Shown here: one piece after another, positions 1-64,000 of the stretch
Layout: each line of letters starts with the position of its first letter
Position numbering within the stretch: the stretch's first letter is position 1
NCBI GenBank assembly: GCA_016234925.1
Contig: JACRNI010000011.1
Span: 2,666-66,665, forward strand
Reading direction: 5' to 3'
DNA: 64,000 nt
Origin: Deltaproteobacteria bacterium
GTDB lineage: Bacteria; Desulfobacterota; GWC2-55-46; UBA9637; GWC2-42-11
The notes under the pieces: model-generated
Seen by the model: the letters and a program-made list of their open reading frames with translations, nothing else
Database searches by the model: none
What the model was told of the DNA's origin: nothing
Translations under genes and position numbers: made by a program

Positions 1-729
1 CATGCCGCATGCCATCACATTATCAAGCGAGACATAGCACGGGATATTTTTTTTATCTGCAATTTCTGCAACTGCCTTTAGCATTGGTTTTGAACCACAT
101 GCCAAAACAAGGGTATTATTTGACCCCTTGACCCCTTGACCCCTTGACCCCTTTTTTTCTAGTTCTTCTTTAAGAAGTTCTGTAACAAATCCTTTTCCTC
201 CAGTGCTGCCGTCATCTGTGGAAATTGATATATCAACTCCAAGTTTTTTAAAATCATTCAATCCCGGCAAGTCATTCTTATTCCTTCCGCCAAATAATAT
301 CTTGCAGGTTGCAACTTGCATCTTGCAACTTGCAACCTGCATATAGAACGGCACAATGCCAATCCCCCCTGCAACCATGATAATATTTTTATATCCATCT
401 GATAATGGAAATGAATTGCCAAGCGGGCCTAATACATCAATCTTATCACCCTCTTTCAATCCTGACATAATCCATGTGCCTTTCCCAACAACCTTATATA
501 ATATCTCAATTCCTTGAACCCTTGAACCCGCGCCCAGAGGGCACCCGCCTTGAACCCTGTTCTTATAAATCCCAAACGGTCTTCTTAAAAGCGGGTCTAA
601 TTGCTCACTAATCTTCAACATCACAAACTGCCCTGCCTGACAATCTGGAAATCCCCCATCTATTTCAAGTCCAAGTTTGTAATAGGATGGAAGAATATTT
701 TTGTTATATAATACCCGTGAATTCATCAT
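1..729 (-). CDS. PyrK-like FAD/NAD(P)-binding oxidoreductase with C-terminal 2Fe-2S motif. Partial; C-terminus runs off the window start.
   Basis: Reverse translation gives MMNSRVLYNKN...ILFGGRNKNDL...VSLDNVMACGM, the PyrK/sulfide-dehydrogenase-like MACGxG cluster motif at the window edge. Start ATG pair at 724-729. In-frame tandem short repeats are embedded at 121-152, 301-341 and 512-530. Confidence 0.55.
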   Translation of the reverse strand, partial: MMNSRVLYNKNILPSYYKLGLEIDGGFPDCQAGQFVMLKISEQLDPLLRRPFGIYKNRVQGGCPLGAGSRVQGIEILYKVVGKGTWIMSGLKEGDKIDVLGPLGNSFPLSDGYKNIIMVAGGIGIVPFYMQVASCKMQVATCKILFGGRNKNDLPGLNDFKKLGVDISISTDDGSTGGKGFVTELLKEELEKKGSRGQGVKGSNNTLVLACGSKPMLKAVAEIADKKNIPCYVSLDNVMACGM

Positions 730-741
730 AAATAAAGCGCC

Positions 742-1236
742 TTACTTTTGACTTTTGAGTTTTAAGTTTTGCGTTATATTCATTTCAAGACCCATAACTA
801 TTGCATCTTCATTATTGTCAGAATAATATCCTTTTCTGATGCCGATTTCTTTAAAACCAAAACCTTTGTAAAGCATCTGCGCCGCAGTGTTTGAATGCCG
901 CACCTCAAGATAAACAGCCCTTGCGTATTGCTTTGCAAGGAAATCCAAAATAAATTGAATGAGTTTTGTAGCTATGCCTTTTTTTTTAAAATCAGGATGA
1001 ACAGCAATATTCAAGATGTGAGCCTCTTCTGCAACAAGCCAGATAATTATATAGCCCACAAGGGTTTTATTATTTGATTTGTCCAGCCTTGCGACAAAAG
1101 AGCGGGAGAATGGATTTTGTAATTCCTTTTCAAATTGAGACCTTGACCATGGTCTTGGAAATGATACATCCTCTATTTTTAGAACCTCATCAATATCGCC
1201 TTGAGACATTGGCAGGATGGTTATATCCAAAAGCAA
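742..1236 (-). CDS. rimI: GNAT N-acetyltransferase, RimI-like (ribosomal-protein-alanine acetyltransferase family)
   Basis: 164 aa; SFPRPWSRSQFEKEL and the acetyl-CoA binding core KKGIATKLIQ typical of RimI. Confidence 0.7.
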   Translation of the reverse strand: MLLDITILPMSQGDIDEVLKIEDVSFPRPWSRSQFEKELQNPFSRSFVARLDKSNNKTLVGYIIIWLVAEEAHILNIAVHPDFKKKGIATKLIQFILDFLAKQYARAVYLEVRHSNTAAQMLYKGFGFKEIGIRKGYYSDNNEDAIVMGLEMNITQNLKLKSQK

Positions 1237-1327
1237 CCCTTATGTTTACCCTGTTAGAAAAGGTGTTGCTAAAGTTGAGTAGTCACACCCATGATTGATA
1301 CATTTTTATTGACTTTTCTAACAGGGT

Positions 1328-1945
1328 TTATTTTTCATTCACTGCAAATATAACATGCCATAGGTCTATCTTTTTCAACTTATACTTTTTCTCTACATGA
1401 AGATTTGACTTTTTTATAAAATCATTAAGAGAAAGGTCTGTGCGCCAGCCGATTTTCTTAGTTATGGGATTTAGCATCTTCACGACACTGCCAACCATCT
1501 TATTATTGCTCTTGAAGTGATTGACTATGACTATCCTGCCGTTCTTTTTGCAGACCCTTTTTACCTCTGATATTGTCTTGAACGGGTCTGGCACAACACT
1601 AACAACATGGGATATGAAAACCTTGTCAAATGTATTGTCAGGAAATTCCAGATTCATTGCATCCATTTCCATAAGTTCAATGTGGTTTAAATGGAGTTCT
1701 TTTATCTTTTCCCTTGCCTCTTTTAACATGGCAGAAGAAATGTCTATGCCGACAACACTGCAATATTTAGGAAATAGAGGCAAAGACAAACCTGTTCCAA
1801 CGCCAACATCAAGAACCCTCTCGCCATCCTTTATATCCATAGTTGCAATGGCATGTTTTATCCTCGGGAAAAAAAATCTTTTAAAGATTGCATCATAGGC
1901 GTTTGAATAGCCTGCATAAATCTTTTTTATTGCCTCTGTTTCCAA
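1328..1945 (-). CDS. Class I SAM-dependent methyltransferase (UbiE/COQ5-like)
   Basis: 205 aa; SAM motif I VLDVGVGTGLSL and motif post-I VVGIDIS. Confidence 0.8.
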   Translation of the reverse strand: METEAIKKIYAGYSNAYDAIFKRFFFPRIKHAIATMDIKDGERVLDVGVGTGLSLPLFPKYCSVVGIDISSAMLKEAREKIKELHLNHIELMEMDAMNLEFPDNTFDKVFISHVVSVVPDPFKTISEVKRVCKKNGRIVIVNHFKSNNKMVGSVVKMLNPITKKIGWRTDLSLNDFIKKSNLHVEKKYKLKKIDLWHVIFAVNEK

Positions 1946-2428
1946 TCAAGACACCTCCTTCCTGTAAATCATCTTATCATCCCCAATCTTGTAAAAATCC
2001 TTTATCCGCGCTATTTCTGTAAAACCATTCCTCTCGTAAAAGATTTTTGTTTTATAATAATCAGGCTTTGACGATGTCTCTGCGAGAAGCATCCTCGCAC
2101 CGATGTCTTTTAACACACTTTCAAGGCGATTGACAAGCACTTTGCCAATGCCCTTGCCTTGATATAATGGGTCAACAACTATCCAGTACAGGTCGTATGC
2201 GCCTTCTGTCAAAGGGATTCTGCCGTAGCAGATATAGCCAATGACTTTTTCACCTTTATCAACAGCGCAAAAAAAATTATAGTCTTTCTGTTCAGGGTTC
2301 CCCAAATAAATATCCAGCAGTTCTTTAGCGCAGTCTTTTTCTTCGTCTGTAAAATTGCCATTTCTATTTACTATAGAGATTATCGCATCCCTGTCAGATG
2401 ACAAAACCTTTCTAATGTTTATATTCAT
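1946..2428 (-). CDS. GNAT family N-acetyltransferase
   Basis: 160 aa; Q/RxxGxG/A motif YQGKGIGKVLV. Directly abuts the methyltransferase. Confidence 0.75.
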   Translation of the reverse strand: MNINIRKVLSSDRDAIISIVNRNGNFTDEEKDCAKELLDIYLGNPEQKDYNFFCAVDKGEKVIGYICYGRIPLTEGAYDLYWIVVDPLYQGKGIGKVLVNRLESVLKDIGARMLLAETSSKPDYYKTKIFYERNGFTEIARIKDFYKIGDDKMIYRKEVS

Positions 2429-2435
2429 TTATGGC

Positions 2436-3473
2436 TTAAGGTTTAAAGAATTTTTTATCTGTGCCATCATACCTTTTAACCGCACAATTTATTATTTCAC
2501 ATATGAGTTTAGAATATGAAAAACCTGCTGCTAAAGCGCTCCTTGCAAGACCGGCATCTGGCGATATATCAGGGTTTGGATTAACCTCTAAAACTTTTGG
2601 CATATTATCATTGCCCATCCTTATATCTATCCTTGCATAATCCCTGCAGCCAAGAGCCTTATACGCCTTAATCGCTGTGCAGGATAATTTTTCTTCAATA
2701 TCTTTTGATATATTTGCCGGGCAAACAGGCACGGTCTTTTTATAAAGCGGACTGGTTGTAATCCACTTTGCCTCATAACCGACTATCTTTGGTATATCCA
2801 TTGGAAGTTCAGAAAAATCTATCTCTGATACAGGCAGCACATTGGGGGTTTCATTGCCGATAACAGACACATTGAATTCCCTTCCGTCGATGTATTCCTC
2901 CACAAGCGCAGGCTGCTTATAAATATCTATGATGTATTCAATTCTTTTTTTAAGCGATGTAATATCCCAAACAACCGCATTGTTGTCTATGCCAATGCCG
3001 GCATCCTCATGAACAGGCTTCACAATAAGAGGGAAACTTATGCTGACAGAAGATAAAGATTTTATATCACCTATAACTGCATACTTGGGTGTTGGAATGC
3101 CTCTGGCATATAATATATTCTTTGCTGTTTCTTTGTTAAGGCTTAAACCAAGGGTTAAAGGCCCTGAACCAGTATATCTAAAACCGAATAATTCATAAAG
3201 CCCTGCGACATTCATCTCCATTGAACTTAAACCAAACGCCCCTTCACAGAGATTAAATATTATGTCCGGCGCACCATGCCTTAACATTTTTATAAAATCT
3301 TCAGGGTCATCTTTTAAAGGGACGAGTTTGGGGGCTATGCCATTTTCTTCAATAGCCTTTTTTACAGAATCCGCAGTATCAACAACTCCTTGAAGAGAGA
3401 TAATATCATCTAATTCGCCCTTTCTTACATACGCATCATCATTGTATGTTATAAAAATATTTTTTGGAATCAT
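2436..3473 (-). CDS. D-alanine--D-alanine ligase family ATP-grasp ligase
   Basis: 345 aa; GSGPLTLGLSLNKETAKNIL, PLIVKPVHEDAGIGI, EEYIDGREFNVSVIGN are Ddl-type motifs. Confidence 0.7.
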   Translation of the reverse strand: MIPKNIFITYNDDAYVRKGELDDIISLQGVVDTADSVKKAIEENGIAPKLVPLKDDPEDFIKMLRHGAPDIIFNLCEGAFGLSSMEMNVAGLYELFGFRYTGSGPLTLGLSLNKETAKNILYARGIPTPKYAVIGDIKSLSSVSISFPLIVKPVHEDAGIGIDNNAVVWDITSLKKRIEYIIDIYKQPALVEEYIDGREFNVSVIGNETPNVLPVSEIDFSELPMDIPKIVGYEAKWITTSPLYKKTVPVCPANISKDIEEKLSCTAIKAYKALGCRDYARIDIRMGNDNMPKVLEVNPNPDISPDAGLARSALAAGFSYSKLICEIINCAVKRYDGTDKKFFKP

Positions 3474-3485
3474 AACAAAAAAGCA

Positions 3486-3582
3486 AATCCTAATTTCTAA
3501 ATCCTAATTCCTAATGCTTTTATTTTAGAAATTTGACATTCGGATTTAGACATTATATTAGACATTAGGATTTAGGAATTAT
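3486..3582. repeat. Word-hairpin element (CCTAAT / ATTAGG words) between the two Ddl-like genes
   Basis: AATCCTAATTTCTAAATCCTAATTCCTAATG ... CATTAGGATTTAGGAATT. Confidence 0.5.
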
Positions 3583-3612
3583 TTTTACTTTCACGCCTTT
3601 CGTTTTTAGTTT

Positions 3613-4531
3613 TCAGATTGTTGTGTTCAACCCGTATCTCTTGCATGCAATATCCAAAACTGTATTTATAAGTTTATTATAATCCATGCCAGATGCCCTT
3701 GCTGCCTTTGGAAAACAGGAGTTATTCTTTGGGTCAGGGAGTATGCCCGGCAGGGGGTTGAGTTCCAGAATATAGGGGTTGCCGCTGGCATCCAGTCGGA
3801 CATCTATCCTGCACCAATCCTTTATATCCAGAACCTTAAATGTCTCTTTGCATACCGCCTCTATTTCATGCTTTAATGCCTTGTCTATTTTTGCCGGACA
3901 GACAAATATTTCCAGCGGATTATCAGGCGTGTCCCATATCCATTTTGCTTCATATGAATAGATAGGCTTGACACCTTCTGGCTTCATCTAAAACCCATTT
4001 GATTTTTTTATTCAGTTCTCCTTCATTATGAACAACAGAATCATTTCTTATGCCCTTGCTTGAGCCTTCATAAAGGGGTTTGACGATGAGAGGGAAATTG
4101 TAGCCCCCGACCTTTAGGTCGGGGGTGAGATGTGAGATGTGAGATGAAACTACAAAAAATCTTGCTGTGGGAATGCCGTAATATGACAGTATCTCTTTTG
4201 CCCTTGCCTTATCAAGGCATATGCCGAGTGTCAGAGGGTTAGAACCTGTGTATGGTATTTCAAGCATCTCTAATATCGCAGGAATATGCGATTCCCTGCT
4301 CCTGCCGTTAAGACCCTCCGCAATATTGAAAACAATATCAGGTTTTTCTATTTTAAGTTTTTGATACGCATCCTTGTCAGCCTCTATTAAAACAACTTCA
4401 TGTCTTTCTAAAATTGCTTTTTTTACAGCATCTATTGTCTCATCATCATCCCATTCAGCATAAAAATCCGGAGGGAGGTTCTCTGTTTCAATTTCTTTCT
4501 TTTTAATATTATATGTAATTGCGATTTTCAT
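3613..4531 (-). pseudogene. Second Ddl-like ATP-grasp ligase, split into two overlapping ORFs by a frameshift near 3950-3987. It also carries an in-frame hairpin-repeat insertion at 4103-4146.
   Basis: ORF 3950-4531 holds the N-terminal and central Ddl motifs (GSNPLTLGICLDKARAKEIL, PLIVKPLYEGSSKGI). ORF 3613-3987 holds the C-terminal ATP-grasp part (ILELNPLPGIL). Could be a real pseudogene or a sequencing frameshift. Confidence 0.5.
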
Positions 4532-4541
4532 TTTAGTAACA

Positions 4542-4692
4542 GATTACACAGATTATAAATTGCAGATTACGCAGAAATGTCATTGCGAGGCGAAGCCGAA
4601 GCAATCTCTTGGGATTGCCGCAGTCGCTTACGCTCCTTCGCAATGACAACAAGTTGTCATCTGTGTAATCGTTTTAAAAAATCTGTGTAATC
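4542..4692 (+). repeat. MITE-like family 3 copy (GATTACACAGAT termini, hairpin core)
   Basis: GATTACACAGATTATAAATTGCAGATTACGCAGA...GTCATTGCGAGGCGAAGCCGAAGCAATCTCTTGGGATTGCCGCAGTCGCTTACGCTCCTTCGCAATGAC...ATCTGTGTAATC x2. Confidence 0.65.
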
Positions 4693-4700
4693 ATTTTCAA

Positions 4701-5711
4701 TCATTTTGCAAGATTTTCTTTCACACACATGACAAGTTTTTTAATAACCCTGTCAACCACATCATCAGGGACTGCGTCGGGATATTGCGATTTCCGCCTC
4801 ATATCGCACATGTCATTTACATAATCAACAACAATGAATTTTCCGCTCTTTACCCCGTTAGAAGTTCCCCTCTCAGAGACACCTGTTTCTTTTATTTCTT
4901 TACTGCCTTTTAAAGATACACTTCTAACGGGGTTTATCTTTGCTATCTCTGTTGAAAAAAAATCCAGACAACATATATCGGCTATCCTTCTTGTTATATC
5001 TTCAAGTCCTTTCAGCCCGTAATGCTCCATTTCATGGCTAGTTACCCTGTGGTAGATATGCGTATCCGTATCCCACCAGCATGATATTACATCTCCGCAT
5101 ATATAAAAGACCCTGAACCATGCCATCCTGCTGTTCAAGCCTCTTCCAAAAACAACAGGTATGATTTTCTCCTGCAGCAGGTATTTGTCGTGGCTGATTT
5201 CCATCCGTGCCTTCACTATCTGGTGAATGGTTTTGGCATCAATAACAACACCTAGTCCGCCGCCTCCGCATGCAGGTTTTATTATGAACGGCATCCCAAG
5301 TTTTTTAAATCTTGAAATCTTCATCATAGTATGAAGTTTGGGATTATCTTTCCAAGGCGAGAGGATTATTGTATAAGGGACATTTATCCCATGTGTAAGA
5401 AACTCAAGGTGCATGGTTGCCTTGTCAACAGCCCTTGGCAAAAGGGAAACCTCGTTAATCATCTTAAAAGGCAGTTTTCTTGAATGATGCACCAGATTAT
5501 GAAACCTTGGATTTGTATCAGATGCGCGGTCAATGAACATCCTGAATGCAATCCTGCCTGCCTCTTGCAAACCAAGAGTTTCCTCAAGATTTGACGGATA
5601 GATTATATAACTGCTTACCCCGCTTTTTTGGCACTCTTTATCAAGGCTGTAAGCAAAATCCCTGTCATACTGCCATTCCCATGCAATGCCGAGGTCAAAA
5701 AATTGTGTCAT
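4701..5711 (-). CDS. ATP-grasp ligase with pre-ATP-grasp N-domain (RimK/GshB/GspS-like)
   Basis: 336 aa; FIIKPACGGGGLGV glycine-rich ATP-grasp loop; distinct from the two Ddl-like neighbours. Confidence 0.6.
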   Translation of the reverse strand: MTQFFDLGIAWEWQYDRDFAYSLDKECQKSGVSSYIIYPSNLEETLGLQEAGRIAFRMFIDRASDTNPRFHNLVHHSRKLPFKMINEVSLLPRAVDKATMHLEFLTHGINVPYTIILSPWKDNPKLHTMMKISRFKKLGMPFIIKPACGGGGLGVVIDAKTIHQIVKARMEISHDKYLLQEKIIPVVFGRGLNSRMAWFRVFYICGDVISCWWDTDTHIYHRVTSHEMEHYGLKGLEDITRRIADICCLDFFSTEIAKINPVRSVSLKGSKEIKETGVSERGTSNGVKSGKFIVVDYVNDMCDMRRKSQYPDAVPDDVVDRVIKKLVMCVKENLAK

Positions 5712-5728
5712 CGTTCATATTGGTAAAG

Positions 5729-5892
5729 TTGACGCTCAAAAATGTCTGGATGCTGGTAGCCGCAGGCTTTAGCCTGCGAAATAACGCAACCTAAAGGTTG
5801 CGGCTTTTTAGTATGTTGAGCGCAGAAGCCGAAGCGACAACGCCCGGGGCACCCATTGCAAAGCAATGGGTCGGGGCTTTTTGAGCGTCAAC
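5729..5892 (+). repeat. MITE-like family 1 copy with nested REP-like element (5755-5806) and GGGGCACCC hairpin (5843-5877)
   Basis: TIRs TTGACGCTCAAAAATG / CTTTTTGAGCGTCAAC; core GTATGTTGAGCGCAGAAGCCGAAGCGACAAC. Confidence 0.65.
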
Positions 5893-5895
5893 TTA

Positions 5896-6444
5896 TTATA
5901 AAATAAGGACTGCAGCAGCAATAACCGTCGTATATCTGCCGTCGCTCTTTACAATCGCTGACTGCGTTATATTGGTTGTCCTGACGATTTTATCGCTGAT
6001 TCTATAAATCTCTTTTTTCTCATCCCACCCTAGATTTGTGTCAAGTTCTATACCTAACGTTGACGCAAGCATTGCTGCGGCAAGGTCTTCTGCATAATCG
6101 CCTGCTATCTTGTCTGTCATGCCAAAGGCATGATGCTCGCTTAAGTAGCCATACTGTTTTTTATCCATTGGGATTGCACACCCTACAGATGCCGCCATCA
6201 GCCTTCTCGGCTCATTGCTGCAGCATCTTGACATGACGCAGAATGTCACCTGCCCAGGAGAAATCATTTTTAACCCTTGCGCCCTTGCAATAACCTTGCA
6301 CCCCGGCGGGAATATGCTGGATACTGTCACAATATTTAGTTTTTCAATGCCCGCATCTCTTAACGCCAATTCAAATGAATGCAGTTCTTCTTTATGAGTT
6401 CCTACACCCTTTGTGAAAAACACCCTTCTGGGAACCATGTTCAT
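5896..6444 (-). CDS. pdaD: Pyruvoyl-dependent arginine decarboxylase
   Basis: 182 aa; VTVSSIFPP matches the PdaD self-cleavage Ser-Ser site (IRISSIMPP in archaeal PdaD). Confidence 0.8.
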
Positions 6445-6463
6445 TTATCAAACCCTCCTTTTT

Positions 6464-6541
6464 CAGTGTCAGTGATTAGTGTCAGTATCAGTGAATGTTT
6501 TTTATCTTTATTACTGTCACTGACACTTCCACTCTTCACTG
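6464..6541. repeat. Word-hairpin element (GTCAGTGA words) between pdaD and agmatinase
   Basis: CAGTGTCAGTGATTAGTGTCAGTATCAGTGAATG-TTTTTTATCTTTATTA-CTGTCACTGACACTTCCACTCTTCACTG. Confidence 0.5.
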
Positions 6542-7528
6542 TTTCTTTACTATATATCCCATCATCTTGTAAACAAGTTTTGCAGACATAAAATCAGGCG
6601 CAACATTTCCGGGTATCGGGCATAATTCAACAACATCAAAACCAATTATATTTTTTTTGTTGGCAATAAATTTTAACAATTCAATAACATCATACCAGCC
6701 TAGTCCGCCCGGCTCAGGCGTTCCTGTTGCAGGCATAATTGACGGGTCAAACACATCAAGGTCAATTGTAACAAAAACATCATCTGTTAAATTATTGCAT
6801 ATATCCTTTGCAGGAATGTCGTTTATAATATCTTTTGCAAAATAGGTGGAGATACCGTGATGCGTTTTTCCTTGCCCCTTGACCCCCCACCCATCCGACC
6901 CATCCTTCGGATGGGTGCCCCGATGGGTACCCGCCCTTGACCCCTTCTTTAAAAACTCTGCTTCTTCAACAGATAAACTCCTTATGCCGACTTGAACAAT
7001 GGGACAAATTTCAGAAATCCTTCTCGCAATGCACGCATGATTATATGGGCTTTCCTGATAAACATCACGCATATCAGCATGCGCATCCATTTGCAAAACA
7101 GACATATTTGGATATTTTTTCTTTAATGCCTTAACAAGACCAAACGTTATGCTGTGTTCGCCGCCTAACATCACAGGTATTTTTTTGGCATTTATTATAT
7201 GCCTTGACGCATCATAAACAATGCCAGCCATCTCCTCTGGGCCTTTTGATGTCGGCTCAAGATAAGGGAGCGTATGTATACCAGCCTTGCATGCTTCTTT
7301 GTCCAATTCCTCGTCATACAGTTCCATATGCGTTGATGCATCTATGATTGCCCTAGGACCGTTTCGCGTTCCGCTTTGATAAGATGCAGTCATGTCATAC
7401 GGCACAGGCAGGACAACAAATCTGGCATTTTTAAATGATGATATTTTTGGCTGAAGACCGCCAAAGTTGTGCGGGATGCTGAATGGATAAGGAGGCATAT
7501 TATGTTTCGTTACCATCCCAACACCCAT
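6536..7528 (-). CDS. speB: Agmatinase (arginase/ureohydrolase family)
   Basis: 330 aa; metal-binding motifs VLQMDAHADMRD, DLDVFDPS, GFDVVELCP. Contains an in-frame GC-rich repeat insertion at 6871-6947. Confidence 0.8.
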   Translation of the reverse strand: MGVGMVTKHNMPPYPFSIPHNFGGLQPKISSFKNARFVVLPVPYDMTASYQSGTRNGPRAIIDASTHMELYDEELDKEACKAGIHTLPYLEPTSKGPEEMAGIVYDASRHIINAKKIPVMLGGEHSITFGLVKALKKKYPNMSVLQMDAHADMRDVYQESPYNHACIARRISEICPIVQVGIRSLSVEEAEFLKKGSRAGTHRGTHPKDGSDGWGVKGQGKTHHGISTYFAKDIINDIPAKDICNNLTDDVFVTIDLDVFDPSIMPATGTPEPGGLGWYDVIELLKFIANKKNIIGFDVVELCPIPGNVAPDFMSAKLVYKMMGYIVKKQ

Positions 7529-8499
7529 GCAAAAATCAGCGGGGCAACAATGCTTGCGTCTGATTCAATAATAAATTTAGGGGTATCTATCCCTAATTTG
7601 CCCCAAGTGATTTTTTCATTTGGAATAGCCCCGGAATATGAGCCGTAACTCGTGGTTGAATCTGATATTTGACAGAAGTATGACCAGAAAGGAACATCCT
7701 TCCAGCCTAAATCCTGATACATCATCGGCACAACGCAAATCGGAAAATCTCCGGCAATCCCGCCGCCGATTTGGAAAAAGCCCACGCCTTTTCCTCTGGA
7801 ATTTTTCTTATACCAGTCAGCAAGCCACACCATATATTCAATCCCTGATTTTACAGTAGAAGGTTTTAAATCTCCTTTTATGCAATAAGAGGCAAAAATA
7901 TTACCCATTGTAGAGTCTTCCCATCCGGGACAGACAATCGGCAGATTTTTCTCTGCTGCTGCAATCATCCAGCTGTTTTTTGGGTCTATCTCGTAATATT
8001 GCTCCATATCTTTTGAGAGAAGCATCTTATACATAAACTCATGAGGGAAATATCTCTCCCCCTTCCCTTCCGCAGTTTTCCATTGTTTGTAAATGCGCTT
8101 TTGTATCCTGCGGAATGCCTCCTCTTCAGGGATGCATGTGTCTGTCACACGGTTATACCCTTTCTCCATCAACTCCCATTCCTGCTGCGGGGTTAAATCT
8201 CTATAATTCGGAACGCGTTTATAATTCTTATGAGCGACCAGATTCATAATATCTTCTTCCAGATTAGCCCCTGTGCATGAGATGATATGCACCTTGTCCT
8301 GCCGTATCATTTCTGCTAATGAAATTCCAATCTCAGCAGTGCTCATGGCCCCGGCAAGCGTAATCATCATCTTGCCTTTTTTGCCGAGGTGCTTATCATA
8401 TGCCTTAGCAGCATCAACCAATGCTGCGGCGTTAAAATGCAGATAGTGCCTTTCTATAAATTGTGAAACAACGCCATTCTTCTTTGATTTTTTCTTCAT
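7510..8499 (-). CDS. Deoxyhypusine synthase family protein (DHS-like; possibly homospermidine-forming)
   Basis: 329 aa; NAD-binding DHS fold motifs ISCTGANLEEDI, FFQIGGGIAGDF; overlaps agmatinase start. Confidence 0.7.
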   Translation of the reverse strand: MKKKSKKNGVVSQFIERHYLHFNAAALVDAAKAYDKHLGKKGKMMITLAGAMSTAEIGISLAEMIRQDKVHIISCTGANLEEDIMNLVAHKNYKRVPNYRDLTPQQEWELMEKGYNRVTDTCIPEEEAFRRIQKRIYKQWKTAEGKGERYFPHEFMYKMLLSKDMEQYYEIDPKNSWMIAAAEKNLPIVCPGWEDSTMGNIFASYCIKGDLKPSTVKSGIEYMVWLADWYKKNSRGKGVGFFQIGGGIAGDFPICVVPMMYQDLGWKDVPFWSYFCQISDSTTSYGSYSGAIPNEKITWGKLGIDTPKFIIESDASIVAPLIFAWVLGW

Positions 8500-9155
8500 A
8501 ATCTGTAAACCCCTTTAAATCTTTCCATATGATTCTTATAGCCTGCAACCACCCTGTTTGCAAAATCAAGAGAGACTTCTTCATCAGCATCCATCATGTC
8601 TCTGACATATGTGGGCCCGAAATTATACGCAGCAAGCGCCAGTTCTGTTTTATCAAACTTATCTTTAAGGACATTAAAATAATAAAGTCCAATCCTCACA
8701 TTCATATACGGGTCAAGAAGCGTATGTTCCCCATTCCAATCTATGTTTAAGTCGCTTGCAATATCTTTGCCAACATATTCTCTGATTTGCATGAGACCCA
8801 TTGCCCCCCTGTCAGACCTTGCCCAGTTAAAAAATGAACTCTCTTTTTCTATAAGCGCCAGGACAAACATCGGGTCCAAATTATACTTACTGCTCTCATC
8901 AATTATCACCTGAGCAAGTTTAAGTTCCTCTCCTCTGGATAAGCCTGTCTTATAATTTCTGATGGTGTCAAGGACATAGTTGTCCTCCGCCGTCTGCTCA
9001 TCAAACACAATTTTAGGCACAACTTTCTGTCCAATATCGGTTCTTCTCAATTCCGCATCTGCGGAAACGACAGCCGCAATTACAAACACAAGCAGTATGG
9101 CTAATCCCTGCTTAAAGCATACAGGGACAAGTATATTTTTAACATTGAAATTCAC
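8496..9155 (-). CDS. Lytic murein transglycosylase (SLT domain) with signal/TM anchor
   Basis: 219 aa; SLT catalytic motif ESSFFNWARSDRGAMGLMQI; N-terminal hydrophobic segment. Confidence 0.8.
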   Translation of the reverse strand: MNFNVKNILVPVCFKQGLAILLVFVIAAVVSADAELRRTDIGQKVVPKIVFDEQTAEDNYVLDTIRNYKTGLSRGEELKLAQVIIDESSKYNLDPMFVLALIEKESSFFNWARSDRGAMGLMQIREYVGKDIASDLNIDWNGEHTLLDPYMNVRIGLYYFNVLKDKFDKTELALAAYNFGPTYVRDMMDADEEVSLDFANRVVAGYKNHMERFKGVYRL

Positions 9156-9183
9156 AGCATTCTCCCTTAAAATCTTTTCTGGA

Positions 9184-9411
9184 TTTTGAGCGTAATATTA
9201 TATTCAATTTGCAAGGTTTAAGTCAAGGATTAAGGCGATTGTAGTCTGCCGATTTATCGGCGTTTTTAAACTTGTCCCTGTATGCTTTAAGCAGGGATAC
9301 GCTCAATAAATTGAGCAACTACAAGTATGTTGAGCGCAGAAGCCGCTATGTTATGAGATTCCTCGCTTCGCTCGGAACAGGCTCCGCAGATGGGCATTTT
9401 CCAGCGTGAAC
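9184..9411 (+). repeat. MITE-like family 1 copy (degenerate/composite)
   Basis: Contains the family core GTATGTTGAGCGCAGAAGCCGC and right terminus GCAGATGGGCATTTTCCAGCGTGAAC. Confidence 0.5.
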
Positions 9412-9570
9412 TAATACAAACGCATTAAATTCAGTTACATCATACGAACGCAAGAAATGGTTTTAGACAAGGCGGACGACGAGGAAAACCGCAGGCATAC
9501 TAATTGGTATGTTGAGGATTTTCCGAGGAGTCCAACGCAGTATAAAGACATTTATTGCGTTCGTATTAGA

Positions 9571-10728
9571 TTACCCTTTCATTGCCTCTATCAAAACCCT
9601 TGCAACCTCTGGTCTTGAAAACTCAACAGGCGGGATCTGTCCTGCCTTTAACATTTCCCTTACCTTTGTGCCGGATAAGGCAATATGGTGGCTGGAATCA
9701 TGCGGGCAGCTCTTGTAAGATGCCATGCTCTCGCATTTTTTGCAGTAGAATGTATGGTCAAAAAAGAGCGGTGTTATGCCGATTTCCTGAGGGTCAAACT
9801 CGTCAAATATATAATGAGCGTCAAATGAGCCGTAATAATTGCCGACCCCTGCATGGTCCCTGCCAACAATAAAATGCGTGCAGCCGTAGTTTTTTCTTAT
9901 GAGCGCATGGAATATCGCCTCTTTCGGGCCTGCATATCTCATTGCCGCTGGAAGCACAACAAGGGCAGTCCTGTCCTTTGGATAATAGTTTTCAAGCAAA
10001 ACTTCGTAACACTTCATCCTCACATCAGCAGGTATGTCATCGCCCTTTGTCTCGCCTACAATCGGATGGATCATAAGCCCGTCAACTACCTCCAATGCGC
10101 ATTTCTGAATGTATTCATGCGCCCTGTGTATCGGATTTCTTGTCTGAAAACCAACGACCCTTTTCCAGCCTTTTTCTTTGAAAAGATGCCTTGTCTCTTT
10201 AGGGTCAAGCCTGTATTTTTTAAAGTCCTCCTGCTTTACCCTGTGTATGACTGACACCTTGCCTCCAAGAAGCATGTCCCCCATTTCAAAAACCTTTGCA
10301 ACACCCGGATGCGCCGTGTCCTTTGTGCCGTAGACCTGAACAGCCTCTTTTTCTTTGTCATGGCTATGCTTTTCTTCAATGTGAAGAACTGCTAAAATCT
10401 CGCCCTGTTTATTGACAAGGCTTACTTCCTCGCCTTGTTTTAGATTCTTTGCCTCGTCTTTTGTAACTGATAAAGTAACTGGTATTGTCCAAGGAAGACC
10501 ATTTGACAGTTTCATATTGTCCATGACGTTGTGATAATCATCCTTTTTCATAAACCCTTCGAGAGGACTGAATGCGCCTATTGCAATCATCTCAAGGTCA
10601 GACACCTCTCTGTCATTGAGATGCACCTTCTTTAGTTTTTTTGTCTTTTCTAAAAGTGCTTCCCTTTCCTTTCCTTCCAAAATCCTGTTTACAAGTTTGC
10701 CGCCATGCGGCTCGATTAAACCTAGCAT
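9571..10728 (-). CDS. sat: Sulfate adenylyltransferase (ATP sulfurylase)
   Basis: 385 aa; [11 protein letters not shown] and GRDHAGVG motifs. Confidence 0.9.
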
Positions 10729-10759
10729 TATTTATGCCTCCTTTTTTGAATACAGGTAG

Positions 10760-10813
10760 AGGTATAGGTAAAGTAAAAGATATTTTCCTCTACCTATACC
10801 TGTTTTACTTATG
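10760..10813. repeat. Word-hairpin intercistronic element (arms built of GGTAGAGGTATAGGTA words around an A/T loop)
   Basis: ACAGGTAGAGGTATAGGTA ... CCTCTACCTATACCTGT imperfect inverted repeat between sat and cysH. Confidence 0.5.
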
Positions 10814-11521
10814 TATCCCGCACTCCTTCTTTTCATCCTCTTTATTAAACCACCGCCACCTGCCTGAGCGGGGCGGTTCGCCTTTAACAAGAGGCGTTGA
10901 GCATATTATGCAGCCGATAGAGTCATAGCCCATATCAAAGAGTTTATTATACGGCAAATCATTTTCCTTTATATATTGCCAGATTTTTGCCATATCCCAG
11001 TCAGCAAGAGGATTTATTTTTAAGATTTTTCTGTTTTCTTCATCAATAATCTCTGCCTTTGGAACAGTTTTTCTATAATCTGACTGGTCTCTTCTAAGTC
11101 CTGTTATCCAAACATCAAGTGTTTTGAGCGCGCGTTTATTCGGTTCAACCTTTCTAACAAAACAGCAGTATTCCTGCTTTGCCTTGTCCATAAAAAAGAG
11201 ATACTCGCCGAATCTTTCAATCATATTCTTTAATGCGTTCTCATCAGGAAAATATCTTTCAACAGTCAAAACATATTTTTCTTCTGTATTATTGATTGCC
11301 TCATATGTCTCTGGATGAAGGCGAAGCGTGTCAATTGTAAAGCCCCTGAACTTTTTTGCACACCTGCTGGCAATATCAATAATCACAGTCCCTGTTAATT
11401 GAAAACTTGTGCCTATCGCGCACCTTTCACCAAACTCATCAAATGCCCATTTAATGAGTTCTTCTGCAGGCATTGCATTTAATTTTTTAAGTGTATCTTT
11501 TGTAATATCTTCAATCTTCAT
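10805..11521 (-). CDS. cysH: Assimilatory APS/PAPS reductase, Fe-S type (CysH family)
   Basis: 238 aa; PAPS-reductase fold plus cysteine pairs EYCCFVRKV and C-terminal KECGIH typical of 4Fe-4S APS reductases. Confidence 0.85.
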   Translation of the reverse strand: MKIEDITKDTLKKLNAMPAEELIKWAFDEFGERCAIGTSFQLTGTVIIDIASRCAKKFRGFTIDTLRLHPETYEAINNTEEKYVLTVERYFPDENALKNMIERFGEYLFFMDKAKQEYCCFVRKVEPNKRALKTLDVWITGLRRDQSDYRKTVPKAEIIDEENRKILKINPLADWDMAKIWQYIKENDLPYNKLFDMGYDSIGCIICSTPLVKGEPPRSGRWRWFNKEDEKKECGIHK

Positions 11522-11527
11522 AGTTAA

Positions 11528-12640
11528 TTATATTTCAATCCCCGATACTGCCGATACTGCTGACACTACCATGTTTCTGCCTCTGCTCTTGCCCAGATAC
11601 AAAGCCTTATCCGCATAATCAATAAGTTTGATTGCAGATTTGGCGTCATCGGGCCATGTGGCAACGCCGATAGTAACTGACACCATTCCACTCGGCTGAT
11701 TCTCTCCGCCCTTGTATTTGCTGCCCTCTACAGCCTTTCTGAGTTTTTCAGCAACCACTACTGCCCTATTATTGGGTGTCTCAGGAAGAAGACAGATAAA
11801 CTCCTCTCCGCCGTAGCGGGCGACAACATCCGCTGTCCTTAATTTATCAATCAATAGTTTTGCCGTCTGTTTAATCGCATCATCGCCCAACAAGTGGCCA
11901 TTCTTGTCATTGAAGTTTTTAAAGTGGTCAATATCTATCATAAGAACAGAAAAATGTTTTTTGTACCGCTTTGCCCTTGATAATTCCTTTTCAATGTAAT
12001 CAAAAAAGTATCTGCGGTTGTACATGCCTGTCAACTCGTCCCGCATGGATATATCTCTGGCATTTTTATAGATATATGCCTTCTCAACTGCTATTGCTAT
12101 CTGCTGCGCCACCTCTGTAAAAAATTTTACATCATTCTCATTAAATGAGTTTGGCTGCGCCTTGTGTATATTAAAAACACCGAGGATATTCCCATGCTTG
12201 CCAACCAATGGGACGCAAAGAAATGCGCCGATATTTGTCGCAGCGCCCTTATAAAACATGGACTTGGGTTCTTTGCTTACATCCTGCACCAGAACAGGCT
12301 TGCCTGTCTTTGCTGCCATGCCTGATATTCCCTCGCCTATTTTAAGGCATATGCACGGCAATACAACAGGGTCCGGATACCATGCCCTTACTACAAGTTC
12401 ATTGGATGTTTCATCCAGCAGCATAATGCAGAATTCATCAATACGAAGAGACTTGCCAATAGTGTCTATGGTTCCATTGAATATCTCTTCTATGCCGATG
12501 CTTAAATTAAGCACCTTGCTGATGTTGTAAAGCGAATAGATTTCTAAGACCCTGGCATCAAGTTCATTATTCAGCCTTTCCAACTCATCCCTTTCAGATT
12601 TGAGCCTTTCAAGTTCTTTAGCAATATCTTTCGCAGCCAT
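11528..12640 (-). CDS. GAF-domain diguanylate cyclase (GGDEF)
   Basis: 370 aa; N-terminal coiled coil, GAF-like region, and a GGDEF domain with RYGGEEF active-site motif. Confidence 0.85.
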   Translation of the reverse strand: MAAKDIAKELERLKSERDELERLNNELDARVLEIYSLYNISKVLNLSIGIEEIFNGTIDTIGKSLRIDEFCIMLLDETSNELVVRAWYPDPVVLPCICLKIGEGISGMAAKTGKPVLVQDVSKEPKSMFYKGAATNIGAFLCVPLVGKHGNILGVFNIHKAQPNSFNENDVKFFTEVAQQIAIAVEKAYIYKNARDISMRDELTGMYNRRYFFDYIEKELSRAKRYKKHFSVLMIDIDHFKNFNDKNGHLLGDDAIKQTAKLLIDKLRTADVVARYGGEEFICLLPETPNNRAVVVAEKLRKAVEGSKYKGGENQPSGMVSVTIGVATWPDDAKSAIKLIDYADKALYLGKSRGRNMVVSAVSAVSGIEI

Positions 12641-12648
12641 TATTACCT

Positions 12649-13260
12649 CTAAAACTTCACATATTCCTTTTTCTCAAGATAACTAATTATAGTCCTTGTT
12701 GACTCTTCAATTGACATCTTTGATGTATCAATTGTCAGTTCAGGGTTCAAAGGCTCTTCATACGGCGCTGATATGCCTGTGAATTCCTTGACCTCTCCAA
12801 GTCTTGCCTTTTTGTAAAGCCCTTTTGTATCCCTCTGTTCACAGACCTCTATCGGACACTTTACATACACCTCTATAAATTCGCCTTGTTTTTGAAGTTT
12901 TCTTGCATTATCTCTATCAGCCATGTATGGCGATATGAATGCTGTTATTGTGATGATATTTGCATCTGTAAATAGTTTTGCAACCTCGCCGATTCTGCGG
13001 ATATTTTCAGACCTATCCTCTGGCGAGAAGCCCAGATTCTTATTCAAGCCATGACGAATATTATCGCCGTCCAATATATATGCCTGATGTTTGTTTTCTA
13101 ACAAGGCATGTTCCAGTTCAACAGCAATGGTTGATTTTCCTGAGCCTGAAAGCCCTGTGAGCCATATTGTCACACCTTTCTGCTTCATCAACTTTATCCT
13201 GTCCTCTTTTGTAATCTTCCCATGATGCCATTTTATGTTTGTAGATTTTTGATTAGTCAT
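12649..13260 (-). CDS. cysC: Adenylylsulfate (APS) kinase
   Basis: 203 aa; P-loop [11 protein letters not shown] and [16 protein letters not shown] motif. Confidence 0.9.
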
Positions 13261-13302
13261 TCATCCCCCTTTTTAATTTCATTTCACTCACAAGTTTGCA
13301 CA

Positions 13303-13502
13303 GTTCACGCTCAAAAATTGCCCAGATGCAAGGCGGAGCAAGGTTTCAAGCGAGGCATACTTTTGTAGTATGTTGAGCGAAGAAGCCGCAGCGACAACAT
13401 GCACAGCGAGCGTTAGCGAGCGAATAGTAATGCATTATCCCTTACATGAGAGCATCCCGCAGGGATGCTCAACGCCGCAGATGGGCATTTTTCAGCGTGA
13501 AC
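13303..13502 (+). repeat. MITE-like family 1 copy
   Basis: Terminal inverted repeats GTTCACGCTCAAAAAT / ATTTTTCAGCGTGAAC; conserved core GTATGTTGAGCGAAGAAGCCGCAGCGACAAC. Confidence 0.7.
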
Positions 13503-13505
13503 ATC

Positions 13506-13994
13506 TTATTCCTCAAACACCTCAATCTTGCAAGATGCCCTTTCAACCAGTTCATCAACTATTGATTTTGAAAAATATTTTAAAAATACTGAACGTTTTC
13601 TTTTTATTGCCACTGCTGTATCAATCTTGTATCTTTCAATCACATCAAGAGACTTTTCAACAAAATCGCCCTGTGTTGTAACTGCGTCAAAATCAACATT
13701 CTCTTCCATTGCCCTGATTTGAACCTTGCCCATCTCCTCATAGCCGCGCTGCCGATACTCCTTCATTATAGCCTCTGTGAGTTGGGTTGAAGGCTTGTCG
13801 CCGATAAAACCTATGTCTGTAAATTTATCAAAAATCTCCTGAGTAAGTTCAGTCTCAATTATATAAAGGACAACGAGTTTTGCCTTTTCCTTTTTTGCAA
13901 GATTAACAGCATATTCAATTGCATCCTGCGATGTCCTTGATGTTGACAAAATTAAAAGTATATTTTTCATATCTTTATCCCCAAAATAGGCCAA
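13506..13994 (-). CDS. Universal stress protein-like (adenine nucleotide alpha-hydrolase fold)
   Basis: 162 aa; alternating hydrophobic beta-strand pattern NILLILSTS...KLVVLYII typical of UspA, but weak. Confidence 0.45.
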   Translation of the reverse strand: MAYFGDKDMKNILLILSTSRTSQDAIEYAVNLAKKEKAKLVVLYIIETELTQEIFDKFTDIGFIGDKPSTQLTEAIMKEYRQRGYEEMGKVQIRAMEENVDFDAVTTQGDFVEKSLDVIERYKIDTAVAIKRKRSVFLKYFSKSIVDELVERASCKIEVFEE

Positions 13995-15394
13995 TAAACT
14001 TTAGCCATAATATTGAAAACTATCCATGCGGTTATCATCATCACAATCCCTGCCTTTGCCATATCTCTTGCTGTAATATATCCAGATGAAACTGCTATTG
14101 CATTTGCAGGCGTTGACATTGGAAAACAAAATGCCAGACCTGCCGGAATTGCTATGGCATATGTAATAATCTGCGGGTCAAGATTAAATCTGCCTGCCAT
14201 GCCTATGCTGACAGGAAGCAAAATTGCTATAACAGCGGCATTGCTCATCCCCTCTGTTAAAAGGATTGTTAAAAGGGAAAATACCGCTATAACAAGAACA
14301 GGGCTGTTTGCCCAATCACCAATCACTGTATTTGCAAGCCATGCTGCTGCGCCTGATTTTTCCATTGCCGCGCCTAACGTTATAGCGCCGCCATACATAA
14401 GTATTATGCCCCAGTTGACATATTCCTCTATGTCTTTCCATCGGACAAGTTTTAATACGAATAATGCAACAACTGCGATGATTGCAATATTTGCAATACC
14501 TGCCATTCTGCTAAACAAAAGCCATGAAGATATGGTTATGAGCATCAAAATGCCGACAGCATATTCAGTATAACCCATCTTGCCAAGCCCTTTTATCTTT
14601 CTTGCAAACACATCTTTTGCAAGATGTATGTCCTGTATATCCTGCGGAAAAAATCTTGTAAGGCCGATGTAGCCTATAAAAAGCAGAATTACTACTGTTG
14701 GAAACACAACCATTGTGTATTCAAAAAAACCAATGGTTATACCTGTCGCCTCCTTGAGCATGCCAGCAGCAAGCGGAACCCTTGCGCCGCCCAAAAATGT
14801 CGCAACACCTCCGATTACACAGCCCCATGCAAGCGCGAGAAAAAGCGACTTTGCATAGTTTGACTTACCGGGTTTCAGATTCAAGCCCTTTGCAATCTCA
14901 AGCACTATCGGGAAAAGCATTGCGGCAACTGCATGTTCTGACATAAAAAACGACAAAACCGCTGCAAGTAAAAATATTGACGCAAGAAGTCCCTTCGGCG
15001 TATTCCCAAACCTATCCATTATTAGAACTGCAATCCGGCTCGCCAATCCTGAATGCATAACAGCAGCAGAAAGTATGAATGCGCCGAGTATAAAAAATAC
15101 TGCCTCATTTCCAAAGAGCGCATATGCCGCCTTTTTATCCATAACACCCAATAAAGGCACCATCACAATCGCCATAAGGCTTGTAATTGCAAGAGGCAGG
15201 GCATCTGTTACCCAGAGTATAAGACATACAACAAAAAGCGCCAATGCCCTCTGCCCTTGAATTGTAAGCCCGGAAGGTGTAGGGATATTTATGAGATACC
15301 AGAATATAAAACCAAGGGCTAAAAAAAATATGGGTCTTAATGACCTTACTAAAACTATTACCCAAATTGGTCTTCTGTCTATGATTACCTTCAT
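13967..15394 (-). CDS. Anion permease of the ArsB/NhaD/DASS superfamily, putative sulfate/anion transporter
   Basis: 475 aa, about 12-14 predicted TM helices, internal duplicated halves; sulfate-assimilation context. Confidence 0.6.
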   Translation of the reverse strand: MKVIIDRRPIWVIVLVRSLRPIFFLALGFIFWYLINIPTPSGLTIQGQRALALFVVCLILWVTDALPLAITSLMAIVMVPLLGVMDKKAAYALFGNEAVFFILGAFILSAAVMHSGLASRIAVLIMDRFGNTPKGLLASIFLLAAVLSFFMSEHAVAAMLFPIVLEIAKGLNLKPGKSNYAKSLFLALAWGCVIGGVATFLGGARVPLAAGMLKEATGITIGFFEYTMVVFPTVVILLFIGYIGLTRFFPQDIQDIHLAKDVFARKIKGLGKMGYTEYAVGILMLITISSWLLFSRMAGIANIAIIAVVALFVLKLVRWKDIEEYVNWGIILMYGGAITLGAAMEKSGAAAWLANTVIGDWANSPVLVIAVFSLLTILLTEGMSNAAVIAILLPVSIGMAGRFNLDPQIITYAIAIPAGLAFCFPMSTPANAIAVSSGYITARDMAKAGIVMMITAWIVFNIMAKVYWPILGIKI

Positions 15395-15397
15395 AAA

Positions 15398-16621
15398 TTA
15401 TCCCTCACCTACCTCCCTGACCCTCAATTTCCTCCGCAAAGTAGAAAGCCCCCAAACTGTCTTCAGTCCAAGTTTTGACTTGTAAAACTTATGCATCATT
15501 GTTTTGAATCTTGACATATCCCCTGTAAAAAACATCGCCTCAATGGGCGTTGTTATAACGCTGATGTCTCTCACCCAGTTCATGTTTATCCTGTTCTTTT
15601 TAACAGCATGATATAGATGCTTGTAAACAGGGGCAATCTCATCAAGAGAAGGTATTTTATATGAAAGAAGTTTCACGCTGCTCACGGGTCTATAAATCGG
15701 AAGTATAGGCACAACGCCAAGGTCTGTAAGAAAATCTATCCCCCTCATTGTTGATTCTGCCGGCTCAAGCCCGACAATAAGATTAGATGCGACAGTGCCG
15801 TTTGGAAAAACCTTTGCAGCATATTTAAGCGCATTTATATATCTGTTTCTGCCAATCAGTTCATCCCTCCCCGGGCATATCTCCTTAAAAAGTTTTTCAT
15901 CAAATATCTCCATATTGTAAAGCACAGAATCAGCGCCAACCGCATATGTTTCGTCTATAAACTTGTTCTCCTTTGGCGGAAGCGCCTCAACAGCAACAAT
16001 GGTGTTAAAATGTTTCTTGATTGCCTTTATATAAGGCTTTAAAAATTCTATGCCGCCGTCAGGCGTTTCTGAAAAACCAATTGAAAGATAGACAATCTCT
16101 GCCTTGCCTTCTTTGTATGCAGCCTCAACAGTTTCAAGAACCTCCTCAACACTATAAACTACACCGCCCTTTGAATTAAAATTCCCTGCACAGTATCTGC
16201 ACTCTATATTCATGTTGAAAAACTCGCACCTTGTGTCAGGCGTGATTGCAACATAACTGCCGTGCATATTGCCGATTTTTGAAAGCGGAATGCCTGTCGT
16301 TGTTTTCAGTTTATAAAAATCAGGTTTTGGTATGATTTTGACCTTAACAGATTCCCCCTCTCTTTTTATGAATGCCTTTCCATCTTTCTGGATAAGTTCA
16401 TAAGGAGAATTCTTTGCAAAATCCTCAAGAAAAGGCGCATTTACCCATGTCTTATAAGGCAATATTATGTCAAGCCCGCCTGTAATGCCTGTATAGCCTG
16501 TAGAAAGGTCTATGCCCAGACTCTTAACAGCGTTTTCATTAAGCCTTATACCGCAAAGCATAAGGTCTATCTTTAAATAACCGGGGTTGTGGAGATATGT
16601 CTTTGTTTTTTTCATAAACAA
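15398..16621 (-). CDS. Radical-SAM-like TIM-barrel protein with non-canonical Cys triad (C-x8-C-x2-C), function unknown
   Basis: 407 aa; CEFFNMNIECRYCAG in place of CxxxCxxC, followed by a radical-SAM-like downstream pattern (GKAEIVYLSIGFSETPDGG ... ASNLIVGLEPAES). Start abuts the ThiF stop (16621/16622). Confidence 0.55.
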   Translation of the reverse strand: MFMKKTKTYLHNPGYLKIDLMLCGIRLNENAVKSLGIDLSTGYTGITGGLDIILPYKTWVNAPFLEDFAKNSPYELIQKDGKAFIKREGESVKVKIIPKPDFYKLKTTTGIPLSKIGNMHGSYVAITPDTRCEFFNMNIECRYCAGNFNSKGGVVYSVEEVLETVEAAYKEGKAEIVYLSIGFSETPDGGIEFLKPYIKAIKKHFNTIVAVEALPPKENKFIDETYAVGADSVLYNMEIFDEKLFKEICPGRDELIGRNRYINALKYAAKVFPNGTVASNLIVGLEPAESTMRGIDFLTDLGVVPILPIYRPVSSVKLLSYKIPSLDEIAPVYKHLYHAVKKNRINMNWVRDISVITTPIEAMFFTGDMSRFKTMMHKFYKSKLGLKTVWGLSTLRRKLRVREVGEG

Positions 16622-17443
16622 TCATGTGCTGCATTTTGCAGCCTGTATCTCGCAAGCCTGCTCATACATAACCAAATCCTTTACTGTCGGATTATCTCCG
16701 CATAATGCACACTGGGTATCCCTTCTTACCTTTACTTTCCTGAATGTCATGGCAAGCGCATCAAATATAAGAAGATGTCCTGCGAGTTCATCACCTATTT
16801 TTAGAATCTGTTTTATTGCTTCTACTGCCTGAATAACGCCGATTACACCAGCGAGCGCTCCTAAAACACCTGCCTCCTGACAACTTGGCACAAGCCCTTT
16901 TGGAGGAGGCTCTGGATAAAGGCATCTGTAGCAGGGCTTTCCTTCATGCGGCTTGAATATTGTCACCTGTCCGTCAAACCTGAACATACTGCCTGACACA
17001 AGGGTCTTTTTTTCAAAAAAACATGCATCATTCATTAAATACCGCGTTGGAAAATTATCGCTGCCGTCAAGGATAACATCATAGTCTCTTATAATCTTTC
17101 TTATATTATCAATGCCAAGACGCTCGTTATAGACAATAACCTTGACATCAGGATTCAAGCCTTCAATAGATTTTTTAGCAGATTCTACCTTTGGCATCCC
17201 AATCTTTTCAGTAGAGTGAATTATCTGCCTTTGAAGGTTAGATAAGTCAACACAGTCAGCATCGGCAATGCCGATTGTGCCTATACCTGCAGCAGCAAGA
17301 TAATAAAGCGCCGGCGAACCAAGCCCGCCTGCGCCAAGCACAAACACCTTTGCGTCTAATAATTTAGCCTGACCCTTGCCGCCGACCTCAGGAAGAATTA
17401 TATGCCTTGAATATCGCTCTATTTGTTCTTCTGTAAAGTTCAT
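16622..17443 (-). CDS. ThiF/MoeB/MoeZ-type E1-like sulfur-carrier adenylyltransferase
   Basis: 273 aa; nucleotide-binding VLGAGGLGSPALYYLAAAGIGTIGIAD and zinc CxxC pairs CYRC ... CALC. Confidence 0.85.
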   Translation of the reverse strand: MNFTEEQIERYSRHIILPEVGGKGQAKLLDAKVFVLGAGGLGSPALYYLAAAGIGTIGIADADCVDLSNLQRQIIHSTEKIGMPKVESAKKSIEGLNPDVKVIVYNERLGIDNIRKIIRDYDVILDGSDNFPTRYLMNDACFFEKKTLVSGSMFRFDGQVTIFKPHEGKPCYRCLYPEPPPKGLVPSCQEAGVLGALAGVIGVIQAVEAIKQILKIGDELAGHLLIFDALAMTFRKVKVRRDTQCALCGDNPTVKDLVMYEQACEIQAAKCST

Positions 17444-17453
17444 AATTTAAATA

Positions 17454-17546
17454 CAGTTAAGGAGTTTAAGAGTTGTGGAGTTGAGGGATTTTTTTATTTT
17501 TAAGTTTTTAACTCCTAAACTCTTGAACTCTTCAACTCTTAAACTG
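17454..17546. repeat. Word-hairpin element (ACAGTTAAGGAGTT words), 3' flank of JAMM gene
   Basis: AATACAGTTAAGGAGTTTAAGAGTTGTGGAGTTGAGGG-ATTTTTTTATTTTT-AACTCCTAAACTCTTGAACTCTTCAACTCTTAAACTGTTTCT. Confidence 0.55.
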
Positions 17547-17946
17547 TTTCTATTTCCTCTTCCCTAAACGGCTCTCCTTCATTTTCAAATGTCCATGACT
17601 TCACTGAAACATCTTTTCCATTTTGCACAGCGACAATCACATATGAATAAAACGGCCATGCCCTTTGCCTGTCAAAATCAGATGGTCTGTCAGGATGGTC
17701 AGGATGGGAATGAAAAAAACCAATCACCTCAAAACCATCTTTTTTCGCCTCTTTTTCAACCCTTAATAAATCCTTTGGGTTTATCTCATACCTGTCATTC
17801 GCCCTTTCTTTATTTATATTCTCCAGAGGATAAATCTTTGTAATCTTTTTGTCCTTGCCAACCAATGCGCCGCAGCCCTCGCAAGGGTAGGATTTTTTTG
17901 CATGGCTGATGATTTCGTTGTAAATTTTCTGTGATAGATGTAACAT
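17539..17946 (-). CDS. JAMM/MPN+ metalloprotease (Mec+/CysO-cleaving-type)
   Basis: 135 aa; JAMM motif FHSHPDHPDRPSDFD (HxHx7SxxD) and upstream EGCG. Confidence 0.8.
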   Translation of the reverse strand: MLHLSQKIYNEIISHAKKSYPCEGCGALVGKDKKITKIYPLENINKERANDRYEINPKDLLRVEKEAKKDGFEVIGFFHSHPDHPDRPSDFDRQRAWPFYSYVIVAVQNGKDVSVKSWTFENEGEPFREEEIETV

Positions 17947-17953
17947 AAGAAAA

Positions 17954-18056
17954 TACAGTTAAAGAGTTCAGGAGTTCGAGAGTTAAGGAGTTAAAAAATA
18001 AAACTGTTTTTTACTCCTCAACTGTATTTGTATTTACTCCATAACTCCTGAACTGT
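17954..18056. repeat. Word-hairpin element, paralog of 17454-17546, 5' flank of JAMM gene
   Basis: AATACAGTTAAAGAGTTCAGGAGTTCGAGAGTTAAGGAGTT-AAAAAATAAAA-...ACTCCATAACTCCTGAACTGTTTCT; same termini as the other copy. Confidence 0.55.
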
Positions 18057-18060
18057 TTCT

Positions 18061-19059
18061 CTACTCCCACAACACAGTTGACAGATACCTGTCCCCGCCG
18101 TCAGGGAATATAACAACAATTACACCCTCTTCTAATTCCTTTGCAGCCTGAAGCGCACCCCACATTGCAGCGCCTGACGACTGCCCCACAAAAAGCCCTT
18201 CCTCCATTGCAAGCCTCTTTGCCATATCATATGATTCCTCTGTTGGCGCAGAAATCTTTTTATCAAGTTTATCTTCATGATATATGCCCGGGACAATGGA
18301 TGAAGGCATATGTTTTAAACCCTCAAGCCCATGCAGCGCTGTTGCTGGCTCAACTGCAATGATCTGTATGTCCGGATTGAACTCCTTTAATCTCCTGCCT
18401 GTTCCCATTATTGTCCCGCCTGTTCCTATGCCTGCGACAAGATGTGTTATCCTGCCGTCTGTCTGCTCTATAATCTCCACCCCTGTTGTGTCGTAATGCG
18501 CCTGCGGATTTGATGGATTATTATACTGGTCAAGTTTGCAGTATTTATCAGGACTGTCAACATACATCTTCCATGCAAGCCTTATTGCGCCGTCAGAGCC
18601 TTCCATTGGATTTGAATAAACCGTGTTTGCGCCGAAAGCCTTTAAAATCTTTTTTCTTTCATTGCTGACATTTTGCGGAACAACAAGTTCAACCTGATAA
18701 CCCTTAACAGCGCCAATCCATGCATATGCAATGCCTGTGTTGCCGGATGTTGAGTCAAGTATAATCTTGTCCTTTGTAAGCCTTCCTGCCTCTTCTGCAT
18801 CCTTTATCATCTTTAGCGCTGCTCTATCTTTAACAGAGCCTCCCGGATTATAAGATTCAATCTTCGCATAAATCTCGACACCTTTGCTTAAACCCTGTGC
18901 AATCCTATTTATTTTAACCAGAGGGGTATTGCCTACAAGTTCCAAAACAGAGGTCTTTGGCAATTTATAACCCCAGTTTATGATTTGTTTTAGATTATTC
19001 ATATTAAACCTTTCCGAGTAATGTAGTATATATCTTTGCTCCAAAAATGGTAGCCGCAA
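18061..19059 (-). CDS. cysM: Cysteine synthase B-like PLP enzyme (CysM-type, likely sulfur-carrier dependent)
   Basis: 332 aa; PLP lysine region GSVKDRAAL, glycine loop [20 protein letters not shown] as called probably starts too far upstream. Confidence 0.8.
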   Translation of the reverse strand: MRLPFLEQRYILHYSERFNMNNLKQIINWGYKLPKTSVLELVGNTPLVKINRIAQGLSKGVEIYAKIESYNPGGSVKDRAALKMIKDAEEAGRLTKDKIILDSTSGNTGIAYAWIGAVKGYQVELVVPQNVSNERKKILKAFGANTVYSNPMEGSDGAIRLAWKMYVDSPDKYCKLDQYNNPSNPQAHYDTTGVEIIEQTDGRITHLVAGIGTGGTIMGTGRRLKEFNPDIQIIAVEPATALHGLEGLKHMPSSIVPGIYHEDKLDKKISAPTEESYDMAKRLAMEEGLFVGQSSGAAMWGALQAAKELEEGVIVVIFPDGGDRYLSTVLWE

Positions 19060-19102
19060 CCTTTAGGTTGCGTTACCTACGCAGGCTAAAACCTGCGGCT
19101 AC
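19050..19102. repeat. REP-like two-hairpin element (GTAGCCG outer stem enclosing two hairpins)
   Basis: GTAGCCGCAACCTTTAGGTTGCGTTACCTACGCAGGCTAAAACCTGCGGCTAC; overlaps and supplies the last codons of cysK. Confidence 0.65.
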
Positions 19103-20011
19103 CGAATTTTCATGCACCCTTTCGCATGTATCAGGCAAAATAACCACAATAAGTTTCCCTTTGGAATCAGTTCTTTTTGCAATATCCAGCGCAGCAAAAA
19201 CTGCTGCGCCTGATGATATACCGCAGAGAATGCCCTCTTCCTTTATCATCCTTTTTGTCATATTTAATGCATCCTCATCTGAAACCTGCATCACCTCATC
19301 TATAATAGATATATTAAGTATTTGAGGCACAAATCCAGCGCCTATGCCGGAAATCTTATGCGCCCCTGCCTGACCGCCTGAAAGAACAGGAGATTTTTTT
19401 GGTTCAACTGCAATCGCCTTAAAACACGGCTTTCTCTTTTTAATAACCTCTCCAATACCTGTGATTGTGCCTCCTGTTCCAATACCTGCCACCAAAATAT
19501 CAACCTTTCCGTCAGTATCATTCCAGATTTCCTCTGCTGTAGTCCTTTTGTGAATATCAGGATTTGCAGGATTCTTAAACTGCTGAGGTATATATGAATT
19601 TGAAACCTTTTTTGAAATTTCCTCTGCCTTCAAAATAGCGCCCTTCATGCCTTCTGACGCAGGTGTCAAAACAACCTCTGCGCCAAACATCTTAAGAAGA
19701 GAGAGCCTTTCAATGTCAACAGTTTCAGGCATTGTAAGAATCAACTTATAACCTCTTGCAGCGCAAACAAATGCAAGCGCAATGCCTGTATTTCCTGATG
19801 TCGGCTCAATAATCGTTGTATTATTATTTATTAACCCTGCCCTCTCGCCTGCCTCAATCATACTTACAGCAATCCTGTCTTTGACGCTGTTTAAAGGATT
19901 AAATGACTCCAGTTTTGCGGCAACCTCCGCCTTTATACCCTTTGTCACCCTGTTCAATCTGACAAGCGGTGTATTGCCTATTGTCTCTGTGATGTCGTTA
20001 AATATCCGCAT
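19073..20011 (-). CDS. cysK: Cysteine synthase A (O-acetylserine sulfhydrylase)
   Basis: 312 aa; SVKDRIA PLP-lysine motif, [17 protein letters not shown]-terminal 13 residues are encoded by the REP-like element. Confidence 0.85.
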
Positions 20012-20018
20012 CTGAAAA

Positions 20019-20100
20019 TAGGGTTCAAGGATTCTAGTGGTCTAGGGTTCGAGTGAAAAAATAAACACTTGAACCCTTGAATCCTCTACCCCTTGACTCC
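20019..20100. repeat. Word-hairpin element (GGTTCAAGG words) between NIL gene and cysK
   Basis: GGGTTCAAGGATTCTAGTGGTCTAGGGTTCGAGTG-AAAAAATAAACA-CTTGAACCCTTGAATCCTCTACCCCTTGACTCC. Confidence 0.5.
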
Positions 20101-20227
20101 TTAAAATCACTACAACTATCCTGATAACAAACCATATTTCTATAATACTTTATCTAATATATCAACAAATACCCAACGCCTGCAAATATTTCTTTACAAT
20201 AAAGATAAAGAAATATTTCAAAAAATT

Positions 20228-20464
20228 TTATTCTATTATATCAAGTTCAATAGGCTCTACCTTTACGCCTTTTTCAATAAAATAATTTATTGCCTTTTCT
20301 ATTTCCTGTGGTTCTCCGTCCAGTTCAAGCGCAACAAGACCAATGCTTTCGGAAACAGTCGCCTGTCTTATGTTTGTTACAACCTTATACAGTTTTCCAG
20401 CCTGATAAATAAGCGGCTCTTTTATCAATTCTTTTGGAAATGTAAGGTAAAATCTCTTTTTCAA
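20228..20464 (-). CDS. Small NIL-domain-like protein (MetO/MA1822-like ferredoxin-fold partner of sulfur-carrier pathways)
   Basis: 78 aa; pattern LTFP...EPLIYQ...LVALELDGEPQEIEKAINYFIEKGVKVEPI resembles NIL domains. Starts at a TTG overlapping the carrier stop (ATGTTTTGA). Confidence 0.4.
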   Translation of the reverse strand: MKKRFYLTFPKELIKEPLIYQAGKLYKVVTNIRQATVSESIGLVALELDGEPQEIEKAINYFIEKGVKVEPIELDIIE

Positions 20465-20742
20465 AACATCCCTCCGGCAATTGCAGGGATGATTGAAATC
20501 TCATCCCCATCCTTTAATTCTGTATCAATGCTGTTTTTAAACCTTATGTCCTCATCATTGACATAGATGTTCACAAAGCGTCTTATCTTGCCGTCATCTT
20601 CACAAATCCTTTCTTTAAGACCGGGGTATTGTTTTTCAATATCATTTATAAGGTCTTTAATATTTTTACCCCCTCCTTCTACTTCATCCTTGCCATTCGT
20701 AAGTTTCCTGAGCGGTGTTGGAATTCTGACTTTAATTGCCAT
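20461..20742 (-). CDS. ThiS/MoaD/CysO-like sulfur carrier with C-terminal GG followed by a 2-residue extension (…AIAGG-MF)
   Basis: 93 aa; beta-grasp-like pattern and terminal IIPAIAGGMF. The extension implies a need for proteolytic exposure of the GG, with the JAMM protease nearby. Confidence 0.65.
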   Translation of the reverse strand: MAIKVRIPTPLRKLTNGKDEVEGGGKNIKDLINDIEKQYPGLKERICEDDGKIRRFVNIYVNDEDIRFKNSIDTELKDGDEISIIPAIAGGMF

Positions 20743-20810
20743 TGTTGCCCTCCGTCAATATTAGTTTCACATTGAAAGTCTTGTCTATTACATCTTACAT
20801 TTCTCACATC

Positions 20811-21062
20811 TTACCGTTTTTCTATCTTCAACCTAAAATGATCGCCTTCTTTTTTGACCTCAACAATCTTATGTCCTTCTTCCTTGATGCTCTTTGGGAC
20901 ATTCTGAATCGGCTCGCCGTCATCTATAACAATCTCTAACACCTGACCTTTTTCCATCATCTCCAACTGCAATTTTGTTTTAACAAAATTTATAGGACAT
21001 AGAACATTTCTTAAATCAAGTGATTTGTCAGCCTTAATATCCATTTCATTTTGCTCCTGCAA
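20811..21062 (-). CDS. TusA/SirA-like sulfurtransferase
   Basis: 83 aa; LDLRNVLCPINF resembles the TusA CPxP motif region; overlaps sulfite reductase stop. Confidence 0.6.
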   Translation of the reverse strand: MQEQNEMDIKADKSLDLRNVLCPINFVKTKLQLEMMEKGQVLEIVIDDGEPIQNVPKSIKEEGHKIVEVKKEGDHFRLKIEKR

Positions 21063-22002
21063 CTATCTCGCCGCTCTTAAATGCGCCTGTCATAAACTTC
21101 ATATAACTTTCAACGCCAACCCTGTCAATGGTTGAACCAATCCTCTCGCCCCTTTTGCCATTCTCTTTATACCATTCAATGGTCTTTTGTATGACATCTG
21201 ACACCTTATCATCAGGAATAAATACCGCCGCCTCATTTGCCTCTCTCGGATGTCTGCCGTGCTTGCCGCCTACCCTTACAAAATGCCCGTATCTCTTTGC
21301 CTTCCATGACTCTGTCGGGCACGCCCTTATGCAGTCCCCGCAGTATATGCACTTTTCTGCATCATATATCGGTTTGCCTGTCTCCTGATGAGATACAATA
21401 GCGCCTTCTTTGCAAGCCCTTGAGCATATTGTGCATCCTGTGCATGTGTCCTCATCCCATATCGGCTCAACAACGCCCTGAAAACCCAAATCAGCCTCAC
21501 GGGTCCTTGCGCAGTCAATCGGACAGCCTGAAAATGACATCTTAAACTTATGATGCGTTGGAGTGCCGAAGAATTTTTCATCAACCATCTCTGCCATCTT
21601 CTGCGTATCTGTAAGACCATTTGGATTATATTCGCACCCGCCGCATGCAGTGGGCACCCTCACCCTTGGCCCGCATGACGCAACCTTGTGGTCAACCTTT
21701 GCCAAATCCGAGGTCAGATTATCAAAGTCCTTGTAATCAACATACAGAATCTCCAATGACTGCCTGAAACTTAAATGAACAACCCCTTTTTTGCTGTATT
21801 TATCAGCAATCTTCGCAAGTTCAATGAGTTTTTTTGTTGTGAGCCTTCCGCCGGGACAGCGCAGCCTTACTGTAAATAAATCCTTTTGCCTCTGCTTTAT
21901 AAAACCGCCGGACTTTAGCTCATTAAAGTCAACCTTAACCTCCTGTCCCTCTTTTTTAACAGGCACACGGGTTATCTTATCCTCTATAAAATGGTCAGCC
22001 AT
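21046..22002 (-). CDS. Small siroheme-[4Fe-4S] sulfite reductase with embedded 2x[4Fe-4S] ferredoxin domain (AsrC/assimilatory low-MW type)
   Basis: 318 aa; nitrite/sulfite reductase cysteines (ACGGCEYN, SFSGCPIDCA) plus ferredoxin motifs CTGCTICSRAC and CIYCGDCIRACP. Confidence 0.7.
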   Translation of the reverse strand: MADHFIEDKITRVPVKKEGQEVKVDFNELKSGGFIKQRQKDLFTVRLRCPGGRLTTKKLIELAKIADKYSKKGVVHLSFRQSLEILYVDYKDFDNLTSDLAKVDHKVASCGPRVRVPTACGGCEYNPNGLTDTQKMAEMVDEKFFGTPTHHKFKMSFSGCPIDCARTREADLGFQGVVEPIWDEDTCTGCTICSRACKEGAIVSHQETGKPIYDAEKCIYCGDCIRACPTESWKAKRYGHFVRVGGKHGRHPREANEAAVFIPDDKVSDVIQKTIEWYKENGKRGERIGSTIDRVGVESYMKFMTGAFKSGEIVAGAK

Positions 22003-22059
22003 TCATTATCTCCTGTTTGCCAGTAGCCTACTATATCTCAAAACTCTTTTTCAAGGTTT

Positions 22060-23313
22060 TTATGCCTTCACAGCATAGACCTTGCCTTCTTTTGCCACAA
22101 GTTCATCAAATTCAGCAAGCCTTGCATTGATTGTTCTTGGCGCCCCAATCCTTCCAACAAGCGCCTCCTGTGTCTTTAACCCATTGCCTGTTATAGACAC
22201 AACTATTGACTCATCTTTTGGTATCCTTCCCTGCTCAATCAATTTCTTTGCAACGGCTAAAGTTACACCGCCTGCTGTTTCAGCGAATATACCTTCTGTC
22301 TCAGCCAGAAGTTTCATTGCATCAATAATCTCTTCATCAGACACATCCTCGCCCCATCCGTTGCTCTCCCTCATAACCTTTGCTGAATAAAACCCGTCCG
22401 CAGGGTTTCCTATTGCAAGGGACTTTGCAATGGTCTTTGGCTTTACAGGCTTTATAAGTTCTGTGCCTTCTTTAACCGCTGTGGTAATAGGCGAGCAGCC
22501 TGTTGCCTGCGCGCCGTATACCTTTGTATTTAAACTGTCAACAAGCCCGAGTTTATGAAACTCCTTGAATGACTTCCAGATTTTTGTGATAAGCGAACCC
22601 CCTGCCATAGGCACAACAATATGTTTTGGAAGTTTCCACCCTAACTGCTCTGCAATCTCGTAGCCAAACGCCTTTGACCCCTCTGCATAGTAAGGTCTTA
22701 TATTTATATTAACAAATGCCCATCCGTATTTGCCTGCAATCTCGCTGCACAAACGGTTGACCTCATCATAATTTCCCTTTATTGCAATGACATTTGTGCC
22801 GTAAACAAGCGTCCCCATTACCTTTGTCTGCTCAAGGTCATGCGGGATAAAAACATAACTTTCCATGCCGCAGGCAGCGGCATTTGCAGCAACTGAATTC
22901 GCAAGGTTTCCTGTTGACGCGCATGCAACGATCTTGAAATCAAACTCTATTGCCTTTGATATTGCGACAGCAACAACCCTGTCTTTGAAAGAAAGCGTCG
23001 GATAATTAACAGCATCATTTTTTAAATACAATTCTTGGACGCCCAAAACCTTTTCAAGATTCTTTGCCCTTACAAGCGGTGTAAACCCGACATCCAAGCC
23101 AACCTTCGGTTCGCCGTCGATTGGAAGGAGTTCCTTGTATCTCCACATATTCGGCGGTCTTTTTGATATGATGTCTCTTGTTAAAGATTTCTTGATTTTT
23201 TCATAATCATAATTGACCTCAAGGGGACCAAAGCAATACTCGCACACATGGAGAGCCTCTTTTGGATACTCCTTGCCGCATTCCCTGCATTTAAGACCTT
23301 TTACATAACTCAT
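22060..23313 (-). CDS. thrC: Threonine synthase family PLP enzyme. Annotated by homology as ThrC, but placed behind a SAM riboswitch in a sulfur operon, so it may be a MetM-like homocysteine synthase.
   Basis: 417 aa; N-terminal Zn-ribbon CRECG...CEYC, PLP lysine FKDR, long ThrC-type fold. Confidence 0.75.
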   Translation of the reverse strand: MSYVKGLKCRECGKEYPKEALHVCEYCFGPLEVNYDYEKIKKSLTRDIISKRPPNMWRYKELLPIDGEPKVGLDVGFTPLVRAKNLEKVLGVQELYLKNDAVNYPTLSFKDRVVAVAISKAIEFDFKIVACASTGNLANSVAANAAACGMESYVFIPHDLEQTKVMGTLVYGTNVIAIKGNYDEVNRLCSEIAGKYGWAFVNINIRPYYAEGSKAFGYEIAEQLGWKLPKHIVVPMAGGSLITKIWKSFKEFHKLGLVDSLNTKVYGAQATGCSPITTAVKEGTELIKPVKPKTIAKSLAIGNPADGFYSAKVMRESNGWGEDVSDEEIIDAMKLLAETEGIFAETAGGVTLAVAKKLIEQGRIPKDESIVVSITGNGLKTQEALVGRIGAPRTINARLAEFDELVAKEGKVYAVKA

Positions 23314-23343
23314 ATTTTCACCTCTGTAACGGCTTTGTAAAAA

Positions 23344-23395
23344 GTAGCCGCAACCTTTAGGTTGCGTTATTTCGCAGGCTAAAGCCTGCGGCTAC
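23344..23395. repeat. REP-like two-hairpin element in the 5' leader of the thrC-like gene
   Basis: GTAGCCGCAACCTTTAGGTTGCGTTATTTCGCAGGCTAAAGCCTGCGGCTAC. Confidence 0.65.
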
Positions 23396-23428
23396 CTACT
23401 TTGCCGTTTTTATAGACTTTTATTTGCA

Positions 23429-23470
23429 ATAAAAAAGCCCCTTCTTGAAATTAAGAAGAGGCTTTTATTT
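23429..23470 (-). terminator. Rho-independent terminator/attenuator (expression platform of the SAM riboswitch)
   Basis: Minus-strand AAAAGCCTCTTCTTAATTTCAAGAAGGGGCTTTTTT: GC-rich stem followed by a U-tract, between riboswitch and start codon. Confidence 0.65.
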
Positions 23471-23475
23471 CCTAA

Positions 23476-23596
23476 TCTTATCTTTCAAGGCTTAAACTAA
23501 AAAACCTTGATGGAGTTAGCACCTAGTCATCCTGCATTTGCAGGATCGGTTGCTGTGGTTTCACAGGGCCATTCCCTCCGCCACTCTGGATAAGCA
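23476..23596 (-). promoter_or_regulatory. SAM-I (S-box) riboswitch
   Basis: Minus-strand CUUAUCCAGAGUGGCGGAGGGAAUGGCCCUGUGAAACCACAGCAACC ... GGUGCUAACUCC ... GAAAGAUAAG matches the S-box consensus (CUUAUCaAGAG-GG-GGAGGGA-GGCCC-UGAA-CC-GCAACC, GGUGCcAAuuCC, P1 closing AGAUAAG). Confidence 0.85.
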
Positions 23597-23747
23597 ATAT
23601 CCATATTAAATTGTTGTAATATTTATAATATGAACAAATGTGCGTTGTCAAGGATAAATTTAATACTTATACACTGCCTTGACAATCAATCCCTTTTGTC
23701 ATACCCTTTTTAACATTAAAAGCTTGTTGAAAAACTCAACAATCTCT

Positions 23748-23830
23748 GATTACGCAGATAAAGGATTAGATTACACCGATTAAAACTCCTTGAAATATCT
23801 GTGTAATCATTTTTTCTAATCTGTGTAATC
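23748..23830. repeat. MITE-like family 3 solo-end copy (GATTACGCAGAT ... ATCTGTGTAATC tandem termini without core)
   Basis: GATTACGCAGATAAAGGATTAGATTACACCGAT ... ATCTGTGTAATCATTTTTTCTAATCTGTGTAATC just upstream of nadB. Confidence 0.55.
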
Positions 23831-23880
23831 AAGGCTGTTGATGACTTTTTTAACAGCCTGTTAGAACAAGAGGCAATTTA

Positions 23881-25488
23881 ATGGAGATTAAAACAGATTT
23901 TCTAGTCATAGGCAGCGGTATTGCAGGACTGACCTTTGCATTAAAGGCTGCAAGATACGGAAGCGTCTCAATTGTCACAAAAAAAGAAAAGACGGAATCA
24001 GCAACCTTTTATGCGCAGGGAGGCATTGCATCTGTTTTAAGCAAAGAGGATACTTTTGAAAATCATATAAGAGACACTATAGAGGCTGGCTGCGGGCTGT
24101 GTCATCCTGATATTGTTGAACTTGTTGTAAAAGACGGCCCTGAAATGATACATGAATTGATGCAGTTCGGCGCAAGGTTCACAATGAGAACCAACCACGG
24201 CGAAACTGAACTTGACCTTGGCAAAGAAGGCGGACATTCAAAAAGAAGGATTGTCCATGCGGCAGATTTTACAGGCAGAGAAATAGAAGAGGCGCTGCTT
24301 CGGGCAGCAGATGCTGAAAAAAATATTGCCATCTATGAAAATCATATAGCAATAGACCTCATCACACATTCAAAGTTTATAGAAAAGATTGAAAAAGACA
24401 TATGCCTCGGCGCATATGTCCTTGATAAAAACACAGGCAAAATCCATACATTTTTGGCAAAGGCAGTAATCCTTGCAACAGGCGGCACTGGAAAGGTTTA
24501 TTTGTTCACAAGCAATCCTGATGTTGCAACAGGGGACGGAATTGCCATTGGCTACAGGGCAGGGGCGACGATTGCAAATATGGAGTTTATACAATTTCAT
24601 CCAACCTGTTTGTACCATTCAAAGGCAAAAAATTTCCTAATATCAGAGGCAGTGCGGGGCGAGGGCGGCATACTGCGGCTTAAAGACGGCGCAAGATTTA
24701 TGGAAAGATGCCACCCGATGAAAGAACTTGCGCCAAGGGATGTCGTCGCAAGGGCGATAGATTTTGAACTCAAAAAAAGCGGCGATGACTGTGTTTATCT
24801 TGATATAACCCACAAAGACCCGCAGTTTGTCAAAGACAGATTCCCCAATATCTATGAAAGATGCCTCTCATTCGGCTATGACATGACAAAAGAGCCGCTC
24901 CCCGTAGTGCCTGCCGCGCACTATGTATGCGGCGGCATACAAACCGACAGTTTCGGCGAGACAAGCATAAAAAGACTTTTTGCAATCGGCGAGGTCGCAT
25001 GCACAGGCCTGCACGGCGCAAACAGACTCGCATCAAATTCACTCCTTGAAGGCATGGTCTTTGCAAACAGGACATTTATAAAGGCAAAAGAAATAGCAAT
25101 GGATAAGACGATTGCAATCCCGAGAATACCTGAATGGCAGGCAGGCGGCGCAGTTGACAGCGATGAGGCTGTTGTGATTTCACAAAACTGGGATGAGATA
25201 AGGCGCACGATGTGGAATTATGTCAGCATAGTCCGTTCAAACAAAAGGCTTGAAAGGGCAAAACACAGGATAGACATGCTCCAGAAGGAGATAAATGACT
25301 ACTATTGGAATTTTGTTGTAACAAATAATCTCATCGAACTGCGAAACATTGCAACGGTTGCAGATTTAATAATAAGGTGCGCTATGAAAAGAAAAGAGAG
25401 CAGAGGACTGCACTATAATATTGACTACCCTGAAAAAGATGACAAGAACTGGAAGGTTGATACGATTATAAGGAAGGAGATAATATGA
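23881..25488 (+). CDS. nadB: L-aspartate oxidase
   Basis: 535 aa; FAD fingerprint DFLVIGSGIAGLTFAL and succinate-dehydrogenase/fumarate-reductase flavoprotein fold motifs (RLASNSLLEG). Confidence 0.9.
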   Translation: MEIKTDFLVIGSGIAGLTFALKAARYGSVSIVTKKEKTESATFYAQGGIASVLSKEDTFENHIRDTIEAGCGLCHPDIVELVVKDGPEMIHELMQFGARFTMRTNHGETELDLGKEGGHSKRRIVHAADFTGREIEEALLRAADAEKNIAIYENHIAIDLITHSKFIEKIEKDICLGAYVLDKNTGKIHTFLAKAVILATGGTGKVYLFTSNPDVATGDGIAIGYRAGATIANMEFIQFHPTCLYHSKAKNFLISEAVRGEGGILRLKDGARFMERCHPMKELAPRDVVARAIDFELKKSGDDCVYLDITHKDPQFVKDRFPNIYERCLSFGYDMTKEPLPVVPAAHYVCGGIQTDSFGETSIKRLFAIGEVACTGLHGANRLASNSLLEGMVFANRTFIKAKEIAMDKTIAIPRIPEWQAGGAVDSDEAVVISQNWDEIRRTMWNYVSIVRSNKRLERAKHRIDMLQKEINDYYWNFVVTNNLIELRNIATVADLIIRCAMKRKESRGLHYNIDYPEKDDKNWKVDTIIRKEII

Positions 25489-25657
25489 TTACGCAGATTT
25501 TGAAATGCGATTACACAGATGACAACTTGTTGTCATTGCGAAGGAGCGTAAGCGACTGCGGCAATCCCAAGAGATTGCTTCGGCGACCCATCCTTCGGAT
25601 GGGTGCCCCCCTCGCAATGACAAGTGAGGGTGATCGGAATGACATTTCTGTGTAATC
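25487..25657 (-). repeat. MITE-like family 3 copy (reverse orientation relative to 4542-4692) carrying a nested UUCG-hairpin element
   Basis: Termini GATTACGCAGAT...GATTACACAGAT / TCTGTGTAATC; core GTCATTGCGAAGGAGCGTAAGCGACTGCGGCAATCCCAAGAGATTGCTTCGGCG; nested GACCCATCCTTCGGATGGGTGCCCC. Confidence 0.65.
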
Positions 25658-25680
25658 AATTTCTTTCATAGGAGTAAGCA

Positions 25681-26094
25681 ATGAAGGCGCACACGGAATA
25701 TCTTTTTTTTGAAACAAAGAAGAAAAGGGAATACATAAATATCACAGATAAGATTGAAGGCATTGTAGAAAAAAGCAGGGTCAAAGAAGGCATGGTTTTG
25801 GTCTCTGCAATGCATATAACAGCAGGTATTTATGTAAATGACGCAGAATCAGGATTGATTCAAGACATAGACGAATGGCTTGAAAAACTTGCGCCTTTTA
25901 ATATCAATTATAGACATCACAGGACCGGCGAAACAAACGGCGATGCGCATCTAAAAAACCTGCTCATAGGACATGAGGTGATTATCCCTGTAACAAATGG
26001 AAAATTAGACTTTGGCCCATGGCAGCAGGTCTATTACGCAGAATTTGACGGACAGAGGAAAAAGAGGGTTGTAGTCAAGGTGATGGGGGGGTAA
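25681..26094 (+). CDS. YjbQ/UPF0047 family protein (secondary thiamine-phosphate synthase-like)
   Basis: 137 aa; conserved YjbQ pattern [50 protein letters not shown]. Confidence 0.8.
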
Positions 26095-26104
26095 TATCTT
26101 TAAC

Positions 26105-26238
26105 TATACAGAGCGTCATAACTTTGCATACCTGCGTATTGAGGCAGGGATTAGGGTTTAGTAGTTAGGGGTTAGTAAAAAAACTAATCCCTAATCCCTA
26201 ACACCTGTATTCTAACTTTGTTCTGACGCTCTGTATGC
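26105..26238 (+). repeat. MITE-like family 2 copy (TIR ATACAGAGCGTCA / TGACGCTCTGTAT) with internal GGGATTAGGG word hairpin
   Basis: ATACAGAGCGTCATAACTTTGCATACCTGCGT ... TTGTTCTGACGCTCTGTATGC. Confidence 0.7.
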
Positions 26239-26246
26239 TGTTCTAC

Positions 26247-27095
26247 TTATGACGCTATATATAATAACCCGCTTATTGCATCCCTTACCATCCCAATATC
26301 AACCCCTGTTCCAACGCAGTAACCCTGCGGCCTTTTATTAACTATGCCCAGCACCGGCAGTGGATATGCGTCCTGAATCCCGCTTGTCAAATCTCTCTCA
26401 CATGCAACAGCAACAATCACATCAGGTCTTTTTTCATAAACCTTTCTCCTTGCAATTGTGCCGCCTGTCGAGATGTATATGTCTATGCCGTATTCGTCCA
26501 TTATGCCAAGCAAATCCTTTATCTCGCACTTTCCGCATTCCTTGCAGTTCCTTATATCCTGCGTAACCTTGATTTTGCAGTCTACATACTGTATGCAGTG
26601 CGGCATGAGTATCATAATCTTTTCAGGTTTAACCAACTTGCCCATGCCTCTGACAAGTTGATTGTTGATTTCTATAAATGACTGCTCTATCTTGATTTTT
26701 GGTATCTTTAAGAGCCCGCCGAGCATTATCATCAAAGGCAGAAAGAATTTTATCAAGATGCCTCTGAATTTGTATGAATGAAATATGTCTTTGCCATTTG
26801 CTACGGCAATGGTTAATGCAAATGCGCCGACAACAAGAAATATGATTGCTGATAAAACAGCGATGCCGAAGATAAGCGGAAGTTTAGGATGTATATTGCC
26901 GAGCCCGACAGACGGGATATACCAGAATAAAAAACCGGCAACTAAAACTATGAAGGCGCAAAATGCAAGGAGACCGATGAATATCCCTTTTGCAGGACGA
27001 TAAGGGATGCTCTCTGCGCTGCCCGCCCACTCTGCCTCTTTGTCAATTAAGGATTTATTTTTTGCCATATTTAATACCACATTATCAGACGGCAA
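26247..27095 (-). CDS. DUF116-like membrane protein with C-terminal cysteine-rich domain
   Basis: 282 aa; N-terminal TM helices, then CIQYVDC ... CKECGKC ... VAVACE cysteine pattern. Confidence 0.45.
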   Translation of the reverse strand: MPSDNVVLNMAKNKSLIDKEAEWAGSAESIPYRPAKGIFIGLLAFCAFIVLVAGFLFWYIPSVGLGNIHPKLPLIFGIAVLSAIIFLVVGAFALTIAVANGKDIFHSYKFRGILIKFFLPLMIMLGGLLKIPKIKIEQSFIEINNQLVRGMGKLVKPEKIMILMPHCIQYVDCKIKVTQDIRNCKECGKCEIKDLLGIMDEYGIDIYISTGGTIARRKVYEKRPDVIVAVACERDLTSGIQDAYPLPVLGIVNKRPQGYCVGTGVDIGMVRDAISGLLYIAS

Positions 27096-27097
27096 AG

Positions 27098-27152
27098 TAG
27101 GCAGCCGCAGGCTTTAGCCTGCGAAATAACGCAACCTAAAGGTTGCGGCTAC
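27098..27152. repeat. REP-like two-hairpin element (opposite orientation)
   Basis: GTAGGCAGCCGCAGGCTTTAGCCTGCGAAATAACGCAACCTAAAGGTTGCGGCTAC. Confidence 0.65.
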
Positions 27153-27166
27153 TTTTTACAAAGCCG

Positions 27167-28075
27167 TCAATTAAGGATTTGCCCTTTGACAATTCTATAC
27201 CCCTTTATGAATTCAGATGCGCTCATTCTGTTTTTATTCTCCATCTGCAATTCAGTGATAAGCAATGTGCCTCTGCCTGCCGCCACAAAAATTCCCTCGG
27301 TTGATATATTTATTATGGTTCCGGGTTCTTCCTTGACTCCTGCTTCAACCTCTGCCTTGAATATCTTTATCTGCTTGCCTTCCCATCTCGTATATGCGCA
27401 TGGCAACGGATTCAAACCTCGTATAAGATTTTTAATCTCCTCCGCCTTCAGCGTCCAGTCTATGCGGCCGTCTTCCTTTTTTATCATCGGCGCATATGTT
27501 GCGAGAGAATCATCCTGTTCAATCGGGGCAATTGTGCCATTTCTTAGAGCATCCAGAGTCTTTATCAGAAGATTTGCTCCAACCTCTTTTAATTTATCAT
27601 GTAAAGTCCCTGCAGTATCATCATTAGAAATCTTAACGGACTCTTTTAAAAGCATTTTACCCGTGTCCATGCCCTCGTCCATCAACATTGTTGTTATGCC
27701 TGTTTCCTTTTCTCCATTTATTATCGCCCAATTTATCGGCGCGGCCCCGCGGTATTTTGGCAGAAGCGAGGCATGGACATTTATACAGCCGTATTTAGGA
27801 ATTTCAAGCACAGACTTGGGGAGGATTTTACCATATGCAGCGACAACTATCATATCAGGCGCTATTTCTTTTAGTTTTGCGGCAAAATCGCTGTTCAATC
27901 TTTCAGGCTGAAAAACAGGGATATTATGAGCCAATGCCAGAACCCTTACAGGAGGAGGCGTTAAAACCATGCCCCTGCCCTTTGGCTTGTCAGGCTGGGT
28001 TGCAACAGCGCAAACCTCATATGGTGATTCAATCAATAATTTAAGGCTTGGCGCGGCAAAATCAGGGGTGCCCAT
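27167..28075 (-). CDS. fmt: Methionyl-tRNA formyltransferase
   Basis: Conserved KIVFMGTPDFAAPSL start region and formyltransferase fold. The called ORF (to 28210) has an N-terminal extension that is translated MITE sequence, so I trimmed the start to the ATG at 28073-28075. Confidence 0.85.
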   Translation of the reverse strand: MGTPDFAAPSLKLLIESPYEVCAVATQPDKPKGRGMVLTPPPVRVLALAHNIPVFQPERLNSDFAAKLKEIAPDMIVVAAYGKILPKSVLEIPKYGCINVHASLLPKYRGAAPINWAIINGEKETGITTMLMDEGMDTGKMLLKESVKISNDDTAGTLHDKLKEVGANLLIKTLDALRNGTIAPIEQDDSLATYAPMIKKEDGRIDWTLKAEEIKNLIRGLNPLPCAYTRWEGKQIKIFKAEVEAGVKEEPGTIINISTEGIFVAAGRGTLLITELQMENKNRMSASEFIKGYRIVKGQILN

Positions 28076-28086
28076 AAAAACAATTT

Positions 28087-28171
28087 TATACAGAGCGTCA
28101 TAACTTCGCATACCTGCGTTGCTCCTCGCTTCGTCGCGCCTTGGTCTGCTTTGTTCTGACGCTCTGTATGC
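28087..28171 (+). repeat. MITE-like family 2 copy (short form)
   Basis: ATACAGAGCGTCATAACTTCGCATACCTGCGTTGCTCCTCGCTTCGTCGCGCC...TTGTTCTGACGCTCTGTATGC. Confidence 0.7.
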
Positions 28172-28254
28172 GGATTTATTTATGCCGTTGTTTATAAATT
28201 TCTTATCCAATGCAACCCTTTAATTTGTTGATACTGTAAAATACCTTTAACACA

Positions 28255-28449
28255 GTTCACGCTCAAAAATCGCCCAGATGCAAGGCTGTAGAAACATGGC
28301 TCGTAGAAACACGGCTTCAGCCGTGTTAACCTTAATTTTAACAGGTCTAAAGACCTGTTTCTACGCTGGTATGTTGAGCGTAGAAGCCGCAGCGACAACG
28401 CACGGGGCACCCAGCCGAAGGCTGGGTCGGGGTATTTTTCAGCGTGAAC
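28255..28449 (+). repeat. MITE-like family 1 copy with extra internal hairpins
   Basis: GTTCACGCTCAAAAATCGCCCAGATGCAAGG ... GGTATGTTGAGCGTAGAAGCCGCAGCGACAAC ... GGTATTTTTCAGCGTGAAC. Confidence 0.7.
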
Positions 28450-28453
28450 CAAT

Positions 28454-28990
28454 CTATAACCTTTTTCTTTCTTCCTCTATTGCCTTTAATATCTTCTTTT
28501 TTATAAATTCCCTCTTTAATCTGCCAAGCCTGTCTATGAACAGCATACCGTTCAAATGATCAATCTCATGCTGCAAGGCGATTGCAAAAAGACCTTCTGC
28601 ATATATCTCGATGCCCTTGCCATTCTTGTCAAGCCCTCTGACCTTAACGCTGGCAAACCTTTTTACATCTGCGTTAAAACCAGGGACGCTCAAACATCCT
28701 TCCTCGTATTTTATTTTGCCGTCCTGCTCAATAATCTCAGGGTTTATAATTGCAATCAGGTTTTCGCCCTTTTTATAATCTTTTTTTTCATCCTCATCAG
28801 GCACATCAAGGACAACAACCCTTTTGTCAACACCAACCTGATTTGCGGCAAGACCAATGCCCCTTGCAAAATACATGGTCTCTGTCATATCATCTATAAG
28901 TTTTTCTATGTCAGCGCCGATAATCTCTACATGCTGAGTCTTCTTTTTTAAAAACGGGTCAGGATATTTTAATATCTCAAATATTGCCAT
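28454..28990 (-). CDS. def: Peptide deformylase
   Basis: 178 aa; GIGLAANQVG, EGCLSVPG, HEIDHLNG motifs. Confidence 0.9.
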   Translation of the reverse strand: MAIFEILKYPDPFLKKKTQHVEIIGADIEKLIDDMTETMYFARGIGLAANQVGVDKRVVVLDVPDEDEKKDYKKGENLIAIINPEIIEQDGKIKYEEGCLSVPGFNADVKRFASVKVRGLDKNGKGIEIYAEGLFAIALQHEIDHLNGMLFIDRLGRLKREFIKKKILKAIEEERKRL

Positions 28991-29003
28991 ACTATTTAGT
29001 TTA

Positions 29004-31295
29004 TCAAACCGTGGTTACAGGGTCAACATCAACAATAAGTTCAATGCCTGATATTTTATTCTGCTTAAATTCAGCGATGATGCCTTGTGCAAATGTATGG
29101 AGTGTCTTTACATTCTTTCCCTTAACAAGCATATGCCATCTGTATTTGCCTTTTAACAAGGAAAGGAATGCAGATACAGGTCCAAGCAAGATTATATCCT
29201 TAAATCCTTTTATATGTTTGTCCGCTATTCTCTTTAAAACATTTGCCCCGTCTATAACCTTTTTTTCTTTATTGCCTTCTATGCGGAGGTTTATGAGCCT
29301 GCAAAACGGGGGGTAAAAAACCTCTTTCCTTATCTCAATCTCTTGTTTAAAAAAACCTATATAGTCATGTCTCAAGATGCCTTTAAAACAGTAATGTTCG
29401 GGGTTAAATGTCTGAACAACCACATTTCCAGCCGCATCTCCTCTTCCCGCCCTTCCAGCAGCCTGCGTTATAATCTGAAATGTCCTTTCAGCGCTTCTAA
29501 AATCAGGGATATTCATTAAGGCATCAGAAGAAACTATGCCCATAACGCTTACATTTGGAAAGTGATGCCCTTTCGCAACCATCTGCGTGCCGACAAGCAT
29601 ATCTGCCTCGCCGCTTTCCACTGCGCTTAATATCCTTTCATGCGCTCTTTTTTTGCGGGTCGTATCCCTATCCATCCTTGCGATTCGTATCTTTGGGAAC
29701 AGCCTTCTTGCCTCTTCTTCAACCTTTTCTGTTCCAATGCCAATATCTTTCACATTATATCCATTGCACTTTGGGCATAAATCTGGAACAGGCATTGACA
29801 TATCGCAGTAATGGCACTTTAATATATTTTTTGCCTTGTGAAACGTCATTGACACGCTGCAGTTAAGACACTTGAAAACATGACCGCAGTCTTTGCAGAT
29901 TAGAAAATTTGAAAATCCCCTCCTGTTCAAAAAAAGTATTGCCTGCTGTTTTTTATCAAGGGCATTGTCCAAAAGATGTTTGAGTTTTTCTGAAATAATT
30001 TCACCATGCTTTTGACCCCTGCTTACTGCCTGCAGGGGCAGGCTTTTGACTTTTGACCCCTGATTACTACCTTCAGGGGCATGCTTTTGACTTTCATTTC
30101 TCATATCCACAATCTCTACATCCGGCATCGGCCTCTCTTCAATCCTTTTATCCAGACTGATTAACCTTATCTTGCCCTGCTGCGCATTATAAAATGTCTC
30201 AATGGAAGGTGTTGCAGAACCAAGCACAACAACCGCATTAAGCATCTTTGCAAGCATAATGCCCGCATCCCTTGCATTATATCTAACACCATCCTCTTGT
30301 TTGTAAGATGTTTCATGCTCTTCATCAACTATGATGATTCCAATGTCTTTTAAAGGCGCAAAAAGCGCAGACCTTGCGCCGACAACAATGTCAATGCTGC
30401 CGTCCCTTATCTTTTTCCACTGGTCATATCTCTCGCCGTCTGAAAGTCCGCTGTGCATAACAGCGACCCTTTCTAAAAATCTTGATGCTAGATGCTGGAT
30501 AAGCCAATATGTCAGTGAAATCTCTGGAACAAGGACTATTGCCTTTTTGCCCATATTGAGACATTCTTCTATTGCCTTTAAATAAACAAGGGTCTTGCCG
30601 CTGCCTGTAACACCGTGCAGGAGGAATGGAGAAAATTTTCCGCTTTGTATTGCCTCTGTTATAAGAGAAATAGCAGATGCCTGCTCTTTGTTTGGCTTAT
30701 GAAAGACCGGGGCTGAAGGTTTTTGAAGGGCTACTGGGTTTCTCTCAACATCTTTTTCAAATACTTTGATAATGCCTTTGTCTTTGAGTTTTTTGATGGC
30801 AGAATCAATATTGCCAAGTTCCTTTCTTAAAACGGATAAAGAGACATCGGTTTTATCTGATAAAAATAAAACAATCTTTGCCTGAACAGGCGCGGTCTTT
30901 TTCAATTGGCTGGCAATGTCTTCTGAAATATTCTGCGCAAGACAGGCAAACCTTTCTTTTTTATTTTTCATATTTAATCTAGGCGGATGCGTGAGTTTTA
31001 AAATCTCTCCAAGCGGGGAAAAATAATACGACGCCATCCATCGGTAAAACTTGAGCCTTTCCTCGTCAAATATCGGCTCATCATCAAAGACATCTATTAC
31101 TTCTTTGACACCTTTCAAATCTGTCTTTTCCTGAAATTCCACTGCATATGCAGTAATAACCCTTTTGCCAAACGGCACAAGGAGCATTTTGCCTGTACTT
31201 ACACGGCTTAATAAAGATTCTGGAATTTTGTATGTAAATTCTTTATCTATCGGGATTGGGATGGCAACCTTAATGAATGGATGATTTGCAGGCAT
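29004..31295 (-). CDS. priA: Primosomal protein N' (PriA helicase)
   Basis: 763 aa; Walker A LLHGVTGSGKT, DEEH box IIIVDEEHE, Zn-binding cysteine cluster. In-frame repeat insertion at 30013-30100. Confidence 0.9.
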   Translation of the reverse strand: MPANHPFIKVAIPIPIDKEFTYKIPESLLSRVSTGKMLLVPFGKRVITAYAVEFQEKTDLKGVKEVIDVFDDEPIFDEERLKFYRWMASYYFSPLGEILKLTHPPRLNMKNKKERFACLAQNISEDIASQLKKTAPVQAKIVLFLSDKTDVSLSVLRKELGNIDSAIKKLKDKGIIKVFEKDVERNPVALQKPSAPVFHKPNKEQASAISLITEAIQSGKFSPFLLHGVTGSGKTLVYLKAIEECLNMGKKAIVLVPEISLTYWLIQHLASRFLERVAVMHSGLSDGERYDQWKKIRDGSIDIVVGARSALFAPLKDIGIIIVDEEHETSYKQEDGVRYNARDAGIMLAKMLNAVVVLGSATPSIETFYNAQQGKIRLISLDKRIEERPMPDVEIVDMRNESQKHAPEGSNQGSKVKSLPLQAVSRGQKHGEIISEKLKHLLDNALDKKQQAILFLNRRGFSNFLICKDCGHVFKCLNCSVSMTFHKAKNILKCHYCDMSMPVPDLCPKCNGYNVKDIGIGTEKVEEEARRLFPKIRIARMDRDTTRKKRAHERILSAVESGEADMLVGTQMVAKGHHFPNVSVMGIVSSDALMNIPDFRSAERTFQIITQAAGRAGRGDAAGNVVVQTFNPEHYCFKGILRHDYIGFFKQEIEIRKEVFYPPFCRLINLRIEGNKEKKVIDGANVLKRIADKHIKGFKDIILLGPVSAFLSLLKGKYRWHMLVKGKNVKTLHTFAQGIIAEFKQNKISGIELIVDVDPVTTV

Positions 31296-31299
31296 AAAA

Positions 31300-31701
31300 C
31301 TAAATCTCTACATCAAGCAGATGCCTCTGGCTTGACAGATACTCTTCCAGCATCTTTTTGCTATATTCCGGATAATCAATAAACTCAATACCCATTCCGC
31401 GAGGGTGTTTGTTATTTTGTTTATTTACCCATACTACCCTTCCCGTCAATTCAACCAATACCTTGTTATGCGGTATATTAAACTGCATTTTAATATGCTC
31501 TCCAATCTGCATTGGTTTGTCCGTCATTATAAAAACTCCATTACTGCTTATATTAAGAATATAATCACAGTAATCAAATGAGTTGCCTGAATATTTTACA
31601 GAGATACAGACAGGAAATCTTATATGCTGCCGCCGCTGCTCCTCATCACCTTTATACTCTGATATTTCTCTTTTATGGGCAATAATCTTATCGTCGTCCA
31701 T
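31300..31701 (-). CDS. PilZ domain protein (c-di-GMP receptor-like)
   Basis: 133 aa; RRQHIR...DxSxxG-type motifs (QRRQHIRFP, NISSNGVFI). Confidence 0.65.
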   Translation of the reverse strand: MDDDKIIAHKREISEYKGDEEQRRQHIRFPVCISVKYSGNSFDYCDYILNISSNGVFIMTDKPMQIGEHIKMQFNIPHNKVLVELTGRVVWVNKQNNKHPRGMGIEFIDYPEYSKKMLEEYLSSQRHLLDVEI

Positions 31702-31779
31702 ATAGTTTATAAGGATACCACAACTTGCCTGTTTTGCAAGGGATTGACTAAAAAATGCAGGTCAGAGATAATAATGGAG

Positions 31780-32451
31780 TTAGTTTCTTGAAAGGTATAT
31801 ATCGCCAAAAAAGGCCTCGGCGGCGCTCTTTGTATCATCTGAATCTATCATCACAGATACCTTGCCCATCTTTGAAGGCTCTTCATTAAAAAGCATCTTA
31901 TAATCAGCATACACATTCCTTTTTTCTGTGAACCACTTGCCTAGTTCATTCTTTCCGCTTCTTAAAACAACATATTTAGTATTTGATAATTTTGTGCTCG
32001 TAACTATGCTGTCCTTCGGCGTATTTGTATCCCAGATATATCCAATCACCCTAGAGTTTATCTGCGACGGAAACCTTGGGAATATGACATAAATCTGGGC
32101 GGCTTGGTCGTCTGCCGCCTTTTTTCTTACATCCCCGCCTTCAGGGAGTTTTGTCACCTTCCACTGCCAGTTGAGGTAAGGCGCTTCTTTTATATCCATT
32201 GCTATATTCTTGTAAAGCGCTGTTGATGTTCCATTGCTCTTTAAGCACAAAACATATCCTGCATCTCCACTTATAACCTTAACATCTGCCTTGCCTTTCC
32301 ATTCTTTTACCTGCCAGTCTAATGGGCAAACATCTGTCTCCTGATTAAATCTCGCAATACGGATTATATCTTCCTGCGCAGTTATCTTGTCAACAAGAAT
32401 GAACATGAAAAGAACAAACACTGATGCGTATGCCGTCAATTTGATATTCAT
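31780..32451 (-). CDS. Secreted protein of unknown function (DUF3047-like)
   Basis: 223 aa; N-terminal signal peptide, no catalytic motifs recognised. Confidence 0.35.
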   Translation of the reverse strand: MNIKLTAYASVFVLFMFILVDKITAQEDIIRIARFNQETDVCPLDWQVKEWKGKADVKVISGDAGYVLCLKSNGTSTALYKNIAMDIKEAPYLNWQWKVTKLPEGGDVRKKAADDQAAQIYVIFPRFPSQINSRVIGYIWDTNTPKDSIVTSTKLSNTKYVVLRSGKNELGKWFTEKRNVYADYKMLFNEEPSKMGKVSVMIDSDDTKSAAEAFFGDIYLSRN

Positions 32452-32622
32452 ATCAAATATTATACCTTTTTCAATACTAGATTACAACTAAATTTTCAAG
32501 TTTTTTTAGCCCTTATTGTCTATAACAGTTTCCTGATTATCATGCCAGACATGAAAACCATCAAATACATAATTATCTAATTTTTGCTTCCTCTTACTTA
32601 ATATGGTAAACAATAATTACCC

Positions 32623-34266
32623 ATGAAACCTTATATTATTTTAATACTGCTAGTTGCAATTGCATATGCAAATTCTCTCCAGAATTCATTTGTATGGGAT
32701 GATACCGACATTATTGTAAATAATCCAAAGATTAATCTTTCAATAAAAGAAATACCGTCTGTATTTACAACATCTCTATGGGGAATGGCAGGTTTTAGCG
32801 AACGGCAGGACTATTATAGACCAGTCATATTCTTACTTTATGTCTTAAACTACAAAATCTGGGGGTTAAATCCATTTGGCTTTCATCTTATCCATATCTT
32901 AATTCATCTAATCAATGCAGTGATTCTTTACAGGATCGGTTTAATCCTCTTTAATGATAACCTTATATCACTCATTGGAGCATCCGTATTTGCAGTTCAC
33001 CCTGTTAATAATGAGCCAGTAGAGTGGGTTTCAACAGGTGATGTTGTATTCGGCTTTTTCATAATCCTTTCCATTTATTTCTTTTTAAAAGAAAAAAGAT
33101 ACCTTTCATGGATTACATTCTTTCTAGCGCTTCTTTCAAAAGAAGGAGCAATAATGCTGCCATTTGCATTGATAATTTTTTCAATATGCAGAAATGGATT
33201 TAAAAAAGGGGTGATTGCAATAACACCCTATCTGGCGCTTTCAGGCATATATCTTTTTATCAGGATGAATGTTGTAGATATTGTTTTAGTTTTAGGCGCA
33301 GATATAAAACAGCCTATATTCATACAAGTCATTACAATGGCAGTTGCAGCATTTGATTATATAAAACTCCTTATAATTCCATATCCTTTAAGCCCGTTTT
33401 ATCCTGCGAAATGGCATACATCTGTATTTGAGCCAAAGGTTATACTTGCAATAATAGTTCTAATATCAATCTCATTCCTTGCCTTTAAGATTAGAAAAGA
33501 CAGGGTAATGCTTTTTTTACTTATATCCCCATTTATTATGCTTGCGCCTGTTATATGGATGGTCAATATGTTTATGGCTGGAGAGGATAATGTATACATT
33601 GCTGAGAGGTATTTATATGTGCCGGCAATGTTTTTTTCTATATTTGCGCCTGCTCTTCTTGTAAAGATTTTTAATGATAGGGCAAGAAGGTATCTTAATA
33701 TCGGATGGATATTGATTATAATTATATTCACATATACTACGGCATCTTCAAGCGCAGCATGGAAAAACGATATTACACTTTTCAAAAAAATTATAGAGAA
33801 ATCACCAGAAGCCGCTTTTGCCCATAATAATCTTGGGAATGTCTATGCTGATGAAGGCAGGCTTGATGAGGCGATAAAGGAATATTTGACAGCGTTAAAA
33901 ATTAAACCTTACTATGCAAGTGTCCATAATAACCTAGGAACCGCATATTATGAAAAAGGTAATGTTGATATGGCTATAAAGGAATACATGATGGCATTGA
34001 AAATCAAACCTGACTATGCAGACGCCCATAACAACCTTGGCGCTGCATATTATGAACAAGGCAAGATTGATGAGGCTATAAAAGAATATCTTGCTTCGTT
34101 AAAAGTTAGTTCTGATTTTGCGCCTGCCCATTATAACCTTGGCCGCACTTATTGGAAAAAAGGATTAAAGCAAGATGCCAGAAAAGAATTTGAAATGGTT
34201 TTAAAATTAAAGCCTGATTTTGCCCCAGCCAAAAAAGCCCTTGAATCGCTTGATAAAGACAAATAA
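32623..34266 (+). CDS. Polytopic membrane protein with C-terminal TPR repeats (TMTC/PMT-like glycosyltransferase-39-type architecture)
   Basis: 547 aa; about 11 TM helices then four TPR units (AHNNLGNVYADEGRLDEAIKEYLTALKIKPYYA ...). Confidence 0.65.
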   Translation: MKPYIILILLVAIAYANSLQNSFVWDDTDIIVNNPKINLSIKEIPSVFTTSLWGMAGFSERQDYYRPVIFLLYVLNYKIWGLNPFGFHLIHILIHLINAVILYRIGLILFNDNLISLIGASVFAVHPVNNEPVEWVSTGDVVFGFFIILSIYFFLKEKRYLSWITFFLALLSKEGAIMLPFALIIFSICRNGFKKGVIAITPYLALSGIYLFIRMNVVDIVLVLGADIKQPIFIQVITMAVAAFDYIKLLIIPYPLSPFYPAKWHTSVFEPKVILAIIVLISISFLAFKIRKDRVMLFLLISPFIMLAPVIWMVNMFMAGEDNVYIAERYLYVPAMFFSIFAPALLVKIFNDRARRYLNIGWILIIIIFTYTTASSSAAWKNDITLFKKIIEKSPEAAFAHNNLGNVYADEGRLDEAIKEYLTALKIKPYYASVHNNLGTAYYEKGNVDMAIKEYMMALKIKPDYADAHNNLGAAYYEQGKIDEAIKEYLASLKVSSDFAPAHYNLGRTYWKKGLKQDARKEFEMVLKLKPDFAPAKKALESLDKDK

Positions 34267-34300
34267 CCCGAAAAATGTATTTGGTTTTTATTTTTCGGGG
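34267..34300. terminator. Hairpin terminator downstream of the TPR membrane protein
   Basis: CCCGAAAAATGTATTTGGTTTTTATTTTTCGGGG; stem CCCGAAAAAT / ATTTTTCGGG. Confidence 0.45.
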
Positions 34301-34464
34301 CAAACGCAAGATTTGAGCCAAAGACAAGGAAAAGATGGTTGGACAAAACAGACGCATACCCCTTAATGTATGTGAGTCTTTGGACAGACAGATTTGACGC
34401 AGTATTTGGACAAAGATTGCGTTTGCCAAAAAATGCAACTGCATTTTTTTGGGATAAAAGATGC

Positions 34465-35805
34465 TCAAATCTTCTTCAATATCTCCCTTGCAGCAACAAT
34501 GCCTGATGCCGCTGCCTGAATAATCCCCCGTGTTATGCCCGCGCCGTCGCCTGCTGCAAACAGATTCTTTAATTCTGTCTCAAGACAATTTGTTAGTTTA
34601 AGACGCATTGAATAAAATTTTACCTCAATGCCGTATAAAAGCGTTGATTCCGAATTTATGCCGGGGGCAATTCTATCAAGCGCCTCAAGCATCTCCAGTA
34701 TGTCAACTATATAACGATAAGGCAGGGCAAAGGAAAGGTCGCCCGGCGCGGCATGTTTCAATGTCGGCTGAACAAGCCCGTTTTTAATCCGTTCAAATGT
34801 TGACCTCCTTCCCTGAAGCAAGTCGCCAAGCCTCTGGACAATAATCCCCTCGCCCAGCAGATTTGCCAGTTTTGCAATATACTGTCCATATGCAATCGGC
34901 TCATGGAAAGGCTCTGTAAATGTTGTTGAGACAAGGATTGCAAAGTTTGTATTCTCTGTTTTTTTAACAGAAAAACTGTGTCCATTGACTGTGCAGAAAT
35001 CCTTGTGCTGCTCCTTCACAACAACGCCGTATGGATTCATGCAGAATGTCCTTACATGGTCATTAAATCTTTTTGAATAAAATGTGAGTTTAGCCTCATG
35101 CACAATATCTGTGACAGACTTTAAAACTTCAGCAGGAACTTCAACCCTGACACCTATATCAACAGGATTATTTTCCGTTGACAACCCAAGTCTTTTAGCC
35201 TCTTCATTCAGCCAGTAAGAGCCGCTCCTGCCGGGCGCAAGGATTACATACTTCGCATAAAAATCATCCCCGTCTTTTGTCCTGATTCCAGCAGCCTTTT
35301 CATTATCTTTTAATATTTCTAAAACATCGGTATCAAATAAAAGGTCAATACTTTTATCCAGATCCTTCCTGATATTTTCCAGCACTTTAAAACATCTGTC
35401 TGTGCCGAGATGTCTGATTCTAAATGGTATGAGTTTTAAGCCGTTTTTTCCTGCAATACCCTCAAGCCTTTTTACCTCTCCTTCATTTGTGCCGTGCAGT
35501 TCTTTTGGCGCGCCGTATCTTAAAAATATTTCATCAACATACTGGATTAGTCTATCCAGTTCAGCGCCGTCTATGAAATCATTCAGAAAACCGCCGACAT
35601 CTGAAGACAGATTAAGTTTGCCGTCGCTGAATGTACCAGCCCCGCCCCATCCGCAAAAGACCTGTGAAGGTTCTCTGTCAGGCAAATCCCTGCCTTTTTC
35701 AATCAAAAGGATTTTTAGATTTTTCCCTGAAGATAGAAATTCAATCGCAGCGAATATCCCTGCAGGACCAGCGCCGACAATTATGATGTCATAGGTGTTT
35801 GGCAT
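34465..35805 (-). CDS. FAD-dependent oxidoreductase (COG2509-like)
   Basis: 446 aa; N-terminal dinucleotide fingerprint DIIIVGAGPAGIFAA and C-terminal FAD motif GDGAGITRG. Confidence 0.6.
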   Translation of the reverse strand: MPNTYDIIIVGAGPAGIFAAIEFLSSGKNLKILLIEKGRDLPDREPSQVFCGWGGAGTFSDGKLNLSSDVGGFLNDFIDGAELDRLIQYVDEIFLRYGAPKELHGTNEGEVKRLEGIAGKNGLKLIPFRIRHLGTDRCFKVLENIRKDLDKSIDLLFDTDVLEILKDNEKAAGIRTKDGDDFYAKYVILAPGRSGSYWLNEEAKRLGLSTENNPVDIGVRVEVPAEVLKSVTDIVHEAKLTFYSKRFNDHVRTFCMNPYGVVVKEQHKDFCTVNGHSFSVKKTENTNFAILVSTTFTEPFHEPIAYGQYIAKLANLLGEGIIVQRLGDLLQGRRSTFERIKNGLVQPTLKHAAPGDLSFALPYRYIVDILEMLEALDRIAPGINSESTLLYGIEVKFYSMRLKLTNCLETELKNLFAAGDGAGITRGIIQAAASGIVAAREILKKI

Positions 35806-35948
35806 TTGGGGAGTGAAATTGTAGTTGCCTAAACCTGACCTGTCGTCAGGACAGGTTTATTGGCACAGCAAAAGCCGCCGATAAATCGGCAGGCTACAAA
35901 TAAAACGCAACCATAAAGGTTGCGGCTGCCATTTACTCATAATTTGGG

Positions 35949-36380
35949 TTAATTTCTCTTTGCAGTTTCTTTTGAAATTTTATCCAGTATCCCATTTATA
36001 AATGCGCCTGAATCCTTTGCGCCGAATTTTTTGCCTAGTTCAACTGCCTCGTCTATGGCAACCTTGTGCGGAATATCCTCGCAGTAAAGCATTTCAAAGA
36101 TGGACAATCTCAAGATATTCCTATCCACCAATGCCATGCGCTTTAAAGACCAATTTTCTGATGACGCCTCAATAAGCGAATCTATTTTATCCTTGTATTC
36201 GCAGACACCCTTGACAAGTTTATGCGCATAATCCTTTACATCCTTTGATAAAGAGGCAGATAGATGCGCTGCAACAGCATCCTCTATATCATCATCCCTT
36301 ACATCAAGTTGGTAAAGAACCTGCAAAGATATTTCTCTTGCGCTTGTTCTGCTGCCCATAAAATTAAACTCAAGATCCAA
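35949..36380 (-). CDS. nusB: Transcription antitermination factor NusB
   Basis: 143 aa; AREISLQVLYQLD signature. Confidence 0.85.
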   Translation of the reverse strand: MDLEFNFMGSRTSAREISLQVLYQLDVRDDDIEDAVAAHLSASLSKDVKDYAHKLVKGVCEYKDKIDSLIEASSENWSLKRMALVDRNILRLSIFEMLYCEDIPHKVAIDEAVELGKKFGAKDSGAFINGILDKISKETAKRN

Positions 36381-36400
36381 AACTAATATATTTATAATAG

Positions 36401-36524
36401 ATTCACGCTCAAAAATTGCACAGATGCAAGGCGGAGCAAGGCTTCAAGCGAGGCATACTTTGTAGTATGTTGAGCGTAGAAGCCGCAGCGACAACGCAGC
36501 AGATGGGTATTTTTCAGCGTGAAT
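36401..36524 (+). repeat. MITE-like family 1 copy (minimal form)
   Basis: ATTCACGCTCAAAAATTGCACAGATGCAAGGCGGAGCAAGGCTTCAAGCGAGGCATACTTTGTAGTATGTTGAGCGTAGAAGCCGCAGCGACAACGCAGCAGATGGGTATTTTTCAGCGTGAAT; ends at ribH stop codon. Confidence 0.7.
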
Positions 36525-36991
36525 TATTTAAGTTCCTTCAACAGATTTGCCATTTCTATTGCAGAGAGCGCCGCATCCCTGCCTTTATTCCCCTGCTTTG
36601 TTCCTGCCCTTTCTATTGCCTGCTCAATGTTATCTGCTGTGATAATCCCGAATGATATGGGCATGCCTGAATCAATGGAAATCCTTGCAATGCCTTTTGC
36701 CGCCTCGCCTGCAACATATTCAAAATGCGGGGTTGAACCGCGTATTATTGCGCCGAGACATATTACTGCATCATATTTCTTTTTAGCAGCCAAATTTTTC
36801 ACAGCAAGAGGCATTTCAAACGAGCCGGGAACCATTACAATATCTATATTTTTTTCATCTGCGCCGCTTCTAATCAGCGTATCAACAGCCCCCTTTTTTA
36901 ATCTCTCTCCAATGAAATCATTGAACCTGCTTAAAACAATCGCAAATTTAAGACCCTTTGCTGATAGATTTCCTTCTATTATTTTTGGCAT
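36524..36991 (-). CDS. ribH: 6,7-dimethyl-8-ribityllumazine synthase
   Basis: 155 aa; [14 protein letters not shown] motif. Confidence 0.9.
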
Positions 36992-37018
36992 GATGACCTC
37001 CTGTCATACATTGAATTT

Positions 37019-37348
37019 TCAGTGTCTTGAATAAACCACAATACCATTGTCCAGAATCTCTCTGGCAAATCCCTCTCTGTTCCTGACCTGTTCCGGTGTT
37101 AAACCTATTGGCTCAATCGGCTCTCCAAATTTATGGTGTGCACTGCTCAATATCTCCTGCCGTCTAAAGACATCAAGTTTTTTAAACACAGGAGATACAA
37201 CTGCAATATCAATATCACTGTACTCTTTTGGTTTTCCTTTTGCATAAGAGCCATACAGTATAACCTGCGACACCTCTATACCGAGCCTTTCCAGTTCAAT
37301 AACATACTTTCCAATTATTTTTTTAATCTCGTATTTTTTTTTAACCAT
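37019..37348 (-). CDS. Nucleotidyltransferase (MNT-type, minimal pol-beta fold), toxin-antitoxin partner of HEPN
   Basis: 109 aa; GSxxxGxxxxxSDxD motif LYGSYAKGKPKEYSDIDIAVV. Confidence 0.8.
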   Translation of the reverse strand: MVKKKYEIKKIIGKYVIELERLGIEVSQVILYGSYAKGKPKEYSDIDIAVVSPVFKKLDVFRRQEILSSAHHKFGEPIEPIGLTPEQVRNREGFAREILDNGIVVYSRH

Positions 37349-37707
37349 TTCAGTAAATCCTTTGTCTTCTTTAGATAATCTGTAACCCTGCCTTTTTTAA
37401 ATGCCTTTACAAGGGCTGTTATATCCTCTGGATACCTTGTTACAATACTTAAATCATTCAAAGACTCAAGAGTTTTTAAGCGGTCTTCAGGAATTTCAAG
37501 GACTATAGCATTAGATAGATAAATCAGATTGTGCGTCTTTGGCGGAATCTTCCCTAACACAGATTCATATACTGCCTTCAATAATTTCTCTACGGATAAA
37601 TGGCACATGAAAAGGACATAAACATACCTTCCTGTTTCAAACATATGTTCTGCGGTTTTAATATCATAGTCCGACGACTTAATCCAGTTTGCTATACTTT
37701 TTTTCAT
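37315..37707 (-). CDS. HEPN domain protein
   Basis: 130 aa all-helical; overlaps the nucleotidyltransferase gene by 34 nt in the classical HEPN/MNT pair arrangement. Confidence 0.65.
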   Translation of the reverse strand: MKKSIANWIKSSDYDIKTAEHMFETGRYVYVLFMCHLSVEKLLKAVYESVLGKIPPKTHNLIYLSNAIVLEIPEDRLKTLESLNDLSIVTRYPEDITALVKAFKKGRVTDYLKKTKDLLKWLKKNTRLKK

Positions 37708-37721
37708 TTTTGATTTTTACT

Positions 37722-38972
37722 TTAGCACTTGCATGAAACATCCTTTTTTTCATCCCCTGCAACCACTTCAAGATTTCCAATCATATGACCCATCTTTTCC
37801 TTTTTAACCCTCAAATAATCTACATTCTTTTTATGCGGGGTAGCCTCTATCGGCACCCTTTCAACAACCTCCAGTCCATAACCTTCAAGCCCGACAATCT
37901 TCTTTGGATTGTTTGTCATAAGCCTCATCTTTCTAACACCCAAATCAAGGAGGATTTGCGCTCCAATTCCATAATCCCTTAAATCAGGCTTAAAACCAAG
38001 TTTTTCATTTGCCTGAACAGTGTCCATGCCCTTGTCCTGAAGCGCATACGCCCTTAATTTATTTGCAAGACCAATGCCCCTGCCCTCTTGATGCATGTAT
38101 AAAACAACGCCCTTGCCTTCCCTTTCTATCATCTTCATTGCGCATTTTAACTGCTCTCCGCAGTCGCACCTTTCAGAACCAAACACATCGCCTGTCAGAC
38201 ATTCAGAATGAACCCTCACAAGAACAGGCTCGTCAGGATTGATTTCGCCCTTCACAAGCGCAAGATGCTCGTGGAAATCAACATCATTCTCATATGCAAT
38301 TGCTGTAAATTCCCCGCCAAATCTGGTTGGAAGCGTTGTGACCGCCGCCCTTCGGACAAGTCTTTCTTTCCTTAAGCGATACTCAACAATATCAGCAACT
38401 GTAACGATTTTTAGATTATGCTCTCTTGCAAATATTTCTAAATCAGGCATCCTTGCCATTGTTCCGTCGTCCTTCATGATTTCGCAAATAACGCCAGCCG
38501 GTTTTAAACCTGCGAGCCTTGCCAAATCTATTGAACCCTCTGTCTGTCCAGTCCTCACAAGAACCCCGCCCTTCCTGCCTCTGAGCGGAAATATGTGGCC
38601 AGGTCTTGCAAGGTCTTCTGGTTTTGCATCATCTTTAACAGAAGTCAATATTGTTAATGCCCTGTCTTGCGCAGATATGCCTGTTGTCGCGCCTTTTTTA
38701 GCGTCTATTGATATTGTAAACGCGGTTTTGTGAAGCGATGTATTATCAGAAACCATCGGCTTCAAATCAAGTTCATCCGCCTTTTCTTCTGTGATTGCAA
38801 GACATATTAAACCCCTCGCATGCTTTGCCATAAAGTTTATCGCATCCGGGGTGATCTTTTCAGCGGCAATTACAATATCGCCCTCGTTTTCCCTGTCCTC
38901 ATCATCAACAAGGATGACCGCTTTGCCTTCTTTTATATCCTTTATTGCGTCTTCAACCCTTTTAATAGCCAT
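37722..38972 (-). CDS. ribBA: Bifunctional 3,4-dihydroxy-2-butanone-4-phosphate synthase / GTP cyclohydrolase II
   Basis: 416 aa; DHBP synthase motifs ([10 protein letters not shown]) and GCH-II zinc cysteines CxxGx...CDCGEQL. Confidence 0.9.
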
Positions 38973-38978
38973 ATATAT

Positions 38979-39698
38979 TTACCTCTTATCTATGCCTTTT
39001 ATTTTACCAATCTCCCTCAAAACAACATCAAGATTGTAATGAGCATCTGCATAGTCAGGTTTCAATTTCACTGCAGATAAGTATTCCTTTATCGCCTCGT
39101 CAAATCTGCCCTGTCTAGAATATACATTACCAAGATTATTATATGCTGGGGCATAGTCAGGTTTAAGTTCCAATACAGTTGCGTATTCTCTTATTGCCTT
39201 ATCAAACAAACCCTGATTATAATATACAATCCCAAGGTTATTATGAGCCTCTGCAAAATCAGGTTTAATCCTTAATGCAGTCAAATATTCATTTATTGCA
39301 TGATCCAGCAGTCCTTGAACAGAATAGGCATGACCAAGGTTATTATGGGCATCCGCATCATTAGGATTAAGTCTTAATGCACTCTTATATTCCTTTATCG
39401 CCTCATTAAATTTGCCTTGCACAGAATAAACATTTCCGAGGTTATTGCTGGCTTTTGCATAATCAGGTTTAAGTTCTAATGCAGTTAAATATTCTTTGAC
39501 AGCCTCGTTCAGCAAGCCTTGAATAGAATAAGTATTCCCAAGATTATAATGCCCCCTTTCCTTTGCAGGGCTTTTAATTACAACATCCTTCCATAATGTT
39601 AAATCTGTCTTCCATATAATATTTCTAAAACAAGCGGCAATGGAAAGTAAAGCCAATAAAATAATAAAGACAATAATCCGTAATCCTTCAGTCCTCAC
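38979..39698 (-). CDS. TPR repeat protein with N-terminal membrane anchor
   Basis: 239 aa; six TPR units nearly identical in sequence to those of 32623-34266. Confidence 0.8.
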   Translation of the reverse strand: MRTEGLRIIVFIILLALLSIAACFRNIIWKTDLTLWKDVVIKSPAKERGHYNLGNTYSIQGLLNEAVKEYLTALELKPDYAKASNNLGNVYSVQGKFNEAIKEYKSALRLNPNDADAHNNLGHAYSVQGLLDHAINEYLTALRIKPDFAEAHNNLGIVYYNQGLFDKAIREYATVLELKPDYAPAYNNLGNVYSRQGRFDEAIKEYLSAVKLKPDYADAHYNLDVVLREIGKIKGIDKR

Positions 39699-40341
39699 CT
39701 ATAAATCCATGTTTTATTAAAAAATCTTCGTCTATGCTGCTTTTTTTGGCATATGGAAACAAAAACCTTTCCACATATTTGCCTATAATATCAGTCTCTA
39801 TGTTCACCTTGCTGCCGATATTTTTTAATCCCAGGGTTGTTAATTTCAATGTATGAGGCACAAGATGCACTATAAAACTATTACCAATTATTTCAGCAAC
39901 TGTCAAACTTATACCATCAACTGCAATTGAGCCCTTTTTAACAACCTGCCTCATAAGTTCATCCGGGATGTTGAATTCAACAACAGAAAATCCGTGTTTC
40001 ATGTCCTTGTTTTTAATAGTTCCAAGACCGTCAATATGTCCTGTAACAATATGACCGCCAATCTTTCCAGACGGTTTCAATGCCTTTTCAATATTTACCT
40101 TAACGTCTTTTTTTGCGCTTGCAAGTGTTGTAAGTTTCAAGGTCTCTTTTGAAACATCGGCAGTAAAAAAGCCTTTGCCCTTTTCAACAACAGTCAAACA
40201 AACGCCGTCAACAGCAATGCTGTCGCCAATGGCAGCATCATCCATAAACAAAGGTTCAGCAGCAATAGAAATCCTGCTTGTTGATTGCCCTTTTTCAATA
40301 TTGCTTATTACACCTGTAGATTGTATTATGCCGGTAAACAT
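39688..40341 (-). CDS. ribE: Riboflavin synthase alpha subunit
   Basis: 217 aa; MFTGIIQSTGVI start and duplicated lumazine-binding halves (GDSIAVDGVCLTV / GSIAVDGISLTV). Confidence 0.9.
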   Translation of the reverse strand: MFTGIIQSTGVISNIEKGQSTSRISIAAEPLFMDDAAIGDSIAVDGVCLTVVEKGKGFFTADVSKETLKLTTLASAKKDVKVNIEKALKPSGKIGGHIVTGHIDGLGTIKNKDMKHGFSVVEFNIPDELMRQVVKKGSIAVDGISLTVAEIIGNSFIVHLVPHTLKLTTLGLKNIGSKVNIETDIIGKYVERFLFPYAKKSSIDEDFLIKHGFIGED

Positions 40342-40721
40342 ATTTTTTCTTTACCTTGCAAACATATTCTTTCTGAAGGCATTCAGGCTGTCAAGTGGAT
40401 ACGGGCTGAATATAATACTTAAGATAACCACACCTACCAAAGAAAAAAATGCCGTTATGCTCAAATCGTTAAACTTTATCTTAATGCCATCTTTGCTCAC
40501 CTTGAATAAAAACAACAAGAGCATTGAATAAAAAGAGATTTCTCTTATGGATGTTACATGTTTAAATGGAAGGGAAAAACAAAAATATACAAAAATAGCC
40601 TCATAAAGTAAGAGAGATTATCTGTGGTATTAAGTGGTTTCAGAGAATCAAATATCATTTCATTGCTCCAGCATTTAACAAATTGATTCTAACGCTCACA
40701 TTTACAGGTCACTATAAGTAA

Positions 40722-41552
40722 TTACTTAAGGATATAAAGTTCCTTGCCACTAGTCTTAAACACTATATCTCCATCAGAATAAGTATACAGTATCTTTATA
40801 TTATTATCCTGCAACCTCTTAACTATAATAGGGTCTGCATAGCCTTGAAGATTTTCTCCGGCAGCAGATATAATACCGTAAAGCGGAGAAACTGCTTTTA
40901 TAAACCTCTCGCCTGCGGCATCTGCCGACCCATGGTGGCCGACCTTTAAAATACCGGCATTTAAATCAATCCCCTCTCTCAAAAGGGCATCCTCTGTCTC
41001 AGCATTTGCATCCCCCATGAGGAGGAAAACAACCTCATTATAAATTATCTTTAGCACTAATGAATTAGTATTCCAGTTGGATGATAGAATATCATTAGGC
41101 CATAAAACCTGAATCCTGACATCGCCATACTGGAAGATGTCGCCGGTATTAACAGCCCTATAATTGCTGCCTCTTCTAACCTCCTTATACCACCGATATG
41201 CCTCATATTCCGAAGCGTCAGAGATAGGTTGGCCATTATCATACAGAGTCTTCACATTTATTCCGGGAAGTATATGGAATATGCCTCCTATATGGTCTGA
41301 GTGGGGATGAGTAATAAACAAAGCATCCAACAGAATTACACCCTTAGCCTTCAGGAAATCCGCCAAACGAAAACCTGCCGCAGGATTTCCCGTATCAACC
41401 AAAATCCTTTCTTTTGACGGAGTCTCAATATATGCCGCATCCCCTTCCCCCACATTAATGAAAGTAACTATTAAATCCTTTGCATAGAGCTCTGGCGGAG
41501 GGGGTAAAAAGAAAACGGATATTAAAAGAAGTCTTTTAAGCCTTTTTATCAT
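40722..41552 (-). CDS. MBL-fold metallo-hydrolase (ComEC C-terminal-domain-like), secreted
   Basis: 276 aa; signal peptide, HxHxDH motif FITHPHSDHIGG. Confidence 0.7.
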   Translation of the reverse strand: MIKRLKRLLLISVFFLPPPPELYAKDLIVTFINVGEGDAAYIETPSKERILVDTGNPAAGFRLADFLKAKGVILLDALFITHPHSDHIGGIFHILPGINVKTLYDNGQPISDASEYEAYRWYKEVRRGSNYRAVNTGDIFQYGDVRIQVLWPNDILSSNWNTNSLVLKIIYNEVVFLLMGDANAETEDALLREGIDLNAGILKVGHHGSADAAGERFIKAVSPLYGIISAAGENLQGYADPIIVKRLQDNNIKILYTYSDGDIVFKTSGKELYILK

Positions 41553-42051
41553 TTATAGTACTTGCAAGTACACCAAAGATTCCACCCAGAAGATTAAGCC
41601 CAACATCCTTAATCTCCCCCACTCTATTAGGGAGCAGCCATTGAATAAATTCATCTCCAATCCCTATGGCTCCTACAAAAATAACAGACCTCAACAAAGG
41701 GCGGTTAGAAAACTTATACCCTTTGTAAACCAGTATGCCAAGGAAACCATACTCCAGAATGTGCACTTTCTCTTCAGGAACCTTAATTAACTGCATCGTC
41801 ACAGTGAAAAAAATGAGAAGAAAAACAAAGGCCGTTATTCTCTTCCATTCCAAATTCCAGATTCTTTCATAATAAAAGAAGGATAAGATACCAGCCGCAG
41901 AGATTACACCCAGCAAAATGTCTAATGCATCCTTTCCTATACTTGAGTAGAGAAAATTTAAGAAATACCGCACAACAGGAAGGCTTATATAGATAAGAGC
42001 AATGTATATCCCTATAAATATCCACAATCTTTTTGAACTTTCCACAATCAC
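41536..42051 (-). CDS. VanZ-like family membrane protein
   Basis: 171 aa; four TM segments, conserved GIGDEFIQ. Confidence 0.6.
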   Translation of the reverse strand: MIVESSKRLWIFIGIYIALIYISLPVVRYFLNFLYSSIGKDALDILLGVISAAGILSFFYYERIWNLEWKRITAFVFLLIFFTVTMQLIKVPEEKVHILEYGFLGILVYKGYKFSNRPLLRSVIFVGAIGIGDEFIQWLLPNRVGEIKDVGLNLLGGIFGVLASTINDKKA

Positions 42052-42069
42052 TTTAAACCTACCTTGAAA

Positions 42070-43482
42070 TCAGTACGCATTCTTATTCATCAACCCTTTC
42101 CAGATTGTAAGCCACATTATCTTTATATCAAACCAGAGAGACCAGTGCTCTATATAATAAATATCGTGGTCTACCCTCTGATTCATCTTTTCTATGGTAT
42201 CTGTTTCCCCTCTCCATCCGTTTACTTGAGCCCAACCAGTAATCCCTGGTTTGACTTTATATCTCCACATATATGCATCCAACAGCAATTTATGCTTTTC
42301 ATCAAGATGCACCGGATGCGGCCTGGGGCCGACTATTGACATATCACCTTTGAGTACATTAAAAAACTGCGGCAGTTCATCTATGCTGGTGCGGCGAATA
42401 AACATTCCGATGGGAGTAAGACGCAAATCATCCTTTGTTGCTTGTATCGTATCAGCCACTCCTTGATCATGAACATACATGCTTCTCATTTTATATATCT
42501 TGAATTTTTTCCCACCAATGCCGTACCGTTGTTGTGTGAACAGTACTGCCCCAGGAGAGGTTAATTTGGTCAGGACGGCAACAATTATCATAAGCGGCGC
42601 TGCTATTACAACAACAAGTACAGATACAACTATATCAAAGAGCCTCTTTATTGCCTGGTTCCAGCCATATATAGGGCTTTCCGTTAAATTGATTATTGGC
42701 AAACCGTCAAAATCCTCTATACTGGCATTCAATGTAACCACCTGATATATATTTGGAACCACCTTCACATCCACCATTTCTTGCTCGAGTTTCTTTAAAA
42801 GATATAAGAGCCTCCTGTATGCAGTGACAGGGAGGGCAATAAAAACCTGGTCAACATTTTTCTTTACTATATATTCATTGATATGAGTAATATTACCCAA
42901 AACCTTTTCCCCATATATCTCCTCTCCAATCTTTTTATGGTCATCTATCCAGCCTACAACATTGAAGCCTGCCCAGGGGTTCTCCGCTATTTTATGGGCA
43001 ACCCTTCTTCCAAGGTCGCCTGCCCCCACTATTAACACATTCTTCAGATTATATCCCTTGCTTCTCATAAACCGCATAGTCTTTCTAATAACAGCTCTGC
43101 TCAGCATGAGAAAAACCAGGCTCAGAATTGAAAACAAGAAGATAACCATTCTGGAGTAACTGTACTGCTTATAGAAAAAGAAGGTCACAGAGATTAAAAT
43201 AAAAGTGGCTATAATGTTAGCTTTAAAAATACCGAAGAATTCCTCCCATAAAGAGATATTGCGCTTTGGCCGATACAATTTTGAGATATTGAATGCTATG
43301 GGCCAGATTACTGCAATAAATGGAACCGCATACAGGTAGAATCCCACCGGCGTAATCTGCTCAGCATGAAAGTAGCCTGAATAGAACCGCAGATAATATG
43401 CAAGCAGCCATGAAAAGATTACAATGATTAAATCATTAGCGTACAGCGCAGAAAGAACAATCTGTCCGTGTTTTTTCAGCAT
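42070..43482 (-). CDS. Polyprenyl-phosphate sugar phosphotransferase (WbaP/EpsL-type priming glycosyltransferase)
   Basis: 470 aa; N-terminal TM block, Rossmann-like middle, C-terminal bacterial sugar transferase domain (PGITGWAQVNGWRGET). Confidence 0.85.
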   Translation of the reverse strand: MLKKHGQIVLSALYANDLIIVIFSWLLAYYLRFYSGYFHAEQITPVGFYLYAVPFIAVIWPIAFNISKLYRPKRNISLWEEFFGIFKANIIATFILISVTFFFYKQYSYSRMVIFLFSILSLVFLMLSRAVIRKTMRFMRSKGYNLKNVLIVGAGDLGRRVAHKIAENPWAGFNVVGWIDDHKKIGEEIYGEKVLGNITHINEYIVKKNVDQVFIALPVTAYRRLLYLLKKLEQEMVDVKVVPNIYQVVTLNASIEDFDGLPIINLTESPIYGWNQAIKRLFDIVVSVLVVVIAAPLMIIVAVLTKLTSPGAVLFTQQRYGIGGKKFKIYKMRSMYVHDQGVADTIQATKDDLRLTPIGMFIRRTSIDELPQFFNVLKGDMSIVGPRPHPVHLDEKHKLLLDAYMWRYKVKPGITGWAQVNGWRGETDTIEKMNQRVDHDIYYIEHWSLWFDIKIMWLTIWKGLMNKNAY

Positions 43483-43959
43483 ACACTACCCCCCTGATTA
43501 GATAGGCGCTGTTGAATCCCGGAAGTTTGCTGCAGGAATCCTTCTATGTATAGCAAATGCACCATTTTCATTATGAATCTTGGCATGCCTATTATTTGAG
43601 TGACGGCTATTTTAAGAATGACCTTATATAAACTAATCCTATAGTAAAAGCAATAATTAACTTGCTCCGTAAAATAGCGATTAAAAACCTCGCTATTTTA
43701 CAAACCTGCGATTTGGCTGCCATACTTGCAGGTTTCCCCAAAAATCAATGTCTATTTTTGGGTTGCTGTTGAAAAAGTCTTCTCCATCGGGAAAAATGTC
43801 ATGCCCGCGAAAGCTGGCATCCAGTAACATATTGAAAAGACTGGATTCCCATTTGCACGGGAATGACAGCAAAAAAGCGAAAATTAGTTTTTCAACACCC
43901 TGTTAACTTGCTGTAGGGCAGGGCTTTAGCCCTGCAAATTACTTATTACCTTCGCTATG

Positions 43960-45240
43960 TCATGCAGCATTAGGAGACAGAAGCCTTTGCAATTCAAGAA
44001 CAAAACCACCCAGCACACTTTCAGCAGACAATTTTTCTATTGCGTATGTTCTTCCGTTCGCGCCATACTTCAGCCCAATGGCTGGGTCAGAATATATCTT
44101 TAAAATAGCATCCTTCAGCAATACAGGATTCTCAGGTTCCACGACTATACCACAGTTTGCTTTGTTAATAAAGTGTGACAACTCACATGTCTGGTTTGCG
44201 GTTGCAACAACCGGCCTGGCGCTGGCCATGATATTTAGAATCTTCGACGGCATTACAATATCTCCAATAGCTTTTTTCTGAATTATGAGCGAAATATCCG
44301 CAGCAGCAAGCATATACGGCAGCATTTCTCTGCTTTGGAGCGGCATTAACATCATATTATTTAAGCGCTTTTCCTCTATCTTTGCCTGCAGCTTTGCGCG
44401 ATTCGCACCCTCTCCCGCAATTACATAAAATATCTCTTTTTTATCCTGTGTCATTTCCGCTACATCAATGACAATATCAACCCCTTGCTTCTCGCCTATG
44501 TTCCCTGCATATAGCGCCAGAAATTTACCCTCAGATATTCCATACTCCGCCCTGAATTTATTGTTTCTTGGCATAGGCTTTATATAGTCTGTGTCTATCC
44601 AGTTCGGCATCATAGAAACATCCTTTTCATCAATCCCCTTGCCAATAATTTTTCCTCTCATCCCGCTGCTGATTGTGGTGAGCATCGTTGCCTTCTTAAA
44701 CAAATATTTCTCTACCTTTGTAAGAACATTCAGCAAAAACCTGCTCTTAAGCATTCCCATATCAAAGGCTGCATCCACCTGCAAATCCTGCACATGAAAA
44801 ATTAAAGGAATACGCTTCAGCATACAGAATAGGCGCGCTATCAAGCCAATCTGCAGCGGCGGACATACAGTAAATACTGCATCAACCTTCTTAAAAAGAA
44901 GAGGGAATATATTGAGAAGCGATGATACCGCAAAAATTGTCTCATGGATTATTCTGGTTTTGGAATTAACTTTTTGGGGAGAATATACATACGACCTCTT
45001 AACATTTATACCCCCCAACTCCTCTGTCATTAAAAGACGACCCTTATAACCATCCATGACCTTCCAATATGGATACCAGGGGAATGCTGTAACTACCGTA
45101 ACATCTAAGTCTTTCTTTGCCAGATATTGAGCCATCTCGTGGTTAAAGACCCCTATTCCTATCAACTCGGGATAATAGTGAATACTGTATATTACAATAT
45201 GTCTTTTTCTGTTTTCAGACATCATCTTCTTAGAATTCAA
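43960..45240 (-). CDS. Glycosyltransferase family 4
   Basis: 426 aa; GT-B fold with C-terminal EGxxxxxLEAMAAG-type region (MLMPLQSREMLPYMLAAADI). Confidence 0.75.
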   Translation of the reverse strand: MNSKKMMSENRKRHIVIYSIHYYPELIGIGVFNHEMAQYLAKKDLDVTVVTAFPWYPYWKVMDGYKGRLLMTEELGGINVKRSYVYSPQKVNSKTRIIHETIFAVSSLLNIFPLLFKKVDAVFTVCPPLQIGLIARLFCMLKRIPLIFHVQDLQVDAAFDMGMLKSRFLLNVLTKVEKYLFKKATMLTTISSGMRGKIIGKGIDEKDVSMMPNWIDTDYIKPMPRNNKFRAEYGISEGKFLALYAGNIGEKQGVDIVIDVAEMTQDKKEIFYVIAGEGANRAKLQAKIEEKRLNNMMLMPLQSREMLPYMLAAADISLIIQKKAIGDIVMPSKILNIMASARPVVATANQTCELSHFINKANCGIVVEPENPVLLKDAILKIYSDPAIGLKYGANGRTYAIEKLSAESVLGGFVLELQRLLSPNAA

Positions 45241-45242
45241 CC

Positions 45243-46439
45243 TTACGCTCGCAAAACACCACCTGCCTTAATACCCTTTGCTTGGATAAATTCATCTATC
45301 TTAGAAATCACCTCATCAGCCTGAATTTTATCCATACACTCATTAATACCATTTTTGCATTGTTTAATATCACTGTAAACGCACGGCCTGCAATCCATAT
45401 CTTCCCTCCATACAGCAATGATATTTTCGTCTATTGGTTTGGCAATCTGCGGCAATTGAGGGCCATAAAGGACAATTGCCGGTGTGTTCACCGCTGATGC
45501 AAAATGTGAAGCTGCGCTATCAAGGCAAATAACCAGCGAGCATATCTCAAAAAAAGCGATTACATTCAAAAGGCTGGTCTTGAGCCTCACGATATCATTC
45601 TTGCAATGAGAACATATCTCATCAGCTGCAGCATTATCTCCCGGCCCTTCTACCAAGATAGGGCAAAATCCTTTACCATAAAGATAATCAATAATAGCAG
45701 CAAATCTTTCGCTTCGCCACAACTTCTCAGGAACGCTTGCCCCGGGATGTATAGCAACAATATTTTGTCCTTCTATGCCTTTTTCATGCAGGAAGGTTTC
45801 TACCCATCTTCTGGCTTCCTCATTTACAGGCAGTTCATATCGCTTATCAGTTATATCTATTCCCAAATATTGAAGAACAGACAACCTCCCTTCCAATAGA
45901 TGCGCAATCTCCCGAGGAAAGTCCGGTATGTCAGTGAGAAAAGTTCTGCCGCCCACAATATCATAGCCCAGCCTCCGTTTGGCCCCTATAAGAAACATTA
46001 GAAAGGCATTTCTGAAATCTATCTGGGCGTCAATAGCAAGGTCAAATCTCGCCCTTCTTAATCTCATAATTACAGAAAAAAGCCTCCAGAGGTTGATGAT
46101 ACTGTATTGTCTAATGCCCCATGGGAACGGCGCTGTATATATTTTATCAACATACCATGCATCTTTCAGGAACTCTTTTGCAAAATCGTTTGCCAGCAGA
46201 TAGAGAGACGCTTCAGGATACTTCCTTTTTAATGCCTTAAGCATCGGTATTGCCATCATCAAATCGCCTATCAAATGCGATTGAACTACCAATATCTTTT
46301 TCGGATTTTCGTTGCAGCCGCTGCGCTTCTTCGCCGCAAAAGAGAATATTCTCAGTATTCTGTCAATTAAAAACCCAACTTTGAGTTTACGCTGGTTATA
46401 TGCTTTTAAGAAGGGAATGCCTTTGTATTGCACCTTCAT
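45243..46439 (-). CDS. Glycosyltransferase family 9 (heptosyltransferase-like)
   Basis: 398 aa; ILVVQSHLIGDLMMAIPMLKALKRKYP N-terminal GT9 signature. Confidence 0.7.
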   Translation of the reverse strand: MKVQYKGIPFLKAYNQRKLKVGFLIDRILRIFSFAAKKRSGCNENPKKILVVQSHLIGDLMMAIPMLKALKRKYPEASLYLLANDFAKEFLKDAWYVDKIYTAPFPWGIRQYSIINLWRLFSVIMRLRRARFDLAIDAQIDFRNAFLMFLIGAKRRLGYDIVGGRTFLTDIPDFPREIAHLLEGRLSVLQYLGIDITDKRYELPVNEEARRWVETFLHEKGIEGQNIVAIHPGASVPEKLWRSERFAAIIDYLYGKGFCPILVEGPGDNAAADEICSHCKNDIVRLKTSLLNVIAFFEICSLVICLDSAASHFASAVNTPAIVLYGPQLPQIAKPIDENIIAVWREDMDCRPCVYSDIKQCKNGINECMDKIQADEVISKIDEFIQAKGIKAGGVLRA

Positions 46440-46465
46440 TTCAATCCTTTTTCAACAACTACAAC

Positions 46466-47863
46466 TTAGATTTTCAGCAAAGAAAAGAAGGCATTGGAAT
46501 ATGCCCTAATATCATGGATAGACCTAATCTTAAATAATCTGCCTATGATATAGCCTGGTCTGCGGTAAAACTTTTTCCAGGCATAACGGGTAAACTCCTC
46601 AACCTCAGCCGGCGATACAGTAGGAAGATTAACAAGACATCGCGATGCTGTATACAAACTCAAATCCTCTGATAAGAGATATCCATTCTCTTTTGCCCAG
46701 TTATACATCGGCGTCCCAGGGTACGGTGTTGTAATATTAAAGAGCGCAAAGTCCGGCTTTGTTCTTAGTGTAAACTCAAGGGTTTTTTGCATGCTTTCCA
46801 CAGTCTCTCCCGGGTTGCCAAACATGAAAGAGGCGCGACATGCAATTCCCGCCTTTTTTGTGGCTTTAATAACCTGCTCAGCCTCTTCTATTTTTATATT
46901 CTTGTGGATATTCTTTAATATCTGTTCGTCTACAGACTCAACACCATAGCAAATATGGTGGCAGCCTGCCTTCTTCATAAGGCGCAACACATCCTCATCA
47001 ACAAATTTGACAATAGCATTGCAGCTCCATGTTATATCTATTTTATTTTTAAGTATCGCCTCGCAAAGCTGCACCATTCTGGAGCGTATTGCAGGAAGTG
47101 TATCATCGGAAAAAGAGATTTCCCGTATGCCATACTGCTGCGTTAATACCTTAAGCTCTTCAATAACATTTTCTATAGACCTCATCCTGAGTTTTCCCGG
47201 CCATATGGTTTGAGTGGCGCAATAAGTGCACTTAAATGGGCAGCCGCGGGATGTTATGATATTTATGGCAGGCAATCTTCTGAAAAGAGCTTCCGGCGGA
47301 TGATATTTTTCAATCTGAAACAGATGATACGACGGAAAGGGTATTTCATCAAGATTTGCAATAGGAAGCCTATCCGGATTATGTAGGAGTTTGCCATCTT
47401 TCTTGTAAGAAAGCCCCTTTATATTAGACAGTTCCTCTCCCCTCACAACAAGGTCAATTATTGTAACCTCCCCCTCTCCTCTCACAACATAATCCACATG
47501 CTCACTCTCAAGAAACATCTCAGGAGTAACAGTAGGCTGCACCCCTCCCATTACTACCTTTGCATCAGGAAATACCCTCTTACATATCCCTGCAATATCT
47601 TTTGCGGCATGGACAGTAGTGGCTGCCGAGGTTATTCCTATGAACTGCGGTATAAATCCGAGCATTGATAGGGTTTGCGGCAGGTCTTTAAGTCCCGCCC
47701 TATTCACATTAAGGTCCAGAATTTTTATACCAACCCCTTCCTTCTCAAGACAGGCTGCAATATATCCAAGTCCGAGCGACGGCAGACAACTGATGACTTT
47801 AAACCTTGCCCTGTTGTCGTCAGCCCTCTTTTCCCATGGCGGATTTATTAAAAGTACTTGCAT
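46466..47863 (-). CDS. B12-binding domain radical SAM protein
   Basis: 465 aa; N-terminal cobalamin-binding Rossmann, then SRGCPFKCTYC radical SAM motif. Confidence 0.8.
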   Translation of the reverse strand: MQVLLINPPWEKRADDNRARFKVISCLPSLGLGYIAACLEKEGVGIKILDLNVNRAGLKDLPQTLSMLGFIPQFIGITSAATTVHAAKDIAGICKRVFPDAKVVMGGVQPTVTPEMFLESEHVDYVVRGEGEVTIIDLVVRGEELSNIKGLSYKKDGKLLHNPDRLPIANLDEIPFPSYHLFQIEKYHPPEALFRRLPAINIITSRGCPFKCTYCATQTIWPGKLRMRSIENVIEELKVLTQQYGIREISFSDDTLPAIRSRMVQLCEAILKNKIDITWSCNAIVKFVDEDVLRLMKKAGCHHICYGVESVDEQILKNIHKNIKIEEAEQVIKATKKAGIACRASFMFGNPGETVESMQKTLEFTLRTKPDFALFNITTPYPGTPMYNWAKENGYLLSEDLSLYTASRCLVNLPTVSPAEVEEFTRYAWKKFYRRPGYIIGRLFKIRSIHDIRAYSNAFFSLLKI

Positions 47864-47885
47864 TCAATCCTCTTATTTTTAAAGA

Positions 47886-49886
47886 CTATTTTACGGTTGT
47901 TTCAGAAGAAGACATGTTGTGTCTTGCCGCGCCTATCAACCCAAGACAGAAACCCGTTGTTATGCTGATAAAGAGATTAGAGGCGGCAAAAATACCAGCC
48001 AATATCATTATAAACACATTTAAAAACAATACCTCTATAATAATAGCGCCGTCACCCTGCATTTTAAAGTATTTTATCATTCTAATAAAGCATGCGATTA
48101 GAACAATGCAAAAAACGAAAAATATAGCCAACCCAATAGCCCCATTTCTGTATAGCAATGCAAAAGGAAGAAGGTGAATGGCATGGACAGCCTTTACCCT
48201 ATTCCCATAGACACTTGCTATGGTTGGATCAGGACTTCTGGAAAGGTCTATTACTGCGCCGTTTCCATATCCAAAAAGGAAAGTCAATAAATTGCTTTTA
48301 ATCTTCTCCATTACAACTCTCGCCTCATAAATCCTATGGTTTATAGATTGGTTCATTGCCGGATATGCATATACCTCAAAATTTTCAAACAAATCATTAT
48401 CCGGATTGACCATGGCGCTAAGTTTATGCCCATCTATTTCTCCCTCAACAACGATGCCGCCATCAGCATAATAGACTCCATCCTTATATTCAAGGACAAA
48501 TAACCATAATTCCACCACATCTATTTTACTCCTTATCTCTTTGGAGACAGTTAAAAATTCCCATTTGCCATTTCCGGAATATACCGTAGAATTGGCATAA
48601 ATAGGGCCATCAGAATCTAAATTAGTATCAATATCTGAGATACGAAGCATTATCTTTTTATCAGTTGGAGAAAAAACCCAGCATCCAAAGGTTATCTTGC
48701 GGCCGTCAAAATAAAACTTATCATAATCATCTGATATCCGGATACGAGCATAAAACTGCTTTGACGCATCTGAATTAACTTTAATAAATTTTAAACTACT
48801 TTGTCCGATTTTTTTTATGGTTGGTTCTATCTCATATCTTCCCTCACCAATAACCTCTACTATTTTACGCACACTAACCACCTTTACCTCCGGCGACTCA
48901 ATACCTTTAGCCTTCTCTTCCTGAACCACCTTTACCTCCGGCGACTCAATACCTTTAGCCTTCTCTTCCTTAATAATATTATCATTAATCTTATTATAAA
49001 CACTTGTATATGCCTGCAACATCTTTGAATAAACTGGGTGAAAATGAAGGTATACTGCTTTTTCTTCAATTAAATCAAACCTCCAGAATAAAGATATGGA
49101 AATAAAAACTACTAACAACACGGCTGCAAACCTCTTAACAAAACCCTTTTCAGTGATACGGATAGAAAATACAAGTGCCATTGCAGTAAATATCTGAAGA
49201 AAAGATGTTAGACGTAATGACCTGGAAAAAACTGCCGGCAGAATACCAATAAGCAATGCCATATAAATCCATCTGTTTTTGCTCAGTGTTGCGAGTATCA
49301 TCAATGATACAATTATAAATGTCTCAGTGAATGGCAAAGTATAAAATCCCATGGGACTAATCTCCTTGTAAATCATTATTGCAAACCCATGGATAGGAAA
49401 TGAGAAGAGGATAATCTGGAAGAAGAGCATAAAATAGAAAAGGCTTCTTATACCTCTATCTTCTTTGATATAATTTCTAACAAAAAAATAACTGAGTGGT
49501 ATAATTGATAATAAAAAGGTATCTCCAAATAGATATCTTAAACTATTGCCATTTATGGCGCCTACAATAAACGCAATGACATCATATGCAAGCCAAAGCA
49601 TAAGCATGATTTCTATTCCATCCCGTTTGTTAAATCCCTTTAAGAACCTTAAAATAGAAGGAATAGTAAAGGCAAAGAATATGGGACCAAAGATAAGCCC
49701 CCAATATGGCCTAACTTTACCTTCTACTATGAATGCCTTTCCACCTTTAGTAATATCTGTACCTGAAAATTTAGAAATAAAAAAGAAGCCGAGTATCGCA
49801 TATAACAAGACGCCGCAGAGGTATAATAAGGCTACCCTTCCTATTTGAGCATCAAATCTGTTTTTAATCCAATCAAATAATTTCAT
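47886..49886 (-). CDS. O-antigen ligase/polymerase (Wzy-like) with large inserted soluble domain
   Basis: 666 aa; multiple TM helices, Wzy_C-like region around LTFLFGYGNG. Perfect 48-bp tandem duplication at 48877-48972 (EEKAKGIESPEVKVVQ x2). Confidence 0.5.
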   Translation of the reverse strand: MKLFDWIKNRFDAQIGRVALLYLCGVLLYAILGFFFISKFSGTDITKGGKAFIVEGKVRPYWGLIFGPIFFAFTIPSILRFLKGFNKRDGIEIMLMLWLAYDVIAFIVGAINGNSLRYLFGDTFLLSIIPLSYFFVRNYIKEDRGIRSLFYFMLFFQIILFSFPIHGFAIMIYKEISPMGFYTLPFTETFIIVSLMILATLSKNRWIYMALLIGILPAVFSRSLRLTSFLQIFTAMALVFSIRITEKGFVKRFAAVLLVVFISISLFWRFDLIEEKAVYLHFHPVYSKMLQAYTSVYNKINDNIIKEEKAKGIESPEVKVVQEEKAKGIESPEVKVVSVRKIVEVIGEGRYEIEPTIKKIGQSSLKFIKVNSDASKQFYARIRISDDYDKFYFDGRKITFGCWVFSPTDKKIMLRISDIDTNLDSDGPIYANSTVYSGNGKWEFLTVSKEIRSKIDVVELWLFVLEYKDGVYYADGGIVVEGEIDGHKLSAMVNPDNDLFENFEVYAYPAMNQSINHRIYEARVVMEKIKSNLLTFLFGYGNGAVIDLSRSPDPTIASVYGNRVKAVHAIHLLPFALLYRNGAIGLAIFFVFCIVLIACFIRMIKYFKMQGDGAIIIEVLFLNVFIMILAGIFAASNLFISITTGFCLGLIGAARHNMSSSETTVK

Positions 49887-49888
49887 AT

Positions 49889-50614
49889 CTAAATATGGGC
49901 AAAATAGGAGCTCGCCTCCTTCAGTTCAACCGGAGAGTTTACATTGATATACCTGTCACAGAGATTAAAAGATTTGACTATCCTCCCATCATCTATGGCG
50001 CACTGAATCAAATCGGGCAGTTCCTTTTCCCCTCTTTTCTGGTTGATGGGGGTCTGCTCTATATACGAAAGAATTTCATTTTTAAAAATACAATTTCCTG
50101 TGCCCATTACATTGTTCAGCGGATTCTTTGGTTTCTCAATCAGCCTGAAGATTCTTTTATCATCGCCTTGAATAATAGCGTATGTCCTGCTTATAAGAGC
50201 CCTATCCTCTACCTCGACAATCCCACAGACACCAAAAAGACCTTCCTGCGTATATTTTTTGACCATCTCGCCGTGCTTCGGGTTTACTAATACCTCGTCG
50301 CCCAACATCATCATAAAATCACTATCTCCAATTATATATTTACTGCACTCTATAGCATGAACCACACCCCTTTGTTCCTGTTGTATTACATATTTGAGGA
50401 GTTTTCCTTTATACGCATTGCCATAGGCGTTAATTATCTCCTCTGCCATATATCCAACAACAATAATTATCTCATATACCTCTGCCTTTACCGCACAATC
50501 GAGGCTGTATTCAATAAGAGGCCGTCCGGAAACCTTCAACATGCATTTATTTTGACTCTCCGATGCCTGACCAAGCCTCTTTCCTCTGCCGCCTGCCAGG
50601 ATTAACGCTTTCAT
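49889..50614 (-). CDS. Sugar-phosphate nucleotidyltransferase
   Basis: 241 aa; MKALILAGGRGKRLG signature. Confidence 0.85.
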   Translation of the reverse strand: MKALILAGGRGKRLGQASESQNKCMLKVSGRPLIEYSLDCAVKAEVYEIIIVVGYMAEEIINAYGNAYKGKLLKYVIQQEQRGVVHAIECSKYIIGDSDFMMMLGDEVLVNPKHGEMVKKYTQEGLFGVCGIVEVEDRALISRTYAIIQGDDKRIFRLIEKPKNPLNNVMGTGNCIFKNEILSYIEQTPINQKRGEKELPDLIQCAIDDGRIVKSFNLCDRYINVNSPVELKEASSYFAHI

Positions 50615-50618
50615 GCCA

Positions 50619-51650
50619 TCACGCTCCTTTAAATAGCTCCCTGTTTTTTTGAACCCACTTTACCAACTCTTCTATTCCGTTTCGCGGAGAAATTTTAGGC
50701 TCCCACTGCAATTCTCTTTTTGCTTTGCCAATATCACATACAAAATACTGAAGGTCGCCGTGACGGCTTTCTGCAAAATTGACTTGAATGTCTTTACCTA
50801 AAATCTCTCTGAGAACATCCATGCATTCCAGAAGCGAGATTGAAAATTTTGTTCCGCCGCCAATATTATAGATCCCGGGTTTTCTTGCCTTATAAAACGC
50901 ATCAAACGCAGCAGCAACATCTGTTGCATATAAAATATCGCGCACCTGTTTGCCTGTTCCATATATCGTTATTGGCCAACCCAGCGCGCTTCTGATAGAA
51001 AAGTTGGCAACCCACCCATGGTCTTCCCCTCCAAATTGTCTCGACCCGTAAAGACCTGTTAAACGAAAACTGGCTGCCTCCATCTTATAGGTGTCAATAT
51101 ATGTTTTCACATAAATATCTCCTGTGCCCTTTGAAGCATGAAGCGGAGTAATAGTCCCTTCTAGTGTCGGATGATTTTCATCAATAGCCTCCGGCACCCT
51201 TATATAGCGCGTCTTCCCTTGTTTGAGGGTTTCATTAATCTTGTTGCCGTAAACATGAACGCTTGCGCAGCATGCAACAGGAATTTTAAACTTTCTTGCC
51301 GCCTCCAGCACATTAAATGTGCCAAGGGCATTTGTTGTAAAATCCAGTTGAGGGTCTTCCCAGCTTATAGTCATTGCAGGCTGGGCAGCGGTATGGATGA
51401 TATAATTGCATCCTTGAGCATTATCCAAAATCTCCTCAAAATTTCTTATGTCAGCCTTTACCATCTTGACGCCAAGGTTTTTTAAATAGTCCCAGTTATA
51501 GTTTCGGGATGCATCAGATGCGTATCCGGTTCTCACTATCTCATGTTTGGTCATATTGTCATACGATATAACCTCGTCCCCTTTTTTAATGTAGTACTCG
51601 CAGACATGCGACCCTATGAACCCGCAGCCCCCTGTTACCAATACCTTCAT
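50619..51650 (-). CDS. NAD-dependent sugar epimerase/dehydratase (SDR family)
   Basis: 343 aa; VLVTGGCGFIGSH and YxxxK (YATDVAAAFD region). Confidence 0.85.
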   Translation of the reverse strand: MKVLVTGGCGFIGSHVCEYYIKKGDEVISYDNMTKHEIVRTGYASDASRNYNWDYLKNLGVKMVKADIRNFEEILDNAQGCNYIIHTAAQPAMTISWEDPQLDFTTNALGTFNVLEAARKFKIPVACCASVHVYGNKINETLKQGKTRYIRVPEAIDENHPTLEGTITPLHASKGTGDIYVKTYIDTYKMEAASFRLTGLYGSRQFGGEDHGWVANFSIRSALGWPITIYGTGKQVRDILYATDVAAAFDAFYKARKPGIYNIGGGTKFSISLLECMDVLREILGKDIQVNFAESRHGDLQYFVCDIGKAKRELQWEPKISPRNGIEELVKWVQKNRELFKGA

Positions 51651-52828
51651 TCATTGCCTCCTTTATTTTTTATAATATCCTCAAAAATTTGAAGATTTCT
51701 TTTTGCAAAATTAGCCCATGTTAGATTATTCTTCACCCATTCTTTACTCACGATAGTTTTTTCACGATAGGCGGAAGGATTCCTATATATATCAAAGACT
51801 GCATCGGCATAGTTCTGCGTTACTATCCCCAATCCTTCCCTCTTAATAAGACTTGCTGCGCCCATAGTGCCTGAAACTATGACAGGAACAGACGCACACA
51901 TCGCCTCAAACGGCGCAAGCCATCCGCCCTGCGTCTTTACCGGAAACAGCGCCACATTGCTCGCACAATATATAGCAGCTATTTCGTTTTTTGGCAAGTG
52001 TCCAAGGAAAAATATATGCTCATTCATCTTGTTTTCTCTAATATAACCCCTAATGCTTTTTTCATAATCGTTACTGCCTGTACCTGCTAAAAGGAGAATG
52101 ATATTTGGTATCTTGTTTTTTAATTCTTTTACTGCCGTCACACTTTCCATCTGGTTTTTCTGGGGAGTTATGGTTCCAACCTGTGTTACGATGAACTTAT
52201 CCTGTAAACCATACTTTTCTATAACGACGCTGCCATCACCTTCTGAAAACAGGTCATACTCAATGCCGTACGAAATTATGTCAAAGTCCATTCCATAACG
52301 GCCGCCTATACGCTCGCCATTGAGTTCGTCGGCTACGCAGAGCCTTTGAACGGTTCTTCTGACAATAAATCTGTCTATATGATACCCAACCTCGCGAATC
52401 ACTTTTAGCAGGATGGAAGAACCCTCTTTATTCCACATATCCGGAGGCTCATTGCACATCCAGACAATATTCTTATGGCCGGTGAAAGCAAGCGCCCATG
52501 TGGCTGGAAAGTTGTGTGTGTTTATTATGTCATACCCAGCGGCATATCTCATTACAAGCCTTCTTAATGCCATGACCTCGGCAAAGAGCCTTTTCATGCT
52601 CCCGGCAAAACTCCTGTTCTGGAGATTAACGCCGAAGCACTCCTCAGGAGTAATCACCTCTACCCCTTCACAGAGGGACTTGACCTCTTCCGAGATGGAG
52701 AGCGTCAGAACCGAATTTTCCACGTCTAACTTCTTAATCTCTCTTGCGAGGTTTATGACAACCGTCTCCGCCCCTCCGTAGAAAGACATATGCGGATGAA
52801 CGATAAGAACCTTCATAGATAAATCCAA
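51647..52828 (-). CDS. Glycosyltransferase family 4
   Basis: 393 aa; GT-B fold, conserved C-terminal FPVKTQGGWLAPFEAMCASVPVIVS. Confidence 0.75.
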   Translation of the reverse strand: MDLSMKVLIVHPHMSFYGGAETVVINLAREIKKLDVENSVLTLSISEEVKSLCEGVEVITPEECFGVNLQNRSFAGSMKRLFAEVMALRRLVMRYAAGYDIINTHNFPATWALAFTGHKNIVWMCNEPPDMWNKEGSSILLKVIREVGYHIDRFIVRRTVQRLCVADELNGERIGGRYGMDFDIISYGIEYDLFSEGDGSVVIEKYGLQDKFIVTQVGTITPQKNQMESVTAVKELKNKIPNIILLLAGTGSNDYEKSIRGYIRENKMNEHIFFLGHLPKNEIAAIYCASNVALFPVKTQGGWLAPFEAMCASVPVIVSGTMGAASLIKREGLGIVTQNYADAVFDIYRNPSAYREKTIVSKEWVKNNLTWANFAKRNLQIFEDIIKNKGGNE

Positions 52829-53142
52829 GTGCAGTTTACCATGTTTTCAGTCTTTAACAAGGTATGCCGCCATGCACGGTCTTTGATTATTAAAATCGGC
52901 ACTCTGGCTCGAGATATTATTTTGTCTATTATCATTGTTTTAATTGCAAGCCCTTTCTTTCAAACTGATTTGAAAAAAATCTCTCATTGCCACATTCAAC
53001 GAGCAAGTGCAACACTTGAGCTAAAGACCTCATCAGGAGTTTTATAATCAAGACACTTGCGAGGACTGTTATTTAATAAAGATTCAATGTGTTTTATCTG
53101 TTGCGGACTCACTATAGCAAAATCGGTTTTCTTAGGCAAGAA

Positions 53143-54025
53143 TCATCTAACAAGACCAACGGCATTCGGAGCAGCCCCCTTTTCCCAACTGTGGTAAGGG
53201 TTGCAAAAATAGGATTTTGTTCCAAGTTTTTTATTGGTTTTAAGATGCTCCACATTCTCTGAACCGTTATTATAGGTTATAGTCCGTTTCAGAGAAGAGG
53301 AATACGGCTTTAGCCGCTCCTCAATTGCACGAGAGAATAGATGATAAGACTTTTGTTTGATCTTTTTAAGGTGAATGATTCTACTTTTGCGCTCCAGGAG
53401 AACGGCTATTGCAGCAAGGCTTTGACGCGACACAACGGTATCGGTTTCCCAGTGGCCCGATTGTCTGCGTTTTGCGATATAATGGGGCCTTTTTTCAATG
53501 GAAATACGCTCTGGGATATGGCTTTTACTATGTTTACGGGAATATCCGCATTTAAGCCTTTTTCTGTGGCTGCGGGGAAGATAAACTGTTAAGTCTTCCT
53601 GTTTGCGTTGTTCTTTGTTATAGATAAACTGGTATATGGCCTCATGGCTTATGGAGAGATTTGGATGCTCATTAGACCATCGCCCTGAGATTGTTTCAGG
53701 AGACCAGCCAAGTTTCAGTTTTTCGATTGTATATGCCATTAAGTTCTTTGTTTTTGAGTCTAGGTCTCTGACCTGACTTGCATTTTCGTTCTTTTGAGCG
53801 TTCCTGCGCCTTATGAGGCAGATAGCAATCATAGACTGGAGATTTATTGCGTCTTATCTCTCGTGAAATAGCGCCTTTATCACGGTTTATGAGTCTTGCT
53901 ATTTCACTTGCCTTAAAACCTTGAGCGCGAAGAACTGCTATATGGTCTCTCTCTTCGCTTGAGAGATGTTTATAGTTTTGTTTGTGCCATTCACTTAGGA
54001 TACCGTCCTCTCCTAAGTGTTGCAC
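53143..54025 (-). mobile_element. IS30-family transposase remnant (frameshifted into two ORFs and C-terminally truncated)
   Basis: ORF 53696-54025 carries the IS30 N-terminal HTH (LSSEERDHIAVLRAQGFKASEIARLINRDKGAISREIRRN). ORF 53143-53832 carries the DDE integrase core (GHWETDTV...YFCNPYHSWEKG). No intact terminal inverted repeats found. Confidence 0.7.
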
Positions 54026-54157
54026 TTCCTTATTGAACTGGGGGGCGTATTTTTTTTATTTGTTATCAATTTGTTTACTCCTATTCTATCTGTTATATGC
54101 ATATTAGATTACCCAGAAAAACCAAAAAATGTCATCCTATTCTATAGAACTTTTTAA

Positions 54158-55243
54158 CTAACAACGTAGCCATTCTATCACCTTTTTGAGCCCTACCTTT
54201 TTATAGCAAAATTTAGTAAATGCTAGCCCTTTTTCTCCAAATAAGCGATTTATAAGAAGATGGATATATATAAACCTTGTATTAAATAATCTTTGTCTCC
54301 AACTATAGTTAGATCTGTAATTAAAAACATGTTTTACAATTTCAATATAATCATCATAATTATCTTTATTACCTTTTTTGAGTTCGCCTGTTTGTTTTGG
54401 AATTCTAAATTCAGCCCAAATATGCTTCGGCATCTGTCGTGGCAAGGAGTTTATAGTAAGCCCTGCGCGTTGAGCTATCACTCTTAATGAATTCTCAGAA
54501 AAAGTAAATGTATGCTCTTTACAAAGTAAATAATCATCCCCTGTATGTGGGTCGCCTTGCAAATGCCATATATCGGGTGTTTCTATTATAAATCGCCCAT
54601 CTTCTTTCAATAATGTTTTAACCTTTTTTAAAAAAGCAGTAGGGAACTCAACATGCTCAATGACATGAAATGCTAATATCAAATCATACGTAATATTATC
54701 TGTAAAATTCTCAAGATAGCCATTAAAAACATCTAAACCTTTCCTTTTAGATAATTCATACAAAGACTGAGATGGCTCAATTCCTTTCACTAAGTGTCCT
54801 TCTTGCCTTAACAACTCAAGCGTCACACCATGAGCACTTCCAATTTCTAATATATTTAACACAGAGGTTGTATACGTATGTAAGTAATTGCGTATGTATG
54901 TAAACCGAACCTTATTACCATGTGAAATATATCCTTCGGGAATTACACTATATATAAATTCGGAATATTCACTACTATAAAACTTTTTTATCTCTGCAGA
55001 ATCCATTCTAGGATTTTGATACACCAAACCACACCCACGGCAGACAACATTTGTTACAGGTTCTTTAAAACGCCCCATGGCTTCTAAAACAATACAATTA
55101 TCGGTATCACAAATGTCACACTTCACATATTTCATACAAACCTCATTCTTCTCAAATACTGTGCCCCTTTTACCTAGTACCAATTCTAATAGTATAGGAG
55201 AAGTTGATTTTAGCAAAATCGCCAGACCCGAGCATGCATGCAA
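54158..55243 (-). CDS. Class I SAM-dependent methyltransferase with N-terminal Cys4 zinc ribbon
   Basis: 361 aa; CDICDTDNC...CRGCG ribbon then LNILEIGSAHG SAM motif. Confidence 0.7.
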   Translation of the reverse strand: MHACSGLAILLKSTSPILLELVLGKRGTVFEKNEVCMKYVKCDICDTDNCIVLEAMGRFKEPVTNVVCRGCGLVYQNPRMDSAEIKKFYSSEYSEFIYSVIPEGYISHGNKVRFTYIRNYLHTYTTSVLNILEIGSAHGVTLELLRQEGHLVKGIEPSQSLYELSKRKGLDVFNGYLENFTDNITYDLILAFHVIEHVEFPTAFLKKVKTLLKEDGRFIIETPDIWHLQGDPHTGDDYLLCKEHTFTFSENSLRVIAQRAGLTINSLPRQMPKHIWAEFRIPKQTGELKKGNKDNYDDYIEIVKHVFNYRSNYSWRQRLFNTRFIYIHLLINRLFGEKGLAFTKFCYKKVGLKKVIEWLRC

Positions 55244-55255
55244 GACACGTCATAA

Positions 55256-55576
55256 CTACAAAAAAAGAACCCGCTTGTCATCTGTCCAAGAAAAAGAAAA
55301 AAGAGGTTGTAGCCTACTAACAGGACACGGAATATCTTTTTCTTTTATGCTTTTTAACACCTCTATCCCATTCATGCCGGACATCATTATATCAAGAAGT
55401 ATAATGTCGGGGATTGCATTATTGAGTTCAGAAAGGGCTTGTTTCCCGTCTTCTGCTGTGATGACCTTGAAACCGCTGTCATTAAGGATCTCCGATATAG
55501 TCATCCTTATATTCTTATCATCATCAACGACAAGGACAGTTCCTTTGTAGTTTGTTTTTTTTAATGAATGCCTCAT
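55256..55576 (-). CDS. Response-regulator receiver domain protein (stand-alone, possibly truncated)
   Basis: VLVVDDDKNIRMTISEIL...DIILLDIMMSGMNGIEV receiver motifs. The called ORF (to 55666) begins inside a MITE family 2 copy, so I trimmed the start to MRHSLKK. Confidence 0.55.
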   Translation of the reverse strand: MRHSLKKTNYKGTVLVVDDDKNIRMTISEILNDSGFKVITAEDGKQALSELNNAIPDIILLDIMMSGMNGIEVLKSIKEKDIPCPVSRLQPLFSFSWTDDKRVLFL

Positions 55577-55583
55577 ATATTCT

Positions 55584-55718
55584 ATACAGAGCGTCATAAC
55601 TTCGCATACCTGCGTTGCTCCTCGGCTCGTCGCTGCGGCGTATCCTGAAAATACGCCTCCTCTCACTCCTCACTTTCGTCGCGCCACAGGTCTCTCTTTG
55701 TTCTGACGCTCTGTATGC
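55584..55718 (+). repeat. MITE-like family 2 copy
   Basis: ATACAGAGCGTCATAACTTCGCATACCTGCGTTGCTCCTCGGCTCGTCGC ... TTGTTCTGACGCTCTGTATGC. Confidence 0.7.
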
Positions 55719-55820
55719 GGCTTTATTTATGTCGTTGTGTATATCTTTTGGCAAGCCAATCCGTATCATGTTTGAAAATTTAAAAATTATAATCTAGAGG
55801 ATACAATTTTAGTCTAAAAT

Positions 55821-55894
55821 ATTATTCTTGTCTACCTGTCCTTTTCGACAGGTAGACAAGAATAATAAAAATGTATTATATATAATACATTTTT
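55821..55894. repeat. Two adjacent perfect palindromes
   Basis: ATTATTCTTGTCTACCTGTC-CTTTTCG-GACAGGTAGACAAGAATAAT followed by AAAAATGTATTATATATAATACATTTTT. Confidence 0.6.
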
Positions 55895-55959
55895 TTAAAA
55901 AATTAAACTGACCCTATTGCCAGTTACGCAAAAATAAAATTTCTGTTAGATATGCCTTC

Positions 55960-56341
55960 ATGGAACTGATATTTCAGGAAGGCAGTTACCTAATCAAAAC
56001 CCTGTCAACCCATGAAGAGATGGAGGCAGCGTATCGTTTAAGGCATGAGGTTTTTGTTGATGAACTTAAGTGGGTTCCGGCATGTCCGTTCTATTCCGGC
56101 GCCCCACCCATTCATGATAGAAAAAGAATTTGCATGCCTTTTACCGAAAGACAAACCTTTCAGAAAACTTCCCGATATGGCGGAGGTTACAAGAATATGC
56201 GTTAAAAAAGAGTACAGAACAATGCTATACTCTTCTTTAACACTCTGCCATCTTCTTTATAAAGCTTTTTATCAATGGAGTCTTTTGGAGGATATTAGCA
56301 GTTTGCGGAAAAACCCTATTAAGACAAAACATTTCGTATGA
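55960..56341 (+). pseudogene. Frameshifted and truncated N-acyl amino acid synthase (PEP-CTERM/exosortase-associated GNAT-like acyltransferase)
   Basis: ORF1 MELIFQEGSYLIKTLSTHEEMEAAYRLRHEVFVDELKWVPA, then a second frame carrying AEVTRICVKKEYR; total far shorter than the ~250 aa family. Confidence 0.45.
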
Positions 56342-56452
56342 TAGACAAAACTTTTGACCCTGCAGCATGTTTTAACAATAACACCTCGTGCATTGAAACC
56401 CCTGATGGAGGGGTCTTTTCATGCCAATTATAATGCTGTTTCCGCTTCTTTT

Positions 56453-56961
56453 TCATGCCGCTGCCTCTATGGGCATAAGTTTAGCCATTCTAATGAGATT
56501 ATAGGCAGCGCCTACAAGCCATGCCGCCAGTTGGGTTCGGTCTCTTCCTTTGTATCTGGTCTTTCTGAGTCCTCCGGTAGTCTTCATCCAACCGAATATC
56601 TCTTCAACCCTTTTTCTGATACGTTGGCTTATGGCATAACCGCTGTGGCGGGTGGTTCGTCCGTCTATGGCAGAGCCGCCTCTCCTCAGGGATTGCCAGA
56701 GTCTCCATCAGACGGCATATCAGGAGGGTCTTCGTCTTTGGGGCGAAAGCTCTTAAGGCTTGCCCATGCGTCTATCAAGGTGCCGTCAACAGTAAAGTGG
56801 TCATCGCTCATAAGTCCGGAATCTCTTGCTTTTTTGACAATGGCGTCAAAACTGTCTTCAATTGTATTCATGTCAAGAAACCAACGAAAAAGTAGGTTGT
56901 AATCCATCTGCTCGCAAAACTGCCTTTCGCTCCTTACGGAATAAAGGGCTATAAGGAGCAT
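56453..56961 (-). mobile_element. IS5/IS1182-family transposase remnant with internal deletion
   Basis: ORF 56686-56961 holds the InsH-type N-terminus (DYNLLFRWFLDMN...VDGTLIDAWASLKSFRPKD). A different frame at 56453-56708 encodes the family C-terminus (RKRVEEIFGWMKTTGGLRKTRYKGRDRTQLAAWLVGAAYNLIRMAKL). Confidence 0.7.
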
Positions 56962-57202
56962 GCTCTTGAGTATTCTTTCAGGAGGGATGGATGGACGACC
57001 TTTGGAACTCTTTGTTCAGGGGATATTATGGAAAGCATGGTTGCTTGTCTTTCATGGGTTCCTCTCATATGTTATTCCTCCAAGTTTTAAGTTTCGGGTA
57101 TATTATCATATGAGGCTTTTATTTTGAATATGTAATTGAGAGTTTTTCAGCAAACTGCTAGGACCTTCTTATTTATCATCTACCTTGTACATGGCAGATT
57201 TT

Positions 57203-58756
57203 CTACGACTTACTGAAGAAATTCTTGACGGTCTTGAGCATTATATTAAAGAACGTTCCCACATGCCTTACCATGCGTCTGAAGAATATATCGAAGAATG
57301 CTATCATATATAGTTTGCGGTGTGCAGATTTCATGTAGACGTTGAAGTGCCTGAATAGCGAGAACATAGGGTCGAAGTACATTGGAAGCGCGGTAAACCT
57401 CAGAAAAAGCGTCATCGCTAATATACTCATATTCTTATTGTGTTTGCACAGTTTGAACCTTGGGTCTACTATCTGCTTATAAGGTGTGCTACCCAGATAA
57501 AGAGAATATTCCTCTTTTGTGAGTTTTGGATGGACGTACTCCTCGTATATCTCGGTACCGAGGAGAGGCACGGTCACGAAGAAGCCGTAATTCGTAGCTT
57601 TTATCTTTTTGGCAAGGCAGACAGTATGATTCATGTCCTCTTCCGTTTCCGTTGGAGTGTTTATCATGAAGTTTGCGAAGGTCCTGATGCCATATTTTCT
57701 GCATATGCCGAAGGCTCGCTCCACCTGCTCCACAGTTATCCCCTTTTTCATCAAATTAAGTATCCTTTGCGAGCCGCTCTCAACCCCGAATTCAGCCTGC
57801 ACGCAACCTGCGTTCGCAATCGCCTCAGCCATCTGCTCTGTAAATATATTTACACGCGTCTGGATGCCCCATATAAGATGGTGTAATTTGCGTTTTTTAA
57901 GTCCTTCGCAAAACTCTGCTACCCTTGCATTTGAAGTTGTAAAAGAATCATCATTTACAAAAAAACTATCTATCTTGTATTCATGATAAAGATACTCTAT
58001 CTCGTCCAGCACCTTCTCTATCGGCCTGCACCTAAACCTCTTGTTGTAATGATGCACCTCCCAGAGCGTGGGATTGCCGCAGTATGTACAATTGCATGGA
58101 CACCCTCTTGTGGTCTGGACGTCTACGCCAGAAAAGATGCTGTAACGAATGATACTTGTTCTTGGCATTGTGTAAAAATTCATATCCAAAAGGTGATAGG
58201 CCGGCATCGGCAGAATACTTAAATCTTCGATCACGCGTCTGGGGGCGGTTGTTATCTTTTCTCCCCTGTAAAAACTAAGCCCCGGTATACCAGATGGGTC
58301 TTTCCCGTTTTCAAGACACTCTATAATCTCGTATAGAGTTACCTCTCCTTCACCAAGGACACAAAAATCCACAAGTGTGCCCTCGTAGATAAAGTCGGTA
58401 GGGTAGAACGTCGGGTGGTGGCCGCCGACTATTATCTTTCCCTTATAGCCGAGTTCGCGGATCTTCTTTATCATCCTTGTAACACAGTAGAACTCGGCGC
58501 TTAAGCACGTAAAGCCGACGTAGGGGGCGTTTACCCTCACTATCTCCCTGACGGTCTTCTCCTCTATTGCTGCCTCGTCGATTCTTAGGATGTCACTTTT
58601 GAAATCGATTATACTGCACCTTACTCCCCTCTCCTCGAGAAAACCAGCAAGGTAGATGCACGGGAACGGCACTATATGTGAGTATGCCCTCGTAGGCGGG
58701 CTTACCAAGACAATATCAAATTTTCTCGTTATATCTTTTCTAATCATAAAAAGCAC
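57203..58756 (-). CDS. B12-binding domain radical SAM protein
   Basis: 517 aa; TTRGCPCNCTYC motif preceded by Rossmann B12-binding domain. Confidence 0.8.
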   Translation of the reverse strand: MLFMIRKDITRKFDIVLVSPPTRAYSHIVPFPCIYLAGFLEERGVRCSIIDFKSDILRIDEAAIEEKTVREIVRVNAPYVGFTCLSAEFYCVTRMIKKIRELGYKGKIIVGGHHPTFYPTDFIYEGTLVDFCVLGEGEVTLYEIIECLENGKDPSGIPGLSFYRGEKITTAPRRVIEDLSILPMPAYHLLDMNFYTMPRTSIIRYSIFSGVDVQTTRGCPCNCTYCGNPTLWEVHHYNKRFRCRPIEKVLDEIEYLYHEYKIDSFFVNDDSFTTSNARVAEFCEGLKKRKLHHLIWGIQTRVNIFTEQMAEAIANAGCVQAEFGVESGSQRILNLMKKGITVEQVERAFGICRKYGIRTFANFMINTPTETEEDMNHTVCLAKKIKATNYGFFVTVPLLGTEIYEEYVHPKLTKEEYSLYLGSTPYKQIVDPRFKLCKHNKNMSILAMTLFLRFTALPMYFDPMFSLFRHFNVYMKSAHRKLYMIAFFDIFFRRMVRHVGTFFNIMLKTVKNFFSKS

Positions 58757-58818
58757 ACACGCTCAAAGAAATATAGGCAAATCATAGCACATTTCGCGGC
58801 ATGCCTGCACATATCTCT

Positions 58819-60282
58819 TTAAACCCTCGCCTCTATCATTGATTTCATCCAGATAGGCATTATCCTGCTCATAAGGAACAATATGGAAAAATAGATGATA
58901 AGACCCAAGGATGCACCAAGCCATATATTCATGATTGAATCCTGTTTAAGATACGCAAACATTGCTATGGCGGAGACCAGGGGGCAAAACAGGATTTTGA
59001 ATACGGGTATCTCGACGATATTCTTCATAACTATGAAATAAAACAAGAATGTCACGAGATCCGCTCCCACCTTTGCTATCGCTGCACCAACGCCGCTCCA
59101 GACAGGTATCAAAGCGATATTTAGAATTATATTCAAAACAGCTGTTGTCAATGCACCCCATATTATATAACGCTGTTTGCCGCATACAATAAGTGTTCTG
59201 ATGTAGGTATTGACAACACCCCCCACAACAGGCCACCATAACAGTATGCCAAGGACAGCAGTGCCTCCAATAAATTTCTCTCCGTAGAGCATCTTAATTA
59301 TATCACCGGCAAGGTAATTACCAGCCACTGCAAGAGGGAGGAAGAAGGTTAGTATGCCTCCAATCGATGTATTTATAATCCTCCTGAGCATATCAGTATT
59401 ATCCATGGCGGCTCTTGATATCGTCGGGAATATTGCATTAAGATAATATACTATCCCCACTGTTATGAGCACTACCGGCTTAAATGCTGCGCTGAATACA
59501 CCCGCCTCACCCTCTCCTTTCCACAAAAAAAGCATGGTTGAATCAAAATAGAGCATAACCCAACCAAGCATTATCGACAAGCCAATCGGAAGTGAATCCT
59601 TTAAAAAAGACCTGTACGCAGGGAGGTCTATTTTCAGACCAGGGAAACCAAATGACTTTACATAAAAAAACAATAAGATTATGGCAGGCACCAGCCTTGA
59701 CAAAAAATAGATTATGGAAACAAGAACGATATCTTCATGACCTGTGGTGAAAAAAAATACCCCCAATATGAATACGACCGCCTTGATTATCGAACCTGCC
59801 GCAACAAATTGCATCCGCTCAAGCCCCTGGAAGACCCAGTCAACAAAAAACGCTGCGCAAAAAAGTGCAAGACCGTATATGACGGTCACATACTTTGTAA
59901 CAAGTGGCTTATCCAGAAAGATAACAAAGACAGTAAGCAAGACAAAACTCGCAAAGGCGAGCAGCAACCTCATTGAAACGATGGTGCCGACAAGGTAATC
60001 TGTTTTTCCTCTGTCTTTCGCAACATCTCTCATGCCGATATAATCAAGTCCAAGGCTAGTAACTCCGACAAAGAACGTCAAAACCCCTTCCGCAAAATTT
60101 ATGATCCCAAAATTATGCGGGCCAAGGGTGCGCGCAAGATACGCGATGGCAAAGAATAAAATCAAACCGCTTACGCCTTCTCCTATAAAAAGAAAAAAGA
60201 TATTGCGTAATATTCTCTTCTTATTGGAAGTCATCCACTCCCTCACAAAAGTCCGGCACTGTTTTATTTCTTCCGCCTGCAA
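58819..60282 (-). CDS. Polysaccharide flippase (Wzx/MOP superfamily)
   Basis: 487 aa; about 14 TM helices with MOP-type duplicated topology. Confidence 0.7.
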   Translation of the reverse strand: MQAEEIKQCRTFVREWMTSNKKRILRNIFFLFIGEGVSGLILFFAIAYLARTLGPHNFGIINFAEGVLTFFVGVTSLGLDYIGMRDVAKDRGKTDYLVGTIVSMRLLLAFASFVLLTVFVIFLDKPLVTKYVTVIYGLALFCAAFFVDWVFQGLERMQFVAAGSIIKAVVFILGVFFFTTGHEDIVLVSIIYFLSRLVPAIILLFFYVKSFGFPGLKIDLPAYRSFLKDSLPIGLSIMLGWVMLYFDSTMLFLWKGEGEAGVFSAAFKPVVLITVGIVYYLNAIFPTISRAAMDNTDMLRRIINTSIGGILTFFLPLAVAGNYLAGDIIKMLYGEKFIGGTAVLGILLWWPVVGGVVNTYIRTLIVCGKQRYIIWGALTTAVLNIILNIALIPVWSGVGAAIAKVGADLVTFLFYFIVMKNIVEIPVFKILFCPLVSAIAMFAYLKQDSIMNIWLGASLGLIIYFSILFLMSRIMPIWMKSMIEARV

Positions 60283-60421
60283 TATCCGGGTTACACCGGC
60301 ATATCGGGCAATCGTGTACCAACGTCACCGGGGGAAAGATTGACACCAAAATTAGTTTTTATACCTGAACATGCAACGTCGGCCTTATTCGGCTGAGCCA
60401 CCCTGCCACATCAGAACGGGT

Positions 60422-61492
60422 TTACTTATCAAGCGCCGCCAATCCGATATTCCCTTCCCCGTTACTATCAAATCCTGAATAAAACAAATACAATCTTCCA
60501 TCTTTCACGGCCGCGTGAGGAGCAACCAGTATTTTATCGTCAAAAGAACCCTTCTTGCCGGCGTTAATAACGGGATTACCCACAAACTTTTCCCATTTCA
60601 TCAGATCAGCCGAGTAAGCGATACCTACACCGTAACAGTTCATGGAATTCTCGCCCTCGTAAAACAAGACGTATCCATCAGCCAATTTAATCACACTGAT
60701 TACTTCAGCGCACCGCTCATCCCATGCGCTCTTGCCTCCGGCTTTCAGTATTGGATTGCTTTTATGTCTCTCCCAACCCCTTAAGTCTGATGAAAAAGCC
60801 AGACCGCTGCACACCTTTTTCCCATCCGTAGCTGAATAGTACATCCAGTATTGTCCGTTAACCCTGTATATTTTTGGAGCAAATACACCCATTGATTCCC
60901 AAAGGTTCTGCTCCTCTTTTGTAAAAATGGGATTCTTATCATTTTCATTCCATCTGATGCCATCCACAGAAGTCGCAAATCCGATACTGCGGTTATAGGC
61001 ATGAACGGCTGCCTGAGGCAGATTGGGAAACAAGTATAAATCCCATATCTTTTTGACAAACTTCATGTTACGGACAAACCCAAGCCCCCTGCTGTTTACT
61101 TTTTTCTGTATCCTATAAAGCCAATGAGGGGAAGATGTTGCCTCATAGAACAGATAATAAATGCCATCCTTGCTGCTTACAAAAGGCCCATCCGGCTTCT
61201 CCCCCCATTTGATCATGCTCTGTGTGAGTACCATATCCCTTTTTTCCCAGTGTTCAAGGTCTCTTGAATTGGCTAGACCAATCGCCCAGTTCCTGTCTCT
61301 GTTTTGCCCCATATAATAAAGGAAAAATTTTCCCCCATCTCTTTCTAAGACAAAAGGGCTTGCCACCACTCTCTCATCAAAATTGCCGGGATCGCCTTTT
61401 TTAAAAACAGGCGATGAATACCTTATCCATTTTGAACTCACGAATTCTTTGTAACTCAAATTATATTCTGGAATAAGACCGTCTCGCATCAA
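60422..61492 (-). CDS. Glycoside hydrolase/phosphorylase with five-bladed beta-propeller repeats (GH43/GH130-like)
   Basis: 356 aa; four repeats of the xGLAxSxDLxxWEK blade motif (WAIGLANSRDLEHWEK, CSGLAFSSDLRGWER, GVGIAYSADLMKWEK). Confidence 0.5.
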   Translation of the reverse strand: MMRDGLIPEYNLSYKEFVSSKWIRYSSPVFKKGDPGNFDERVVASPFVLERDGGKFFLYYMGQNRDRNWAIGLANSRDLEHWEKRDMVLTQSMIKWGEKPDGPFVSSKDGIYYLFYEATSSPHWLYRIQKKVNSRGLGFVRNMKFVKKIWDLYLFPNLPQAAVHAYNRSIGFATSVDGIRWNENDKNPIFTKEEQNLWESMGVFAPKIYRVNGQYWMYYSATDGKKVCSGLAFSSDLRGWERHKSNPILKAGGKSAWDERCAEVISVIKLADGYVLFYEGENSMNCYGVGIAYSADLMKWEKFVGNPVINAGKKGSFDDKILVAPHAAVKDGRLYLFYSGFDSNGEGNIGLAALDK

Positions 61493-61637
61493 GTTCCTCC
61501 ACTAAAAAACACCACGAAAAAAATTAAGGACTGCGTTACGCCGCAAAAGGCAATAAACTTACAGGTTAAGCATACGGCAGAGAAAATCCGGTTACGGACA
61601 TACAGCGTTTCCATCGGCGATTAGAGCCGGTAAATCA

Positions 61638-63176
61638 TCACATGTTTTTCCAAAAAAGTATCCATTTCCGCATTCTCGGGGTAAGCATTTTTACAATCTT
61701 ATGATACAGATTCATCTTAAGCAAAACAGAGCGCAGGAACACGAAGCATGCATGTATCTGATATATAATGGCTGCCTTTTTCTCATATTTAAAAACAAGC
61801 CGGGTCACATCGAAGTGCGCGCGTAGTCCGCGCCTGGAATATATCAGCCTGTCAAACCGCCTCGTGGCTATCAATGCCCTTTCAAAGACCTCTATTCTCT
61901 TCTTGACGGGATAATACTCGGTATCAAAATTCAGGCTGCCCTCGTCTATAAAGGTCATTGAAGCGTCTTTATAATCACTCAATATACGGCCGTTCCTCTT
62001 GACCCATTCATACATCTCGGTCTTCGGATAGGCGTTCGCTATTGTCCAGTACGTATTTATTCCGAGTTGACGTGCAACCTCTATGGAACGGATGTCCTTC
62101 TCGTAAGTGCTGCCAGGGAGTCCGATTATCAGAAATATCTGCGTATTTATATCGGCATTCCTGACCTTGTTGATGGACTCGATAGTCTTTTCAAGGCTGA
62201 CGCCTTTCCTCAAAATATTTCTGACATCCGAGTCTATGCTTTCCACGCCTATAGCGATACTCTGCACCCTGGCCCTCTTTATTAAATCTATGAACTCGTC
62301 ATCTATCATATCCGCCCTGACACCGGCTAGAAAATCAATTATCAGGTCGCCTGCTTCCTCAGCCATAAGCTTCAATATCTCTTTGGCCCTTTTTAAATCA
62401 AGGTTGAAGTTATCCTCCATGAAGTTGACTCTTTTGATTTTGTACTTCTTCCTGGCATAATTAATCTCTTCCAAAACGCTCCGCGGCGATCTCATCCTCC
62501 ACTTCTTTCCCGAAACGATCGGTGAAAGGCAGAAGGTACACGAGTAAGGACAGCCGCGGCTGGTCACAATCGGGTAGGAAGGGATGATCCCGTTATTCGC
62601 AATAACGGAAGTGAAGCCGTCATATACCGGGAACGGAATAGAATCAAGGTCTTTGACAAATTCATTCTGGGGGGACATCACTATTTTTCCGTTATCACGA
62701 TATGCTATCCCATTAATGGACTCCAACTTCCTGCTGCCAGAGAAGTACTCGTAGAGGTCCTGAATAGTATATTCCGCTTCCCCGATAACACCGATATCGG
62801 TCATGGTCTCGTTCATGAAGTCCAATCCATCAATGCTCAGATGCGACCCTCCGGCAATGACCGTAATCTGATGGTAATTAGTCTTAAGGAACGCTATCAG
62901 TTCCTGGGATTGGCGAAAAAACGTGCTTCTTACAGACACACCGATAACATCGGGAGCAAACCGCCCAATGACCGTCCTCAGATAACCATAATCAATGCAT
63001 TCAGGCATTTTGACAAAACCAGCCGTATCCGCCTTTATATTCACATTGCGCAGATCAAGAACGCTTACCTCGCAAGGCTTTCCTGAAAGCATTGCGGCCA
63101 GCGAGGCAAGACCGTTATGCAGTCCCAAGGATTGCGACGGCTGATCGATAAACAAAATCCTCATATTCCCCTTCAA
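61638..63176 (-). CDS. B12-binding domain radical SAM protein
   Basis: 512 aa; TSRGCPYSCTFC motif after B12-binding domain. Confidence 0.8.
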   Translation of the reverse strand: MKGNMRILFIDQPSQSLGLHNGLASLAAMLSGKPCEVSVLDLRNVNIKADTAGFVKMPECIDYGYLRTVIGRFAPDVIGVSVRSTFFRQSQELIAFLKTNYHQITVIAGGSHLSIDGLDFMNETMTDIGVIGEAEYTIQDLYEYFSGSRKLESINGIAYRDNGKIVMSPQNEFVKDLDSIPFPVYDGFTSVIANNGIIPSYPIVTSRGCPYSCTFCLSPIVSGKKWRMRSPRSVLEEINYARKKYKIKRVNFMEDNFNLDLKRAKEILKLMAEEAGDLIIDFLAGVRADMIDDEFIDLIKRARVQSIAIGVESIDSDVRNILRKGVSLEKTIESINKVRNADINTQIFLIIGLPGSTYEKDIRSIEVARQLGINTYWTIANAYPKTEMYEWVKRNGRILSDYKDASMTFIDEGSLNFDTEYYPVKKRIEVFERALIATRRFDRLIYSRRGLRAHFDVTRLVFKYEKKAAIIYQIHACFVFLRSVLLKMNLYHKIVKMLTPRMRKWILFWKNM

Positions 63177-63238
63177 ATAGCCATCCTCCGTTCTTCGGAA
63201 TCAAGCATGCCTTTTCCTCACGGCAGGTATAGCCCGCG

Positions 63239-64000
63239 TTAATGCCAGCCATACGGGTAATAACATGCCTTGCATGGTAATTCAGCGCAGCCATTCTTTA
63301 AACCCTTTCTGAGTTCCCGGTATTTCCTGTTATTCCAGATATCCAGCACATTTTCTTCATTCACATTACCCATGAGAAGCGAGGGACAGTCCACAACCCC
63401 CTCGCAAAACTTTCCGTCTTTTACGTAAAAAAAGCATGGCTTTGGGAAACGGAAATGCGTGCAAGCAGATACATCGCCGTTGTTATAAAAGACCATCACC
63501 TGCCATGGAGCGCAACAGGTCATGTATTTGGTCGGCAAATGAATCTCCGGCAGCCTCGCTTCCAATCGTAGCGCCTTCGCCTGCCTTCTTATCTGCTCAA
63601 AGATCCCCTGCAGGACACTACGGTCGATTTTCAAAATAGAATTTTCCACACTCTCCTTGTTATGCACCAGCAAACCGGTGAAGTACACTCTTTCAATGCC
63701 TTCTTTTGCGGCAAATTCCATGACACGAGGCAGTTCTTCCACGTTCTTCTTCTGGATAACGTAGTTGATGGCAATAACAGGCAACATTGACCTGCGCTCT
63801 TTTTTCAATGAAACCAAGCGCCTTATGGCATTCATGACAATGTCATAATCTGTACCCCTCTTGATATTCTCGTAAAGTTCCGGCTCTATGCTGTCAATGG
63901 AGATGAATACCATATCAGTTTTTTCCGTGAAGACTTTTTGTATATGATCCTCACTCATCAACATGGCGTTCGTGAAAAAACAAGTCCGCGCACCTGCGTC
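63239..64000 (-). CDS. Radical SAM protein, SPASM-domain C-terminal part (N-terminus beyond window end)
   Basis: C-terminal cysteine-rich SPASM-like region CCAPWQ...CTHF...CEGVVDC...CKACYYP; radical SAM TIM barrel upstream runs off the window. Confidence 0.7.
   Translation of the reverse strand, partial: DAGARTCFFTNAMLMSEDHIQKVFTEKTDMVFISIDSIEPELYENIKRGTDYDIVMNAIRRLVSLKKERRSMLPVIAINYVIQKKNVEELPRVMEFAAKEGIERVYFTGLLVHNKESVENSILKIDRSVLQGIFEQIRRQAKALRLEARLPEIHLPTKYMTCCAPWQVMVFYNNGDVSACTHFRFPKPCFFYVKDGKFCEGVVDCPSLLMGNVNEENVLDIWNNRKYRELRKGLKNGCAELPCKACYYPYGWH

Follow-up and report, generated by a model that had tools for sequence, protein, structure and literature searches.

SAM riboswitches are established regulators of methionine and SAM genes, and the presence of one in the leader of a gene assigned by standard models to threonine synthase (ThrC) raises the question of what the product of that gene makes. 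Such a leader is found on the minus strand of the 64-kb stretch of deltaproteobacterial DNA analysed here (the window), upstream of a ThrC-family gene that is followed by a string of sulfur metabolism genes. The sequence-only reading of this DNA had proposed that the enzyme is of the MetM type and makes homocysteine, as opposed to being a genuine threonine synthase. This proposal is supported by the comparative evidence, namely the enzyme's clade and residue signature, its linkage to a sulfur carrier and to the riboswitch, the gene layout in Nonomuraea, and the coexistence of a separate thrC in some genomes. The locus is considered here a likely SAM-repressed operon for protein-thiocarboxylate-dependent synthesis of homocysteine and, probably, cysteine as well.

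SAM-I Riboswitch and Leader of the ThrC-Family Gene

The leader and the gene that it precedes comprise the following features, in the order of transcription:

23622-23651, minus strand: candidate sigma70-type promoter (predicted function, read directly from the sequence)
23475-23596, minus strand: SAM-I (S-box) riboswitch aptamer (RF00162, 80.1 bits)
23431-23474, minus strand: expression platform, a linker and an intrinsic terminator (from folding)
23330-23408 (core 23345-23396), minus strand: REP/MITE-like nested palindrome, inserted after the terminator and ahead of the ribosome-binding site
22060-23313, minus strand: MetM-like ThrC-family PLP enzyme, 417 aa (PF00291, 248 bits; TIGR00260, 297 bits)

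The aptamer, which the sequence-only reading had placed at 23476-23596 of the minus strand, was confirmed by a covariance model scan with a score well over the gathering threshold (80.1 versus 44.4 bits, E value of 3e-17) and an alignment that covered the full model (positions 1 to 108 of 108); this was the sole Rfam match within the window. The intrinsic terminator proposed at 23429-23470 was also recovered, as a 14-bp hairpin (approximately 23433-23466, -19.2 kcal/mol) running into a U6 tract (23431-23436) directly downstream of the aptamer, and the assignment of the downstream gene to the threonine synthase family held in both protein models listed above. A simple terminator scan passes over this terminator because the stem takes up part of the U-run. 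In the predicted antiterminator, the 5' arm of the terminator pairs instead with the 3' strand of the P1 helix (duplex of -16.1 kcal/mol); this competition, an OFF-switch design, is predicted here, and the same arrangement is seen in seven relatives. The candidate promoter, located ~25 nt upstream of the aptamer, consists of TTGACA (23651-23646), an 18-nt spacer, and TATAAA (23627-23622), and is not listed by the consensus scan because that scan demands a -10 hexamer ending in T.

Homologous aptamers precede the orthologous gene in all three close relatives (L001, L003, and L004). The wider comparative set consisted of 83 related loci from many phyla; the locus scan used an alignment of eight sequences, and riboswitches were counted on the 80 genome-scan loci. 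A SAM-I riboswitch was found before the MetM-like gene in 32 of these 80, representing at least six phyla, and there was no SAM-I match elsewhere in ~1 Mb. The same riboswitch lies upstream of the MetM-like gene in Nonomuraea and in loci L087 and L088. Based on this evidence, SAM-riboswitch control of MetM-like enzymes appears to span many phyla. An Rfam scan of 11 riboswitch-negative loci detected no other class of SAM riboswitches, the borderline L051 aside. In that locus, a borderline SAM_alpha match is located ~1.2 kb upstream.

The ThrC-Family Enzyme

The encoded protein is a member of the fold-type II PLP family, with the Schiff-base Lys110 within the SFKDR motif and an N-terminal Cys4 ribbon (C9, C12, C24, and C27). 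It is ~40% identical to the solved ThrC structures and 38 to 41% identical to canonical ThrC, versus 53 to 57% for the Nonomuraea homologue and 62% for a cyanobacterial one. In a neighbor-joining tree, it falls not inside ThrC but in a separate monophyletic clade of 120 tips that share an xxRY signature and from which every canonical ThrC is excluded. The signature of the window protein is L137/N204/R206/Y209/A237/G307/T381. In 85 clade sequences, L, N, R, Y, and G are found without exception where Thermus ThrC has T88, S155, N157, R160, and W249, whereas T, S, N, and R are kept at positions 88, 155, 157, and 160 in five canonical ThrC sequences; the window protein has L137, N204, R206, and Y209 in place of these four active-site residues, which we take to belong to the phosphate site. 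In combination with the Cys4 ribbon, L/N/R/Y at Thermus ThrC positions 88/155/157/160 would provide a simple signature separating the two functions.

It could be argued that the enzyme nevertheless functions as a threonine synthase, perhaps with deaminase activity as well, that its gene simply happens to stand at the head of a sulfur operon, and that the riboswitch balances how O-phosphohomoserine is divided between the threonine and methionine branches. The protein exceeds the cut-offs of the thrC equivalog models (TIGR00260, 296.6 versus 167.1; NF006050, 315 versus 303), there is no second thrC within the 64-kb window, and a Microcystis member of the family formed threonine from O-phosphohomoserine and deaminated threonine in vitro, while its induction left methionine levels unraised (PMC12172450). 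However, these HMM cut-offs are non-discriminating, since the riboswitch-linked MetM-like protein of Nonomuraea also passes TIGR00260, and at the four ThrC active-site positions all 85 clade sequences have other residues than ThrC. The context typical of canonical thrC (hom and thrB) is missing around the window gene, whose neighbors belong to sulfur metabolism, and the constant ThiS-like neighbor described below would have no role in threonine synthesis. A true thrC coexists with the MetM-like gene in members of the Nitrospirota, where it adjoins that gene in L014, L016, and L030 and is 60 to 63% identical to the thrC of hom-thrC-thrB operons, and in Nonomuraea, where it is found elsewhere on the chromosome. 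Finally, an OFF switch acting at high SAM suits a methionine enzyme and not a threonine enzyme, as repression by SAM is, we infer, the opposite of what the threonine branch would need. A threonine synthase is accordingly regarded as an unlikely identity for this protein.

Production of some other sulfur amino acid, such as cysteate from a phospho-amino acid and sulfite, as in the cysteate synthase of methanogens, appears far less probable still. That enzyme, too, is homologous to ThrC and has a Cys-rich region at its N terminus, and the operon yields sulfite, but the match of the window protein to the cysteate synthase model TIGR03844 is weak (70.2 bits), and this function was rejected as the score is far below the cut-off of 324.9. 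A cysteate synthase would also leave the tight carrier linkage without explanation, and would be at odds with the established role of SAM riboswitches.

Sulfur Metabolism Genes Downstream

The ThrC-family gene is followed on the same strand by genes for a small sulfite reductase, TusA, the carrier, a NIL-domain protein, CysK, CysM, a JAB peptidase, an E1 enzyme, and sulfate assimilation, in that order:

21046-22002, minus strand: small sulfite-reductase-like protein with NIR_SIR domains (PF01077 and PF03460) and two 4Fe-4S motifs
20811-21062, minus strand: TusA/SirA-type sulfurtransferase (PF01206, 76.5 bits)
20461-20742, minus strand: CysO/ThiS/MoaD-type sulfur carrier, the MetO counterpart (PF02597)
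20228-20464, minus strand: stand-alone NIL-domain protein, 78 aa (PF09383, 52 bits)
19073-20011, minus strand: CysK, O-acetylserine sulfhydrylase A type (TIGR01139, 445 bits)
18061-19002, minus strand: CysM-type cysteine synthase (TIGR01138, 390 bits)
17539-17946, minus strand: JAB/Mec-type metallopeptidase with the HSHPDHPDRPSDFD motif (PF14464, 93 bits)
16622-17443, minus strand: MoeB/ThiF-type E1 adenylyltransferase (PF00899, 274 bits)
15398-16621, minus strand: variant radical SAM protein (NF045502, 208 bits)
9571-15394, minus strand: sulfate uptake/activation block (Pfam matches)

These Pfam and HMM matches agree with the earlier description of the neighbors as sulfide-generating and sulfur-carrier genes that include a NIL-domain protein. 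Promoter and terminator scans along the gene string (~14 kb) returned only background levels. A five-gene core is conserved in L001, L003, and L004, the radical SAM gene occupies the same position in L001, L003, L006, and L009, and the sulfate block (Na/sulfate symporter, Usp, APS kinase, GAF-GGDEF, PAPS reductase, and ATP sulfurylase) is the same in L001 and L003.

The gene string encodes a beta-grasp carrier with a Gly-Gly motif, an E1 adenylyltransferase, and a JAB hydrolase, the combination typical of protein-thiocarboxylate systems of the CysO/HcyS type. The carrier gene lies three genes downstream of the MetM-like gene, and its product, which shares 46% identity with M. tuberculosis CysO and 51% with the Nonomuraea protein at the MetO position, ends in AIAGG-MF, so that the Gly-Gly is internal and not C-terminal. 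The E1 protein has no rhodanese domain, as the MoeZ model is matched at positions 15 to 278 of 392 only. The small sulfite-reductase-like protein scores under the cut-offs for the AsrC and DsrAB models. Among the two cysteine synthases, CysK has M. tuberculosis CysK1 as its nearest solved structure, whereas CysM scores slightly below the TIGR01138 cut-off (390 versus 394) and passes that of TIGR01136, the model of the cysKM subfamily. Assignment of this CysM to the carrier-dependent M. tuberculosis type was considered and rejected, its nearest solved structures being CysM from E. coli and Salmonella.

Linkage of the Carrier to the MetM-Like Gene and Comparison with Known Systems

A ThiS-like carrier gene is found beside the MetM-like gene in ~73 of the 83 loci, directly adjacent to it in most. 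Minimal two-gene units, consisting of the MetM-like gene and the carrier without nearby CysM, sulfite reductase, JAB, or E1 genes, occur in L086, in cyanobacterial loci, and in the actinomycete Nonomuraea, whose locus has the riboswitch-metM-metO layout reported for Streptomyces albulus.

The MetM/MetO pathway of S. albulus was described by Hasebe et al. (2024, Appl Environ Microbiol 90:e01247-24). According to the GapMind 2026 preprint, MetM is homologous to ThrC, employs O-phosphohomoserine together with MetO-thiocarboxylate, works with Mec and MoeZ, and is frequently misannotated as threonine synthase; PMC12172450 reports a SAM riboswitch upstream of S. albulus metM and 51.6% identity between MetM and a cyanobacterial homologue. 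The two systems share a ThrC-homologous enzyme, a small ThiS/MoaD-type carrier encoded after it, an upstream SAM riboswitch, and JAB/Mec peptidase and E1 partners, with O-phosphohomoserine as the presumed substrate here. The window differs in having an E1 that lacks the rhodanese domain of MoeZ; a riboswitch-controlled core that includes a small sulfite reductase and TusA; and a NIL protein translationally coupled to the carrier (or, in relatives, fused to it), cysteine synthases, and a full sulfate-assimilation set. Orthology of the window protein to S. albulus MetM is suggested through indirect links, the Nonomuraea and cyanobacterial homologues being placed in the same clade. The pathway and the link between SAM riboswitches and MetM were already published in 2024, and the main claim here is confirmatory; the operon carries in addition a recurrent NIL partner of the sulfur carrier.

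Some features of the operon would fit an O-phosphohomoserine sulfhydrylase acting on free sulfide from the sulfite reductase, with the carrier, E1, and JAB serving only CysM and cysteine synthesis or another pathway: the sulfite reductase gene is the immediate neighbor, inside the riboswitch-controlled core, the E1 has no rhodanese domain, and the JAB, E1, and CysM genes are grouped further downstream. Such an arrangement is judged improbable. The carrier tracks the MetM-like gene even in the minimal pairs, the CysM encoded here is not nearest to the carrier-dependent enzyme, and MetM is described as dependent on MetO-thiocarboxylate in the GapMind 2026 preprint.

Other carrier-based systems resemble the operon in part. 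The published O-acetylhomoserine sulfhydrylase cluster also brings together a ThiS-like carrier, JAB, E1, SirA/TusA, sulfite reductase, PAPS reductase, ATP sulfurylase, and APS kinase, and its carrier has a C-terminal extension that requires JAB cleavage; the enzyme there, however, is of fold type I and uses the acetyl ester, whereas the fold-type II ThrC homologue of the window presumably uses the phospho ester, and that paper names neither a NIL nor a ThrC-like gene. The CysO-CysM-Mec system of M. tuberculosis shares the CysO-like carrier, JAB, E1, and a CysM-type enzyme, but in the operon described here a homocysteine-type enzyme comes first, behind a SAM riboswitch, in addition to the difference in CysM noted above. 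In methanogens and Desulfovibrio, a pathway of DUF39 (COG1900) and NIL-ferredoxin proteins (MA1821/MA1822) likewise ties a NIL domain to homocysteine formation in anaerobes, although it bypasses homoserine (PMC5764234). It was rejected for this locus, as the 78-aa NIL protein has no ferredoxin domain and no DUF39 was found among the scanned operon proteins.

Proposed Pathway

At high SAM, the P1 helix and then the terminator would form, halting transcription ahead of the operon, whereas at low SAM the 3' strand of P1 would join the 5' arm of the terminator and allow readthrough. The expressed genes would provide for sulfate import, its activation by ATP sulfurylase and APS kinase, and its reduction by PAPS reductase and the small sulfite reductase. 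The JAB peptidase is expected to cut off the carrier extension (MF here and the entire NIL domain in the fusions), baring the Gly-Gly, after which the rhodanese-less E1 would adenylate the carrier, and sulfide or a TusA persulfide would give the thiocarboxylate. The MetM-like enzyme could then remove the phosphate from O-phosphohomoserine and add the carrier thiocarboxylate at C-gamma; following an S-to-N acyl shift, homocysteine would be freed by the JAB peptidase. The NIL protein would act as a conserved accessory of the carrier.

Thousands of “threonine synthase” genes in cultured and uncultured bacteria probably code for enzymes that make homocysteine, and the mislabeling would create spurious gaps in methionine pathways and erroneous predictions of auxotrophy.

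The NIL-Domain Partner

The counterpart of MetO is encoded by the ThiS-like gene at 20461-20742 and not by the NIL gene, which is an extra component missing from the actinomycete system. The start codon of the NIL gene overlaps the stop codon of the carrier gene (TTGA), an arrangement indicative of translational coupling, and in 7 loci and at least 120 database clusters NIL is fused to the carrier after the Gly-Gly. In the model of a ThiS-NIL fusion, each domain folds confidently, with a pTM of 0.54 that is uninformative on domain packing; the fused-family model superposes on CysO with a TM score of 0.92. A MoaD-like Thermus protein (1v8c) whose Gly-Gly is internal and which has an additional domain was also considered, but the sequence of this domain shows no detectable relation to NIL.

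The NIL fold matches the C2 (NIL) domain of MetN from the MetNI methionine importer (Foldseek probability of 1.0, target TM score of ~0.6 to 0.7), and its residues N31 and A35 are aligned to N295 and A299 of MetN, which are involved in L-methionine binding across the C2 dimer. Unlike in MetN, this domain is stand-alone (or carrier-fused in relatives) and not joined to an ABC ATPase. Since NIL retains the methionine-contacting Asn, its most plausible ligand is methionine or homocysteine. A more tentative idea, possible but on balance doubtful, is that NIL is a third, hitherto undescribed component of the system, a methionine/homocysteine sensor that gates the carrier or the MetM-like enzyme, with the carrier being a pro-protein matured by JAB. 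Such maturation of a carrier-NIL pro-protein would resemble the processing of ubiquitin-fusion precursors, and NIL sensing would add a protein-level feedback layer under the SAM riboswitch.

A REP-Like Element in the Leader

The REP-like element that had been noticed between the terminator and the start codon is indeed repetitive: its 52-nt core is present in the window in four copies (5756+, 19080-, 23373-, and 27101+), with 0 expected by chance. It was not found in L003 or in any of the 89 loci retrieved. The distance from the aptamer to the start codon is longer here than in L003, the closest relative (157 versus 76 nt), because of this insertion. The leader copy folds into a hairpin of -33 kcal/mol followed by UUUUU, which could weaken riboswitch control. 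Another copy, according to the alignment of the copies, supplies the final 9 codons and the stop codon of the CysK gene.

The leader and its riboswitch

When the whole window was scanned with covariance models, the single match was to RF00162 (SAM-I) at 23475-23596 on the minus strand; it covered the full model and, at 80.1 bits, exceeded the gathering score of 44.4, confirming the S-box riboswitch proposed in the sequence-only reading. The intrinsic terminator proposed downstream of it was also recovered by RNA folding as a 14-bp hairpin directly 3' of the aptamer (AAAAGCCUCUUCUU/AAGAAGGGGCUUUU, -19.2 kcal/mol) that runs into a U-tract; a simple terminator scan did not call this hairpin because A-U pairs take up part of the U-run. 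When the 5' strand of P1, the basal aptamer helix, is unavailable, the P1 3' strand and the linker can pair with the terminator 5' arm (-16.1 kcal/mol), and the same competition is seen in 7 of the 7 relatives examined. The predicted leader has the classical S-box OFF design. A candidate promoter, TTGACA-18 nt-TATAAA, can be read from the sequence ~25 nt 5' of the aptamer.

The terminator is separated from the ribosome-binding site by a 52-nt nested palindrome (core 23345-23396) that has 4 copies in the window versus 0 expected by chance, in agreement with the REP-like element suspected there. It makes the leader 81 nt longer than that of the closest relative, L003, and was not found in any of the 89 related loci. 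Its hairpin, followed by UUUUU, could serve as a second, SAM-independent terminator. Another copy (19045-19110), oriented like the leader copy, lies between cysK and cysM and provides the cysK stop codon and last 9 codons (VAAGFSLRR) in place of the usual CysK C-terminus. A composite element of ~200 nt, built from a separate group of intergenic repeats (families D3, D4, and D9), has three or four copies in the window, one of which takes up the 245 nt that separate the Usp gene from the APS kinase gene in the sulfur gene string:

13304-13501, 28256-28448, 36402-36523, 5811-5855, 9379-9410: D3/D4/D9 composite repeat

The sulfur gene string

As the sequence-only reading had stated, the riboswitch precedes a threonine synthase-family gene, which heads a string of sulfur genes that includes a NIL-domain protein. 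The sequence derives from the MAG of an uncultivated member of the "Deltaproteobacteria."

Genes of the string, all on the minus strand, in 5'-to-3' order
22060-23313: ThrC-family PLP enzyme with N-terminal Cys4 ribbon, 417 aa, first gene
Small sulfite reductase-like protein
TusA
20461-20742: ThiS/MoaD-type carrier, C-terminus AGG-MF
20228-20464: NIL protein, 78 aa, start codon overlapping the carrier stop codon
CysK
CysM
JAB peptidase
MoeB/ThiF E1, rhodanese-less
15398-16621: variant radical SAM protein (NF045502, 208 bits)
Na/sulfate symporter, Usp, APS kinase, GAF-GGDEF protein, PAPS reductase, ATP sulfurylase, in this order

The first five genes, from that of the enzyme to that of NIL, represent the conserved core; in the close relative L004, the unit under the riboswitch consists solely of these five. 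The CysM resembles that of E. coli, which leaves carrier-dependent synthesis of cysteine only a possibility here. No second thrC and no hom, thrB, or metE/H were found within the 64-kb window. The radical SAM gene has the same position between the E1 and the symporter in the related loci L001, L003, L006, and L009, and none of the carrier pathways described so far assigns a role to its product. The GAF-GGDEF diguanylate cyclase (11528-12640) lies between the APS kinase and the PAPS reductase, an arrangement shared by L003. Elsewhere in the window, Pfam gave no match at E ≤ 1e-6 for a 666-aa ORF (47886-49886) inside a glycosyltransferase/radical SAM cluster.

A ThrC-like family distinct from canonical ThrC

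Close homologs of the enzyme are all annotated as "threonine synthase," because the NCBI thrC models accept both MetM-like and canonical ThrC proteins. Its nearest solved structures are canonical ThrCs (~40% identity), and all of these lack the Cys4 ribbon. The comparison set comprised 80 loci of named genomes from an alignment-based scan, three close relatives, the chromosome of the actinomycete Nonomuraea gerenzanensis, and 150 family representatives. As a phylogenetic check against canonical ThrC, a neighbor-joining tree placed the window protein and its Nonomuraea and cyanobacterial homologs in one 120-tip clade that excludes every canonical ThrC. Invariant in 85 clade members are L, N, R, Y, A, G, and T at the positions of T88, S155, N157, R160, G187, W249, and D323, respectively, of Thermus ThrC; these members also have in common an 8-residue insertion and the Cys4 ribbon. 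In structural work on Thermus ThrC, T88, S155, and R160 reportedly hold the substrate/product phosphate that directs water addition, and the loss of these residues in the clade fits an altered reaction outcome.

Genomic context points the same way. A ThiS-like gene lies downstream of the enzyme gene in ~73 of 83 loci. Of the 80 loci from the genome scan, 32 have a SAM-I riboswitch immediately 5' of the enzyme gene and in the same orientation, including members of Thermodesulfobacteriota, Verrucomicrobiota, Planctomycetota, Acidobacteriota, Chloroflexota, and other phyla; the scan, over ~1 Mb, gave no SAM-I match in any other position. Such a riboswitch is absent from the cyanobacterial and Nitrospirota loci, which for cyanobacteria is consistent with the literature (PMC12172450). 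Three Nitrospirota loci carry another ThrC gene just downstream of NIL; it has the canonical residues and is 60-63% identical to thrC of hom-thrC-thrB operons. Nonomuraea, too, carries a canonical thrC of the same kind elsewhere on its chromosome.

Gene strings with MetM-like, ThiS, NIL, and canonical thrC genes, in this order (Nitrospirota/Thermodesulfovibrio MAGs)
L014: 166-3268
L016: 5986-8947
L030: 148-3101

The clade, the signature residues, the linkage to ThiS-like genes, and the coexisting thrC all support the earlier suggestion of a MetM-type enzyme rather than a true threonine synthase. As counter-evidence to this assignment, a family member from Microcystis was reported to have threonine synthase and deaminase activities in vitro, and its induction did not raise methionine (PMC12172450).

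Among the related loci, L087 carries tandem SAM-I riboswitches (3775-3885 and 4010-4122; 62 and 69 bits with a model built in this analysis) 5' of its MetM-like gene, and L051, from an Acidobacteriota MAG without SAM-I, has a borderline SAM_alpha (RF00521) match at 4737-4810 (37.5 bits versus a threshold of 36), ~1.2 kb 5' of its MetM-like gene.

Relation to known systems

The Nonomuraea locus consists of a riboswitch (68.7 bits), a Cys4-ribbon enzyme (53% identical to that of the window), and a 91-aa carrier with Gly-Gly at its C-terminus. The carrier of the window shares 51% identity with this carrier and 46% with Mycobacterium tuberculosis CysO, which makes the ThiS-like gene, not NIL, the counterpart of MetO. 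A Wolinella operon of the ThiS/JAB/E1 class reportedly forms homocysteine via O-acetylhomoserine sulfhydrylase (Krishnamoorthy and Begley, 2011, a study cited in PMC5764234), in place of which the window has a MetM-type enzyme. "Sulfur metabolism" operons of this class were catalogued in 2006, and the window cluster matches them in all but the enzyme (PMC1779556). Two papers that cite the S. albulus work describe MetM as a ThrC homolog with O-phosphohomoserine as its substrate, and MetO as a sulfur carrier for which Mec is the maturation enzyme and MoeZ the loading enzyme (GapMind 2026 preprint; PMC12172450), with a SAM riboswitch 5' of metM (PMC12172450); so described, the layout is that of Nonomuraea. 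The comparison supports viewing the locus as a probable MetM/MetO-type system for homocysteine synthesis under SAM riboswitch control, merged with a sulfate reduction/carrier operon of the Wolinella type. Both the pathway and its connection to the riboswitch have been in the literature since 2024, so the locus represents a variant of a known system, set apart by its NIL partner and rhodanese-less E1.

NIL and the carrier-NIL fusions

The NIL gene follows the carrier gene in ~38 loci, and in seven loci the two form one ORF of 171-190 aa with an internal Gly-Gly.

Carrier-NIL fusion ORFs
L006: 7275-7790
L007: 3020-3535
L008: 7288-7803
L009: 3326-3856
L018: 7276-7791
L021: 6334-6906
L024: 6336-6851

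A JAB peptidase is encoded in all 7 fusion loci, versus 5 of 21 loci whose carriers have a short extension and 5 of 43 whose carriers end at the Gly-Gly. The fused architecture occurs in at least 120 database clusters (the best 120 all have both domains), annotated only as "MoaD family protein," and in each of the four neighborhoods seeded from such fusions, a MetM-like gene carries the complete signature (4 of 4); one neighborhood is a minimal two-gene unit. The AlphaFold model of a fusion (pTM 0.54) has two confident domains and a less confident junction; the first superposes on CysO (TM 0.92), and the second matches the C2 domain through which MetN binds methionine. Both invariant NIL residues, N31 and A35, align with MetN N295 and A299; N295 hydrogen-bonds the bound methionine, and the N295A variant showed no detectable L-methionine binding (PMC6233128). 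The literature searched contained no link between NIL and ThiS-like carriers. Our best guess is that NIL participates in methionine/homocysteine sensing or hand-off, and the idea of a NIL-carrier pro-protein is the aspect of this locus most worth testing. A structural precedent for carrier pro-proteins is the 168-aa "MoaD related protein" of Thermus thermophilus (PDB 1v8c), which has a MoaD-like domain, an internal Gly-Gly, and an extra C-terminal domain that sequence comparison does not identify as NIL. A ThiS-NIL cluster without a riboswitch (L089, 3872-13075) has an Rrf2-family regulator 5' of its MetM-like gene; farther downstream, it encodes TusA and several DsrE-like proteins.
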